Source of the DNA: Amphiscolops sp. MND2022
Lineage: Eukaryota
DNA: 64,000 nt
Assembly (NCBI GenBank): GCA_964187785.1
Contig: OZ076409.1
Span: 53,322,001 to 53,386,000 of the forward strand
Reading direction: 5' to 3'
The translations under genes were made by a program, and so were the position numbers. Under the pieces are notes generated by a model. The model saw only the letters and a list, made by a program, of their open reading frames with translations, had not been told where the DNA came from and did not search any database. This document shows positions 1 to 64,000 of the stretch, piece by piece; positions within the stretch are counted from its first letter, which is position 1; each line of letters begins with the position of its first letter.

Positions 1-1244
1 ATGTTGGCGCATGACAACACAATGATCGCGCAGTAATTATTAGTCCACTTAGCGCAGTAGAACAGTCTTTGCGCGAGTTCTATTTTTTGAAAGTGGGTCT
101 TTTTTGTTATCTTTGTTTACTCATTCTTTGACCTTTAATAATGATCAAGTTTTTTGCTTGACATTAATTATAATGCTCATTTTCTTGTTTATAATTTACC
201 ATTCATTGTTCACTTTTGTCGAAATTGTCATTACATACGTGTAAACAACCAGTTGGGACCTTTATGTTGTAACTTTGGCTTTAAGTACCTAATTTGTCGA
301 TTAACAACCAACTGATAACCCGTCCCCCAATTGTCTTTTCTTGTATGATTCCTTATCACTCAAACCGTCAATAAACGATATCAATTACAGACTTCTTGCC
401 TTGAGACGAGACCCAAATCTAATAGCTTGAACTCTTTTAGGTCCTTCAATCTTCTAGTTCGAACTCTTTCTTGAATTCCCCCGTTGTAGCTTGAGAGCTA
501 CCCCGAAACACACCCTAAGATATTTCGAGTAAACTTTCTTGCTCAGGGAAAGTCCTAGTTTGTTGTTTTTAGAAGTTTACTTTCTGAGACAACCACTTGA
601 AACTATATCACCTCTAATCACAGAAATGGGCGACTAAGGTAAAGAAAAAAACACAAATGTTCTGCTTTTTTGTCGCGGAAAGCTGCGAAAAAAGATTTGA
701 AAAAAACTACCCAAGCACTCTCCTTAGTGCAGCAAGGGTTAGGGTGAAAATAGTTTTTTTTGGGAAATGTCATTCGGCGCAGATCCCATTAGTCAGCAGA
801 AAGGGTCTTTGGTAGAAGCTTGTAGGCGTCAAAAACTCTGGGCGTAAAAAAGTGGCATTAATTCGTGTTCAGGGTTCTGTCAAAAACTCGGTAGAGAGCG
901 TTGATAACCACTAGTCTTTGCAAAAAGCAGTCTTGAAAAACAAGCTTCGTAGAAGGGACCTTGAAAAATAACAGGCTTCGGAGAGGGGGCCTTGAAGGAA
1001 AAAGCTTTCTCTGACACGGAACGAACTAACAGGGGTTTTGCAGGATGAAAAGGAAGCAGGGTCCAGTTCCAATCCATTGAAGTTCTTTTTTCACGGGAGC
1101 GCCAATTGTTAGAAAAGATGTCTATCAAGGCGGGATATCTTCAATCTTTTCTCATCAGTATTTTGTAATCCAGTGAATGATACATTTAGAAGACATTGTT
1201 TTTTTAGTTAGTTCAAATAGTAGTTTGTTGAGTCATTTATGACA

Positions 1245-1601
1245 TAGCCATTTTTCGATTTTTTTTCAGTTTTCTCAAAAACTGTCCATACGATTCGAAC
1301 GAAATTTTCTACAGTCATTCTACACCATATTATGGTCCTATAGTTGCAATTTCAATGAATTCGTATGGCTGATTTGTAAGAAACATAGCCAAATTTAACC
1401 CAAAAATGTCCAAAAAACAGCCATTTTTAGACTTTTTTAGACAAAAACTGTCCATACGATTCGAATGAAATTTTGTACACTCATTCTACGCCATATTATG
1501 GTCCTTTGTGTGTAATTTCATCAAATTCGTTTGACTGGAATTCGAGCGAATCAAACGGAAAAATACATAAGTCAACTCCTTTACTGCATATGCGGCTCTG
1601 G
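1245..1601 (+). mobile_element. Degenerate Helentron/Helitron-like non-autonomous element with ~2 copies of the 172-bp unit
   Basis: Shares the unit (AAAAACTGTCCATACGATTCGAA...) and the 3' end (CTCCTTTACTGCATATGCGGCTCTGG then TT) with 3590-4456. Confidence 0.7.
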
Positions 1602-3589
1602 TTAGCTTTCCAGACAACTTAAGAAAAAAATCCGTTTTTCTAGCCTAGTTACAACGTTGAGAATGAGTTTTTTACGCTTGCGCTGACGTTCACGAAGTTT
1701 GGTAAGTTGCAGCAACTTGTTTTAACGCGCAGTGAAATGCTACCAGGTTTTTCAATGCTGCAGTATCATTTTACCAAGTATTTTTCCTGCGCGCATGCCT
1801 TCAACATGAAAGAAGTCTCGGTAGTTTAGACTAGGGTTTGTTGCAACGGAACTCCGGAAACAATTAGGGACCATTTCAAACCGAAAAAGTATGCTTTTTC
1901 CAATTATCTATAATGGTCAAAAAAGCTTACAACTTTGGATGCTTTCCAACCGATTATTCAATCAATTTTTTTTAGGTTTCTGCAGATATATATAGATTTT
2001 GCTATATCGCAAGTCTCAAGTATCTCAAAATTATTCGTATCATTTTCTTGAATTCGATGAGATCCCTCAACACTTTTTCAAACACTTCTTCAATAAGTCT
2101 GGATTTGAAATTAGCTTTTTGAATTTACTATTAAATAGCAAATTGGAAACATTCAATTAAAAATATATAAAAGTGGTATTTATTGTAAGGAAATATTGAA
2201 GGAGAAATGGATTCCCAAACTACAAATTCTACAGACAGCAAATGGTTTGGCAAAAACGACCGAAAAACGTAAGTATAATAGCTTATTTTTGGTTACGTGA
2301 ATGCTGCAACGGAGATGAGACTCTATTGGTCTTACAATTCATTTCGTACGAAATGTGAGGAACTGAGACTGCAAAGGAGAACAAAGGTTTATTTCCACCA
2401 TTACTGTTTTTCTAAGTCGGCGCCCTTTCGGATATAATCTCCCCATAGCAAGCTATGGTACCATATTTGCAACCAAGTGGTCAAGCAATGGTCGACTTGA
2501 AGCCGTGGTTTCAAAGTGACTTGCTCAAGGTCGCCAAAATTAATTACATTTCCAAAAAATGTATCTACTGTTCGTATCATTCGACGAATCCGTTGATGTT
2601 CCCAAGGCATATTGATCTTGATGACTTTCCATTTCATTGAAGACCTTTTCAATTGTGATTGGAATGCGAGGGCCTGAATCAACGCGGTCATTCTTTCAAT
2701 TATCAGCAAAACGCTTTTATAAAACCATTGTGAGATCGTCTTCAGTTGCGCCTCGATCCTTTGCCTTTAAGTTTTGACTCTGCGGTAGGATGATCAAGAC
2801 ATTGTTTTTTTTTCAATCCTATGGCGCTAGTTGGTTGGATTCATTAATATATACCCGCTATGAAATACAATTAAGCTTAAACTTTATCAATGCGTTCCAG
2901 TTTTCTTGACCTACCGTCAAAATTTGTTGTTCGTATACACTTATCGACAAAAGTTTTGTCACTGGCTAAACAAGACCAAGTGCTTCCAAACGTTTTACAC
3001 AAATTTAAATCTGAAAATTTGCTTCTACATCCAGTGCCTTTAAATATGTTCTCAAAATTGTTTCACTTTCTTTTCCTCTTGAATTTGTGAAGTTATGGAA
3101 ACGTTCACCAAAACATCACAATTCGTCGAAATTGGCAAATACGAAGTTTCCATATTTTTACGAATTGCACAGGAAAAGAAATTTTGACTATTTTGAGAAC
3201 TCTTGATCTTCAGGCATTGAACGTAGCAAATTTTCAAATTTCAATTTATCTGAAACGTTCTTTAAGCAGTTGATCTTATTCAGCCAGGGACAGAATTTTT
3301 GTCGGTAAGTGTAGTTTTGAACTTGAATTTGCCCCCTTGAATTTGTCTTCAGATTTATTTATTCACCTTGCCATAGATTTTTAGTATTTACAGAGATGCT
3401 TTTTAGCTAGCCGTATTTTTATCCGTCACTGGGGACCAGGGAACAACTTGACTGAATAATACAGTTTTGTTTTTTGAGCCAATGATTTCTCAGGAGAAAG
3501 CGTCATATAAAAATTTCGATTCACGGCCTGATAGTTTTTTCGCCTTTTTGTACGTGGGTGTCTACCAGCACTTCCAGTTCAGTTATCCA

Positions 3590-4456
3590 GGCATCAAAAT
3601 CGTATGGCTGGGATGTGAGAAACATAGCCAAAATTAGCCCAAAAATGGCCAAAAAACAGCCATTTTTCGACTTTTTTCGATTTTCTCAAAAACTGTCCAT
3701 ACGATTCGAACGAATTTTCTACAGTTATTCTACACCATATTAGAGTCCTATATGTGCAATGGCATCAAAATCGTATGGCTGGGATGTGAGAAACATTGCC
3801 AAAATTAGCCCAAAAATGGCCAAAAAACAGCCATTTTTCGACTTTTTTCGCTTTTCTCAAAAACTGTCCATACGATTCGAACGAAATTTTCTACAGTTAT
3901 TCTACACCATATTAGAGTCCTATATGTGCAATGGCATCAAAATCGTATGGCTGGGATGTGAGAAACATAGCCAAAATTAGCCCAAAAATGGCCAAAAAAC
4001 AGCCATTTTTCGACTTTTTTCGCTTTTCTCAAAAACTGTCCATACGATTCGAACGAAATTTTCTACAGTTATTCAACACCATATTAGAGTCCTATATGTG
4101 CAATGGCATCAAAATCGTATGGCTGGGATGTGAGAAACATAGCCAAAATTAGCCCAAAAATGGCCAAAAAACAGCCATTTTTCGACTTTTTCGATTTTCT
4201 CAAAAACTGTCCATACGATTCGAACGAAATTTTCTACAGTTATTCTACACCATATTAGAGTCCTATATGTGCAATGGCATCAAAATCGTATGGCTGGTAT
4301 GTGAGAAACATAGCCAAAATTAGCCCAAAAATGGCCAAAAAACAGTCATTTTTCGATTTTTTCGATTTTTTCACAAACTGTTCATACGATTCGAACGAAA
4401 GCGAGTCAGAAGGAAAAAGACTTCAGCCGACTCCTTTACCGCATATGCGGCTCTGG
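3590..4456 (+). repeat. Tandem array of ~4.7 x 171-172-bp units ending in a Helentron/Helitron-like 3' terminus
   Basis: Units begin GGCATCAAAATCGTATGGCTGG about every 172 bp, mirrored by near-identical ORFs at 3759, 3931 and 4274. The array ends GCCGACT-CCTTTA-CCGCATATGCGG (palindrome)-CTCTGG-TT. Confidence 0.9.
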
Positions 4457-6292
4457 TTTGAAATAGATCACATTTATGAAGGGTTGTTGTCTTGATTTTT
4501 GTTTCTAGTTGGTAGAGCATCCGGTGTTTCATATACATAACGGATCTTGAAGATAGAATTTGTGTCTGAGGAAAATTGCAATTTAGTTCGAAAACCTTTT
4601 GAAAAGTCTGTCAACACAATTAGCTAACGGCAAAAAAATAGGTAACGGCAACGATCGTAACAAACTTTTTCATTGCTATTCTTGAGAACACAATCTCGAA
4701 GATTCTCTGAAGTGTAAGATGGAAATCTGAGCATAAGAAAAACGTTGCCAATTTGTTTTTAAAAGAAAAAAAGTTCTGTATCCCTCAAAGACCTGAACCC
4801 TCATTTTCCCGCTAATCTAATGCACAACAATGTTGATTAAAAAAGTGGAAGTTGAATCGTAATCCTACAAAGTTCTTCCAAAAACAGGCTCATGTTATTT
4901 TCCATACTTTTTAACAAATAGGCATTGAAAGCATAAGTGCTGTATAGAATTGTTTCGAGCATGTTCGATTAGTGTGAGAACCAGTTTTCTATTTTGCAAA
5001 AAAAAATTGGTTTCGTTTTCGAATTCAATTTTGAATTGACGCTTTTAGGTTCCTTATGTAATCACTTAGTTTGGCTTCTGTTCCAGGAAGAGAAGCGCTA
5101 ATGCGTCGAAAACAGAGTCATGGTTCTCTCTACAGAACAAGAAAGAGGATAACAAAACTGATCAAGCTGCAAGTGAATATGCTCAAACGGTCTATACAAG
5201 TCTATCAAACCTAGAATATTAAATTTTTTGTTCAAATAAACTAATGCAAATTTTTTAATTCTTCAAGGACGCCATGTGATTATCATCGAAACTCCATTAC
5301 AGGTGTGATATCAAGCTACACTGCTTTCAAAAATGCTCTCAGTTTCAATTCTTTACACTAACTTGAACATTCTGTTCGCCTGTAGCAGCAAAAGGTAAGA
5401 ATCATTATTTAATCTCATGTCTACTTTTCTCGAAAAATTAAATTGAATCGAGTTCAATAAGGACAAAAACGAGTTTTTAACTCTTATACACAATTATATT
5501 TGCGAATACCTGAATATCATCGAGCGGACGGTTTTTTCATCCTTGTAATTGGAAAAATTAGCAAGAAAATCATATAGGGAAATTTATACAATTTGTATGG
5601 AGCCTGCATTTGACATCTTGGAATCTTTGGCTTGAAAAAATCTTGTAATATCTTGGTACAATCTTAGTGGAGATAATGGCCAAGATTAACATGAAACATT
5701 GCCATGATGGTCAAAGTGTGTTAGAAATGCTACTAAAGTAGCCAAATTTCAGAGTGAATCTTGCAAAAATTTTTAAGGTGCGGTAAAATAAGAGCTATCA
5801 AAGATCTTGAATGATGTTCGAATTAATGAGAAACCAGAGTTAGAGGGGAATCTGAACAAGTAAGCCCAGGCATTATTCACAGGGAAAATGGGAGTCATGA
5901 TTTATCGGAAATATTGTCCAGTCATAACTATTGACAGGTTTTAAAAAGAATCCCGCTAAGTATATAAAAAAATACAGAAAACGTCATCTAGATTCGTCAG
6001 CATTCTAGTCAAAATAGGTGGAATTTTTGACTGCACAAACTGCCCACTGCCCATCCAGCCGACAAATACGCCGGGAATTTGGTCAGGATAGTAAAGATTT
6101 ACAGAATATCTTTCGAAGTAAACTCCGTCAATCTTGAATTTGAAAATCATGTTTTTGGCATTATCTCTGTGAGTATCTAATATGGAACAAGACTCAGAGG
6201 AATCAAAACGAAGAACCAATCATGAACTTCAATTCCTCAGGAGGATCCACTTCAGCTCCGACTATACAGATTGCTTCTGACAGATTGTATTG

Positions 6293-7546
6293 AACTTCCG
6301 GTCTGAAAGAAACATCAGCAATCTACTATTTGAAAACTTTTTCGAAGTTCATTTGTTCACACCTTTGTATATGAAAAAACAAAAAACACTATGAATGTCG
6401 AAATTCCAACCTAATAGGATGTCAAGGCAGCTCTACTAGAAGCGATAACTTCGACAAGTTGCCTTGGAAAAGGCATGACAAGTTTATGCACCTCTTCAAT
6501 TTCCGGACTGTCCCGAAGTGCAATTACAGCTCCTTTGAGCTCTTTAACGGTGTCGTGTCACTTGCCACCGGCATTAATTCTTTGAACAAATAGCTCCGTC
6601 AATTTTCAAATGGGTAACAGGCCGGAGCGCCTGCAGGCCACTCAAGAAGACTGACGTCATGTCGTTCTAAAAAAAATTGAGTTGAAGCAGACACATGTGA
6701 AGTAGCGTTATCTTGCATCAGTGTATCCTGGGACTGGTGGAACGTAAAAATCCGAGTCCAAAGACTGCTCGCAAATGTGTAATGATGTGCGACCATTGTA
6801 ACAAGTTCAGTCCAAATCATAACACAGTTGTAAAAACTTTTTTCCATAGATTTATCTCTGTAATTTTTTTGGTCCAGTAATACCTAGTTCAATCAAGTCC
6901 GTTCAACAACAAGCAGTTTTCATCAGCGAAAGTTATTTTCTTGATATCAAACTTGCCGCGTTTTGTTGTTAATGGTACTTTTGGTCCACTGAAGGTGTTT
7001 GCTTTCATGGCGCACAGTTAGGGCTGAAGATTTTACAAAATTGACTAATTGTAGTGATCATTTTTGATGAAGTTTCTCACAGGTTCTTCAGAGATTCCCT
7101 AATGAGAGTTTCAAATCTCGAATGAGGTTCATGAGAGATGGTGGATCCCGCGCAGACAATTCTCGTATATTTTGCCGCTTAGTTACACCCTTCAAAAAAT
7201 TTCTCTTTTTGACCGCCACCATGTCTATGAGTTCTCATTCGTTTAAGCTAGTTCCTAATACAGTTATAGCTGCTCGGACCCAGCGCTTCAGGTCTCTCAG
7301 AAATGCTTTTCCCACCAACATGCAAGCCTGTAACGATTCTTGTTCCAAAGTTTGTTAAAAGCGTTCCTTCTTTTGTCATTTTGATTTATTTACGATATTA
7401 AAATTTTTCGCCAGTATTTTATTAAAATTCCCATAAAATCTGGTAACAAAATACGGCTGAAAAATTGAAAGTATTTGTGAACAAATGAACTTCGAAAAAA
7501 CAATTTTCACATACGAGGTCGCCGATGTTTTTTCAGACTGGAAGTG
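6293..7546 (-). mobile_element. Degenerate Tc1/mariner DNA transposon
   Basis: Imperfect ~70-bp TIRs (6293-6362 vs 7476-7546, TA after the right end). Transposase remnant QDNATSH...LLEWPAGAPACYPFEN corresponds to Tc1 QDNAxxH / WPxxSPDLNPIEN. Confidence 0.85.
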
Positions 7547-9498
7547 TAACTGAAGCAAACCAGATGTGTGATCATCATCGAAGTGTGATCTTCTCAAAAG
7601 TTGAAGCTCATGAATTTTTCTTCATTTATATTCCCTGAGAGGCGTTCGTGAAAAGAAAAATTGCAAACTGTTTGCCTGAAAACTTATTTTTACATACGAG
7701 ATTACCTGAGTTTAGTTACCAATTGCTGGGAACTTTCACAAGATGGCCGAAGCCCAACCGAAATTTTAGACAGAGTTTAACAACAAGTCTTGCCGAAAAT
7801 CACCTAGATTTCCCAAATCTATAACAAATCGTGCCACAATTGCACGGATTTATCATAAATTTTGTCTAGATTGCAAAAAAGCTGACACGAAAAATGTCAA
7901 AATGGCAGACTTTCTTTCTGGAAAAGCGTCAAAGTTTACTGGGGATTTTGCCCGAATGCAAAGATATATATCATTGCATTCTGGGTGTAGCCGGAAAGTC
8001 TGACCTAAGGGAAAGTCTGACCTAAGGACCTAAGGGCCTAAAGACTGTCACGATGTAGCAAGATTCTAGCCCAAGCTTGATGCGAATTGTTTCTTTGTTT
8101 GTCTTCTGTTAGGTATGGTTTCCGTGGATGAAAGAAATCAGTTGGTTCTTTTGTTTGCTTCGCATCATTGTTTTCCTCTGTATTCATGCATTTTTGGTGT
8201 ATTTGTGGTAGTAGAATCAAGTGCTTTCAAACGAAGAATTTGTGTCTTAACCTGTGCTTGTGTTCCCTTTTTTAAAATTGAGTTTCGATCATGATGCTGC
8301 ACGTTCATGATGCTGGATTCTAAATCCTTGACTTGTTTGATATATTTGTTTTAGATATGTTTTGAAATAATATTGCTAACTGTTCTTTGTTTTCCCAACT
8401 TTTTTCGATGGTTTTGAACATTTCGCGACCGAAAACTAGTTTTACTGTTTTTTCGAATTTTTTCATCGAATGGTTCAAAACTTCGACTGTTGGAATCGTA
8501 ATTCACCTCTTTTTGCTAGACAAGCCACGTTTTAATACCTTTTTCGTAACTTTCTGCGAGATACTAGGAACTTTGAATTTCACCGATAGAATTCAACTGA
8601 CGTAAAATTAGTATCAAGCTGTATGTATTTGTAAAGATTTTTGGATTTTTGGTTGACCCCAAAGACCCCAGAATGACCCAAAAATGACCTTTAATTTTGT
8701 CAAACTTTCGATAGAGTTCGTGGCTTAGAATGGTGAAAACGTTCAAAAGGGGAAAATTTGTTGTACAAGAAGCTGTTTCGAAGAAATAAATGCATTTTTT
8801 CAACAAAAAAACCCCGCGAATTGAGACCGAAATTAAGAAAAATTCCAAAAAATCAGGTTTTTAAAATTTTAATTTCTTGTCAAATTTTCCATAAACTTGC
8901 AGGATTAGAATGGTGAAAACGTTCAACAAGAAAAAAATCGTTGCCCGGGAGTCTTTTGTGCAAGAATAAACGCAGTTTTCCATTGAAAATTAAGCTCAAA
9001 TCGAGACTGAAAATGCAGAATTTTCAGAAACGAACAAACTAGCTATGCATTATGCATTATGCTATTTTGAAGAAAGGGTTGCAGTGTTTTGCTTCAAAAA
9101 CACTTCAAAAATGACCCTGATGTGTCAGAAATGGGGAAAATTACATTCAGCGTTTCTTATGCAAACTTCTGAGTTCTTTGAGAAGTTTCCATCGTTGGAA
9201 AAATGAAAACGTTCAACAGCGAATAGGTGGGTTATCCAGTAGGCTTTTTGAAGGTCATTGCAGCCTCAAAATAACCACAAAAAAGTGAAAAAAACAATTG
9301 TCGACAGCTATTTGACAATTTAGTGAAATTTTAAAGAAAGTTACCAGAATTTTGTAATTTTTGAAAACTCTAAACTTTTAATAGAGGTTTGCAGATTGTC
9401 TAAAAAACGAAATTCGCATTTTTGTATGTAAAAAGTTCGTCAGAACAACTTAAAATAAGCGAAGAATTTGTAAATTTTTCGAGCAATTTTGTTACTCA

Positions 9499-10084
9499 TC
9501 AATGACTGGACCCGATATCCAATAGGCGTTTTTGAAACGACATCTGCATTTTCTTAGAAAAGTACCTCAAATGACCGCAAAGTTGTCGATAAATCAGAAT
9601 GTTCCAAATTTTGACGCCTTTGGTGACTTTTCGTGCAAATTTATAAAAGATTGGTTGATTAGGTTTTGGTATCCACACAGGCCGACAAAACACAAATATG
9701 TGTTCAGTGTGTTCTTGATGTGTTTCCTTCTGAAATGGGATGAAAATGGAAATGGGATCAATCAAAAAGTGTCAAAACTTATTCTCATTAAACTTCTATG
9801 TGTTTTCATCCTGCAATGGCTACTCTTGAGCCTCAAAATTATGTCATTACTAGTACAGTTTGGACGGAAAATATCCTGCTGGTCATTGGTTGTCTGGTTT
9901 TGGAAATTGTCTGAGATTGTTTTAGGATGCTCAAAATCGTAGCATTCACCCCTTTGGCCGCGGAAATAGAGAGGGCGCGTCTGTAGTTGTTGATTCTTGT
10001 AATTAAATTCTTCAATTGAGACGGTAGTTCAACCTTTGCTTTCAGAAACTTATTTCCAAGTAAATTAGCACCATGACAAATCAA
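9499..10084 (-). pseudogene. Possible hAT-like transposase remnant
   Basis: ICHGANLL resembles the hAT CxxHxxNL motif, followed downstream by DPISIFIPFQKE. No termini found. Confidence 0.35.
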
Positions 10085-10366
10085 ATTGTTTTCAAGGCAA
10101 TTCTTTCAGTGGAAGACTAAATCGAAACATGGGAAAATTATCTCTTATGTCGGAAGCAACATTGCGCCGTTGACGTTCTGAAGGGAAGTGACAAGTCTTT
10201 TTTTTTACGTTCATACTTCCTTTTACTGCATGCTACGTTCATACTTCCTCTTACTGCATAATCAATTCAATCATGTTGCTCCTGAGTTCTGTGAGGAAAT
10301 AGGTTTAGTGGTCGGTTGAATGGACAAAATGCTTTTTAAATTGAAACACTGTCAATTGAAACAGTG

Positions 10367-10864
10367 AACAAGCCGGGAACGGCCAAAGTCGACGCTATAT
10401 CTAAGGCTCAAAATTGTAAAAGGGGGGACCCTTTGGGCTTTGTGAAACTCCAATAAAATAGGAAAAAATTGGATGTAAAAAGGAAAAAAATTAAAGGGGG
10501 ACCATTGGGAGATTTTAAAAAAATTTCCGAAAAAAATTTTTAAAAATTTTCAAACAATGTGACAGTGCCGAAAATGTAAAAGGGGGGACCCTTTGGGATT
10601 TTTTGACATCCATTGTGTTGCAAAATGTTAAAAAAGTTGAAAGGGAGACCCTTTGGTGGAATCCAAAAAGCTTAAAAAAAGTCGCATAATGCCGAAAACA
10701 ATCCGAGTGAAAAAACGAGGGGATCCTATGTTATCGATGTTCTGGACGTCGATGTTTTTGTTGTGGACGAGGTTCTGACGTTTCGAGTATGCTTTGGACG
10801 TCCGTAGTTTAAGTTGATGATGACTGTAAGAGTCAGGATTTTCTTCGAAAACGCCGACTAAAAA
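10367..10864 (-). mobile_element. Helentron-associated (HINE/DINE-1-like) non-autonomous element
   Basis: Ends AACAAGCCGGGAACGGC...AGTCGACGCTATATCTAAGGCTC and ACGCCGACTAAAAA, with internal AAAGGGGGACCCTTTG subrepeats. Multiple related copies occur in the window. Confidence 0.8.
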
Positions 10865-12742
10865 GACTGTTCTTCAGGAATACCGCCGACTGACCCAGCT
10901 TTCAAAAGAACCCATCTAAGTCCATACACATGAATCATGTTGGTATCCAAAATTGAAACCACAGTTCCCTCTGGGTTGGAACTTGTGCCTTCATGATGAA
11001 CATCCAGCTAAACTAAACACTTTACTCTAAAGTGTTTCCAGAAAAATTCCAAAGATTAGACAAGGTTTCTTAGGACCTTCAACTTAGTCTTTACATTGAA
11101 CTTTTTGGCTTTCAACGAGCCCGCTGAAGTTCCAGTACAGACACCATGAATTGTAACATGAGAAAAAATTACCTTTTAAACACCTTTTTTCTTATACGCA
11201 TTTAATCAAACCCGATTTGAATAGACCTATTTGTTTCTGAATATAATGTAGGAGTTCCAAAACCAGCCGAACAGAGAAACTTACGAAGACAAGCCACAGG
11301 GTGTGTTCGAAGTGGACACTTTTCATGGTCTGGCAGGGGACGCGCCCCTAGCCTTGAGATCCCTGATGCTGCGAAAAAGCCGGCTCCTTCGATACAGAGC
11401 TCGGTGCCAGGAGTTTCTCAACGAAGCTACTCCACAAAATGTAATTTTTCTCCCTGGAATGCAACCTGCTCAACACCCCAAATCAAATGAGAATGACGCT
11501 CCGGCGAATTCGCCGGATTGGCTGCTGAAGTACTTTGGAGAATCTTACTTCACTGATTTTGATGGTTAGTGCAGAATTCGGACAACAAAACAACTTCGCC
11601 AATGAGTGTTTGTTTATTATCTGGATTTTGAGCAACATGGCATTGAATGCAAATTGAACATGGAGCCATACGCGTCATGCATGGAATACAGTAGGCATGG
11701 ACATCAAGGTTCCATCTATTGAATTGCAAGTAACTGCGTTGATCACATGGTTCCATATATGATTTCGGATCCGGGTAACCTATATTTTAACTTTGTTCAA
11801 TTAATATCATGTTATAAACAATTGTAGTAGTTTTCTTTAGTGCATTCACTATAGTGCTTTCGGATAGTGCTGTCGACTAAAAACAAAGCAAACAAAACTG
11901 TCTGGGAAAGAAAAAACGAGAAATTAATTTTGTGCGGCCTGATATATCAGTGAAAAAATTCTCATATCAGCACAAGGTTAATTTTGACAATCATTCATTG
12001 AATAGCAATTGCTGTATTATGTTTTGCTGTGAAACAAGGGAAAGAATCAGTATCGTAGATGAAAATTATTGCATAACTCATATCAAGCGACAACTCATAT
12101 CAGGCGACAACCCATATCAAGTTGAAAAAGCGACAACTGATTTCAATACTAAAGTGAAACTCAAACAATATCTAAATAGGCAATTAATTAGAACAAAGGC
12201 ATTTCAAAATTCAATATTGTTCGCTAAACCTTCTAGTGATAACTGTTGAAAATTGTTTGAGTCGCTCGTTGGCTTTATCATACTTTGTGTCTTTTCGCGA
12301 CTGTTCTCCAGCTAGTATACGAGCAGTTTTCACTTCTGTCCAGTTGTGTTCCTTTCTCAGAAACGTGAGAAATAAGCCCAATGTGGGATGAGCAAATTCC
12401 ATTCCATGTTGTGGTTTTGGTACATTTAAATAATTCAACGTTCTTTTGGTGTAATAGTGCTAATAATCACAATTGTGTGTTCTCAACTTAACTGACGCGC
12501 GCTTTGAGCCATGAGTTAACTGATAACAAATTGGCTCCAGTTAGCACCTGATATGAGTTTCCTATATCAAAATAAGATATGAGTTTCCCCAGACATGAGT
12601 TGTCGCTGTACGAAAAAAATACATACCAAAGTTGTTCAAACAATTTGCCGTCAAACAATTAGAGCTGAATTTGTTTTTCAATTAATTTGCAAGGTTCAAA
12701 TCCTTCAAAAATTAAGAACAAAGGAAGCTACTTCCACAAGCA

Positions 12743-13467
12743 CACTAGGATAGTAAAAAGATGAAGACACTCAATTTCGCTGGCGGAAAATTCCAAACTG
12801 CAACAAATTTTCACAACTTCCTTTGACACAAAAGTCTCAGTATCAAATATTAGTCAAAATTTAATCAAGTTTGCTGGGTTGTTTTTCGTTTTGAAGTCAA
12901 ACAAAAATAACAAAACCTAAAAAATCTACAACGCTATTTTTTTATTTACGGTTTTTTGGATGTATCATTCAATATCCCAAAAAACTTGTTCGTAACAAAA
13001 AGTGACTGCGCTAAACTAGCTATCTACCTTTCTTTGAGTCAGATCTCTAACGTTACATCAATGATTTCGCTGAAAACTCTCTCCTGAAGAATATACACGG
13101 CAAAATGATCACAACGTGCTATCGCTTTTCTACTGGAAACGCGATTGCACTGAAGCACAACTTTTTGGCTTTTCATCGTTTGAGAAAACATTGTCACAAA
13201 ACGTGGTAATGATGAAAGTTAAAGAATGGAATCAAGATAAAAACATTGGCATATTATTTTTCTGACTAGTGATTTTTGGGACATTGGGTGATAAAATTTT
13301 TAAAAATGCAAAAAACTACTCGAAATACAATGCTGACGTAATGCTGATCAGAATTTGAGTGACTTTTGCACCTGAGGCTTCTTTTTGTAAAATTATTATA
13401 AAAAAATTTGGCTTTGAGTTTTTTCAATAGCAAAATCAAGTGTCTTCAGTTTTTCCATACCCTAGTG
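12743..13467. mobile_element. Old foldback MITE, probably Tc1/mariner-derived
   Basis: CACTAGGATAGTAAAAAGATGAAGACAC at 12743 is an imperfect inverted copy of GTGTCTTCAGTTTTTCCATACCCTAGTG ending at 13467, which is followed by TA. Inner arms also match loosely. Confidence 0.6.
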
Positions 13468-13706
13468 TATATGCCCAAAGGAACACGTAATTAGGTTTTG
13501 GCAATTTTTGAAGTATCAACCACGTCATCAATGGGTAAAAAGAAAAGCAAGCGGTAAAGTCTAAATAGCAGTAATTGTGAAAACAAAACATTTTCAGCTG
13601 AAATTCGAATCACACTGATAACTTGTCTCCATGTAATTGATTTTCAAAAAATCCTTTGAAAATCTCGGTAGAACACGAACTTCAGAAAAAACTGTTTTTT
13701 AAACTC

Positions 13707-14827
13707 AACAAGACGGGAACGTCTAAAGTCGGCGCTATATCTAAGGCTCAAAAGCGCAAAAGACATTTTTTAATTAAAAAACTTGAAATTTTCGATTTTT
13801 TTCTTTCAAAAAATGTCGCATAGTGCCGAAAATTGTAAAAGGGGGACCCTTTGAGCTTTATTAACATATATTCTGTCGCAAAATATCAAAAAACTCGAAA
13901 GGGGGACTCTTTTGAGACATTAAAAAATTTTCAAAAAAGTCGCACAGTACCGAAAAAAATTGAAAAGGGGGACCCTTTAGTCTCTTCTGGTTTTGTAGGT
14001 TACGTAAAAAAGGTTAAAAATGAAAGAGGGGGACCCTTTGCACTAAGTTTGCATTGGCGGGACTTGGCCTGAGTAGTTTTATCAGTTTCTGTAAAAAGTG
14101 GTACATACGCGATGAGGTCTGTGGTCTGACGAAAAAAAAAAGAAAAACAAGACGGGAACGTCTAAACTCGCCGCTATATCTAAGGCTCAAAAAGCGCAGA
14201 GTTTTCTAAATATGCCCAGGATGTTTTCATGAAAAGCTTTGAAAACACTTTCGAGACACCCAAAGTGTGCCTTTCATGCTCGATATGACTGGAAAATCAC
14301 TTTTCCCGACTGGAAACAAAAAAATTTTGAAAATTTTTTGGAAAAATTTTTTTGGAAAATTTTTTTTTGAAAAAAAACCTCGAAAACGTCGAATAGTGCC
14401 GAAAAATGAAAAGGGGGACCCTTTGAGCTTTATTAACATATATTCTGTTGCAAAATATCAGAAAACTCGAAAGGGGGACTCTTTTGAGACATTAAAAAAT
14501 TTTCAAAAAAGTCGCACAGTGCCGAAAAAAAATTGAAAGGGGGGACCCTTTGGAGTCTCCCGGTTTTGTAGGTTACGTAAAAAAGGTAAAAAACGAAAGG
14601 GGGGACCCTTTGCAGTAAGTTTGCATTGGTGGAACTTGGCCTGAGTGAACTTATCAGTTTCTGTAAAAAGTGGTACATACGCGATGAGCTCTGTGGTCTG
14701 ACGAAAAAAGAAAAAAAAACTAGCCACAGTAATAGTCGGGCTTTTTTCCTTAAAGGAAAAGGCGCCGACTAAAAACTAGCCACTGTAAGAGTCGGGCACT
14801 TTTCACTAGAAAAGCGCCGACTAAAAA
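13707..14827 (-). mobile_element. Two HINE/DINE-1-like elements, one (14146-14773) nested in the other
   Basis: Two AACAAGACGGGAACGTCTAAA ends (13707, 14146) and two GCGCCGACTAAAAA ends (~14775, 14827). The inner copy sits in the A-tract of the outer copy. Confidence 0.85.
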
Positions 14828-15283
14828 CAGCATCGATTGGTTTTCAATAAGTACTGTGCTGAGTATGGTATTTTATCATTACTCGTCTATTATTATTATT
14901 ACTATATTGTGCTATTGCTATTCTAGTATTGTCCCTGGTTGAAACTGCTCGAACTTTATACACGTGAACTAATTTTTTCTAAATTACAAAAGGCACTTAA
15001 CTGAGAATCTGTCGCGTGAAGACAAAGTGAACACGGCGGTGAAGAAGATGAAATGTTTTCAGTCTTAATTGAAATAGTGGAAGCTGTTTTGCAACCCTAC
15101 AAAAAAATTCCATGCATGATCATTGAGTTTTCCATGTTTTTTTTCAAAAAATAGCCTGCATGTTTTCATGCAGCATACAAAAAGTTCAAGCAGTCTCGAC
15201 TAGGGCAGTCTCATTATAGATTTTTCAAAGTAACGTCATATCTAGCGAGCTATTTGACTAAAGGTAATTTCATAACGTACTTA

Positions 15284-16796
15284 TAGTACGTTCCGAGAAC
15301 TTCAATCAATTAGAGCGTAGAAAACCTGAAATGAACGTCAAAAAAGCGTAAAACATTCGAAAAGGAGATTGCAAGCATGAACAAGCCGGGAACGGCCCAA
15401 GTCGGCGCCATATCTAAGGCTCAAAAATAACAAAAGTACTTCAAAGTGTCAAGTATTCTCTTCTACAGTACCCGTTGGAGGCAAAATTGAAAAAAATCCG
15501 ATTTTTTTGAAATTTTTTTGAAATCCGATTTTTTTTGAAAAATCAGATTTTTTGAAAAAATTTTGGTCATGGCGGGACTCGAACCCATGTCATTCTGCTT
15601 GTCAGACCTCGAAAAAGCCGTAGTGGCTAAGTGGCAGTGAAGTAGTGTGACACAGTTTAGTTAGTGCCGGTTTAGTGCCAACTTATAAAATTTATAAAAT
15701 CTGTCAGTTCGTTGGTCTTTAAAAAAAGTCACTACTATAGTCTGCGTTTTTCTTCGAAAAGCGCCGACTAAAAAAGGAAACCGTTGTAGTGACGATTTGG
15801 CAGCTGCTTCGTTTCAATTCAAAGACAACAGTTAAAACTTTTCTTTGCGTGCAATATCTCAGATCTTTGGAAAATTTTATGCAACAGTTTATGGAATTTT
15901 TTCAAGGCGAATTCAAGGTACCCGAACCGCAAAAATACAACAAGCCTGGTCCAGAAACAGCTAAAGATAGCAGGGAAATGCGTAAAATTATCAGAAGGTT
16001 GCAATTTAACCCTCAGAACACTCTCAAATTTTTGAAATTGAAACTAATTACCTCAAAAGTCGAGGGCGTCCTTACACTGAAATTTGAAAACTAAAGATTT
16101 CCATAGACGACTAGCCATTTAAGACGTTCTTACGAATTTGCAAAAGAAAAAAAGTACACTAAGTAAAAACATTTTTTTCACTGGCCTCGGCTTAATTTTT
16201 GGGTCGAGTGTTTCTTCCAGCTTAGGAAAACGTCAAAAAGACGAAACTTTATATTAATAGACAAAATGGGCGAGATGAAAAAAGGAAAAAAGCTATTAAA
16301 CTTGCAGGAGTACAAATTCAGGTTTTAATCACAGGCTGGGGTTGCCTTCCTGGTTAGGGTTTTTGTTTTTTGGAACTTTTCGAAGTCAATATTGCCAACT
16401 TTTGAATCCCAAGTATCGAAATTATGTATCCATTCGGTAAAAGATTTGTATTCCAGCACGACAACGCTCCTCCCCACACAGCCCAAATATCAAAGACATG
16501 GTTTCAGCGAAAAGTATTCAAACAATCGATTGCCCTCCCTACATCCCCGATTTGTATCCAATCGAAAATGTTTGGGAATTTTCGAAGAAAAAATTGGCTC
16601 CTGACTGTCCCAATACCCCAACAGAACTGACTACGTATCTGCATAGATGGTGGTGTGAATTAGAAAATTTTTATACAGCCACTTGTTTACTGAATGATAT
16701 GAAGATGCGAGCGGTAATGTGATAAAAACTCCGGCGTTCGTGAATAAATTGTTCGTTCAATGCTTGTTAGTTGATTGAAGTTCTTGAAACGTACTA
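15284..16796 (+). mobile_element. Degenerate Tc1/mariner transposon with TA target duplication
   Basis: TIR TAGTACGTTCCGAGAACTTCAATCAA vs TTGATTGAAGTTCTTGAAACGTACTA, flanked by TA on both sides. Frameshifted transposase motifs FVFQHDNAPPHTA and PPYIPDLYPIENVW. Confidence 0.9.
15380..15775 (-). mobile_element. HINE/DINE-1-like element inserted in the Tc1 element
   Basis: AACAAGCCGGGAACGGCCCAAGTCGGCGCC ... AAAAGCGCCGACTAAAAA termini. Confidence 0.8.
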
Positions 16797-17405
16797 TACT
16801 TGAGAAACTTACGCGTGAAGACAAAGTGATCGCAGCGGTGGAGAAGTGGGAATGTTTTCTATTTTAATTGAAGCAGTGGAAGCTGCATTGTAATCCTACA
16901 AAATTTCTCCATGCGTGCTCTCAGTATTTTTTATGTTTATCAAAAATTTAGAATGCATGCATGGATGCAACATGAAGAACTTTCTGGCAGGTTCGACTTG
17001 GGATTCTATTGTTCTAACATTGCTTAGACAAAAGCAGTTCTAAAAAACCAGCAGTACAAAAACGCCAAAATTATGAATTCATCACTCTCACACAACCCCA
17101 ACCAGTGCCAAACTCACTGAGAATAATTCCCTCCACGTGAAATCTTCTAAACGGCAATTAGAGAATCATTGAGTGAGCAGGAAAGACTAGAAAGCATTTT
17201 ATATGAACTTCTCAAGAAAAATCAACATACAGTTTGAAATGGGCGCTTTTGATTGTTCCTTATTCGTTATCTTTTTGATTACATGCACACATTTTAATTT
17301 TATGGACCTACCCGTCGAACTCTAAATCATTTTGTTAACAGCTGTCTAGATTGCCTGCTCTTGTGATGTTTTACCATTTTTCTCTTTTCAGCCGAATTCA
17401 ATCGG

Positions 17406-20400
17406 ATGAAACGACCAGATACTTTCGGAGCGAGGCGAATTTTTTTGGACGGGTTCGACAAGTGGGCTTTATTCAAGTATCACGCCCACAGAGAAGTGAA
17501 AGCGCTGACTTCCGTCATACTTTTCTTCCAGTCTGTATTTTTGCTTTTCTTCATTGCTGTCTTTCTCGGAACCAACTTCACTCGATTAAAACTCAGGGAT
17601 GATGTTCCGAATGCAATTGACACAGGTAAACTGAAAAACAGGTTTTTTATGCAATGCTTTGTTTAGGACTTATTAGTAGTCAAGTATGGTAGTAATGTGT
17701 CCGAAGTAGTAAGAGAGCGCTCTGAGAGCACACGTGCCCGAGTCTCGGCTCTTACTCCGAGGGCATCAAACAGCAATTCTCTAACCTACTTAAAGCTCAT
17801 ACGGCTTATTAGAACAACGCTCTTGCCAGCGAATACCCCCTTTTTGACGGATGAACTCTAACAACTTCTGAGTATTTCGCGGTAAAAAAAACTACTTCAA
17901 ACTTTTCAAAAATTTTCTTCACTTCCTTTTCACTAGCTTTTCATACATAAGTTCTCATCTGACATTTTTCTCACATGTTTCCTTCAGAACTTTTTACCCA
18001 CCTGTTAGACAACACGCCAGCTAAGTCATGGAAGATGCCTGTAAAGTTTACAGAGAAACACTTAGCCCGTTGCATCTCCCGACAAATTTACAAGTGAAAA
18101 ATAGCTCTCATCATCAATAATGATTGTTCTAAAGATTTTAGCTGTTTCATGTTATCGATGTTGGATACTTTGTCTGCAATTATGAACAACAAAATTTGAT
18201 ATATTAAAAAACATCCAATAACTAATTTTATAGGAACAAAAATTTGAAGAATTTTAAAACCACCTTTGTTGAGGTACAGTCTTACTTGGAGAGCAAAATT
18301 ACGTTTCTGATAAGCAAAAGAATGAACTTGAATTCTACTGCAGAGCACATTCCGTAAGAATAATATGAAAACCTGCCGTTTCACATCTCCAAGAAAGATA
18401 GCGAAAGGACTGTTAGGAACTATTTTGCGGTAGATATCACATAATAACAAATGTAACAACAAGCAATGATCGGTCGCTCAGTAAGATACAAAACGGCGGA
18501 TGTACCTGCGGCAATGGAGATGTCGCACGGGGCTGGCGCCTAGTCACCACAGATCCATTTTACCTCCTTGGAGTTACGCCCGTACAAGGAGTTCTTGCGT
18601 CAAAGGAATCCCTCCCACTGGTCACGATCTTTTATTGCTGCCTGTAACGGTCATCTTGCTTTTACTTTCAGGATCACCGCTCAAATAGCCTTTAAAAACG
18701 TGCCAAAATCAAACAGTGTAATTTTCCAACTATTCAGGTAACCACTAGGCCAACGTCTGAAATTGCAAGAAGCCACACATCACAATAACACCACATTGTA
18801 ACGGGACCCTCTGATACAGCAAAATCAACCGATTTTGGAACTTTGACATGTTCAGAAATTTTGTCAAAAATTCTAATTCGATCTCTGACGTGGCACTGAG
18901 CATGTGATTCCTCTTTTCGCGGTTTCTACGAAATTGGTAGGTACGTCGACAACAAAGAGCAAGAACGAGCAAAAACAGGGGTACGACGCCATGACAGAAG
19001 CCTGAGAGCTTAGAAAACTTCTGAAAATAGACTCTTTTTGAGGAGTTAACCCCGTATTTCATTGATTTCAGTATAATACTACCCTATCTGGCAGAAACTG
19101 GTAAAATGAGTCTTTTTGCTTAATTGTCCTTGTTTGGTGCTTGAAGCCGCTGCGCCCCAGCTTGAAGCTGTGTGGTTTGCCAGTCCGATGTGGGCTTTGA
19201 TGTATTTTTGCTGGATTTAGCCGTTTGAACTAGCTCGAGCGCTAGTTTGTGCAATTTTAGATCTTATTCCCCATTTTAGATATTATTTCAGTATCAGATG
19301 GAAGATGGAAATTTACACTGTTTATCATTGGCATTGTTTTTAAAAGCTGTCTAAACGGTGGTCCGAGGCGAAGGTCCGAGACGGATGCCCGTTATTCTCA
19401 GCAGTTACAGACTGGGACCAGGCCAGAGAGCATCCTATAAAACGGTTCCCCCACCCTTGGACTGGCTCCCTTGGAGGCAAAATGAGCTAGGGCCGTGGAG
19501 ATCTAAGTCCCGGATCATATTCACAGTTCTAGTTCCTCCACCTCTTGTTTCGGTCAAACGCTTAGCGCTTATCGTTACAGTCATCTTGCTTTTACTTTCA
19601 GGATCACCGCTCAAATAGCCTTTAAAAACGTGCCAAGATCAAACAGTGTAATTTTCCAACTATTCAGGTGACCACTAGCCCAACGTCTGAAATTGCAAGA
19701 AGTAGCCGCACATCACAATAACATCACATTGAACAATAGTCACGTACATACAATACCTGTCTGTTTGCAAAATCCAATCCACATACAGCTCGGAAGCTCG
19801 GGCTCCACAGGCACAAGTTTATAATTCAGCCCAAAAGGCTATTTTTCACGAAGGTGTAAAAACTACATTTAGTAGCACCATGCTAAAGTTGTATAAAAAG
19901 CCTCAAATCGGTAATTTTAGCAGCAACTAATAAAGTCTTTTCCACAGCCTTTCAGCTTTTTCCGTCTGATCCTCCTCCGACCATCGTCTTGCAAAATGGC
20001 AGAAACAGCGATATGAGCATCTTGCCAGCACTGTGTTTTTGGATGTTTGAAGTTTCTCTAATGGAACTCGAAGGCTCCCCTGCACCGTTCTGAGTCAAGA
20101 TGTTTCCCCCAGCACCAGTAAAACTTCAGTTTGCAGCAGTCTTTTTCAATGATTCTACTGTTTAAAAAGGAAACAAACGATTGTTTCAATACTCTGCAGA
20201 CAGTTCGGCTCGAGTTAGGCACTAGGCACTGGACACTTTAGACATTGCTTTTACATAAGTTGGTGGATCTAGATCTTTAGTTTCACAGCGAGTTGTAACG
20301 ACCGGCACAGCCTTGTGCCACGTGGTTGGTTGTACGGGAACTTCAAACTATATAAAAACTTTCTGCTCTCCTGGGTAGCTTTTATGCTTCTCTAATCCCA

Positions 20401-21073
20401 ATTTGCAGCTAAAATCTCAAGAATAGTCGAAAATGACGTTGTAAAACAGTTTTTAACTTTTTGTCCCATAAAAATGACGTAGTTATTCACAAAAATAAAA
20501 TTAGAATTGAAATATTTTTTAAAATGGACAATTTATTCTCAACATAACCCGAGCTTTTTAATTGTTCTAGAACAAACACTGGATATTGGAATATTTTACT
20601 ATCAGATCTACAAAAGCAGCTTACCTCAAGGAGACCTGCTATCACAAGCAAATGCTGCCAAGTATAGTATGATGGACAAGACTACTCTGCTTGAGAAAGT
20701 GAAAAGATACAAGAAGGTCCATCACTTCATTGAGAACGCCCCGGTGGTAGCGACATTAACGATGGTGTCTTTAACAGCCTCTACTGGGCTCGTCATTCTC
20801 ATAGTTCTTTCGACAGTTCTGATAATAGGCAAACAGGGCCTACGAATAACGTTGATTTTGTTTGTTGGATCTCTGATTGAGTTTCTCATGAGTTCCATGA
20901 CATACATTCTTCTGCTCAAATCTTTAGTTGAATGTGCATTTATTGAGAAAGAGCTGGGATTCAACTATTCACTTTTCTGGTTCATGAATTCCATTGCAGC
21001 TATCTTGACTGTGTTAAATATGGTCAACGTTCTTTTGGTTCCAACAGATATCGATGAGGACGAAACTTGCTGA
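17406..21073 (+). CDS. Two-exon four-TM protein of the clarin/claudin/PMP22 superfamily (join 17406-17625, 20571-21073; ~240 aa)
   Basis: Exon 1 ends CACAG|GTAAAC (phase 1) and the acceptor TTGTTCTAG|AA at 20570 is phase 1, so the frame is restored. Protein: TM1 ..FFIAVFLGTNF, loop with DIGIFYY, two more hydrophobic helices, then GFNYSLFWF..ILTVLN before an acidic tail. Confidence 0.65.
18797..19578. mobile_element. Solo-LTR-like segment flanked by a ~155-bp direct repeat
   Basis: Begins TGTAACG, ends CGTTACA, TATA-like CTATAAAA near 19435. GTCATCTTGCTTTTACTTTCAGGATCACCGCTC... is repeated at ~18650-18797 and ~19579-19730. Confidence 0.4.
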
Positions 21074-21700
21074 CATTTGACAGTTGTAGCATGCAATATT
21101 GTCAATCATGTTGTTGCATTATTTAGGAATTTTATTACATCTGTTGAATTGTTTGATTTGATATACACACTTTTCTTTTTCCAAAAACAGAGCAGATACT
21201 GCTCATTGCCTTCAGTTTTTCTAAGTAGATGTACAGTTATGAAAGAACAGAAAATCTCTCAACATGATTAATACCCTCTCAAGTCGTAAAACGTAAACAA
21301 GTCTTGATTGAGTGAATTGGCAATCTTTTCAAAACATTTGAAATACAATTGAAAAATGAAAATGGACGGATTAATCAGATCCATTAAAAAAATAAAAAAA
21401 ACATCTTGATCGTTCTAAAAAACAGCTCTTGTTGAAAAAACGAATCTAGATGGAAATCAGTGTTATTATTCGAAAGGTCAGCAGAATCCACATTGTGAAA
21501 ACAGCTGATACAATTGCCGGCTCTTTTTTTCCTTTTCCCCCAGCACTTTCAAAGAAAAAAATTCAACATAAAGCATTATATTTGGCTATATTGTTTAATA
21601 TTTCTTCAAATAACACTTTTCCTTTGTTTTGTTGTCTCCACATGAGCTCGCACCAGTAACTGTCAACTACATTTCTAGGTTCTTAATTGTTTCTGGGGTC

Positions 21701-22256
21701 TTTTTAGTCAGCGCTTTTGAAAAAAAGTGCCCGACTCTTACAGTGGGTAGTTTTTTTAAACGCGTAAGGCCCAGTTTTTTGTTCATTCGTTTAACAACTT
21801 GAACTACGGAGGTTTAAAACACTCGAAACCTCAGAACCTTGTCCAAAACGAAAAAAAAACGACGTCCCGACCCTCGAAAACATACTAAGGATAACTCCTT
21901 TGGCGATCTTGGTGTTTTAGTTTTTTTCGGCACTATGAGACTTTTTTGAAAACTTTTGAATTGTGCCAAAGGGTCCACTCTCATTTGTTTCGCTATTTTG
22001 CAACAGAAAGGATGTCAAAAATCCCAAAGGGTCCCCCTTTTACAATATTCGGCACTGTCGCGCTGTTCAAAAATCCCAATTTTGATTTTTTTGTCGATTT
22101 TTTAAAAAGTCTCCAAAGGGTCTCCTGTGATTTTTTTCATGTTGCGACAAACTGGAGTTACAAAAAGCCCAATGAGTAACCCGTTTCACAATTTTAAAAA
22201 CTTTGCGCTTTTTGAGCCTTCGATATGCTTACGACTTTGGCCGTTCCAGGCTTGTT
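21701..22256 (+). mobile_element. HINE/DINE-1-like element
   Basis: TTTTTAGTCAGCGC...GTGCCCGACTCTTACAGTG 5' end and CGACTTTGGCCGTTCCAGGCTTGTT 3' end. Confidence 0.75.
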
Positions 22257-22390
22257 TAAAATTTCTATTGTTGCGCCTAAACCTTCTTTTTCTTTTTCTC
22301 CTAGGTAAAGAGTCATTTCAGTATTACAATGGAAACAATGGCGAGTTTTGAATAGAAGATAACGATCCTAAAGAAATTTGACAATTTCAC

Positions 22391-22890
22391 TTTTAGTAGG
22401 CGCATTTTAGTAGAAAATGAGCCCGACTAATACAGTGGAAAGCTTTTTTTCGTCAGATAACAGAATGTATGCGTAGTGGCAAGCTTCTTTTTCGTCAGAT
22501 AACAGAATGTATGCGTAGTGGACACTTTTTACAGAACTACTAAACTACTGGACCGGCAAGCGGAAACGCATCTAACTTAGTGCAAAGGGCCCCCCTTTCA
22601 TTTATTCCATTTTTAACGTAGGATCCAAAACCGGACGAGATTAAAGGGTCCCCCTTTTGAATTTTTTCGACACTGTGCAACTTGAATTTTTTGCCCCCTT
22701 CGATTTTGTTGAATTTCCCCTTCGCAATATCCGGAGTAAAGTGTTACTTTTGACGTTATATCCGAACTATTTTGCGTTTTAGTAAGGAGGCCGTGGCTCA
22801 GAAGCAGTAGTTTTCTAGGAAAATTCCTACACATATTTTTAACACTGCGCTTTCTGATATATTGCGCCGACATTACGCTAGCATACAATT
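22391..22890 (+). mobile_element. Degenerate HINE/DINE-1-like element with an internal ~43-bp duplication
   Basis: TTTTAGTAGGCGC...GCCCGACT 5' end, AAGGGTCCCCC motifs, GCGCCGAC near 22865. Confidence 0.55.
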
Positions 22891-24289
22891 TTGCGAAACT
22901 CATTGTTGCGAATCAGAATAAAACCGGAAGTGAGATGAACACATTTTAAGAAGATTTTTCAATATTAAACAAGACGCCCGCTACGCACCGGGGTATTTTC
23001 CGCCCTTTTCGCCTTCACCAACCAAGCCATAGCTATTTTGTGAAGGGGGAATAGGTTCTAAAGAATAAGATCTAAAATTTAGTTATTTTAGATCTTATTC
23101 GCTTTAGAACTTATTCCCGTCCTGAAATTTTAGATCTTATTCCCGTTAGATCTTATTGCTTTTTGACTTTAGATTTTATTCCCCACTCTAAGATATTCAG
23201 TTACTTGACTGTTTTCTATTTTAGCTACTAAAATAGTCAAGTAACTAAAAAAATAGTCAAGTAACTAAGTAAGGTTGGGATGAGATTTGGCAGAATTTGG
23301 AAAAAAAACGCATCATAGATCATGATTTTCCTCCCCCAAATTTATTTGTGGCGTCGGAAAATAAAAAAGATATTGTCTTTTGAAATTACGTGAAATGTTT
23401 CATTGGAAACTCAATGGAGAGCAAATTAAATGCTAAAACAATATTATCCAGAAACGTGTGAGGGGTTGGAAAAAAAATCCAACTTCCCTGATCCCTTACC
23501 CCTTGAGCAGTCACAATTCAAGCAAAATTATTGAGAAATCCGGGGTGAAAGTGTCCACGAAGCAAACGAACAATCCTCTGGTAATTCTCTTTTCCTAAAA
23601 ATGAATGGCCAGTTAATCTCAACTCCAGCTCGAAGTATTTTCAAATGATTATACGGTAATACGAAACACAAAAGTTTTGTTTATAATAATAACTCTAAAT
23701 GAAAATATAAATATCATTTGATTTTGGTGTGTAACTGTCGGAGTTTTTGATTGTCCGAATAATTTGGTTCGGTATTTGACACCGTATAACATGGTCAAGC
23801 AACACAGACATTAAATTACCTTATATTTCTAAACGATGTATCTTACTTTCACTTGAGAACAAAATAGTATAGTCAACACTAGCTCTAGAGTGAAAACTGC
23901 TCTGATATCAGAACCAAAATTGTTTCTTTATCGCTAAACAATTTGGCCCCTACGTTGAAGGGTCTGTTACCTGATAATCTACTGACGTTTCACCGCAATT
24001 ATTCCATTGTAGCATTGAAAACCCGAAAATTGTAGCATTTTCGACTGATCTATCTCTGACTGAACAAAAGATTCATGTTCGATCAAGAAATGAGAAAGAT
24101 ATTTTATATCGGAGACAGTGAGAGAAAGTAAGTTCAGGAGTTTTTGAAAACTCGAAACTTTACAAATATACTATCTGCTATGATGGCACGTTGGTTCAGT
24201 TGAACCTTTAATCTTGAATCTTGAGTCTGAAAAATGCGCTTCCACTTCGAAGACTTCAAAAAAAAACAAATTTTGAATTTTTCTTTAGC

Positions 24290-24589
24290 TTCTTTACATG
24301 AAGTTGCTAAGTGGGATGTGTGCTGCTTTTTATAGTTGGTTACTTTTGGTGGTGATGGTATTAACAACTTAGTAAAAAGCGGCTAAGAGACAGGCTAGGT
24401 AGCTAACTTTATTACAACTAGTTCGAGGTGGTAGAAGTAGAACAAAAGGGAAGTCAACCAAATACTGATTATTAGTTTTCTCTCTCTGAGGGAGTACAGA
24501 CTTACAGTCATTCAATAATAAATAAATGTACATTCTAGAACATTCTATAAACATCTAAATACTATTGGGTTTTAATGTAGGTCAGTACA
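24290..24589 (-). repeat. Putative 3' LTR remnant (U3) of the giant Gypsy element
   Basis: Starts TGTACTGACC right after a purine-rich tract and has TATAAAAAG at ~24326-24334 on the - strand. No matching 5' copy found. Confidence 0.45.
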
Positions 24590-25631
24590 TCCATCCCGGT
24601 TTTTAAATGAAACAAAATTTTAAAGTAGCATCATTAATAAAAATGAAGTAAAGAGAAAAAATTTTGTTTAAATGTTCTTAGCGTTTCAGCTAGTTAACAT
24701 TTTTCATTTGATGGATGATTGGCATAGGTCTCTCTAAGAGTGGTGTAAGTTCGACTCATTGGTATACCTCGAATTGTCAAAATTTTGATTGACACCTCGT
24801 AGGTGCGACTACAGTTCAAAAAGCGTCAAAGTGTTCTTTTTCACTATGCTTTCGTCGGCTTGTTTTTTGAACTGGTAGTTGCTCAATTTTTTGCCTCTGT
24901 TGAAGTCGTTGAATGAACTTCGCATTGAACAAACGTGAGCAAACATCATACGAGTTAAAGGTCAAAGAGTCATTGAAAAAATTTTGATGATAAGATTTTT
25001 TCATTGAGTGTGAAAACTGTCTGAAAAGATATCAGGTTGTGATCAACTTTGGCGGGTTTGTCATGTAACAAATGTTGAAAACTTTGAAAATTTGGGTCTG
25101 TCATTATTCGAATCTGATTTGAACAATGTGCTTGATCTATTTTTGAACTTGTTTTGTTGAAATGTTGAAAAGATTTGTGGTTAACATATTGAATTTTGGA
25201 TAGGATAGCACCGAAAAATAATAATTATTAATTATTCTTTAAAAATAAAGCAAATAAATATCGGTAAGGGTGTAAAGTAAATGATTTTGAGGGCAAATAA
25301 ATATGGGTGGGAAAGAATTTTGAAATAAATACATTGCAAGTGTTTTCGGTATGAGTTTGAACCTTTTGAATATTATCATGCACAATGTTTTTTCTTTGAG
25401 TTTCTTTTATTATTGATTATTAATCATCTTCTTCGGCTGAGAACTGGATAGCTGAAGATTGAAGATTGGAAGATGGATGAAGATGGGTCAGCTGTTGGGC
25501 GGCTGTGAAGTTGTGAAGAATGGGTGCTGAGTTGTGACCAGCAATCGTTGTGGATGTTTGGATTGGAAGATGGGTTGTCATCTGAAGAGTGCTGTTGATG
25601 TCATTTGTTGATATCGAAAAGAGACGTAAGT

Positions 25632-26207
25632 TTACGTTTTGTATGGGGAATTATCATCTAGAAATGTTTCTGGAGGGTCCTTTTGACATCCTTCATCTGT
25701 ATCATCGTTATTGTCTGAAGGCCAATAGGAATCTAGGTTTTGTTTTTCCATTTCAGAACGCATTCTGTTAGATAGATTTCGTAATAAATGTTTGGGCTTG
25801 ATGGTAGTATGCTCTGTTTGGGTAGTGGCGTCTCGTTGGGTCGAATATGTATCAGGATGCTTATGAATTTGAAGATATTGGTCAAAGTTTATTCGTGTAA
25901 TTTGGAAGATTTGAAACATATTGAGCAAAATCATTCTTGTAAGATGAGGATCTGCCTTTTGATTTGTTTTGAGCTGTGCATTTAATGTTGTTAAAGGCTT
26001 TTTCAGAATCAGGGATCGCAATCGAGCTGAAGGAATTGAGAGAAGAGGAGCAATTGGGCAGTCGATGTCACTAGAATGGAGTGTCGTCATACTGAAGAAT
26101 ATGATAAAGTTTAATGAAAATTGTAAAGGATTTCGTTGGAATTCTTTTTGGATGGACGGCTTGAGAGGAGGAAGAAATGTTGATGAAGCAGTTGTGACGG
26201 TATTCAC
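25632..26207 (-). pseudogene. Retroelement accessory ORF (191 aa, Pro/Ser/Thr-rich, acidic end), function unknown
   Basis: Same strand and A/C-rich composition as the element. Begins exactly at a CTAAT...TTTTAG|G splice-acceptor-like site. Confidence 0.5.
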
Positions 26208-26612
26208 CTAAAATAGATTAGTTTGTTTACAATAAAGTTCTTTTTAAAATAGAGTTTCATAGTTGACATTTTTTCGATGTAGTTTGTTATGTTATAACTT
26301 TTTAATTTTAAGAATTAAGTTGATGTATTTTGGAAGTCTTTTGAAGGGTATTTAAATATCTTTCGTATAAGTGCTTATTTGTTAAAATCGGTCCGTTTAA
26401 AAGAGGAGCAAATGAGGAATTTTGTTAAAAATTTTTACATCGCGATTGAAATTTTTATATTATTTTGTTTTAAAAGAGTATTTTAATATCAAACAGGTAA
26501 TATAATCATGCAAAGCAGGCATATGCGTGTAGACTCGATTAATTTTGAGAGGTTGTTAAGAGATTAGGTGATAAGTGTTAACAATTTCAAATTATTATCC
26601 CATAATTACCAG

Positions 26613-27904
26613 TTAAGATCGGTGCATTTTTTCAATTGTATAGTTGAATTCGTCCAAAGATGTGCGAATACACAAAGCTGATTGGCTAATTCTTGTCGTA
26701 TCAAATACGATATTTTGTATTATGCTTCGAGCTTGTTCAAGAGTATTTACGATTTCGGCGATTGTTATAAGAATATCTCGGTTCGGATGATGATAAGGTT
26801 TTATGATGTTCAAAATTTCTGTATATTTCTGTATTTCGTCCGTTGGGCGAAAACTTTGTGGTTGAGGAATGTCATTTTTGGTTTTCTTTGGCGATTCTTG
26901 TTTTGTCTTTTTGTGTTCTTTAGTATTTCCATTTGTAAGAAGTGAAAGTAAATGAGAAATAATGAAAATTAATTCATTATTTGAATATCCTTTTTTGGTC
27001 ATTGCGTAAAAATAGGATTTTTCACAGTCTCCCAGAGGTTATATATGAGAGAGGCTATATGTTGAAGTGGAGGAAGAGGATCAGATATATTTTGAGGTAT
27101 ATCTTCCTGTAGTAGCGAATCGTCGTTCAGAATGAGGTACAATGATTGGTCTTTTTGGGTTATCATTTTGAAGGAAAAGAAAACTTTGTTTAAGCGGATC
27201 ATAATTTCTAAGTTTTCCTTTTGTTTTGGTATGATCTATCAAATATTCTGAGTTGAAAGTGAATGGCGACGTATATTTGGAGTTGAAGAATATATAATTA
27301 TCGGGCTCTTTGTATTGAAGAAACTTCTGATAAGTCATGTGATGAGCCTTTTTGATTTGGTATGGCAAAAAATTTGCGTCATTTTCTTCGGTTCGAAGAT
27401 CATATGGAGATGGTCTGAGGAAGTTGTATTGGAGTGAGAAAATTTTCACTTTTTTGTTGAAACCACCAAAATATATGGGGTAATCAATTTTGAAGCGATT
27501 GAAGTATGATAATCATTTTTAAATTCTCTGATGATGAATTTGTATTTTGTTGGAATCATGTATAACGAGGTTAAATGAGATTGAAAGGTAAATTGTTTTG
27601 ATGAGAGAATAGGAACTAATTCACAGTCTCTATCTTCATCTTGTTTAACTGGTTTTATGAAAGGAGGGCAAGCGCCAGATTCCATAAAAGGTTTGTCTGC
27701 AGTTATATCTGGATACTTTCTTTTTTGAGATCTTGCGTTAACATGATCTACTTGTTCAATAGGAATAGTTTCCATGGGATCTTGAGAATTTGAAGATGAA
27801 TTATCATCTTCGTTAACATTTTGTTGAATAGTTATATTCAAAGGGGATGCAAGCAATTCAGAAGGGTTAGAATTAACTACATTAATTTTGGGCAAGGATT
27901 CCAT
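26613..27904 (-). pseudogene. Retroelement accessory ORF, probably one ~430-aa frame broken by frameshifts, function unknown
   Basis: Four consecutive overlapping - strand ORFs (27446-27904, 27081-27449, 26999-27202, 26613-27002), the first starting at an ATG in AATAATGG context. Confidence 0.55.
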
Positions 27905-28401
27905 TATTTAGACTTGCGTGTTTTTGTAGAGCTAAAATAATGATTATAAAGTTTGATTATAATGTTTCTAATAATGAGGAAAAATTATGTTATTTCTTTT
28001 TTGTCCATTAAATTGTTTGTTAAAAATGAAGTTTAAATTGTACTTACACTATGAATATAACTGAGTCAATTGTGGGTTGAAAACATCAACAATCACAGTG
28101 GCATCTATTCCAGGAATAGAAAATTCTGTAATTTCGGTCTTTTAGATGGACTGAAGATCCAGTTGAAGTCTTCCGATTGAGTGTTGAGTTGTGATGGGCA
28201 AGTGAATTTTCAGTTGAGTTGAAAGGAGAGACTTGTCCAAGTGAGAATTTGGGTTTGAATGAAAGTTAAGCTGAGGAAAATTTTGTTGATGATTTTTTGA
28301 ACTTTTTCTGAGGTTAATTTGTTTTTTTTTGGTTATTGCAACTTTTTGTGAGGTTAATTTGTTTATTTGGTTATTGCTTTTTAGCTAAGAGGGATTAAAT
28401 T

Positions 28402-30969
28402 TTATAAAGACTTTAGCAGGACTTTCGGTTTAGCTCTTACATTTGATAATATTGGGTCATAGTCCTGTGAGTTAATATCGTTGACATTAGTTGGGTGTAA
28501 CTTTTGCGGTGATTGAAATGTTGAATTTTTACTGGAATATTTAGAAGGTAAATACGGGGAGTCATTATCAGAGTATCTTCTCAGTTTGTTGTGTAATTCT
28601 TTTTCCGGCAATAGGATATTATCATTTTCACTTGTTGTGATTTTGTGTTTAGTATATATCCGTTTTCGTTTTCCTGTATTGTTCAAATCGGTTATCATTT
28701 CCGATGTAACTATTTTAAAAAATCCATGGGCTATTGAACTCAAAATGGAAATGTTGCTTTGGAGATTATATTGTATGCTAATTGTTCTGTAGAATTTGAG
28801 TAAAAATGTTAAAACTTCTCTAATGAAAAGAAATGTTGAAAAGTAAATTCCACCTTGTGTTAAAACATAACATGGATATCCAAAGAAATTAATGAATGCT
28901 TGACTGAACCAGTCAGGGTTGAAAAGTGGTAAGAGGCTTAACAGTGGTCATGTACTCCAATCCTTAAATGATTATAAGGATTATGTCTTGAGTAGGAATG
29001 TTTATCATTATGCACTGTGATGAAATCATAGCTTAATGATTTTCCAAGTAATTGAAGAGTTTGAAGAGTTGTATCTGAGTTTTTAGCGAATAATACTCTG
29101 TTCCAGAATCGATCTAATTCTGCATTTGAGTTTATACCGGCATCTTGGGTGGTAAATGTATTAGGAGTGATTGTTGTTTTAATTTGGGTAGGTTTAAACA
29201 TTTGTGGTGCTTCTCGTTTGAGTGGTTCTGGTGTTAACACATAAAAATCTCCGTCGTTAGAATCTGGGTCTAATTCGATTATATTTTGTGGGTTATTTCC
29301 ACATTCAATTGGTGTTGCATAGTTAAAAGTTTGTCTTGTTATAGGATCAACATACATTATAGTTTCTCTGTAGTGTATGGGAATTCTATCAAAGCATTTA
29401 TCTGCCTAGTATAGTGGTGATATAAAATGAGGGCAATCATACAGCCATGTTGTAGATCCTTCAACGTAGAGAAAGTTACTGCGATTTCCAGTTAAAAGAA
29501 AACCGGCTATTTGGGGATTCTTAACTGACATAGCTAAGATTGTTAACAATTGAGTTCTTTCCAGTTCACATATTGTATGAAGGGTGTTTAGTTCTTGTAC
29601 TGTCATGGATTTAAATACATGATTTATTGTGAAATCAATTTTTGTATTAATGTGGCATCATAGTCTAAAGTGGCGAAATTGTTTGATACATTCAATGCAG
29701 GGAATATATACCTTTTATTTGAGTCATCATTTTTTATGTTTCCACTAATTGTTTGATCAATTATTGAGTGTGGTTTTGGTTGTCCTGTGTTCATATCAAA
29801 ACCATCTAAGTATGTAACAAAGATGTCATCATATTGTGTTGAGAATAATGGTTCAGGTTTTCCACAAAAGGTTTGTGCAATTGGGTATATTTCAAATCGA
29901 GAAAGGCTTGGATTGCTTACTTTTGATTGTGGTGTTTTCACATTAGGATATCTTGTTCCTTGTATTCCTTCGGTTTGAAGTTTTTGTGTGATGTTTGAAG
30001 TTTCAATGAAGGTATCGGTTTCTATCCAATATCTATCTTTAATTCGTGTCATTCTACCAATGAATTCTTGAAGTTGAAATATGAGGCAAAATTTTTCATC
30101 AAACCATGTTAATGTATATGGAGTTTTTGTTGTTGGTTTACATAATCCGTCTGATTGATAGCACGGTAATACGTGTCCGTCATGTATTAATTGACTGTTT
30201 TTATCATCATAGTCTATTGCGGTGTTAACAATTCTAAGTTTCCAACTTTGTCGGGTAATTAAATGTTCTCGGTCGGCTCGGCATCTGGAGTATGTGTTTT
30301 GTGTAACATTAACTATCCAGTCGGGATAATTTTCATCCAATACGAAAGTTCCAATATGCCATGTGTTTAATTTTTTTGCTCTAAATGGTGTTTGAATTCG
30401 TTCAATTTTGTTTTGATAGTTACTATCGTCGAACAATGAGAAAGAGCTTTGTATATTGTAATTGTTTAGTTCTTCGCTATCAGTCGCGTTGAAGTAACTT
30501 ATCATGTTTTTGCAATCAAAAGGGTCTTATATTTTTGGAAGTTCTAATGTGTTCTGTCCCCATTGTAAACGATCATATCGTCTACTGGATGTGAATGTTT
30601 GTGAACACCAGACCTTTTCAGTCTTTATATATGCTTCGCATTTAAAGGCTTTTATGCTTTTGGCTTTTGCTCTAACGTAAACTGTTGCTTGGGTTTTTGT
30701 GTGTTGTATATCTGAGGGTGCTTGTTTACATGGTTCAACATTTAATGAACTGAATTGTCTTAAGTTGTTTTGTTTTGCACAATCATAATGGGAAACCATT
30801 AAGTTTAAAATGTTGGGGTCTTGGTCTGAAATATGATTTTCTGAATTGGTTGTGTCAACTTTAGGAACAGTTGAAGGGTGAACTAAAGAGTGAACTATGT
30901 GGATATATTTATGTATTTAACAACATATATTATGTATACTAGGTATAGGTTAAAGGTTATATGATCCAT
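28402..30969 (-). pseudogene. env: env-like class III viral fusion glycoprotein (chuvirus G-like), frameshifted
   Basis: ATG at 30969 with a hydrophobic leader. Motifs HYDC..C..A..C..C, CELERTQLLTILAM..NPQIAGFLL..G..FLYVEG...LYDCP and YVDPITR......IEC. Hydrophobic anchor at ~28800-28900 and a basic cytoplasmic tail. Confidence 0.8.
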
Positions 30970-30983
30970 GGTTAAAATATTGG

Positions 30984-32917
30984 TTAAAATATTGTTCTAT
31001 AATTAAGTCCTGAATAGGGATTAAAGAAGTGTTTATGTCCTGTTCTAATCTCAAGTAATTTTGCGTCACAAAGGTAAGAAATGGATGTGACTATGAATGG
31101 TGATGTGGTTGTTTTGTGTGCTACTCTTGTTGAAAGAGAGAATGGATGAGGTCCTAACGAGTTGAATGTGACTTCTACTTCAAATTTTAATGCGAGTTGT
31201 TGTTCTTGTAATCTTCGTAATTCTCTTTGTTTTCTTTGAGTTGATAGTGAACTATTGTTTATAAATCTTGCAGGTAAAACCGTGTATCGAGGATCTTCGT
31301 TAAGCGTACGAACAATTTTTGAATTAACACGGATGGGATATTCGTGAGGGTTTGGTGTTGGAGGTCTTGAGAAATCTTCTAAAAAATATTCAGGTAATTG
31401 TATAGAAGAGTTTGATGCTATTGAACTAGGTGAGTAAACTCGTGAAAAATTAGCTGCGCTATCTGATATAGTTACTGGGTCTTCAGAAAGAAGAGAAGCT
31501 GTTTCAAATCCTGATGTGATTTGAAATGGTAGTGATAAAGAAGATGGTATAGTGGGTTGAGATGAGGAAAGAGAAGAAGTGTCTACTCTGGGTTGGGCGT
31601 GCTGTCTAAGTAGTCTTGAGTTTGTACTTGAACTAGTTAAATATTGTAATTCTAGAAATTTTCTTTGTTGTTGAGATCGAAGGTTATAATTATGTCTTGG
31701 TACTCTAGTACTGGCAGTTGAGTCAGAATCTTTATCTTTGTGATATAAATCTGTTAAAGAAGAGGTAGTAGTTGAATGTACACGTTCTAATTCAAGTTTG
31801 GGATATATTTGAGAAAATGTGAATGAACTTAGTTCAGATGGTGAAGGAATTGGGTGTTGTTGTAATTTCTTCACTGGTGCCTTCAATGAAGGTTCGGGTA
31901 AGAATGGTATTGGAGTATAACTTGCTGATGGTAAGTTAAGGTCTTGTGGTAATGTAGGTAAAGGAGTTTTTCTTTTTGTTTTAGTTGCAGTTGGTACTTT
32001 ATGTGGACAAGAATTTATGTGTTGCAGAACTGAGCTGGGGTCAGGGATTTGAACGGAACGAGTGGTAGTAATTGGTGGAAGATGAGGTCTATTTAAAATA
32101 TTTGAAGTATCTTGTGTAGTTGGTGTTGTAAGTGTTTCATCATTAGAGTCAGTACTGGTGAACTTGTTTCTGAAAATACTAAATTTTGTGAAGTAGGTTG
32201 TGATTGAGATGTTATTACTAGTGTTTGAGTTTGGGTTATAGGTGTATTGGTGGGTGTTGCTGGTACTCTATCAGGAGTGTATGGAGCGGATGGACTGGGG
32301 TTTGAGGATGAGGAATCCAGTATGTCTGTATCTGAGTTTAAATATGCTGTATATTCAGGTAAAATTTGGAGTGAGTGTGTTGAACTAGAAGATGAACTAT
32401 TTGTGGTTGATGATGGTGAATGAATATGTCTATCAATTTTGAAATCTTTTGTGTTATGGTAGTTTGCTTCAAATTGTAAGTTAGTTAGTTTTATATCAAC
32501 TAGAGTTTCTTTCTTTTTTTATCACTTGTGAAATATTTTTTCATTCAATTTCACATTAAGTTTCAAACTTTCTTTCTTTCTTTCAAATTGTCTTTCTTTC
32601 TTTATTTCAGCAGGATTTTTGAGAAAGCGAAATTATATCCTTTGCACCAAGGAAAAGTCGAAAGTCTTTTATTGTTCTTGGGCGGAAATTGTATCTATTA
32701 AAGGAGTGTCTTCGGGGGTTAATAAATTTATCATAGTCATGAATGTCTGATTGGTTATCTGATTTGGTATTTTGAGAATCTTGTTCCCTTTGTTGGTACG
32801 GAAATGAAGAATATTGGTTAAATGATTCTGGTTGTAAATCAATCGTGAATGGTATATCCGTTTCTTTATTAGATGTTGTGGAAGGAAATTGTTCTTCGTC
32901 TGTAAATATGCCTTCAT
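30984..32917 (-). pseudogene. Ser/Thr/Pro-rich low-complexity region downstream of integrase
   Basis: 300-aa ORF 30984-31886 containing PRHNYNLRSQ and S/P-rich runs, with similar composition continuing to ~32900. Confidence 0.55.
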
Positions 32918-32949
32918 CAGAGTTAATTATTTGATCGTTTATATTTGAA

Positions 32950-35900
32950 TGACAGTCATTAAATAAATGAGGGTTATATTGTTGTAGAAAAGGGAAGATA
33001 ACTGGTTCTTTTAGATGATAAGGAATTAAATGATTTCTATGTATGTGCGATGTATAACCATCTTGATTAACAATTTCATGTTATGTCGGAGATTTTGTTA
33101 ATAATTTTGAATGGGCCAATTCTAAGAGGTTTTAATTTATCGGAAAAATGAACATGGAGAAAATTTCTCTTTAGTACAAATGTACCAATATCTAAGGGTC
33201 TTGGATTGTGGTATGTTTTGTTAAAATAAGCATAAGAATTAATCTTTCTTTTTGTGTTTTCATATACCGTATGGTATATCTGTATCATAGCAGTTTCAGT
33301 AGCTAAGATCCATTGTGGAATTGGTTTAGATAAAATTTTATGAAAGAAAGGGTTTAGATTTGATTTGTCATAGTGTGTATGAAGTGGAAATTCTTGACAA
33401 AATTGAGAAGTACAATTTCTATATGTATCTCTTTGGAGATTGAGTTCAAAGTTGATTGGAATTCTGGGTATAGTATGGAATACTATTTCATATGGAAATA
33501 AGTTTAATTCAGAGAGTAGTTGTGAATTATGTGCATAAGCATACATATGAACTTGAGTTGACCAATTTTCTGGAGTGTTATGTAAGAAAAGTCTGAGATG
33601 AGTTCCAAGATTTCTGTTTTGATTTTCAACTAAACCATTAGTCCATGGTGCATAAGGAGTTCTTGGTTAATGTCTAATTCCCATTGTGGTACAAAGGTAT
33701 GCGAATTTGGAATTAATGTAATCTGTTCCACGGTCGGTAACTAGGTATACAGGAGGTCCAAATTTTGTTATCCAACGATGAAGTAAGGAGTTAACAGCGT
33801 TCTGAGCAATATTTTGTTTTTGAGGTACTGTTACTACAAAGTGACTAAAAGCGTCTACTATAACATGAATGTATGAGTTTTGATTTGATGGTGGGTTTAT
33901 AGGTCCTTTTGTATCCCTCGATATTCGGTAGTTGAAATATGAAGCATTTTCTGAAAATGTTTGTATGGATGCAGTTTGTATTTTTTGGTTAATATGTTTA
34001 TTTTGTTGACATTCAATACAATCATGGATGAATATTGACATCCATTTATTCAAATATGGTATGAAGTAAAATTGGTTAAAAGCTTTGATGGACATTTTTA
34101 TTCCTGAGTGTCCGTGAGCATGAAGTTTGTTACAAGCTGCATGGAAGAGTTCAAATGGTAAACATATTTTGTCTTTTTGATTCGGATTTGAATCGTGAAG
34201 ATTAGGATAATCTATGTGAATAATTTTTGTATCATGGTTAATATACAATTGGTTGAAAATTTTGTAATATACTAATAAGAAAGAATTTCCTGCAATTGTT
34301 GCGTCTATTTGTAAGGGTCTTTCATTATTAAGTACCCATTGGTAAACTTTTTGTAAAACAGTGTCTTGTTGTTGTTGAGTTTTTATTGTTTCAATTGTTG
34401 TTTGTGTATCTTCTGGTAGGAACAACTAATTAAAGTATCTTTTGTATTTGAAGAAAGATGGATCAAAAATTGGAACTTGTTGATTACAATAATCGGATTT
34501 GGTAAGATATTGTATAGCAAGTGTGTGTTCTTTTAATGTGTCTGCGTTTTGATGTTGGATATTATTTGATTGAGTTAGTTCATCGTCATCACTGAGAATG
34601 TCAGTATCATTGGGAATTTTCGATTGTTGTAAGAGAGATTTTGTTTGGTTTTTTGTAGGTTTTTTATATTTTGATTCAAATGGAACGATAGATTGAAAAG
34701 AGAAAGAATCTAAAGGTTTTATGTGAATATCTTCTCCTTTGTTATTTATACGGATAGAAAATTGGTCGTCTCCGTAGTCAGCAAGAATAGGATGACAATC
34801 ATTCTTTTGATTATAATTGATTTCTTCATGTTTTACTAAATATTGTACTGGTTTGAGTTGATTATATTTCATGATAGAGAAATCTATTTGAGGTGGTAAT
34901 TGTTTGTGTCGTAATTGATGTACTTGTAATTGTTCTTTTGTAAAAGTTCGTGAAAGCATCTCTGCTACAGTTAAGTTTTTTCCAGGGGTATGAATGATTT
35001 TCAGTTTGGAGAAGTTGGTTAATTGCATTTGTGCTCTATAGAATCTAGGACTAAGATTTCCTTTCTTTGCAAAATAATGTAGTAGAGGTTTGTGATCTGT
35101 AAATATGTATATGGGATAAGGAGATCCAATGATCAAAAATTCATATATTTGTAATGCGTAAACTATTGCGAGAAGTTCTCTGTCTAAAGTTTAAAGTTTT
35201 TGTTCTTGTGTGTTAAGAATTCTGGAGTTATAAAAAATTACTTTCATTTTATTTTCTTCGTTCATTTGGAATAAGACTGCGCCTAAACCAACTAACGAAG
35301 CGTCTACTGTTATGAAAAATGGATGCGTTGTATTGGGTATGGTTAATTCAGTGCCTGCTGTCATTGCATTTTTTACATTTTGAAATATTTTTTCTAATTC
35401 AGGTGTCCATTCGAATTTAACATCATTATGTAGTAATGTATACAATGGTTCAAGGTTTATATGAAGTTTTTCAATGAATTTTGAATAGAAGTTAACACTG
35501 CCAAGAAATTGCATAACATCTTTCTTTTCTTTTGGTGATGGAATTCTTTTAATGGCGTCACTTTTGGATGGAATTGGTTTGATTGTGTTATTACTAATTT
35601 CGTGTCCAAGGAATTTTACTTTGAGTAACATGTAGAAAGATTTTTCGGGTGCGAGTTTGAGGTTTTTTCGAGATGCTATTTTATGTAATTCTTTTATAGG
35701 TTCAAACATTTCTTGTTTTTCATTTGAGAGTAGTAAAATATCATCTATATACACTAACGCAGAACGTTTGTCTATAAGTGACCTAAAGAAAGTTGACATT
35801 TGTTTTGTGAAAAAGTTTGGAAGTCCCTTTAATCCGTAAAATCCACGGATTAAGGCGTATAGTTTGTCACCGGATGAAAATCCTGTAAGCTTGATTGTTT

Positions 35901-37400
35901 CTTCATCTAATGGTGTATGAGCAAAGGCATACATTAAATCAATGGTTGATTTATATTTTTTTTGGCTCTAGCTAATTGAGGAGCTAAAAATTCAATAGGC
36001 CAAGATTCAAGTTCTTGGTTGGTGTTTGAGTTTAAATGTCTTGCGTCTAAGACAACTTTTATTGCGTCTCCTTTGGGGATAATAATTAAAGGGTTTAAAA
36101 ATGTTGTTCCAATTGTGTGTTTTTCATCTGAGGTGGAACCAGTTTGTTTTATTATATTGTATTTTTCAAGTTCTAGTAAAAGTTTATTTAGTCCATCTCT
36201 GTAGTGAATTGGTACTTTAGAAGGTCTTTGCGTTTGAAGTTTACATTTATCTTTTATTCTAATTCGAAAGGGAGTAGAAATTTTTCCTACGTCGTTCTTA
36301 TGTTTGGCGTAACAATTTCGATTATCAATCAAAATATTGCAGAGGTTTACATATTCTGTATCGGTTAGATCTGAGTATTCAAAGTTAAGCTTTTTTATGA
36401 ATTGTTGGTTTTCTGTAGAATATGGTAAAGGAGGAAAATCTTTTTGAATTTTATCGGAGGGTCGAAGATTTCCAGTAACAGAAGGTATAGGAAGTTTAAG
36501 TGTTTTGTCGTTGATTTCTATTTTGTTAATTTCTAATAGGGATTGTGGTGTTACCCTAGTACATAAGTTCATATCTGCATATGGATTTTGTTTAATTGGA
36601 GTTGTGGTATCAGGATGATACGCATGTATTACAGAGTGAATAAGTGAATTTACATCATTAACTCTACAGTGAGGAGGAGTTGTTTGAGTAATAGGGATTT
36701 CTATGTATCCAATGATTCCTCGTGGTAATGTAGCTGGGTAAGATGTAAAGTTTTGAATTATGGTTGCACAAGAGTCTTTGCTTTTTTCATTGACTATCAT
36801 ATCCAAGAAATGAAAGATATCTTTAAATTTTTGTAAGAAATATGTTTATGGGTTTGTTGGATAAATTTTTGTAATATCTTCAAGTTCAAAATGTAGATTT
36901 GAATAGTTTTTAATTGGGAAATGTAGGGTTTTTCCTGACCTGGGTTTAAAGTGAATTGGTTCTTTACATTTACTAGTATAAATGTAAGAAATATATGGGT
37001 AATCTTTTTCTGTAAATGTGGAAAATGTTGTTTTTGTTGAAAGATTTGGATGTTGTTCTATGTAAGCCATAATATTTTGTTGAAAATCAATATTTTGGAT
37101 GTGTTTTTTGAAAAAGGGTGTCCCACGAATGTTGTATTTGATATTGGCTACGGCGAAATCGATATTGAAGGATCGCGTTTGATGGTTTACTTCAGTAAAA
37201 CAGGTTATCGAAATATAGTGTATTATTGGTACTTCAGTTTGGTTTGCAACTGTAAGAGTTTTGGCTCTTTTGTTTTCAAGATTGTTTGGAACATTGATGT
37301 TTAATTGTTTGGAAATCACATGAAATGTTGGTAAATTCAAAACAGGTATGGATGCTCCAGTATCTAAGAGGAAAAAGAGTTTCTAATTTTGAAGGTAATA
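32950..37400 (-). pseudogene. pol: pol: protease, reverse transcriptase, RNase H, integrase
   Basis: LDTGAS (~37356-37367), GLKGLP and YIDD (~35740-35751), DAS..GLGAVL and TDHKPL, H..GH.G...C..CQ zinc finger, DTKGP / DAFS / TDRG catalytic core, and GPF motif. Confidence 0.95.
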
Positions 37401-37559
37401 TGTTATCATTTGTTTCAGAAGCATGAACATATAGTGGATAAAATCAACTATAAGGAGTAATTGTATTAGCGATTTCAGTTATTTGACAGGTGTGGATTTC
37501 AAATTTTGTACTATCATTGTCTTTTGTAGATTTAACGTCTACTTGATTTATTCTGTTTT

Positions 37560-40500
37560 GTTGTCGATTTCGTGAGGGTGTTCTAGATCGTGATCTTAAA
37601 TCTCTAGGTCTTGAAGGAGATCTATATGGATAATTATATCGTTTAAAGGAGTTTCCTTGTGATTGAGAACGAGATCTGTATCTTGAGCGGGAGTTATATC
37701 TGTAATTTGAGTTATTTCTGTATGGAGATCTATATAGAGATCTAGATGGAGTTCTTCGTTGATAATAATTATCAAATCGAGATCTATATGGACTTCGAGA
37801 TCGATTGTATTATCTTTGTCGAGAATTTGATCTATTGTTGTTTTGCGAATTTTCTCTACTATTGCTACGATGTCTATCATTATTTCTGTATCTATCGTTA
37901 TAGTAATTTTGATTATATTTGTTACGATTGTTATCTGAGGAGTAAATATTGGTATTGTCATTTCGAGTTTCTTGTGAGTTATCAGGTTTACTGCGAAAAT
38001 ATTGTACAAAAGATTGTTGAGGAGTTCGTGATCTTTGGTTCTTGTATTTTTGGTATTCATCATCACGTTGTTTTTGATAACAGTTTGAAATACTATGATT
38101 ATTTTTGTGACAATAGGAACAATATTTTTTAAGCTGGTTTGCTTTTGTTATTTGGGTCTCCAGATTGAGTAACCATTATATGATCTTCGTGTTCAAATTC
38201 TGTTTTGTTTGTATCATCTTCAAGCGATACTTTGTTTATTTCTATAGCTAAGTCGTTAGTTCTAATTTTTTCATTAGCAATTTCTTCAGAATCGACATGT
38301 CTAGCAAGTGTGTGAAATGGTATAGAAGGTTCACGTAATGTCGATACATGTTTAACTTGTCGTTTATGAGCAAAATTTTTTAGTTTTTTGGGTAATCCTT
38401 TTGTAAAGATTTCAATATTTTTGAGGTTTATGGTAGCTGCATTTTCATTGCACAATCCCTTTTTAACTAATTGTTGTACTCTAAGGGCGAAATGGAGTAC
38501 TGTTTCATGATCTTTTTTCATGAGTGACATAGCTTCTACTTGGGCGTAGTAAGCTGTTTTTTGAGAAGCAAATTGTTTTTTGAATAATTGTACGAAGGAG
38601 TTCCATCGTTGTTTATATGATATATGAAGGTTAGTATACCAATCGAGAGCTGTTCCAGTTAAAGAACATTGTATGTAAGCCATGCGTCTATTATGCCAGG
38701 ATTTGTATTTTATAGGATTATTCTAAGGTTCTTCACCTATGGCGAAGGTTAATCTAGCTTCGACTTGTTGTAGATATTCTTCTGGTGTATAAGAATGGTC
38801 TAAACTATCAAAAGGTTTCATAGGTTCTGATATTGAAGCGGACATGTTCATAAAAGTATCTTGTGGCATTGGTAAGTATTGGAGTGGAGGAGCTACTTGT
38901 TGTGTGAGTTGAGGAGGTATATGTTGAGTTGTATTTTGTGGTAATGGATTTGGATTTGGATTAGGATTTGGATTAGGATTTGGATACATTTGATACAAAG
39001 GATCAGTAGGTATATGTGTAAGTGGAGGGTTTTGAAGTCTTCTTTGAGAAGATTGTATGGTATGAGAACAAGAAGTTGAAGGATACGAAGTTCCTTGATT
39101 TTGAGAATATATATTACTCTGTGAAGTACTGGTTTGTGATAATTGTATGAAAGGGTTTTGTGTTAATGAATTCGTAATAAATTGAGAGTGATTTTGGTTG
39201 ATATTTGCATTAGTATTTGTATTTGATGGAGGATAAAAGTTATAATTGAATGGATCGTAATATTGATTGGAAATTTGTGGATTATCATTACAATTATTGT
39301 TTGAAGAAATTGATCTATCTGAGCGGAAAGCAGAAGGAATTGATGGAGGATCAAATCTAGGTCGAATAATGTATCTTGTAGAATCAGGAATAGTTCTTGT
39401 TGGAGATGCAACGTTAACAGAAGTCTTCTGAACATGAGATGTGGTTAGAGTATCTTCATGTAAGGTGTTATGAGTTTCGTCGTGTGTTATTTCATCCGTG
39501 TATGGAAGGTTGAATGTTATTTTGCGGTTTAGAGATGTATCTAAGTGAGATTGAGGATTATGTGTATTTTGTCTTTGATTTACAACTCTAGTTGGAACTC
39601 TAAAAGATTGAGTGTGTGTTGATGTTGATGTTCCGGCTTGTGATGCATTATGTGTTGAAATTGTAGATTCTTGAGTAGTAAACTCATTTGCATTGTTTTC
39701 AATGATCTGATTATCATCATTATAGTTTTCATTTTCATTTTGTTGTAGGAGTGTATTTTCATCATTGGTATTATCATCTTCAGTATAGTTATTAGTGTTA
39801 AAATTTGAGTTTTGTTGAACTTGAGAATTTTGTTCATAGTGATAAGGTCTATTGTCTGCAAATAGATCATTTTCTGTAATTAATAGAGGATCGGAACGTA
39901 TGTAATCTAAAGTTTGTTTTGTAATTAGTTGTTGTTTGTGGAAATAAGGATGTTCATTTTGTTCACTTATGATGAATGGTAAACATTCGTCAGCTGTAAA
40001 ATGATTTGGAAATGCTGTAAAAGCAGGCTGATCTTGTTGTGACCATAATAGTTGATAATTGAATCCGAAGTATTTTCTGAGGAATAGAGATAATACTTTG
40101 ATCTGAGGAATTGTTTGTTCATTTAATGTTAAGTCTTTGAAATAATGGTAGAGGAAATTTTGTATTCGTAATATATCAGTTTGTAACCAATGATGAGGAT
40201 TGTCTTCAGGATTAACTAATCTTTCAATAAATTCTACTTCGAAATTGTTTATATATCGTTCAAGTTCGTCGAGTGCATTTGGACTAAATTTTGGAGTTTC
40301 AAGTGCTAGGTTGTGCTCTTTCACATTGTTCAAAAAAGCGTGAAAAACTTGTTTAATAGGAACGTGGAGGTTTATTGGATTTGATGTTCTTCTGTATATA
40401 TGAGATGAGTTAGGTCTTTGTTGAGGAAAGGAGATTTGAAAAGCTGGGTATTCTGTAGTGATGGTTAGAAATTGTATCTAATATAGAAGAGGTATGTGTC

Positions 40501-40679
40501 CAAATGTTCTCTAATAAGAGGTATTGTTTCAATTGTATGAGGTTCATTTTCAAATGGGAGTAGTTGTGTATAATGAGAAATAATGTTTTGTAGGAATGGA
40601 TTAGTTCTAATTTTACAACTTTTGCATTTTTAATGACGGGAGTTTGAAAATGTAAAAGGGTTGTTGTTGAGGAGTTCAT
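37560..40679 (-). pseudogene. gag: gag with long N/Q/T-rich N-terminal region, capsid domain, CCHC knuckle and RS-rich tail
   Basis: YIQCSLTGTALDWY...WNSFVQLFKKQF...ETVLHFALRV capsid-like motifs. After a frameshift at ~38129 the frame reads CSYCHKNNHSISNC, then RSRSPYRSR...RSRSRTPSR. Confidence 0.85.
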
Positions 40680-43600
40680 TTTTAGATATTATCTTTTATC
40701 ACTGTAAGCTTTTTTTCAAAGAGAATACTAAATAGAAATAACACACAAAACGTGTATGTTGTAATGAGCACTACTGTGGTAACTTTTTTTATCACATGTT
40801 ATAATATGAAGGTTAAAATGTTGAAAGTAATTTTTTATATAGATCCTATTAAGTTGGAGCTCTTGGGTAATGCCTTTGTTGATTTATGATGAAGAAAAAA
40901 AATTGTTGATATCGTTCAATTAATCTTTCAAAATCGTCTGATGTAGGGTTTTGAAGTGAGCTAATTAGAGGAATGTAAAAATTTAAAGAGTGAACTGTTT
41001 GGTTGTATATGTTAGAGTTCATATTAATTGTGTTCTAACAAGAATTTGAAGTTATTTGGGATGTTAATAGTTTTGGATAGAGAAGAAAGAAGCGGATGCA
41101 ATAGGATCTGTATTCAACCTCAAAGGTTTGCTAACAGAAACTAAGTGTGATTTTAAGTCTGGATCACTTTAAAGTGTCTAACATAAGGTTACTGACACGT
41201 CCAGAAAAGCTAAGGTTGTTTTAATTTTAAGTGGGTTGTGTGTTTTAGGACTATGGGAGTGGAGCTCTGAACAATTAACGTCCACTTTCCAAAGTCTGAT
41301 CAATACTGATCAAGATCAAAGTTTGATCTTTGTCTCTTTTACTTTTACTTTTACTTCCTAAGAATTTTGAAGATTCGAACGTAGTTCGGTGTCCTCTCGA
41401 TTCTCCTTAAGGACGTTTACACTTAACTAAGGTTTTTAGTCAGCCTTAGAATCAGATTGAGCTGGTGAAGCTGTCTGATTGTCTAAGTCTTATGGGAGGG
41501 GATAGGAATTGTGGGTGCCTGAAAGTAGAAAACTACTTTTACAGTGTCTGTGTTAGTTACATGCCTTACTTTAGTTTCATGTTTTAGACGTAAAAGAACG
41601 GATGATTGTTTTTTTACAGATTCAGTTAGAAAAAAATGGAAAACAGTCGTAGTTATCACAGACTCACACATTTTGATTGTTGGTCACTTTGAAAGTGTAT
41701 CCGAGTCAAAAATCGTACCAATACAATATGTAAAAAATTCAACTTCCGTCTAGGTGTGCAAAGTGGAAATTGGTCAAAGTGTGTAATTTTATAAAGTGTA
41801 AGTTAGTCACTAGCAGCTTTTTAATCACCATGCGTAACGCCAAATGACATGGTGTAACGAGAAAACATGTAACGTTTTAATTTAATTCCTACAGCCTTTC
41901 TATTGGCTTGCTTCCTGGCAAGATACGATAAAGACCGGAAAATTGTCAGCAATTATTTTCAACCCAATTTTTTTGCGAAATAGACGTTTGTTCGAAAATA
42001 TTTTTTCAAAATTCATCTTGAAAAGAAACAAGTTAAACAATGGTTTGATGCCAAAATCCACGCTAACAGGCTATTTCGTGAAAGTCATCATTTTAAGGAA
42101 AAAACGAACAATGACGAAAGCTAAAGTAGGACCATTCAAGTTGGAAAATGGTTTTTCCTAACTGAAAGAAGTCATAAAATCAAGAACACTTTTGAGAAAG
42201 AAATGTTTGTCAGAAAAGTTGCTTACAGTTTCAATTACCAAACAGGTGACCTTTTATGCTCTGAAACAATTTTCTCTTATCTGAAACTAATAAACAACCC
42301 TCTAGTTAGGTCAGACATTATATCTTCGATTACATCTTTCCCTCAAAAACGGAAACATTTTCTTACAAAGTGATTGGAGGAAGCTGCAAAATTGGTTCAT
42401 CGTCCGAGACGAGCGCCCATCGCCACAGGTTCAATTTGCCTCCAGTGCAAAGTACGGTTGCAATACGTCTCGTGGGGTCGTGAGGAGGTACGGTACCACA
42501 CCAGTGGATTACTTACCAAACGGTCTTAGTTTGTGACTGCCTGCTATGAGTAACAGGAATCTTTCGGACACTCTAAGGATCACCGCTCAAATAGCTTCGA
42601 TCAACAGGGTCAAGGATAATGAAAATTTTCAATTCCAGGGTGAAAGTTAGCATAAGTTATTAATGCCAAAAGTAGCCCTCAAGCTAGAAAATACAGCAAT
42701 AAACAGTGATAATCCGTACATTCAGATGTTGAAACGGCAGACTACACAACTACAAGCTATAGCTCTAAGTACCAAACAAAAATATTCAGGCAAAAAGACT
42801 CATTCTGTGGTTTTCGGTACTACAGGTAACATTTTGTTAGAATACATCAAACCCGTAGGTTTAGCACCTGTAAACCGAGTCTCTTAGAGTTTCTATCAGT
42901 TCTCAGCTCCTGTTGGGATCTCTCGGTCTCTCGCTCTCACTTGGTCTGTTTTCGGCTTCATTATACATGCAAAATGGTGATGCAAAACAAACCCAATGCC
43001 ACGTCAAACGTCGGATTAGAACACAAATTCCTGCCACAATTTCAATTACATCATTGACTGTATATTAGAGGGTAACGTTACACCTGCGGCAACCACTATG
43101 CCGTGTAGAAACTACTTCCGTTTAGACAACAAAGAAATCTGAGAGCAATCTGTTTCAAGCAAACTCACTGGCTTCCAATACGAACCTGTCCTGAAATGAT
43201 GATAAATGAACAACTGCGTCATTATAATTATAGAAGCAAAGTTCGTTGAATTAGTTGCAGAAACGATAAAATCTTCAACCAAATGAATTCGAAAAAAATC
43301 CTGTTTAACAAGTAATGGAAATAGCGTCGCAATTAGGAAATTCAAAAAATCTTCCAGAGCAATTTGTAATCGTTCAAATTTTCAGGTGACAACTCTCAAC
43401 TTTGCCGTGATTTTTGTTGGTTTTAGAAAATTAGTACGGAAACGTCACGATTCCTGAACAGTTGGTCCTCGAATCTATGGTTTCAAACTGACTGGTCCGA
43501 AACAAAAGGTCATCAAAATAACAAATCATGTTCTGTGTTTTTGGCTATAATTTACAATGTGACTTTCTCCAGCAAGCTTTAGTTTTTGTTTTCTATTTTA

Positions 43601-45689
43601 TTCACAACTAAAAGTCAGTTTTCAAACTTTTGTTCCCAAAACGTACATTTAATTTAACCAATTCAAAAGAAAAGCCTTTTCAGTGGCAGTACTATGGACG
43701 AGTAGGTATCTCGGAAAATTTTTTCTGTAGAAATATTTTCAGCAAAATCAATGTTGAATAATGTCAAAAAATCAATTTATTGATATTGAACGACAACAAT
43801 CTCGGCAGTGTTAAAAGCCTCCCAGGCGCGTTTTTGCGCATTCAAAGCTCAAACTGTTGAGCATAAAATCTACTTCAAGTTCCTGAGATTTAACTGTTGA
43901 AATGATTTTTTCAACATGAATAATGGCGCCGCGCTAGCACTGACTTTGTTAAAAGAGTAATTTTGTTCCTGTCACTTCAAACTTCAAACAACCTCCTACG
44001 AAAAACCAACGCAACGCAAATTCAGTATATTCAGTGATTACATACGTGGAAAATTATTTTCATTTTTATTCGTCCTTTTTTCATTCGAACTCTCATTTCT
44101 GTAAATCGGAAAGAAATCAAATTATTGTTCGATTTCGACGAGGAAACTTCTATTCATTGATTCATTTTTATTGTGTTCCCTTTTAATTTCCGGTTTCTGA
44201 TTCAGTCACAAATTTAAAATTCCAAAAAGGATAATTCTGCAGATGAACTTTGGGGCACACCTGAAAGTTATTAGGCTAATCGGCCGCGCTAACGTTTTGC
44301 TCGTTGAAAAATCAGTATACAATGTTTAGTAGAATAGAAAAATTCTGTTTTTTTTTCCAATAAAATGATCATGTTCGGTTTTATCAATTACATTTCCCAC
44401 TCACAGCGTGTTAAATCGTGTCAGTCAAATGCAATTGAGATTCAAATGTTTGTTTTCGAAACTTGGCGCCACTTTTTTTACTTGAATTTTTTTAAATTGT
44501 CGTTTTCCGATTCAAAAATGGCGCCCAAATTGTCAACTTTTTCAGATTTTGTGCAAGTGGTTTAATTTTGAAAAAAAACTAATTCCATTATGGTTGAAAT
44601 GATTATGGAATTAAAACAAGTGATAATGCAGTACGCTTTTTTAACATTCATGTGAATGAATGGTAATCTATATTGACAGTTATCCCAGCTGGCGATCCGT
44701 TATTGATACTTTTGAAAAAGTTACTCAAGTAATCGAGCAGTTTCACACATTTAACAGAAAGCAAAAAAACACAAATGGAAATAAACCATGTTTCGTTCTA
44801 TTTTGTTTCTGCAGCGAGTTCTTTCAAAAGTAAAATCCGAAAAGCTAGTTCAATATGTTATAAAAAGTGTGTTGAGGGAAGTTATAAGAGTGTATATCGA
44901 TAATGTAACTACAGGAAAGACATTGATGTGCTCTAGTATGAATTGGCTACTCTGAGGTTGTTTTCAGAATACAACGAATGTTTTTTCAATAAGCCTTTTC
45001 ATTGAATCATGTTATTCAATATGGGAGGCGAAGCTGTCTTTGAATGAAATTTTTCAAAGGGAGGTGTGGTTTCGTTTGATCAAAAAATTGCGAAGGTTGA
45101 CGAAGGTCAAACCCTGGAATAATGACCTTTTGCTTCATTCTGAAACAGACCAATTGAGCTATTCACAATTTTATGGTTTCTCATTCCATCATCCTTTCAT
45201 TGATTTTTAGCTGGTTGCAATAAAAAGTTGGCAACCGTTTTGAATAATGGCGCTGGCCGCACATTGCACAGAAAAAACGCAAACGCTGAAATTCCGAACC
45301 AGTGAGCATAAAAGCAAACATTTTCAAACATCTTTGTCATAACCGAGCTCAGATTCTCAAGCAAGCGCGAAAGTGCGCAGCAAATATATTATAAAAGCTT
45401 CAAATGCTTTTTTGTGTTTTTTTTTCATATAACTTCAATACAAAGCTTGCTACGTTAATGATTATGACTCTGCGCTCGTTTTTTGAGCAGCGAAAATGAA
45501 ATTTATAAATTATGACAACAATTTGGTGAATTATAATCAAAACTGATTTTCACACTACGAGCAATTGTCGAACGTTTATGGCGGTTAAATATTTTGGCGG
45601 CAAACAATTGGCATTAATTGCTTCCCACGGGACTTGAATTGATGTTTATAGAGCGAACTGTTTTTTGACTGGTGTTTTTCAACAAGAGA

Positions 45690-48600
45690 ATGCGGTCCAC
45701 TTCAAGAGCAGGCTTGAAACATTTCACATTCTGTATTTTCCTATTTTTATCAAGTTTCGTCGTAATGTGTCATGCTCAGTACTTCAATGACGGCCAATCG
45801 ACTTCATCTTCGGAAGCTACCAAACAACCAAAGAAACGAGTCAAGAGCAATGAAGTCAGTGCTCTACTCAATTTCCTCATTTCGGACAAAGAAGACGAAT
45901 TTGGAGCTATCCGGTTAGCGCTTCTAATTTTTATTTGAAGTAAGTTTCATATCACCTTTAGCTATCCTTAGTTTCGAGGTTTTTTGACCCATATGATCAA
46001 TATAACACTAATAAGTACCTAGAGCTTTTTTGGATAAAGCTATCATAAGTTAAATATCACCTTATTTTTAGTCAGACTCTTTTTGTGAGAAAGAAATTTT
46101 CAATATTTACAGAGAAAAGTTTTTTGTTAGACCGACGACCTCACACTGAATGATCCAATTTTCGATAGTTGCCTAAGACCTAAAGTGCTTTCAGAGGTTC
46201 TGAATGGTGCACTTTTGATTGTTTTACAATTTCAAGTAAATTGCCAAACCTAATGAGACCAAAGGTGTTTTTCTGAGAATTTTCCTAAAAACCATCTCTG
46301 AGCATTATGTTTTTTTGAGCTTTATGAGAGACTTCGTTGATTTGAGGTTTTATGAGGGGTACAGACTTAAGACGTACCTGTCTTCTAGCCGAAGTCAACA
46401 TTTATCTGAATTATGAAATAAAATGTTTCTGACGAGAATTGTTTTCTTGATTCTGACTACTCCTATATATCCCAACATTGAAGCTACATTTTCTGTCATG
46501 TGACGTCTTGCCAGACCTTTCAAACAATGTGCGAACCCAAAGAAAACAAAACATTGGATTGACGAAATCGCTGCAATTCGTTTTTGTACTTAAAAATGAC
46601 ACAACTGATTATATTTAAAACATTTTCTATTATTCAAAATATCTGAAACATGCATTTCGGTCAACTCGTTTTTGCACAATTTTAGACGGTGCTTTTCTTA
46701 AGAAAAGAGTCGACTATAGTCATGGCTTTTCGTCAGTGTTTTCTTTCCGATATACCTGAACTGTCCAAAATAGTTCTTCAAAAGTTCAATTTAAGCAATG
46801 TTCCTTTCGGCAATCTACATTCTACATTTGAGCAGTAAAAAGTGCTAAGGAGTCCCCTTCGACAATAACACAAACTGGATTTATTGCAAAACGGATAAAG
46901 CGAATTCCGGATATAACGTTTACCGGATATAACTTTCTTTGGAAAAGATTTCCATGTTACAAAAGGGTCCCCCTATGGATTTTTTTGGCGCAAAAGGATT
47001 TAACGCAAACCGGATATAAGGAATTCCGGATATAACGTATACCGAAAAAAGGATTCCTTGCAGAATATTCCAATGCTGTAAAAAGTGTCAAGCAAAAAGA
47101 TTCTCCTATAACATTATCGCGTTCTTAAATTCCGAAAAAAAAACGTTTTCAAAGTTCGGATGTAACGTTTTCAAGGCTCCGATATAACAATTTTTTTCTT
47201 CGTATAACGTTATCCATTTTCCCCAAACTTTCACATAATTTGCGTCCATTGTAAAGCTTTAGAGTCAGGTTTTCCATACTATAACCATGTCCCCCGATTC
47301 AGTCCTGTGCCTTGTTTTGGCTTTGGCTTTGTGACACTTTTTTTTCGAAAATTTTTTGATGTCTGTAAAGAGTCCACCCTTCAATTTTTTGATATTTGGG
47401 AACTGTGGAAGAGAATACTTGACACTTTGAAGTCCTTTTGCTATTTTTAGTCGGCGCGTTTTCATTTTAAGGAAAAATGCCCGACTATAGCAGTGACCTT
47501 TTTTTTAGTCGGCGCCTTTTCCCTTAAGGAAAAAAGCCCGACTCTTACAGTGAGTAGTTTTTTTTTTCAGTTGACAATCTCACTCTGAGTGGTCCACTTT
47601 TCTTACAATCTTTGTTCACATTTGTTCACATTTGTTGAACTAATTTTCTGAAAAGCAGGAGATCGTGGGTTCGATTCTCGCACTAAACCACAAATTTTTT
47701 ATGTTTCCAAAAGTAGATGCGAGACCAAAGCTTTGTTTCGTTTCGTTTGATTTTTTTTCGTTTTTTTTCGGCACTATGCGACTTTTTTTTCGAAAATTTT
47801 CGGATTCTATCAATTGCATTTTTTTTGAAGTTTTCGGTTTGTAAAAAGGTTCAATGAGCCTGAATGGCCTCTTTTGAGTTTTTGTGGCATTGTCCGATTT
47901 TCTAAAAAAAATACTTTTTTCGAAAAAAAAATTCAAAAATAATTTTTTCGAAAAAAAAAATTTCCAAAAATTTCCAATAGCTGTTCCTTGAATATTTTTG
48001 AGCCTAAGATATGGCGCCGACTTGGGACGTTCCCGTCTTGTTTTTTCTTCAGACTACAATCCTCACACTGATCGGTCCACTTTTTACAATTCTGCGCAGA
48101 GCACCTGAGGCCAAGTCCGCCCAAGGCAAACGTACTCCAAAGGGTCCCCCCTATCATTTTTTACTTTTTCAAGGAAAATACAAAACCGGACGTGCCCAAA
48201 GGGTCCCCCCTTTGGATTTTTTTCGGTACTGTGCGACTTTTTTTTCGAAAATTTTTTTATGTCCCCAAAGGGTCCCCCCTTTGAGTTTTTTGATATTTTG
48301 CAACGGAATGTTTGTTAATAAATCCAGAAGGCCCCCCCTTTTACATTTTTCGGCACTATGCGACTGCTTTTGAAAGAAAAATTTTTTTCAAAAAAAGTGT
48401 TTTACGCTTTTTGAGCCTTAGATATGGCGCCGACTTTGGACGTTCTCGTCTTGTTGATTTGGCGCCGACTTCCCGGCTTGTTTCTGCAGTTATTACTAAC
48501 AAGACGGTAACAAAATGTTCATGTATCCTAAAATTTCGAAAAATCTTACATTGAATGAGATTTCTAAAGGGGTGACCTGGACAGTTAGTGAACCGAGAAG

Positions 48601-51600
48601 AGAAGACGTGAAAGAGATTTTTAGTCATTGAAATCATCAAAAAAATTTGGGACTTTTCGACTATATGAAAACAAAATTCTATTCCAGATGGTCAACCCTC
48701 ATTGTTTTTGTAATTGTGTGAAGAAAGCAAAAATAGTCTAAAGGGGAATCTTTCAGATACCTTCAAGGAAAAAAGTTGAAATTAGTAAAGCTTTGAAACA
48801 ATCTGATTTCTTTTGAGAGAGAACTTGAATTAACTAAGTTGAGTAAAAATCCAACTAGATCCGGGATGGAATATCAGACACAAATTCGCATTCAAGCATT
48901 ATAATAATATATCTGTCTGATGAAAATACGGTTCGATTTCTGGATAGAAATAAGCTGGAGAACGTCTCCGGGTCTCGTGGCTTGGGTTTGATGCTACAGA
49001 AGTTGAATGTTGAAACTAAGAACCACTTCCTGATCTATTTGGTTTTCTTTTAGTAGAGCGGATATTTCTTGTTAAGACGATCGATTCGAATTTCAGGTTA
49101 ATGGGTGCTGGCCATGATGTTGATGTCACATTCATTGATTGGTGTGAAACAATTTGAAATTGGTGTGAAAAACATTTGAAACAATGTGATACATTATGTC
49201 GCAATTCCGCATGTCACTTACAAAAAAACTTATGCGATAGGTCCGTAAACGATATTGTATAGTACTTTTAAAAAAACACAGCCGAAAACTTCTGCCTTGA
49301 CTAAGATTCGAGCTACCGAACTAACACTCGCCACGGCGCAAAAAAACGCCTCGATCCGAATTATTGACGTTAAATTTAGTGCATCGGCGCTTCATGAAAT
49401 AAAATGCCACAATTATAGTGACTTTCCGTCGTTTTTTTTTCATCCGGTGGAAGTGACCATTTCATACCGATTGCCAAATTCTTACGAACCTCTCACAGAA
49501 ATATTTGACTTAAAAGGAATACAAAGGGCTCCATGGTCGGGTTTTTCTGGCATTATGACATTTTTGTTTGTGTTTTTCTCAATAAGGAAACGAATTTCGA
49601 GCACGAATCATACTTAGTTTAAAAATATTTTTTCAAACAAAAGGTACCTCTTTTGGATTTTTAGACACTGTGCACTTTTTTGGCAAAAAATTTTATTTCA
49701 TGAATTTCATAAAAAAGTTCTGGACTTAGTTTTTTTTCTGCTTTTTCTGCTGGGTTTTCTCTTGTTTCGGTTTGCTCTTGTTTCTGGTTAGAATGTAAGC
49801 AAAATACCTTTATGACGGGTTACATTAGAGAATCTATCAGGTACAATGTCTGGCTCGAATTGAACATTTTCGGGAAGAGGTATTTCCACTGTTGGAAATT
49901 ATGGAAAAAAATGCATCAAAATTATCCCTCGGAAGATTGTCGACATTTGACGAGAGGTTTTCGATCAGCTTGAGGATCTCTCTGAAGAGTTTTTCCGTTC
50001 CTTTCAATCTTTTAAAAGAGTCTAATTTTATTTCAATTGTATTGTCTGCGGAATTTTTTTCAGTGATTTTTCGGTTCCCCGTATACATTTTAAATAAACG
50101 TCGCTTCGACATTTGTTGTGGGTTTTCTTTGACATTTCGTCTGATGAAAACGATAAAGTTCTTGGAGATATTCAATCGGATTGATTTTTCTCCGAAAACT
50201 GTTGAACTTTAACTTTGAGTCGGGTACTTTTCATTATCACTTGAGAACAATGAAACCTAATTCAGTTCCGCGTCAGGTATTAAACCTTGGGGCTAGACGC
50301 GCGGGGAAGATCGCGCACGTATACTTCACACCTTATTCAGTCCGTCGTCATGACGGTCTTTCTAGAAAGACGGTCTTTCTAGGATAATAAATCAAATTCA
50401 GACACGCTTACCCATCACTCAAGCTTTCAATTTGATCACACTTCCAAGAAAAATGGAACTTCAACTTCCGGCTTGACTCTTCAGTGCGCGTCTCCTCCCG
50501 TTCAATTCATGTCTTTCAGTGACGACGAGGATAGAGTCGGCACTGAAGTACATCAACCAATCTAACTGATCCGAGAAAAAATACAATTGATGAAAACAAT
50601 TCGACAAAGTAATTAAAAGATACACAAAATCAATATTAATATACCTTCTAAAATGATTATTTTAACTGTTTAAAACGTTAATATTTTTTACAGGAGGTTT
50701 GAGTATGTACCAGGTTGGGAAATTACCATCCAAATCCTAAGACCCTTAGTCGTAAAGAGAGAGAGAAAAAAAACACTGTATAATTGTATAGGGATAGCTG
50801 ATGCCAGTATACAATAAGTGTAGATTGATTTATGCTGAAGCATAAATGATTTTTTCAAGTTTTACAGGGCGATAAATCAGGTGAAGCGGAAATCACGCCA
50901 AGTATGAGATGTATGGATAGGCATACGACTACTTTCCAAAGTTAGATGCTTTCTTAGACGACTTTTGAATGTGTGTAGACTTATACTAGTGTCTCTCAAG
51001 TACAACGGTAGTGAGTTCCACTTCGAAGAAGAATGATGAAAGAAAGAACTGAAGAGAGATACATGACTTCCCACGTATATTATCTGATTAGTGCGATTGT
51101 TCCACCTAAAAATTGCCGTAGGTTATTTTAAAGTGCTCTGGAAGGCTTTTTTTAGTATTTTTGAGATATTGGAACAGAAAAATTAGAGATTTCAACTCGA
51201 TAAGTTGTTACCCTGTAAGCCAATTTCCAGCCAGTCTAGACCGAGTAATGGTTGCGTATTTTCATTTTCAGTAACCAGGATTGGTAATGTCTTTTTGCAT
51301 TTCTCCGTCTTCACTTCCACTGTTGCTTCGCCTTTGAATCTGATTGGGTTTTTATTTACGTCTACGAAGCATTTTGTGGTTTTATGCATTTCCAGTGAGT
51401 TGATAATTGGAGGTATTATCGTGACGGGAGATCCTGTGTCGATAATGAATTCTATTGGTTGGCCTTGGACCAAAAGGATCGCTTTATAAAAGTCAACTCG
51501 GTTGATACCGTTGACTAGTTGAATATGGTCTATTTCTGGCCATGATTCGGTTTCGCTGTCCGATGTTTGCATTTCTTTTATCCGGCTCACGGTTTTGGAT

Positions 51601-54600
51601 TTGCAAAATGTCCCATCTTCTTGCAGTTATTGCATTGTGCTTTCCGTGATGGACAACAATGCTCCAATGACCAACTAGGCTTACCGCAGAAATGACAGTT
51701 GCGGTTGGATGTTTTGTTCTTGCCGTTGTCGATAGTTTTTCATACCCGGGCTGGACGTGTGTAGGCAATTTGTTCTCCGCTGGATGAGCTGTCGGATGGT
51801 GGTCTCCGGTGTTTTTTGTTTGATTTCTTGTCTCCGTACGTGCGGTTGTAATTATGCTGTTCGATGGTTTCGAGTACTGTCTGCAATTTCAACGGTCCTT
51901 GTATGAACTTGTCTCGTGCCTTTTTGTCATTAATTGTTGCTGCAAATTTGTACGTTATGATCTCTTCCGGTGTTATTCTGTTGAATTCACACTTTCTTTC
52001 AATGTCTACTAGACGTTTCCAATATTCGTCCAGAGTTTCGTTATCGTCTTGTTTAATGTTGAAAAATTGTGCGCGGCTGTGGAATACATTCCTGGCTGGT
52101 ATAAATGTCTTCTTGAAAAGTTTCAGTAATTCTTGGAGGTCAACATCTTTTAATTCTCTGCCCCATTGGCCTCTCATGATCTCATGTTTGGCTTTTAGGC
52201 CTAACGCCCAGATTACGTCCCCCTTGATGTGGAATGTGGTGTGTTGATCCATCTGGTCGGCGCCTTGTTCCATGATATCATCGAGGTTGCGGTTGTATGT
52301 GAGGTGTATGTACTCAGATATCTGCTCCCACCACATGCGTGGGTTTGTTTTGGACAAATCAGTCTCTCTATCCGACAAGATTGGGATCTTGTATTTGTTC
52401 TTTTCCGCTTTATCCGCGGTTGTCTGGTTCATCATTGACTGGTTCATGGTGTTCTGGGTGGGTTGTGCCGATGAATTCAGGTCCAGTTGTTCGGTTTGGC
52501 TATCCATTTTAATTTGCTGACTGCGCCATAAAATAGACTAAGGAAGAGGTAAGTTGAATTAAAATCGTATGACTAGACTGTAACAAAGTTAATACGTAGT
52601 ATGTAGCATCGAAGTTCCAGAGTTCTTCACTGAGATTGTGGGAGGTACTTCTGAACTTAATTGTGTCACTAGTGACCTCTTCACTACAGTTGCTTTATTC
52701 CAATTATTTTCTTTTTTTTTCTCTCAGATCACTCGATGATTTAAAGCTCGAACGGAAGTAGACAGATTTAATGCCCAGTTCATCTGTTTCTCAAGGGAGA
52801 GTAAAAGAGGGGATATTTGAGTGAAAAAAATTGCAGAGTATTCGAAATGACTTATTATTAGCGCGTGGAAAAGCATGACTAAGACTGTGGTCGGAAATTT
52901 GTGTTGTAAAGATTCAATAATTTTTATTCAAACTGCCATGTTTTTTAGAACCTTTTTTATAACCCGGGCGCCACAGCATAAATTTTTTATACTCAATAAA
53001 AGATGAACATTACAACACCTTTATTCAATTATAACAAGAATAAAAAGCACCAGCGTATTCGTACTGATTATGTACCACAGTTTAGTCCTGATTTCACATA
53101 CTGTTAATACTGAATAATATAGATAGTCTGAAACCACAAGTTTGACAAACTGCGCATCACATTTTGGTTTTTCAACCGAATTTTAGCCAGGTATCGACAC
53201 GTTTACTCGAAAAATAGATGCTAGACCACTGCCTTGTACGTGGATTGCAGCTTGAATTTTGAAGGTGTGTCAACCTCGTTTTGTTGCTTTTTGGATTTTC
53301 CACTTCTACTACTCATTATTATTATTATTAAACAAGTTATTTGTATTAATTTTGCTCCTCTACCGCATAACAATCAAAGTTTGGAGTTTGCTGCTTAGGT
53401 CACATACAATCTAGGTCTCGCAGTTCTCTCCTCAAAATCCTGTCATTGTTTCGCCGCTGTTCTGACATCATAATGGAGCCTGGGATATCTACCAATGTTT
53501 TGATTTTTTGGCTTGGTGGGATTTTTTGGGATCTCAGAAAAAGGTACTCGCTTTGTTGGTGAGAATAAACAAAAAAACCTTTAAAGCCCATTTGGGCCCT
53601 CATTTGGATTCTTTGAAGTGATAAGAAAAAGAAATTTCATTTGAAAGAGAATCCTTGACTTGACGCTTTGAAGTACGTTTGCTGTTTTTGAGTATCAAGC
53701 GTGGCGGCGACTCATGCCGTGCCCGGCTTGTTACAGTGTCCGTTGATAACCTAAAAAATTGGGACGGGAATGGGTTTAGAACGCTCGTCCTCGGCTTTCC
53801 TATACCAATGCTCGTAATCACTGTGTCGACGAAGAAAAAATTCCGTGATGCAAAAACTTCTTAAAAGGATCAATATGACGGAAAAATGTCAAAATGTGTT
53901 TTTGCCTGTTTATAAATTTCCCACAAATGCCGATTGACATTACTGTTTTGGCTCAGTCAGAAAGCTTAAGCTTGTTTGTTAGACATAGATCATACAGTTC
54001 AATCTTCGTGAAATGAATGTGTTGAACTTGTAATAAATCGGAAGCGTGATCTGCAAGGAGTTTTTGGGTGCTTCTTCCTCGGATAGATGGGAATTACACT
54101 GAATCAGTTACTAATTCGGTGACTGCTAAGTCTCGTAGTTGAAAAGTCAAAGCACAGTTGTGCTTGCTAAGCTGAGCGTGTTTCGCATGGCAAAAAAGCA
54201 CAGGACATCAGTTTGAGACCTTACACCTGAACATGAATATCCCAACTCGAACGCCTGCGCGGTGTTGCAAAGCGGCCATTTGACTCACACTGCCCGGATC
54301 CTTTACAAACCTTGTATCTGTTCGTTCTTCAGATCTTGTTATTTCCATGTTCTCAATTTTTTATAATAAGTGTTTCCTATATCGTTTTTCAATTAATTTG
54401 AAGCCTGAAGAAAATGGTTTTCCTAGAGCATGTTTTCCCTTTGTTTTGGGTCAAGTATTTCATTGGGCTTTAGACGTAAACAGTAAACGAGGATGCCCAC
54501 AACGTATAGGTCTTTGTAAACTCTTGCATGTTCTTGTAGGTCACTGTAGCTCAGACATTTTGATTCATAGTAACACCTGTTCAGAATTGCTGTTACAACT

Positions 54601-57600
54601 AAATTTCGGGTTTCTGAACGTTTTCCAATTGTTTTTGACAGGGTTCGGAAAAAACAAGATTCTGTAAAAAAACTTTGCTTTAAAGGTTTTAATCATAAAA
54701 ATTGCTTGTAAAAACATGTCGAAAACTCGAAATCTCAATTTGAATTCATGAACACAGAAATCTAAAACATATAAAATCTAAAGCTCTAAACTGAAAATCA
54801 CTGCGAAAGTCTGAGAGAAAATGCCAGTTTGTTGGCTTTTTATATTGAGAGACGTTGCGTGTTTCATCATGCACGAATCCGAGGCTACTGAACATGCGTT
54901 CCAGGACTGCTGAGCTGGGATTTAGGAAGAGAACATCCTCAGCAATTTTTTTGCAATTCTTTCGAAAAATTATCAAGTGAAAATTATTGTCCTTTAATGA
55001 TTTTGAATGAATCGCATTCAAAGTCATATTCGGCTTTAATCAACTCGTTTTCTCCTCCAATAAAATTCATAATGCTAACTTTAGAATTGGGATACCTGTT
55101 CTTTAACCAGTTGACACCCTTGTGAAATTCAGACTATGTCAAGTTTGCACATACGAAACCTGGGTGAATAATGTTTGCAGCGAACCAAACTTCCACGACT
55201 GACGCAATATAGCAGTTTTAGCAGCTTCTAGCCGTTCTCGCCCGTCATCCATAGCGCGATATGTATCCAAATGTGTTTTCCACAATTTCACCGCCATCGC
55301 CACACTGTAATCATTTCCTTGAATGACATTTAAAGTTGTTGAAATTGGTTCAAGCATTTAACAGCATCTTCAACGTTTTTGAAAATAAATACGTCATTTA
55401 TGATATTTTTAACTTCTTTTCCGGCATCCGTACTGAACTCTGCCTGTTGTTCAGTAAAAATTTCTTTCGAGGCTCTCCAATTTTTGGTAAACCATTCAAG
55501 TGCTGAAATTCCACTATTCCACCCAACATCACTCTGTTCGGTGGGGTTTGGTGGTATCCTGTTTTTCGTTTAAATACGCATGTGGTAATTGACAATTACG
55601 AAAATGCTTTGCGCTTTGAATAAATCTTTTCATAATACCAGTTGGATCAAATTCTTTTGCCAATAAACTTAGTAAATGAGTCCCCCATCCATATGCGATA
55701 GTACCTGGCGACTTGTTGGTAACAAGGGTGGGTGCGCAACTTGTTCATGTTTTCCCCTGTGTTGGTAACAAGGGAATAAACTATACATTCGTGTTCATTC
55801 TGAACTTCCAAAATAACATCTTTGGGTATTTGACACTCACCTGTATGTTTATTCCCGCCCACGTTTATTCATTTGACCACCCATGGACACAAAGTGTCGC
55901 AAGTGTGTTTTTCGAATTAGATTAATCGGTTTTCCTCAAATCATTATAGACTTCGTCATGAAGTGGCCCCCCGATAGATTTTGAATTGGGTGGTTTATAG
56001 CCAGGATGCAACATATTAACCATCTTTTTAAATTCAGTAGAATCAGCTGCACGAAAAGGCAGGTTTGAACCATAAACGAATCGGGCAATCTCGAAGTTTC
56101 GACAACAAAGTTCTCCATTTTTGTTTGACGGCTTGTTGTAGTCATTTCGGTTTCTTCAGCTTTATGGGGTTCCTCAAAATGATTTTTCATTCTCTCCACA
56201 ACTGCCGCTTTCTCCCAAGTACAATGTTTGCATTTGGCTTTTACCATCTGATCGTTCAAATTCGAACCAAATTGCGTCTCGTTTTCTTCCAGTAATGACA
56301 ATTGGAGATGGCATTCGTATCTGAAAATGACAAACTTTAAATTTCAGCCATGTTTCAAACGTGTTTGAAACATGTTTAAAACGTGTTTAAAACAACTTTT
56401 GTTTTAATAATGCGAACCCTAGTTTTTGATAAGTTAGCTGCAACTTAGAAGCCCCCGTGTGATCTGAGCTAACCCTTGTACATTTTCATGAAGTTATTCA
56501 CTTCTTTCTTACACCTTCTCAGCTGTAATAGCCTTTTGTATTGTGTCTATTGAAGTTGTTTCCGTTTGGTTAGTTCGAGCAACTTGATTCCGTCCACTAT
56601 TTAGGAATAGTGTTCTTGTTTGTGGCAATATTAGTTGTTAGACTAAATACACCATTTGAACATAAGGCCAAATGGGACCCAAATGTGCCTCAGTAATAAT
56701 ATTGAGTATTTTCTTTGAAGTACTTGTGACTGAAATAAGTAAGTTTCATGACACCATTGATCGAACCTTCTGCTCTCGTGAGATTCCAAACAAAACGACA
56801 TGATTTGACTAGGAAGCATTCGATTCCACGCATCAAACAATTGATAGCAGCGAACTGGAGTTTCTGTGGAACTGAATGAAAAGCTTGAAACATCCGAACC
56901 GAAGAAGTTGTGGAATTGGATGGAACGAGTTGATATTTTATAGCAGCCTCAAAACTGAGATACAGTTACTGTTATAGGAACAAAATTTAGCAGTTGATAC
57001 ATTCTTTCTCTTTTTGAAAGAAACGCAAATCTCACATTCTTGTAAACTGTTTCTTCAGCTGTTACTGAAAGGTTCTTTTTCAAAAGATTTCAAATAAAAT
57101 TTCGATTTTGTATAGATATGAGGAACGTCTTCATTGGAGAAGTAAGTAGACTTCAAAAGTTTTGTATAACGTAATTGGTTGGATGTTGATGCAAAAGAAT
57201 GGCTTTTTCGAGGTTTTCAGGTATGAATTATCTTTGAGCCCAAATAGTACCCCAAAGGTGGATAGTGGGATTCTGCATATTTAATCAAATTTCCGCTTTT
57301 TGAGCGGGGTGACGATGTGAGGCCGTCCACGCTTTTTTGTGAGTATTCACGTGCTAATGAACTAATTCATTAGCTGTTGAAAACTAAATAGAAACAAGCG
57401 CAATGTGGTGGCATTTCTGCCGAACGCTAAAGGATACCACAATTTTTTGGCAGGACATTTTTCGGCAGCTGATCTGGTGGAAAAAGACCTAAAATCGTTT
57501 TTCTGATAGAGTAAGATCTAAAATCACTGTATTTTGATGGAATAAGTCCCAAAATTGGACTGGGTCGATGCCAACCGGGGCTAGATACTGGTTTATTACC

Positions 57601-60591
57601 GGTGGAGCCATCAGTGGCCTGCGGTGAATTTATAAATGTCCACCGGTGGGATCAAAATTTTGATCTCATTGGTGGCCACCGCCAAAGCTGCGGATGTCAC
57701 CTCAGTGATCCACCGATGGGACTCCGGTGGATCATCGGTGACCACCAGTGGACTGCGATTGGTTGCCAACCCGGAATAGTAAAATCTACAAGTCAGTAGT
57801 CTTTATGTTGAGGTGAATAGAGTTTGGCTTCAATCATATTCATACACATTTTTGAGTTTTTATGAGATAAAAATCTGCCCACTATCGTTCAGAGCCGATA
57901 GGAGAGTTGCTGCTTGCAGTATAGATATACCCGTACTGCGATTCCATATCATTCCGTCCGTTGCCATGTTTGGTCTCTGGGAGTTCCATCCCTATCCAGA
58001 TCGGGTTTACCAATGGTACCTTGAACTAGCCCTGGCTAGAGATGGAAAACCTTTGGGTCTCAGTACGAATAATACATATTTGGGTCCTCACTTCGGGTTC
58101 AGTTCCGGATTTGGGACAAGCATACCAAAATGTCTGATCATCAGACATTTTGGTATGCTCGTCCCAAATCCGGAACTGAACCCAAAGTGAGGACCCAAAT
58201 ATGTATTGGGACGTAAAGAGAGACAATAAAGGACGTAAAGAGAGGCAAAAAAATTGGCGTACTGGAGATGATGATCATCTCCTGTACGCCATTTTTATTG
58301 CCTCTGCTTCAACTATGAAAGCGAATCATTAAAAATTGACATAAGAATACGCAAGGAAATAAATCTTTGGTACCACCGTCTACAGAACATCTGCCGGTTG
58401 CCAACATTAAGAAAGGTTTTCGGAGAAAACCAAGTAAAAAGCCCTCCCCTTGCTTACACGTGCTCATCAATCAAATGTATATACTCATAAATGGGATATG
58501 GTAATAAACAAAAAGGATATGGTGATAAACAATACAGTGAATACGACCTAACATGTCTTCACGTGGGATTATAGACTAATTATCGGCATGCCGATAATTA
58601 GTCTATAATCCCACGTGAAGACATGTTAGGTCGTATTCACTGTATTGTTTATCACCATATCCTTTTTGTTTATTACCATATCACTGCAGTCACTCTGAAA
58701 ATCTTTGAAGAGGTGAAAAGGAAAAATCTATCTGCGAAAAAACACAAGCAAAATGTGGAATTACTTCGGAATCGTTTCCAATTTCGAATTCGAAAGTGGA
58801 AACCAGTCTGAAAAAATTCTAAATTCTGTTTGCACTTTTAGGTCTTTAAGCTACAATAGTCAAAATAGATAGAACAAACACAATTAGAAGCGAACTAAAA
58901 TAAAAACAGTTTAGATATTTTCAACTCCCAATTTTGCCGTGACCAAACAAACTCATGTGTCTTTTCAATGCTTCAAGTTATAACTGAGGTTGAAAAACCT
59001 ATAGCTACCGTCCTGTTATACTGAAAAAATCTATCAAAATCATGGCACCAATTTATGTGGAAACCCAGAACTGTTTGAGTATCTTTTGATTAAAATACCG
59101 TAGATCGGGAGAAAATCTATGGGACTTGGATATAGTCTATGGAGTTTCTTGTCAATATTAAACATTGTTCCCCTACAGCGAAGTGTTCTTATAGTCAATT
59201 GACAACTGCTGTATGTTTTTTTCTTCAAATATAATTTATTGAGTTTGTGATATTACAGTAATCAAACATCCTATTCAAACATGTAGTAATCAAACTTCCT
59301 AGTAATCATCCTGTATTCATCCTTTATTCATCGAACATGTAGTAATCAAACATCATATTCATTTTATTGCAGGTATGACAAAACTCTGCGTCCCAATTTC
59401 GGGGGCAATGCGGTCAAAGTGGGAATCACAATGAATCTCGACAGTTTGGGGCCAATAGACGAGGTCAACATGAATTTCCGGGTCGACATTTCGTTCCGAC
59501 AGTTCTGGAGGGACTCGCGTCTCGACTTTAGCCTCTATGACGAGCTCGATTACCAGGAGAACTTAACACTCTCTCATGAATTCCTGGAAAAGGTTTGTGG
59601 CTGCAGCTAGTGTATAGGCTTTGCTTTGAAAAACTAAAATGGGATATCTTGTTTATGGCACTAGATGCTACCGAGCGAAAAGTAGGATTGAACTTAAAAT
59701 TGGATAAACTTTTTTGCTATCTACTGCTGGTATGCTTGAAACTTTATTTTAGCACTCTTGTGATCATAACGAAGTTCTAGTGGTTGCTTTCTTTGAAATT
59801 CAATACTACGCTTTGATGAAAAGATTCCTTATATGAAAGTATCAAAAGTATTCAATAAAAAAGTAATATAAACGTCGGCAAAGAATAATGTCTTTGATAT
59901 TTCTCAAAAAAACTATCGATTTTAATGACAATTGAATAACCTGATACAGTTGTTGAATTGGTCATGTGAATGCTTTTAGAACATCGTTCCAAAACAGTTT
60001 CATCAGCTTGAAAGCGTTTGAATGTCAATCGTTGCATTTGAAGTATTGAGAATTGATGAATATTTTACCAACGAAATATACACTAACTACAATGTTTTTG
60101 ATTCTGAATTCTCCGATATGCCATTATCTGCAAACTGAAACGCAGTAACCGCTGTTTTTGTTTTTTTTTGTTGCATACTGACGTTGTTTAATGAAAGCTT
60201 TGAATTTAAGAATATTTGGTCCCTTGGGAAAAATACCCGGAGAAAGAGTTCTTGAAAGTAAATTTGGTTTCTGAAAAAATCAAAAAAATCGAAAATTTAA
60301 AAAAAAGCAATTTTGAAAAAAAATTGAGTGTGTTTCAGATCTGGGTGCCAGATACTTATTTTCCGGATTCTCTGGAAGCATCCAGGCAGGATGTGATGGT
60401 GCCAAACGTCCTCATCAGACTGTCCCCTGACGGGAGCATCTTATATTCGTCCAGGGTGACTGTCATTACCAAGTGCCCAATGGAACTGGGTGCCTTTCCC
60501 CTTGACTCTCAGACTTGTTATCTTAGACTTGAGTGCTACGGGTACACAGCCGAGGAGCTCAAGTTGTATTGGTACATGGGTACCGAGTCAG
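45690..60591 (+). CDS. Cys-loop ligand-gated ion channel subunit, GABA-A/glycine-receptor-like (exons 45690-45913, 59373-59592, 60339-60591; 3' partial)
   Basis: Signal peptide in exon 1 and GT/AG junctions with consistent phases (2, 0). Motifs YDKTLRP, IDEVNMNF, FRQFWRDSRL, IWVPDTYF, Cys-loop CPMELGAFPLDSQTC and ECYGY. Confidence 0.92.
46685..48482 (+). mobile_element. Cluster of nested HINE/DINE-1-like elements (inner ~47500-48042, middle ~47444-48455, outer remnant to 48482)
   Basis: Stacked TTTTTAGTCGGCGC starts at 47444 and 47500. Stacked GGCGCCGACTT...CTTGTT ends at 48042, 48455 and 48482. The outer 5' boundary is approximate. Confidence 0.8.
50820..51110 (-). mobile_element. 3' fragment of a non-LTR retrotransposon (CR1/L2-like)
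   Basis: SSFFHHSSSKWNSLP...SLHTFKSRLRKHL is the typical ORF2 C-terminal motif. Confidence 0.7.
51192..52530 (-). mobile_element. Truncated Ty3/Gypsy element: PBS, gag, protease
   Basis: PBS TGGCGCAGTCAGC (tRNA-Ser type) at ~52516-52528. gag ORF 51740-52507 (RAQFFNIKQDDNETLDEYWKRL..C.F), Cys/His knuckles, and protease FIIDTGSPVTII. Confidence 0.88.
53480..53732 (+). mobile_element. Degenerate HINE/DINE-1-like fragment
   Basis: Ends GGCGGCGACTCATGCCGTGCCCGGCTTGTT and its reverse complement matches the start of 15380-15460. Confidence 0.55.
54639..56421 (-). mobile_element. Degenerate hAT transposon with perfect 8-bp TSD
   Basis: TIR CAGGGTTCG / CGAACCCTA flanked by GTTTTTGA on both sides (54631-54638, 56422-56429). 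BED-like AKCKHC..H, LEPISTTLNVIQG, and dimerisation motif PSSAVLERMFSSLG. Confidence 0.92.
58071..58207. repeat. 137-bp palindrome (68-bp arms, 2 mismatches, 1-nt loop), probable MITE
   Basis: AATACATATTTGGG...TGTCTGAT c ATCAGACA...CCCAAATATGTATT. Confidence 0.9.
58241..58305. repeat. 65-bp imperfect palindrome
   Basis: AGAGGCAA..GGCGTAC.GGAGATGAT g ATCATCTCC.GTACGCC..TTGCCTCT. Confidence 0.8.
58495..58682. repeat. Perfect 188-bp palindrome with no loop
   Basis: The 94-bp arms are exact reverse complements around GGCA|TGCC (58588/58589). Confidence 0.95.
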
Positions 60592-61340
60592 GTCAGACAG
60601 ATTTTCATCGCATTTATTGTCATTTAATCAGAAAACAAATGACATTATTGAAAACTTGAGAAATTATTATCATCTGGGCACAGTCATTGTCAATTTTATG
60701 TTAAAGAAGCCGAATTAAAGACAATCATTAGTCTCTCGAAAAACGGACGAAAGTCAAAGGCCTCCAACGTGTTGAAAAATGCAAAAACGTGGGGGTGCCT
60801 TTTCAAATGAAATAATGCTCGAGACTAATAGTGTTGTAGTTCTTTAATGCATACATACGCCCGAATGGATATCCAATCTAAATAGTAATAATCCAAAAAA
60901 TGACCGCGAAAATCTCAAAGCTAATGCAATTACTCAAATGAAATTGCTATAGCACGTGGAAAGACAACTGTGGGTCATGAACAGAAATAGCTAATTACCC
61001 GATATGTCAGAAAATCGTAGGTTTGAGTAAATATCTAGTTCATTTTGTATGAAATCATTTTTTATGCTGAATTTTTATTTTGTGAAATTTTTTGCCATAT
61101 TCCATAAGGCAATGAAAAATGAATTTCTCACATTCATTTTTCCAAAAATTTGTCATGTCCCAATTTGAAACTCAAAAGGTCGTATTTTGTGCTGTTTTGA
61201 AAAAAGAAGTAACTTTTTGAATAAAAGCACGTAATTTGAAAAGAAGGAAGTACTACACCCAATCCGTTGTTTCAATTTCCCTTTTATGGAATTTTGTACG
61301 ATTTTTCAATGTTTTCGTGAGTATGGACGTCCAAAAAATC

Positions 61341-61488
61341 CTAAGTTTATCGGAAAATTTCAGAGCTCTCTATGAAAATATACAGTAAGTAACTAAGGTT
61401 TCAGTCATTGGTTTGGTACCAATGACTGAAACCTTAGCGACTTAGCATACATTTTTATCGAGAGCTCTGAAGTTTTTCGATTAACTTA
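61341..61488. repeat. Imperfect ~150-bp palindrome / MITE
   Basis: Perfect inner arms CTAAGGTTTCAGTCATTGGT / ACCAATGACTGAAACCTTAG (61393-61437) plus outer TTCAGAGCTCTC / GAGAGCTCTGAA. Confidence 0.75.
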
Positions 61489-62943
61489 TCCGAAACGTGT
61501 CATGTCCAAATGTTTTAGAAACTTTTGGGCAATTTTCTTACTGTATTTGCTACCCTTGAGTCCTAAAATATGTTGTTGCTAAACTAGTTCATAGTAGAAA
61601 ATATTCCGTTGCTCAGCAGGCATTTTGTGTGGGGAATATGCCTACAACCAAAATCACTGAAATGTACACATGACGATATTGAAGTATCATGGCCTCTGTG
61701 ATTGATACTTCACTGATTTCCGAAACAAATTGACTACTCGCGCTACTAGCGCGATTATTCAATTAATAATTCATGTATTGGTATCAAGATCACTGCCCCC
61801 TGGAGAAGAAAAACAAAATTACTTCTTGAAATATCTTTGGAGTGCGATTTTGAATTGATGAAGCAAATTATACAGCTTCAGCTGAAATGCGATGATCTTA
61901 TAGTTTGAAATTCTAACTTGCGATCATGTAATGACGGCATAACAAATTCATCTGTTCCGAAGTACCAAAAAGTTGGAGTACCACGGGACAAAATCAATTA
62001 TTCATTTAACTCATCGCATTAGCTGAAATTTTTAGAAACTGCACCAAGTGGTTCGCTGAAACAACTCAGTGCGTTTGGAGCCAGTACCCTTGTCGCCATT
62101 CATGACTCCATTGTAGTGGCTATGCAAAAAAAGTACTTGCTTGAATTTTATGTATCGGCGACGTTCAGAGATTTAGAGTTTGCCTGAATACGAATTACAG
62201 CGCATATACACTCACTAAGACAATTTAAAGTAAACAAGTTTAGATTCCTTGGAATGTCATAACTAAAACGAATAAAAAAGAATTTTTTCCCTTTATCGAC
62301 GCCTTTTGTACAAAAATTGAGCTTCTTACGAAAGATACCAGTGTGTTTTGTGTAATTTTTCTCAGAAAAACAAGTTTTATTCAACGAAGCAAGTGTTTCT
62401 GTTCAATCTATGTAACATGAATCAAAGGCGACGCTGTAATAATTTTCATACGATTTATGTTGAGGAAATCTTACGAAAACTTTTAACAAAATTCAAGAGC
62501 TAAAGACTTTAACTTATATAACTTGACAAACGTACCCAATCTACTCCAAAATATCTCTATTGATAGAAAGTAAAGATTGGTGCTACTTTAGTTGGTTTAT
62601 TTACTGGTGTATAACATTCAATATTGAATGTCCAAAGTACTAACAAACATAACCTCTTGGGTCGTGAATCCCTCAGACGACTTTATACATCGCAGTATTA
62701 CATTTCTTTCAGTGACATTTCCAGTTCAAGTGCCTTTCAGTAACTCCAGAACATGTGAAAACAAATGTTATTGCTTTCCCTCCGCATGTCTGTCATCTTT
62801 CTGATAAACACCAAGTTCGCAATTCTCACTATTTATACACGGTGCTTTTCTCTCAATTTCACAACTCCTGTTGTCAAATCAAGCTCTTACTAACAGACTT
62901 TTCGATAAATTTCTCTTGTTCCTCTAGCCTTGGTTAAAAGGGT

Positions 62944-64000
62944 GTTTTAAACCCTAAACTCTGCTTAGTCTTGGCTCGGAACAATACAACTGAAAACTTA
63001 AAAACTCCTAGAGAGATTAACTGATTGACTCTCTACAGTCGCCAAATAGCATAAACTGCTGAAGGACTGAAGTGGTTTTGTACCGGCGTTCAACAGGTTG
63101 TGCGCCCACAGTAACCAGTTCCAGATTTTGAAGGAAGTCCAAAATTTCCAAAAACGCGCAAAATAAATGGAGAGCAACAACAATCTCAAATGGTTTTGTT
63201 TCTCGGGCATGACCGATGACTACTCTATCTGGAGCACTAGGCCTCAAATGAAAGGCCTCTTCGAAACTCTCACTGGAGATAGGCCAACACCAACCCGTCA
63301 ACGAGCCTTTGCAATGATCCAACTGACAAGCAACGAGGTGCTCGCGAAGCCACAGAAGCAGACTACAGGCGGGCGCTCGCGAACATCGAGGAACGCAAGA
63401 ACACCTTCAGGTGCTACCTTGAAATGATTCTCGATACAACCAGCCTGATGTTGATCATGCACGACTGTGTTGACAACAAAGGACTTGGTAATGATCACGA
63501 GGCATGGGGCTTCTGCAAGAGAGGTTCCGATGCAACGAAACGGTGGCTGTTGTCAGTGTTGTAATGAGACACCTGGCCCGCCCAACACTGAACGATAATG
63601 AAGTACTACCCCACTACTTCATCCGGGCCCAAGAGTTGTCAACACGCCTCGGACAAGCTGGGAAACACCAGTCAGAGCTACTACTCAACGCACGCGATGG
63701 TTCTCAACGGCCTGTCTGAACGCTATGAACATTTCGTGGTGCAGAAAAGGTTCGATCCTGCTGGCAGTTTTGTGGAGCTGAGGACAAGGCTCACCAATTA
63801 TGAGGAAAGTCGCCAACAGCGGGAGAAGGTAGTTGACGATGGTTCACACGTGGCAATGATATCCAAGAAAACCAAGCCCAACCCCAAGTCCTCAGGAAAA
63901 CATAACTCCGTGCAAAAGTCGATCTCAGGACAGTCATGCTATTGCTATGGCATGAAAGGACAGTTAACGACAGATTGTCATCATAAGGACAAGATTGAGT
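62944..64000 (+). mobile_element. 5' part of a degenerate Ty1/Copia element (LTR end, PBS, gag)
   Basis: TTCAACA followed by GGTTGTGCGCCCA at 63096, close to the copia GGTTATGGGCCCA PBS. gag remnants DDYSIWS, LQERF, YFIRAQEL, VLNGL..YEHF and a degenerate CxxCxxxGHxxxxC near 63940. LTR start is approximate. Confidence 0.8.

Follow-up and report, generated by a model that had tools for sequence, protein, structure and literature searches.

Background

Outside insects, gypsy elements with an env are, to our knowledge, on record almost exclusively as sequences of three genes. Class III (gB/chuvirus-like) env genes are widespread in the Ty3/gypsy elements of animals, where they are as common as the F-type (PMC13524379). 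The HSV/gB-type "ancient errantiviruses" (Chary and Hayashi 2026, PMC13524379) resemble the element described here: they have a Ty3/gypsy pol, the order GAG-POL-ENV, a class III env that lacks a canonical furin site, and many near-identical copies. However, they are described with three ORFs, whereas the present element reaches 18 kb and carries an extra gene between pol and env and two more after env. The prefilter of that study admitted regions no longer than 10 kb in which pol and env lay no more than 1 kb apart, and a wider manual look was taken for some phyla (PMC13524379).

According to the accessible part of the report on Oikopleura Tor3b and Tor4b (PMC4402516), these are also env-bearing gypsy elements, with a gap separating pol from env in Tor4b, and an internal promoter, situated within pol or behind it, gives rise to their env RNA. 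Unlike the present element, they have no ORF ahead of env described in that part of the report, and the Tor Env is furin-cleaved. Tor4b groups with F-type elements (PMC13524379). The planarian Burro is likewise a giant gypsy element with thousands of copies, a fusion-protein gene and accessory coding, but it exceeds 30 kb, has long LTRs and carries env in frame between gag and pol (PMC6431247). Bdelloid rotifer LTR elements are an invertebrate gypsy lineage in which additional ORFs follow pol, but they have one ORF3 each, of the F-type env, esterase or exonuclease kind (PMC5408684). Mosquito BEL/Pao elements with a chuvirus glycoprotein, as far as they are cited in PMC13524379, use a fusogen of the same superfamily, but are not Ty3/gypsy.

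A decayed copy of a recently active 18-kb family

The window, a 64,000-nucleotide stretch of the Amphiscolops sp. MND2022 genome, contains a minus-strand Ty3/gypsy copy that runs from 41577 to 24319, is 5'-truncated and retains only its 3' LTR. Its features, and one neighbouring repeat, are as follows.

41637..41874, minus strand: unrelated dispersed repeat of ~240 bp, outside the element; 39 other places at 74-78%
40680..41577, minus strand: remaining 5' leader; copy truncated at 41577
37383..40679, minus strand: extended gag; same frame as pol in unbroken copies
32610..37382, minus strand: pol, with PR, a ~250-residue insert, RT, RNase H and integrase
30987..32320, minus strand: ORF2, a Met-less S/T/P-rich protein with a likely CUG start at 32320
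28391..30969, minus strand: env, a class III (gB/chuvirus-like) fusogen by Pfam and conserved cysteines; broken
26616..27904, minus strand: ORF4, 435 codons in family A, 3 frameshifts here; no known family
25617..26090, minus strand: ORF5, 158 codons in family A, one in-frame stop here; no known family
24590..24604, minus strand: polypurine tract, at the same location in sister copies
24319..24589, minus strand: 3' LTR, 271 bp, TGT...ACA, sharing 93-97% identity with LTRs from its own subfamily

The order gag-PR-RT-RH-IN-S/P-rich ORF-env-further ORFs, all on the minus strand, is that of the original prediction, and it is borne out by Pfam matches and by natural relatives. GC skew is +0.17 to +0.48 across 25 to 42 kb versus ~0 outside. 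The bounds first proposed, 41846 and 24290, are corrected to 41577 and 24319 on the basis of the 5' truncation and of LTR edge matches, all 40 scored matches stopping at 24319 or within ~10 bases of it. A PBS-like TGGCG at 41846, considered as the 5' boundary, sits inside the unrelated 240-bp repeat. Neither the window nor the adjoining 40 kb contains the 5' LTR, the primer site or ~1 kb of the leader. Compared with one unbroken natural copy as reference, the window copy has 14 frame-shifting indel clusters and 9 in-frame stops, and is, as predicted, dead: a decayed, 5'-truncated member of an 18-kb retroelement family.

Full-length relatives in the same genome measure 17.7-18.8 kb and have the hallmarks of Metaviridae, with short LTRs (237-415 bp) with TG ends, 4-bp target duplications, a PBS and a PPT. 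The gene plan of young relatives comprises one gag-pol frame of ~2,650 codons, ORF2, env, ORF4 and ORF5. Three families (A, B and C, at 72-78% RT identity) share this gene order and spacing within one LTR pair. The PBS is complementary to host tRNA-Leu(UAA) over 12 nt in B, 11 nt in C and 9 nt in A; the 12-nt match of family B is exact in 2 of the 10 tRNA array copies, the others having one mismatch, and a tRNA-Val variant fits too.

The search for intact copies with identical LTRs that had been proposed as a check was run, and multiple near-identical, unbroken copies were found. LTR pairs are 99.6-100% identical in four of six copies of family A, 99.0-100% in all six of family B, and 96.9-100% in family C (4/6 copies measured). 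The family is high-copy and recently active. That it is not a fossil was a point missed by the original prediction.

Every ORF is under purifying selection, with dN/dS of 0.05-0.13 for pol, 0.07-0.16 for env, 0-0.14 and 0.07-0.30 for the C-terminal domain and N-terminal part of ORF2, 0.06-0.16 for ORF4, and 0.12-0.16 for ORF5. ORF2 and the env start are present in all 18 integrase-anchored family-A copies, and 15 of these keep the entire order through to the LTR. The "several accessory genes" initially claimed are thus extra ORFs stably linked to gag-pol and under selection. Deletions removed ORF2 or most of env in one B copy and two A copies, so these genes are dispensable in cis.

gag-pol and relationship to retroviruses

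The gag region includes a ~600-residue N-terminal part, a capsid (38776-38228; Pfam Retrotrans_gag at 38132-38722), one CCHC knuckle at 38121 and an Arg/Ser-rich segment. Pol matches Pfam RVT_1/RNase H at 34429-35967 and Integrase_H2C2 and rve at 33670-34425, and its landmarks are the protease DTG at 37367, RT YIDD at 35751, integrase HHCC at 34122 and a C-terminal YNFR at 32693. The pol C-terminus has its own YxLR motif in families A and C, as it does in related pols. The PR-RT insert had been proposed by eye to be a dUTPase, but searches gave no match.

The PR-RT-RH-IN order, gypsy-type capsid and CCHC knuckle are those of Metaviridae, and the RT is nearest to Ty3/gypsy. Its best PDB match is Ty3 (118 bits), and three others score 89, 67 and 50 bits; we take these to be a caulimovirus-type polyprotein, a foamy virus and a gammaretrovirus, respectively. 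The RTs of named database entries share no more than 37% identity and, in quick trees, lie outside a long-branch clade (FastTree 1.0) made up of unnamed records, which agrees with the earlier proposal of a distinct lineage, here a long-branch one within Ty3/gypsy. Foamy viruses and other complex retroviruses also carry accessory ORFs downstream of env, ahead of the 3' LTR, a YxLR motif, late-domain-like motifs and an Arg-rich Gag segment. However, the element differs from foamy viruses in an RT nearer to Ty3 (118 versus 67 bits), a class III env, and gag and pol in one frame. Neither a retroviral RT nor a class I SU/TM env was found, and Retroviridae membership is rejected; the selected accessory genes are a functional likeness to complex Retroviridae, not membership. 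The lineage shows that gypsy elements can attain the gene content of complex retroviruses.

In distant metagenome relatives, a pol-X-env-Y plan is repeated with unrelated ORFs, and ORF2 and ORF4 have no detectable homology to their ORF-X and ORF-Y (hhalign under 1%). No relatives were found in the viral contigs searched, and two ENA-only pol groups had no match in G000 at the strict cut-off of E 1e-60. A literature search, with most subscription papers outside its reach, found no description of such a layout.

The envelope gene

Three env pieces of the window copy match Pfam Monjiviricetes_fusion (best E 7e-10), and natural unbroken copies match PF24664 above the cut-off, with E 3e-25 (A), 8e-23 (B) and 2e-27 (C). 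Cysteines are conserved in the env alignment. For the N-terminal signal and C-terminal membrane anchor of gB-type errantiviruses, a hydropathy scan exceeded its threshold at the N-terminus in families B and C, and, in family A alone, at 704-722; by eye, both regions are hydrophobic in the alignment. Env thus combines the position after pol with the class III homology of gB-type errantiviruses, but lies 1.3-2.1 kb from pol, a distance that contains a gene (ORF2). No match was found among PDB sequences. A baculovirus F-type env, as in insect errantiviruses, is rejected by the class III Pfam match and by the lack of an R-x-K/R-R furin site. The original prediction that a different fusogen was acquired therefore holds as far as baculovirus F is concerned, but a class III env is not new in such elements (PMC13524379). 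Six env motifs had no match in the sequence supplement of PMC13524379, whose cells are cut at 400 characters, and no acoel taxon names were found in its text or supplements.

ORF4 and ORF5

ORF4 is soluble and 34-43% identical between families. It has no Pfam family, Atlas match or significant PDB match, and no relatives were found in metagenome contigs; a single-sequence fold prediction reached pLDDT 33. ORF5 has a weakly similar counterpart in family B and a counterpart without match in family C. Their position, and the fact that they lack membrane segments, lead us to guess that both are most likely soluble regulators acting in RNA export, trans-activation or counter-silencing.

A likely CUG start and an AUG-poor stretch ahead of env

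ORF2 homology begins at A-x-x-CTG-GAT in A, B and C, with the -2 and -1 positions free. CTG accounts for 5 of the 688 Leu codons in three gag-pols, none of them in this context. From the CTG to env, ATGs in any frame number 1, 3, 2, 0, 1 and 0, versus codon-shuffle means of 6.1-8.3 (P 0 to 0.044), and equal stretches of pol or env contain 12-31. The same depletion ahead of env is found in all six distant metagenome elements tested (1-4 versus 8.3-10.2). The CTG motif is missing in 6 of 18 further loci, which are mostly decayed and were taken as a set.

AUG depletion in all frames up to env is what is expected if one mRNA yields both ORF2 and env. ORF2 would start at the conserved CUG in Kozak context, and ribosomes that miss this weak start would scan on through the AUG-poor stretch and translate env from that same sub-genomic mRNA. 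We regard this arrangement as likely. The Met-less ORF2 with its conserved CUG start and the AUG-depleted run to env appear to be what is new here, and suggest a concrete model for coupling envelope synthesis to a partner protein, in which a CUG-started ORF is read before env. Met-less ORFs are missed by gene finders, and elements of this kind would tend to be lost in a 10-kb prefilter, so that others may have escaped notice. The original prediction missed that its S/P-rich region is a gene in its own right, which is under selection and likely starts at a CUG.

Possible functions of ORF2 and of the element

The window copy carries PSAP at 32293, YPxL at 31808 and YNLR at 31688 within ORF2. YPxL and YNLR sit in aligned columns in A, B and C, whereas PSAP is present in A and one B subfamily, but absent from C and the other B subfamily. 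Among 13 long representative ORF2-like proteins, six have YPxL and six a YNLR-like motif. The conserved C-terminal domain (31403-30987, ~140 residues) is predicted to be folded (model pLDDT 80). Its sequence has no Atlas or PDB match, and Foldseek returned nothing at E 0.001; the best structural hit was VIA (Z 3.2, rmsd 4.0 over 61 residues). That the domain could be a matrix protein captured from a mononegavirus was considered; the structural matches listed included none of this kind. The model thus points to a fold without structural match among those searched.

Tentatively, these motifs suggest that ORF2 is a budding adaptor that would recruit ESCRT through YPxL/PSAP and give a matrix-like function. 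It is equally conceivable that, in the same element, ORF2 is instead a nuclear regulator, such as a chromatin-tethered trans-activator, RNA exporter or silencing antagonist comparable to foamy Tas/Bet or Cer1 CERV. All three families retain YNLR, which, in the accessible parts of PMC9040877 and PMC6042332, resembles the Y537-L539-R540 nucleosome anchor of foamy Gag; ORF2 also has no hydrophobic segment and a long disordered S/T/P region. However, YPxL is conserved equally, the AUG-poor stretch couples ORF2 translation to env, and pol already carries a terminal YxLR in A, C and related pols.

The window copy derives from a recently active 18-kb Ty3/gypsy element, with a class III env and three extra selected genes, that probably acts as an enveloped, complex-retrovirus-like agent passing between cells. 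Particles might go from soma to germ line, although we hold this somewhat doubtful. The fullest version of this reading is unlikely: still-infectious complex invertebrate retroviruses apart from Retroviridae, with a CUG/leaky-scanned fusogen, an ESCRT-recruiting matrix-like protein of new fold and two regulators, at thousands of host loci. Also unlikely is purely intracellular copying, in which env and the extra ORFs either serve to pass from cell to cell with no free particles or are left over from an infectious phase not long ago. The very high copy number fits intragenomic spread, but env and pol have equal dN/dS, even in comparisons between subfamilies at dS 0.7-0.9, and in a relic the two would differ. 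Young copies at many loci make expression, translation and particle formation testable in the natural host.

In place of a CUG start, ORF2 could be an exon spliced to an upstream AUG exon, with env, ORF4 and ORF5 on separate spliced mRNAs in complex-retrovirus style. In families A and B, canonical-looking acceptors (TTTTAG, TTCCAG) are found ahead of ORF4 and ORF5, and family A has 53 codons of open ORF2 frame upstream of the CTG (dN/dS 0.15-0.39 over ~48 codons), which allows for an upstream start or an upstream splice in that family. But no donor or acceptor common to all three families was found, family C has no AG within 140-170 nt ahead of the CTG, and splicing leaves unexplained both the loss of out-of-frame ATGs and the retention of a rare Leu codon in a Kozak context, which makes this explanation improbable. 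By analogy with the Oikopleura Tor elements, an internal promoter is more likely than splicing to produce the sub-genomic RNA.

Chuvirus-like glycoprotein pieces are common in animal genomes, according to the accessible part of 10.1101/2022.06.22.497255, but that env and the ORFs behind it inserted separately, or were captured as endogenous viral pieces, which the original prediction had named as the outcome that would count against it, is scarcely credible given their constant order, spacing and linkage between one LTR pair in three families.

Extent and decay of the window copy

All coding remnants of the broken Ty3/gypsy copy lie on the minus strand of the window, in agreement with the original prediction of a same-strand element. 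Pfam recognizes gag, RT, RNase H and integrase in it, and three pieces of env match PF24664, a class III family. The extent first proposed, 24290..41846, needs correction: the LTR and the ends of copy alignments delimit the element at 41577-24319 (-). In alignments with nine other members of its subfamily, 92-97% identical to it, the match breaks off at 41577 every time, and the 5' LTR and ~1 kb of leader are absent from the window and the next 40 kb.

24589-24319, minus strand: 3' LTR, directly behind the polypurine tract
41637-41874: separate repeat, outside the element

This copy is as dead as had been claimed: its reading frames are broken by 9 stops and by 14 clusters of frame-shifting indels. 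Only 8-11% of the sense-strand bases are G, in this copy as in three relatives, and this shortage of G produces the sharp GC skew of the window.

Element families with a shared gene order

Six copies of family A, picked by an open env frame, share the plan of an 18.3-kb element with 237-bp LTRs and 4-bp target duplications. Their ORFs are a gag-pol of 2,653 codons, a Met-less frame of 490 codons (ORF2), an env of 856 residues, and further ORFs of 435 and 158 residues; the genes downstream of env are called ORF4 and ORF5. Intact copies with identical or nearly identical LTRs are found in family A, where frames are open and LTR pairs are 99.6-100% identical (4 pairs). The subfamily of the window copy is older, with LTR identities of 93-99% (7 pairs) and all nine copies broken. 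First-look searches of G000, the 1.07-Gb genome to which the window belongs, returned 6,501 candidates for env, 6,904-7,077 for ORF4 and 4,412-5,024 for the ORF2 domain, which are not copy numbers, 132-150 being scored per search.

Two related families were reached through ORF4 searches. Family B (17.7-17.9 kb) is 78% identical to A in RT, 63% in env, 38% in ORF2 and 43% in ORF4; for family C (about 18-18.8 kb) the values are 72%, 54%, 36% and 34%. ORF5 is the most divergent gene among the three families. The gene order of A is kept in all 12 fetched copies of B and C. In an unbiased linkage test within family A, 18 of 150 integrase matches (about every eighth row) were inspected for 10 kb downstream. 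ORF2 and the env start were present in all 18, and the whole order was complete in 15; two copies carry deletions fusing env to the LTR, and one an internal duplication. Env and the downstream ORFs are therefore linked to gag-pol, as predicted, and are not separate insertions.

Across 15 pairs of natural copies, dN/dS was 0.05-0.13 for pol, 0.07-0.16 for env, 0.06-0.16 for ORF4, 0-0.14 for the ORF2 C-domain, 0.07-0.30 for the ORF2 N-part and 0.17-0.32 for the Gag N-part. Values for ORF5 were 0.12-0.16 in A, 0.04-0.07 in B (dS saturated; one pair unalignable) and 0.28-0.35 in C. The additional ORFs are genuine genes belonging to the element. That it is infectious we infer solely from the selection acting on env.

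The primer site fits the 3' end of the host's tRNA-Leu(UAA), with three pattern matches versus none in the control. Three host stretches carry genes for tRNA-Leu(UAA), at a period of 270 bp, and for tRNA-Val in tandem arrays, and 2 of 10 tRNA-Leu(UAA) array copies carry the exact primer-site variant. One element copy measures 29 kb, having grown through tandem duplications within it that are 1-6 kb long and >99% identical.

A putative CUG-initiated gene before env

ORF2 lacks an in-frame Met in all six copies counted. Its homology between families starts at A-x-x-CTG-GAT, with the CTG at 32320 in the window. This motif is present in 6/6 young A copies, 8/9 copies of the window subfamily, 6/6 of B, 6/6 of C and 12/18 further loci; all 18 integrase-anchored copies have the CTG motif, 17 of them with A at -3. 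CTG is otherwise rare, accounting for 5 of 688 Leu codons across three gag-pols, none of them in the context of the motif. Between the CTG and the env ATG, 0-3 ATGs occur in any frame, versus 6.1-8.3 expected from codon shuffles, and those left over open frames of 1-17 codons (three copies checked). ATG depletion behind a weak non-AUG start is the pattern of leaky scanning. Against a CUG start, however, family A has 53 open codons upstream of the CTG, under some constraint. No splice site common to families A, B and C was found, so we would guess that ORF2/env RNA comes from an internal promoter, as in Oikopleura Tor elements (PMC4402516).

About 300 residues of the ORF2 protein look disordered; YPxL and YNLR are conserved, and PSAP occurs throughout family A but in only some of family B. 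ESCRT-I and ALIX are bound by motifs of the PTAP and YPDL kinds (PMC2958808), and foamy Gag is anchored on nucleosomes via Y537, L539 and R540 (PMC9040877). Such short motifs serve as leads but do not amount to proof. The C-terminal 140 residues form a conserved domain with 285 clusters at 50% identity, and all 20 looked up were ENA records. Its predicted fold (pLDDT 80) has two helices and five long strands; Foldseek found no structural match at E 0.001.

Relatives, placement and novelty

For three ORF2-domain proteins, G000 offers nothing closer than 41-46% identity, and other hosts therefore probably carry the lineage. One record fuses the ORF2 domain with an RT-RNase H piece. Ten metagenome contigs have envs 24-27% identical and, where long enough, show pol followed by ORF-X (234-262 residues), env and ORF-Y; their RTs are 44-45% identical. 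ORF-X starts with AUG, and the stretch up to env is ATG-poor in 6/6 tested; no homology of ORF-X or ORF-Y to ORF2 or ORF4 was detected. An out-of-frame AUG 5 nt upstream, opening 1-2 codons, overlaps the ORF-X AUG in 6/6 contigs (L154, L155, L158-L161). A quick RT tree unites the metagenome relatives and two unnamed ENA groups with families A-C in a single long-branch clade (support 1.0), separate from the named gypsy RTs in that tree, curated references not being among its sequences. A distant env (P0348, 23% identical) has a 290-residue N-terminal extension ahead of its first hydrophobic segment.

gB-type env is reported to be widespread in animal Ty3/gypsy elements (PMC13524379); the terms 'accessory' and 'splic' are absent from the main text of that study. 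The element belongs to Ty3/gypsy and, within the env types, to the gB-type group. The predicted resemblance to complex enveloped retroviruses holds for layout, but membership of Retroviridae is not shared. Precedents exist for the kind of fusogen and for the large size. What appears not to have been described before is the lineage itself, its ORF2-env cassette and the two genes downstream: no description of the five-gene layout or of a CUG-started gene before env was found in the literature searched, outside which lay subscription papers, Repbase entries and some supplement rows of PMC13524379.

Further features of the element and the window

Behind the zinc knuckle lies an Arg/Ser/Tyr-rich Gag segment (37444-38175, -). 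Families A, B and C each keep a second, overlapping frame open here for 200-246 codons, which may be no more than a product of codon repetition. A conserved insert of ~250 residues separates protease and RT (about 36130-37050, -); by eye it looks dUTPase-like, and it has no match in the databases searched. The most conserved ORF4 segment (9040-9280 of L012, a natural copy) may resemble an SH3/Tudor-type barrel, judged by eye, and ORF-Y of L155, L156 and L162 has a segment resembling the ORF4 core by look, though unalignable. Env cytoplasmic tails are long and S/P/T-rich in copies standing for the three families (L012, L106, L112), each family having PPxY at positions without clear alignment.

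Elsewhere in the window, at 59290-60659 (+), lie two exons from a host gene for a Cys-loop ligand-gated ion channel (PF02931), which mark the host as an animal. A second LTR element is represented by a fragment (51192-52537, -) with gag (PF03732) and a protease-like piece. A 171-bp tandem repeat at 3590-4400 (4.7 copies, 97% matches) has relatives at 1228-1546. Dispersed repeats at 10350-15470, 21700-22670 and 46870-48460, with GGGGGACCCTTT motifs in both orientations, are probably a non-autonomous DNA transposon. Near-perfect loop-free hairpins occur at 58495-58682 (94-nt arms) and 58071-58207 (68-nt arms).

What the first reader, a model, noticed from the sequence alone, without database searches (positions are those of the whole stretch)
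24816..28300. About 3.5 kb of orphan accessory ORFs between env and the 3' LTR, with canonical splice signals
Seen: sense-strand ORF blocks at 26613-27904 and 25632-26207, plus remnants near 24816-25200 and 28050-28300. On the - strand there is a GTAAGT donor at 28047 paired with a TTTTAG acceptor at 27932 (116-nt intron-like segment). A CTAAT...TTTTAG|GTG acceptor lies exactly at the start of ORF 25632-26207. Inference: accessory proteins made from spliced subgenomic RNAs, analogous to foamy/lentiviral regulatory or anti-defence genes. I recognise no known domain.
Basis: partly seen in the sequence, partly recalled or inferred. Interest (0 to 1): 0.7.

Follow-up and report, generated by a model that had tools for sequence, protein, structure and literature searches.

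The report
Two orphan genes behind retrotransposon envelope
A very abundant virus-like jumping gene in an animal genome carries, after its envelope gene, two extra protein genes that evolution has clearly preserved and that match nothing known, a layout that recalls complex retroviruses, although their splicing and their jobs are still unproven.

Summary
The region is the 3' part of a decayed, minus-strand Ty3/gypsy element with a Monjiviricetes-fusion (gB-like) env. Two genes there are real. ORF-A (ATG 27904 to 26613; 430 aa in other copies, one 705-member cluster) has a full-length relative at 35% identity over 272 aa. ORF-B (ATG 26090, not 26207; 158 aa, clusters of 502 and 410) keeps its start and end at 64% identity. 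In both, substitutions shared between copies are conservative while private ones are not. The 24816-25200 'remnant' fails that test; 28050-28300 has no Met-led frame. Each gene lies behind a TTTTAG site; the two sites share a ~30-nt upstream motif, seem kept in other copies, and are followed by leaders that change frame between copies, so they look like untranslated splice (or trans-splice) acceptors. The 28047 donor is plausible, unproven; no RNA data and no LTR pair were found. No known homologue was found. Leads: a conserved LC8/DYNLL-type TQT motif in ORF-B; a weak SH3/Tudor-like barrel in ORF-A. Verdict: selected post-env accessory genes, a new variant of a known element type.

The parts
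38132..40477 (-). gag, decayed: Ty3-type capsid (38132-38722) with a long N-terminal extension
   Evidence: PF03732 E 2.6e-7, PF19259 E 1e-4; frames
33076..37382 (-). pol, decayed, order PR-RT-RNase H-integrase
   Evidence: RVT_1, RT_RNaseH, rve, Integrase_H2C2; DTG protease motif seen in the translation; best PDB match Ty3 RT E 3e-26
28402..30916 (-). env, decayed: class III (chuvirus/gB-like) fusion glycoprotein with a C-terminal hydrophobic stretch
   Evidence: PF24664 Monjiviricetes_fusion in 3 pieces, best E 7e-10
28048..28300 (-). candidate non-coding upstream exon (GC 0.36); no ATG is open to the donor
   Evidence: inference
27932..28047 (-). candidate 116-nt intron: GTAAGT donor (unproven) to TTTTAG acceptor A
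   Evidence: sequence; GC 0.18 and position chance 0.022; donor ranks 5 of 445 GT sites with a rough recalled weight matrix; 3 of 3 read-through relatives compatible with the acceptor
26613..27904 (-). ORF-A: 430-aa orphan accessory gene; broken in this copy by three frame switches
26208..26329 (-). AT-rich segment (GC 0.20) ending in acceptor B (TAATC..TATTTTAG); ATTAAA 98 nt upstream of the AG
26091..26207 (-). 117-nt untranslated leader of ORF-B (frame differs between subfamilies)
25617..26090 (-). ORF-B: 158-aa orphan accessory gene (helical hairpin, TQT motif, basic helix, acidic tail); premature stop at 25632-25634 in this copy
24816..25224 (-). repeat-internal segment, probably non-coding or weakly constrained (no stable frame)

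Best explanation
An env-carrying Ty3/gypsy element has two selected accessory genes after env. Each is translated from its own ATG on a sub-genomic RNA whose untranslated 5' part is joined by splicing to the acceptor at 27932 (ORF-A) or 26208 (ORF-B); the simplest form is one upstream donor (28047 behind an internal promoter at the end of env, or a donor near 41.6 kb) used with two alternative acceptors. Most likely jobs: ORF-B is a small, partly disordered regulator, dimerised by host LC8/DYNLL through its TQT motif, with a basic helix and an acidic tail, acting on the element's own transcription or RNA export (as Tas, Rev or CERV do); ORF-A is a folded host-factor binder whose SH3/Tudor-like barrel engages chromatin or silencing proteins. 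SHOWN: element type, two genes, selection, linkage, untranslated leaders, shared motif (about 0.9). INFERRED: splicing at these acceptors (about 0.65), the 28047 donor (about 0.35), LC8 binding (about 0.45), SH3/Tudor-like barrel (about 0.35), the regulatory or anti-silencing role (about 0.5).
Confidence: 0.55

Rival explanations
1. Operon-like processing: the genes are cut from a polycistronic RNA by 3'-end formation plus spliced-leader trans-splicing onto the two TTTTAG sites; the AT-rich segments are outrons or intercistronic spacers and 28047 is not used.
For: Acceptor B has an ATTAAA 98 nt upstream and an AT-rich 122-nt segment but no strong donor nearby (best CTG|GTAATT at 26609); AATAAA at 28367 and 25411 follow env and ORF-B; the motif's short distance to the AG fits a trans-splice site as well (recalled from nematode operons).
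Against: Host unknown, so no evidence that it trans-splices; acceptor A has a properly placed donor (chance 0.022); AATAAA-like words are common in this A-rich strand.
Confidence: 0.13
2. Each gene has its own internal promoter; the shared ~30-nt AT-rich motif is a core promoter or start site, not a splice acceptor.
For: Same conserved motif and untranslated leaders; TATAAT-like words in motif A; internal promoters drive env in some Oikopleura Tor elements (PMC4402516, abstract).
Against: Both motifs end in T-run plus AG, the canonical acceptor; GC steps up right after the AG (0.20 to 0.36), as at intron-exon borders.
Confidence: 0.14
3. The genes are real but structural or trafficking helpers of particle assembly and egress (matrix- or phosphoprotein-like, perhaps acquired with the negative-strand-virus-type env), LC8 serving transport or oligomerisation.
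For: env is Monjiviricetes-fusion-like; rhabdo- and filovirus phosphoproteins bind LC8 (recalled); ORF-B architecture (hairpin, TQT, acidic tail) suits an oligomeric scaffold.
Against: No Pfam or PDB sequence match for either protein; no match at E<=0.001 for the ORF-B model among viral structures (moderate model).
Confidence: 0.13
4. Neutral passengers: captured or chance ORFs amplified with a successful element; splice motifs are AT-rich noise.
For: Most close hits are 76-94% identical recent copies; single motifs occur at chance level.
Against: 35% identity over 272 aa with 2 gaps; conservative shared substitutions absent in control region C; 3-6 times lower frame-loss rate than C.
Confidence: 0.05

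Closest known systems
HSV/gB-type env-carrying Ty3/gypsy elements ('errantiviruses' in the broad sense of PMC13524379; abstract, part 1 of sections 5 and 6, section 14 and term searches read)
   Same: gag-pol-env order, Ty3-like RT, class III chuvirus/gB-like env, many copies in an animal genome
   Different: Two further selected genes after env; about 17 kb; that survey filtered candidate regions at up to 10 kb and its main text has no hit for 'accessory', 'extra ORF', 'fourth ORF' or 'splic'
Foamy virus tas/bet (PMC13220597, passages)
   Same: Two accessory genes 3' of env; internal promoter plus splicing is my preferred model
   Different: Not a retrovirus (Ty3 RT E 3e-26 vs foamy 8e-16); Tas and Bet share one ATG and one pre-mRNA intron, here two separate ATGs; no homology found
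CERV of C. elegans Cer1 (PMC10309623, abstract and sections 6 and 9)
   Same: Lineage-restricted orphan regulator from a spliced mRNA of an invertebrate LTR retrotransposon; needed for genomic RNA export
   Different: CERV shares exons with gag; ORF-A/B lie after env with their own ATGs; sequences not compared
Extra ORFs of LTR retrotransposons (bdelloid ORF3s PMC5408684, abstract and passages; review PMC6431247, passages)
   Same: Additional ORFs downstream of pol, in place of or downstream of env, typically from spliced messages
   Different: Those named are enzymes or env substitutes; here two non-enzymatic orphans coexist with a true env and are traced to 35% identity

Membership tests
env-carrying Ty3/gypsy element (gB type) | gag with Ty3-type capsid | tested here: met
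   PF03732, PF19259
env-carrying Ty3/gypsy element (gB type) | pol order PR-RT-RH-IN with Ty3-like RT | tested here: met
env-carrying Ty3/gypsy element (gB type) | class III fusion env after pol | tested here: met
   PF24664, best E 7e-10, 37.9 bits vs cut-off 27
env-carrying Ty3/gypsy element (gB type) | flanking LTR pair and tRNA primer site | tested here: inconclusive
   no pair found; one marginal 90-100 nt match 24223-24311 vs 41262-41362 (score 49 vs shuffled maximum 47); this copy may be truncated and no other copy's DNA was available
env-carrying Ty3/gypsy element (gB type) | placement by POL phylogeny or GyDB profiles | not testable with these tools
   no reference set held
Foamy-virus-type complex retrovirus (Tas/Bet) | retroviral (Spumaretrovirinae) RT and env | tested here: not met
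   Ty3 RT scores far higher; env is PF24664
Foamy-virus-type complex retrovirus (Tas/Bet) | internal promoter and spliced accessory mRNAs | not testable with these tools
   no RNA run listed
CERV-like export factor | exons shared with gag; H-M-G domains | not tested
   CERV sequence not held; ORF-A/B have their own ATGs
LC8/DYNLL ligand | [D/S]-K-x-[TVI]-Q-[TV]-[DE] motif | tested here: inconclusive
   5 of 6 specified positions met, K(-3) absent; kept in 115 of 130 copies
LC8/DYNLL ligand | motif in a disordered segment beside a possible dimerisation domain | tested here: met
   residues 82-92 pLDDT<50, helices 22-42 and 48-75; motif at 87-93
LC8/DYNLL ligand | measured binding | not testable with these tools
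   bench test needed
Tudor/KOW/chromo SH3-like barrel | small beta-barrel fold | tested here: inconclusive

The most novel reading that the evidence does not exclude
An invertebrate metavirus lineage has independently evolved complex-retrovirus architecture: an internal transcription unit after env that is alternatively spliced (or trans-spliced) to make an LC8-dimerised Rev/Tas-like regulator and a Tudor-like decoy against chromatin or piRNA silencing, both old enough to have diverged to 35% identity and perhaps underlying the family's expansion to over a thousand copies.
Probability: 0.2. Interest if true: 0.78.

Novelty: new variant of a known kind. Interest (0 to 1): 0.52.

Why it matters
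Accessory regulators after env are a hallmark of complex vertebrate retroviruses; among invertebrate Ty3/gypsy elements the worked-out case I read is CERV. Two selected, high-copy, homologue-free genes with their own processing signals in a gB-env element would give a second, independent origin of that design, two new protein families, and direct tests (junction reads, LC8 binding) of how an env-carrying element regulates itself or evades silencing.

Full report
Setting. Strand skew and long frames mark one minus-strand element from about 41.3 kb to 24.5 kb. Pfam gives a Ty3-type capsid, RT, RNase H, integrase and, at 28402-30916, PF24664 Monjiviricetes fusion glycoprotein in three pieces; the RT piece matches Ty3 RT best (E 3e-26; foamy 8e-16). 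All genes are broken by stops and frame switches, so this copy is dead. The host is an animal: two Cys-loop receptor exons with GT-AG borders lie at 59373-59592 and from 60339. No LTR pair was found by repeat search, blastn or sensitive local alignment; the best end-to-end match (24223-24311 vs 41262-41362) scores 49 against a shuffled maximum of 47 in 15 shuffles.

ORF-A. A 143-aa piece found 187 proteins among 228 candidates, 120 listed. Full copies are 430-435 aa, begin at the ATG at 27904 and end at 26613; the largest cluster has 705 members, 12 of 15 listed being 425-435 aa. Mapped on the window the gene switches frame near 27475, 27140 and 27045. A full HMMER scan gave 271 representatives at E<=0.001, down to about 30% identity, none named. 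P0305 (447 aa) aligns at 96/272 identity, 58% positives, 2 gaps. Among 94 distant relatives (of 151 examined) conservation centres on residues about 67-315. One of 7 distant entries shares a contig length with a close copy, hinting that diverged families coexist in one assembly.

ORF-B. The 191-aa frame found 321 proteins among 374, 120 listed. The common form is 158 aa from the ATG at 26090; clusters of 502 and 410 members, 11 of 15 listed being 157-158 aa in each; five copies at 64-68% identity keep start and end. Only 24 of 158 proteins extend upstream, and 16 of these read the leader in a different frame, so 26207-26091 is untranslated. Twelve of 120 ORF-B hits share a contig length with an ORF-A entry, including 10.7 and 19.6 kb contigs, against 0.05 by chance; P0281 is an A-to-B fusion in the same order.

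Selection. With no DNA of other copies I compared natural proteins with one natural copy and split differences into private and shared. ORF-A (175 of 176 copies): private 763, mean BLOSUM -0.58; shared 110, +0.51; p 2e-10; shared changes per column 0.15 in the core vs 0.29 and 0.45 at the ends. ORF-B (156 of 158): private 266, -0.62; shared 43, +0.47; p 2e-5. Region C (67 of 74): private 159, -0.47; shared 22, -0.14; p 0.12. Neutral single-base changes give -0.13 to -0.41. Frame-intact hits at matched length: A 19 of 88, B 91 of 120, C 10 of 37, or 0.0036, 0.0018 and 0.0106 losses per codon. Caveats: clustering collapses intact copies, frameshift noise may lower the private mean, and C has fewer columns and many homopolymers. 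Region C belongs to the repeat (74 hits of 75 candidates) but starts and ends in several frames.

Processing signals. GTAAGT (2 seen, 2.4 expected) and TTTTAG (6 vs 4.8) are not enriched. But TTTTAG lies 27 nt before ATG-A and 117 nt before ATG-B, each at the end of a segment of GC 0.18-0.20. The 32 nt upstream of the two sites are the most alike of all non-overlapping pairs among 38 such sites (rank 2 of 703, rank 1 overlapping), and 1 of 784 outside comparisons ties them; an unanchored test was not significant (23 of 200 shuffles). Proteins that read through the sites by accident suggest they persist: 15 of 16 keep YFR over site B, with 0 of 11 differences there vs 12 of 33 in the flanks for one subfamily pair (my count; p 0.017); all 3 N-extended ORF-A relatives read YFS or ILA at site A, with leaders of about 25, 26 and 44 nt (my count). 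The donor at 28047 has a 2% chance of falling within 210 nt of the acceptor and ranks 5 of 445 by a rough recalled matrix; donors at 41569 and 41667 rank 2 and 6. No ATG upstream is open to the donor, so the upstream exon would be non-coding. No RNA run was listed.

Comparison. The backbone fits the gB-type env-carrying Ty3/gypsy elements of PMC13524379 (abstract, parts of results and methods, term searches; 7 supplements searched for six terms only), whose main text does not mention post-env ORFs. Extra ORFs downstream of env are known in general (PMC6431247, passages; PMC5408684, abstract and passages). Functional analogues are CERV, foamy Tas/Bet and internal promoters of Tor elements (abstract). 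It works like a complex retrovirus in layout but is not one. Two earlier AI notes on single third ORFs in other gypsy elements were leads only.

Verdict. Observation partly confirmed; two real, selected, homologue-free accessory genes with probable untranslated-leader acceptors; splicing and function unproven. New variant of a known kind; interest 0.52.

Noticed in passing
window 30984-33080 (-): About 700 codons of Ser/Thr/Pro-rich reading frame between integrase and env, no Pfam family above cut-off; unusually long linker.
   Followed up: no
window 38723-40477 (-): 584-aa frame upstream of the capsid, with a helical-looking first 200 residues and a (PN)n repeat; no Pfam hit.
   Followed up: no
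window 24223-24311 vs 41262-41362: Marginal direct similarity between the two ends of the element; could be a diverged LTR remnant or chance.
   Followed up: partly
window 51192-52537 (-): Fragment of a second gypsy-type element: gag and aspartic protease.
   Followed up: no
window 59373-59592 and from 60339 (+): Two exons of a host Cys-loop ligand-gated ion channel with GT-AG intron.
   Followed up: partly
window 58495-58682, 58071-58207, 61342-61488: Near-perfect palindromes with 0-5 nt spacers (arms 94, 68, 71 nt).
   Followed up: no
window 3590-4400; 10.3-15.5 kb, 21.8-22.7 kb, 47-48.5 kb: 171-nt tandem array (4.7 copies, 97%) and a dispersed repeat family with GGGGGACCC-type cores in both orientations.
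   Followed up: no
ORF-A C-terminal helices, window 26616-26920: Weak recurring Pfam match to the CEP-1 (p53-family) C-terminal SAM domain in 3 of 81 members (best E 1e-4) and in the window piece (E 0.11).
   Followed up: no
window 28300-28377: 40-nt tandem duplication and an AATAAA at 28367 just after the env stop.
   Followed up: no

Follow-up and report, generated by a model that had tools for sequence, protein, structure and literature searches.

The 64-kb stretch of DNA analysed here (the window) probably carries a dead copy of an 18-kb Ty3/Gypsy element whose intact sisters encode a predicted gB-type fusogen and three extra genes, and which are likely to spread from cell to cell in enveloped form. 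BLASTN comparison with six sister copies placed this copy, a member of family A, on the minus strand at positions 24319-41577, the interval to which the sisters align (one with an internal deletion and one with a different 5' end); GC skew delimits 24-42 kb of the window. Family A sisters are 18,326-18,469 bp long. Compared with them, the window copy is degenerate and 5'-truncated, being without the 5' LTR, the primer-binding site (PBS) and about 1 kb of leader, and the 5' LTR of the sisters lies about 1.3 kb further upstream than the window homology reaches. LTRs (TG...CA, about 240-270 bp), PBS (TGGTGCGAC), polypurine tract and 4-bp target-site duplications were all found in the sisters; the window copy keeps only the polypurine tract (24590-24604, minus strand, by sequence comparison) and a 3' LTR of about 270 bp with TG...CA ends (24319-24589, minus strand, by BLASTN against the sisters). 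Because this 3' LTR is only 87.6% identical to that of a young sister, we regard the window copy as an older dead insertion. The PBS TGGTGCGAC is common to families A-E; this primer type was not found in the PBS table of Chary & Hayashi (PMC13524379). No tRNA gene was found in the 64-kb window.

Reading along the minus strand, the remaining 5' leader (40680-41577, delimited by comparison with sisters) is followed by a broken gag-pol (32607-40679), located by its Pfam domains, with the ends set by comparison with relatives. In intact relatives gag-pol is a single ORF of about 2,650-2,700 aa (2,695 aa in L146), composed of an N-terminal domain of about 260 aa, a disordered linker, capsid, an RS-rich region and PR-RT-RH-IN with a GPF motif. 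Its Pfam matches were Retrotrans_gag, Ty3_capsid (E 1e-4, below the cut-off), RVT_1, RT_RNaseH, Integrase_H2C2, rve and SH3_Tf2-1, the best PDB match of pol was Ty3 RT (E 3e-37), the integrase carries a C-terminal GPY/F-type motif (LRIGPF), and the order PR-RT-RH-IN downstream of gag is that of the Metaviridae (Ty3/Gypsy). An earlier note on this DNA had placed the envelope gene in a Gypsy element, and these Pfam families and the Ty3 match bear it out. A BEL/Pao backbone was rejected, as the Pfam matches included no BEL/Pao-type gag or protease family and Gypsy-type families were matched instead. The N-terminal gag domain (window 39850-40679, minus strand) belongs to no known family; it is 40-45% identical across families A, B and C, has a dN/dS of 0.15 and is not present in families D and E. 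A 209-aa +1 frame inside the RS-rich part of gag (37596-38147, minus strand) was discarded as a compositional by-product, with a dN/dS of 2.2; stop-free frames of this kind arise in 3-44% of codon shuffles.

The envelope gene of the window (28385-30969, identified by motifs, Pfam and sister alignment) runs through five consecutive minus-strand frames from 30969 to about 28385, and the motif string for which the earlier note had singled it out was present there: HYDC...C...C...C in an ORF at 30527-30916, ICELERTQ...KNPQIAGFLLTGNRSNFLYVEGSTTWLYDC at 29406-29657 and YVDPITRQTFNYATPIEC at 28938-29405. The hydrophobic membrane anchor and the basic tail of roughly 100 aa that had been claimed with it were likewise found, at 28402-28947. 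The gene begins with an ATG at 30969; the stop at 28402 closes a frameshifted tail, and the gene of an intact sister aligns down to 28385. Relative to that sister (L005:1057-3633, 858 aa, 92.7% identical in DNA), the window gene has four single-base frameshifts, near 30904, 29655, 28943 and 28425, and two in-frame stops, at 30527-30529 and 29406-29408. The sisters thus carry an intact env ORF downstream of Gypsy pol, an arrangement expected of a gB-type errantivirus, and the window copy carries it broken. Natural sister ORFs were the material for all further protein work.

The Pfam family PF24664 (Monjiviricetes_fusion) was matched by three of the five window fragments in the correct order (E 2.5e-4, 5e-3 and 7e-10) and by the intact sister protein with E 1.2e-23, with no second Pfam family at E<=1. 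PDB sequence searches with env, ORF2 and ORF4 gave no match. Although the AlphaFold model of env is poor (pLDDT 42, pTM 0.28), the structure searches proposed in the earlier note did retrieve class III glycoproteins. Among viral structures, 39 of the 50 listed matches were named glycoproteins (35 from RNA viruses, three herpes gB and one entomopox), the remainder being unnamed (8) or uncharacterised (3); they included chu-like, xinmo-, qin- and rhabdo-like G as well as herpes gB, at 9-15% identity and with TM-scores under 0.2. In the PDB, herpes gB occupied 34 of the 35 listed rows and GP64 the other. With so poor a model, the fold call is drawn from the local pattern together with Pfam, and on these two grounds the prediction that env is a class III (gB/Monjiviricetes-type) fusogen is well supported. 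With respect to the five-domain trimer, fusion loops and cysteine-bridge class of gB-type errantivirus env, the analysis gave conserved cysteines and a model of pLDDT 42. An F-type (class I) envelope was considered and rejected: only PF24664 was matched at E<=1, the env proteins of families A, B and C have no RxK/RR site, and none of the listed viral or PDB fold matches is named as an F protein, so that the baculovirus F or host protein that would have spoken against the earlier assignment did not appear as the best match. That assignment, to a chuvirus G or gB-like class III protein, holds for the class, given Pfam and the fold matches; its specifically chuviral part is not supported, because the fold matches span several virus groups at 9-15% identity and single out no chuvirus donor. 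As in Monjiviricetes G, herpesvirus gB and baculovirus GP64, we find the PF24664 match and the class III fold pattern; unlike them, this env shares only 9-15% identity with its viral counterparts, sits in a reverse-transcribing element and has a long low-complexity tail.

Six env families were recognized in the genome, namely A (to which the window copy belongs), B, B2 and C (54-63% identical to A), D (29%) and E (25%), each with intact env ORFs and Gypsy pol. At least three deeply separated env lineages (25-29% identical) are found in one genome, every one of them joined to a Gypsy pol. Elements of families A, B, B2 and C are 17.7-18.7 kb long and have a common five-ORF layout of gag-pol, ORF2, env, ORF4 and ORF5. 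In family D env follows pol directly and family E has other small ORFs, so ORF2 appears specific to the A/B/B2/C clade. LTR pairs were 99.3-100% identical in all ten copies checked; these copies are young.

An env profile search retrieved 2,852 related clusters, some interleaved with the families of this genome. In a quick env tree of 36 rows, none of them a labelled viral or errantivirus sequence, families A, B, B2 and C formed one strongly supported clade on a long branch, and D and E fell among unnamed outside proteins. The 20 outside relatives that were looked up had no informative protein name; env scans of metagenome contigs gave one weak locus, and those of viral contigs none. The tree and the profile matches fit an old and diverse association of env with pol, but single out no donor.

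These data bear on the earlier note's proposal that this Gypsy lineage independently captured a chuvirus-type glycoprotein, which we consider improbable. It would agree with the chu-like virus G at the top of the viral fold matches, with the single long-branched A/B/B2/C clade and with the capture of chuvirus glycoproteins by BEL/Pao elements reported in mosquitoes (PMC10084718). However, the listed viral matches share only 9-15% identity with this env and span several groups, so that no donor stands out, some of the related env clusters interleave with our families, and families D and E carry a homologous env (25-29%) on a Gypsy pol with 48% identity in the RT-RH region. Moreover, according to Chary & Hayashi (eLife 2026, PMC13524379), HSV/gB-type envelopes are as abundant as F-type ones in Gypsy elements from cnidarians to insects; the statement that such captures are known mainly from BEL/Pao elements is therefore out of date. 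In that account, 114 Gypsy elements were recovered with chuvirus-like glycoproteins of mosquito BEL/Pao elements as baits, and the gB-type env is described as resembling Chuviridae glycoproteins and argued to be of ancient, Pre-Cambrian origin; earlier work on arthropods had not revealed any clear case of capture by Gypsy elements (PMC10084718). We conclude that the env-pol pairing is likely to be old rather than a private recent capture. The gB-type env in Gypsy is already published, and the window env alone adds little to it. The mosquito BEL/Pao element Anakin (Dezordi et al., PMC7642597, PMC10084718), as there described, likewise has a fusogen of this broad family in an LTR element, and differs in that the backbone here is Ty3/Gypsy and no close chuvirus donor is evident.

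For family A env, at least 131 matches at 91-100% identity were scored; the 7,859 to 12,553 candidates of a first look were rejected as copy counts. In a random sample of 40 regions of 5 kb from the 13 largest contigs, 4 of the 40 contained matches and 1 contained env sequence. All families together made up 4.6% of the sampled bases (95% interval 0.1-11%) and family A 0.5% (0-1.4%), from which we estimate, with uncertainty and as no measured figure, a copy number of hundreds to a few thousand.

Between pol and env lies ORF2 (30984-32320, minus strand, one frameshift in the window copy by comparison with sisters), a Ser/Pro/Thr-rich protein (410-445 aa) that bears an RYNLR motif and, at its C-terminus, a conserved domain of about 130 aa, and for which the other families are 35-44% identical to family A. 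Apart from one internal Met in a single C-type copy (L097), the ORF2 proteins of A, B, B2 and C are free of Met, and a literature search found no Met-free ORF placed straight before env in other retroelements. Similarity between families begins at a Leu-Asp pair, which all four encode as CTG GAT preceded by A at position -3; in the window the predicted CTG start is at 32318-32320 (minus strand; A at -3, G at +4). The site was present in 31 of 33 copies of these families, absent in one (L032, family A) and unread in one. Few Leu codons of these elements are CTG (1.4-4.3%), and upstream of the site the frame stays open for anything from 6 to 60 codons. From the pol stop to the env ATG there were 3-5 ATGs, compared with 10-12 expected from dinucleotides (11 stretches), and from the CTG onward 1-3, compared with 6.3-7.5 in codon shuffles (P 0.013, 0.002, 0.10 and 0.003; given the common ancestry of the four families, these values are not independent), with no significant depletion in family B (P 0.10). 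Depletion extends to out-of-frame ATGs as well; one to three out-of-frame AUGs persist before env, some in good context.

The conservation of the CTG in four diverged families and the depletion of ATG up to the env AUG suggest that ORF2 is started at a CUG in a strong Kozak context, with leaky scanning to the env AUG, which is the most economical interpretation. A CUG start is also used for the glyco-Gag of MLV. This reading is less than certain because short upstream ORFs remain and because no strong acceptor upstream of the CTG is conserved in the four families; the 5' leaders yielded no donor motif either. Alternatively, ORF2 could receive its AUG from an upstream exon, for example by a gag-ORF2 splice fusion, with env on a separate spliced RNA and CTGGAT acting as an RNA or promoter element. 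In Drosophila errantiviruses env is as a rule expressed from spliced RNAs, Met is rare anyway in the disordered regions of these elements (6 in 1,207 aa), and in family A nucleotide-level conservation (dS 0.11) covers the 129 nt that precede the CTG. We nevertheless hold this arrangement to be unlikely, if far from negligible, as in family B2 the stretch from the last in-frame stop to the CTG contains no AG, the published acoel leader does not end in AUG, and ATGs are depleted out of frame as well.

Downstream of env, ORF4 (26613-27904, minus strand, broken in the window copy) was recognized by cross-family identity and dN/dS. It is 430-500 aa long in relatives, with a conserved core 40-45% identical across A, B and C. 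Its model (pLDDT 39.5) gave SH3/Tudor/KOW-like matches (best Z 6.1, rmsd 2.3 over 54 residues), by which the core is weakly predicted to be a barrel of this type, with scores in a range common to small barrels. ORF5 (25614-26090, minus strand, one stop in the window copy), recognized by dN/dS in family A and by sister alignment, has about 150-210 aa in relatives, belongs to no known family and shows weak similarity between A and B. ORF2, ORF4 and ORF5 had no Pfam or PDB match. In pairwise comparisons between natural copies, dN/dS was 0.08-0.12 for env between sister families, 0.10-0.18 for ORF2, 0.09-0.15 for ORF4 and 0.10 for ORF5 (family A only), similar to pol (0.08), with bootstrap upper limits of at most 0.23 for env and the three extra ORFs. 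Env, ORF2, ORF4 and ORF5 are therefore under purifying selection (0.09-0.18 for the three extra ORFs). The notion that they are functionless passengers amplified with gag-pol, to which the dead window copy and the missing Pfam and PDB matches of the extra ORFs might lend some colour, is largely refuted by these values of 0.08-0.18, as the by-product frame in gag scored 2.2 in the same test, and we give it hardly any credence.

An intron is predicted between the ORF4 stop and ORF5 in all four families. In the window it spans 26208-26609 (minus strand), with a G|GTAAT donor and a CTAAT...TTTTAG acceptor. The donor, G|GTAA(T/G), lies 3, 12, 12 and 57 nt past the ORF4 stop in A, B, B2 and C, respectively, and such motifs occur 1-3 times per 16 kb; a TTT(T/C)AG acceptor precedes ORF5, with no ATG between the two. 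The predicted introns measure 309-577 nt and hold 1-10 ATGs. Ahead of ORF4 an acceptor was seen in two of the four families: the acceptor-like TTTTAG at 27932-27937 (minus strand), 28 nt before the ORF4 ATG, occurs in A and B2 and not in B or C.

Drosophila gypsy/ZAM and herpes gB serve as models for an env trimer that fuses the particle membrane with the target cell. By analogy, the env described here would form trimers in the membrane of the particle and bring about its fusion with a target cell, which could plausibly move the element from soma to germline. A subgenomic RNA, spliced or trans-spliced to a spliced leader, would begin downstream of pol. On this RNA a fraction of the ribosomes would initiate ORF2 at the conserved CUG, and the remainder would scan a nearly AUG-free 1.2-1.3 kb to the env AUG. 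Translation of ORF4 and ORF5 would depend on additional spliced RNAs, and excision of the conserved predicted intron would take away the AUGs upstream of ORF5. We lean towards the view that acoels harbour a recently active, complex-retrovirus-like Gypsy clade of 18-kb elements with a gB-type fusogen and three accessory genes, which may express env by leaky scanning past a CUG-started, AUG-free gene and rely on host splicing or trans-splicing downstream.

The host is likely to be an acoel, since a Cys-loop receptor exon in the window (60333-60599) shares 85-86% identity with proteins of two acoels, Symsagittifera roscoffensis and Convolutriloba macropyga, and the genome contains 55 sites that match the 3' portion of the acoel spliced leader as published (control 0). 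This exon lies among exons of a Cys-loop ligand-gated ion channel gene at 59290-60659 (plus strand). The leader-motif sites are dispersed (including L149-L151) with several recurring 3' continuations, and could be leader genes or leader-capped retrocopies.

Our elements resemble the HSV/gB-type errantiviruses in having a Gypsy pol, the order GAG-POL-ENV, many near-identical copies and a gB-like class III env with a signal region, conserved cysteines and a membrane anchor but no furin-like site. They differ in their likely acoel host, in their three extra selected ORFs, predicted CUG-type start and conserved predicted intron, and in their size of about 18 kb with a pol-env gap of 1.3-1.7 kb, where the survey filters were a 1,000-nt gap and, for many groups, 10 kb (PMC13524379). 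The main text of that paper makes no mention of accessory genes, splicing, or CUG or non-AUG starts; Xenacoelomorpha are absent from its genome list, acoel names from its text and seven supplements, and our peptide motifs from supplement cells of up to 400 characters (PMC13524379). Literature searches found no report on errantiviruses in Xenacoelomorpha or on acoel gypsy LTR elements with an envelope. LTR elements with extra ORFs are described from bdelloid rotifers (PMC5408684), C. elegans (Cer1/CERV, PMC10309623) and plants (PMC7264820); together with MLV they offer retroelement parallels in accessory ORFs, spliced accessory RNAs or non-AUG starts. ORF2, ORF4 and ORF5, in contrast, are without similarity to any Pfam family. 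What sets these elements apart from the literature found is their likely acoel host, their length of 17.7-18.7 kb, their three accessory genes under selection and the way in which they are predicted to be expressed.

If correct, the complex Gypsy reading would extend env-carrying Gypsy elements to Xenacoelomorpha, and the likely acoel host fills an early-branching bilaterian gap in the test of whether env-Gypsy elements predate bilaterians. The accessory genes and the predicted CUG, leaky-scanning and splicing scheme also provide specific predictions on how gB-type errantiviruses express env, a point left open in the text of PMC13524379. Acoel genomes are dominated by LTR elements, according to accounts whose available text leaves envelopes unmentioned (PMC9911081, PMC6451197), and cell-to-cell spread may therefore contribute to this expansion.

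Additional ORFs were noted in the more distant families. In family E, an ORF after env (L076:4135-5127, G000:C4) encodes a MATH/TRAF domain (Pfam E 1.4e-9) with a weak PAM2 motif and recurs in a second copy (L079); this env-bearing Gypsy element has probably captured a signalling domain from its host. Family E also has two small ORFs in the pol-env interval (L077:6632-7114 and 8400-8834), which were present in both copies read and had no Pfam match above noise. In family D, a 524-aa ORF after env (L074:4065-5636) has a long coiled-coil-like stretch and no Pfam match.

Elsewhere in the window, a second Gypsy element, unrelated to the first, is represented by fragments of gag and protease at 51192-52537 (minus strand), and a 196-aa hydrophobic ORF at 20483-21073 (plus strand) gave a weak UNC-50 Pfam match (E 0.006, below the cut-off). 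Fragments at 6599-6883 (minus), 16441-16722 (plus) and 54746-56343 (minus) appear to resemble Tc1/mariner and hAT transposases. A 172-bp tandem repeat forms an array at 3590-4362 and 1228-1603, with diverged copies nearby. Short repeats sharing a palindromic, AAGGGGGACCCTTT-like core lie dispersed at 13837-14723, 22574-22667 and 46877-48290, and repeats with this core are also found beside other copies of the element.
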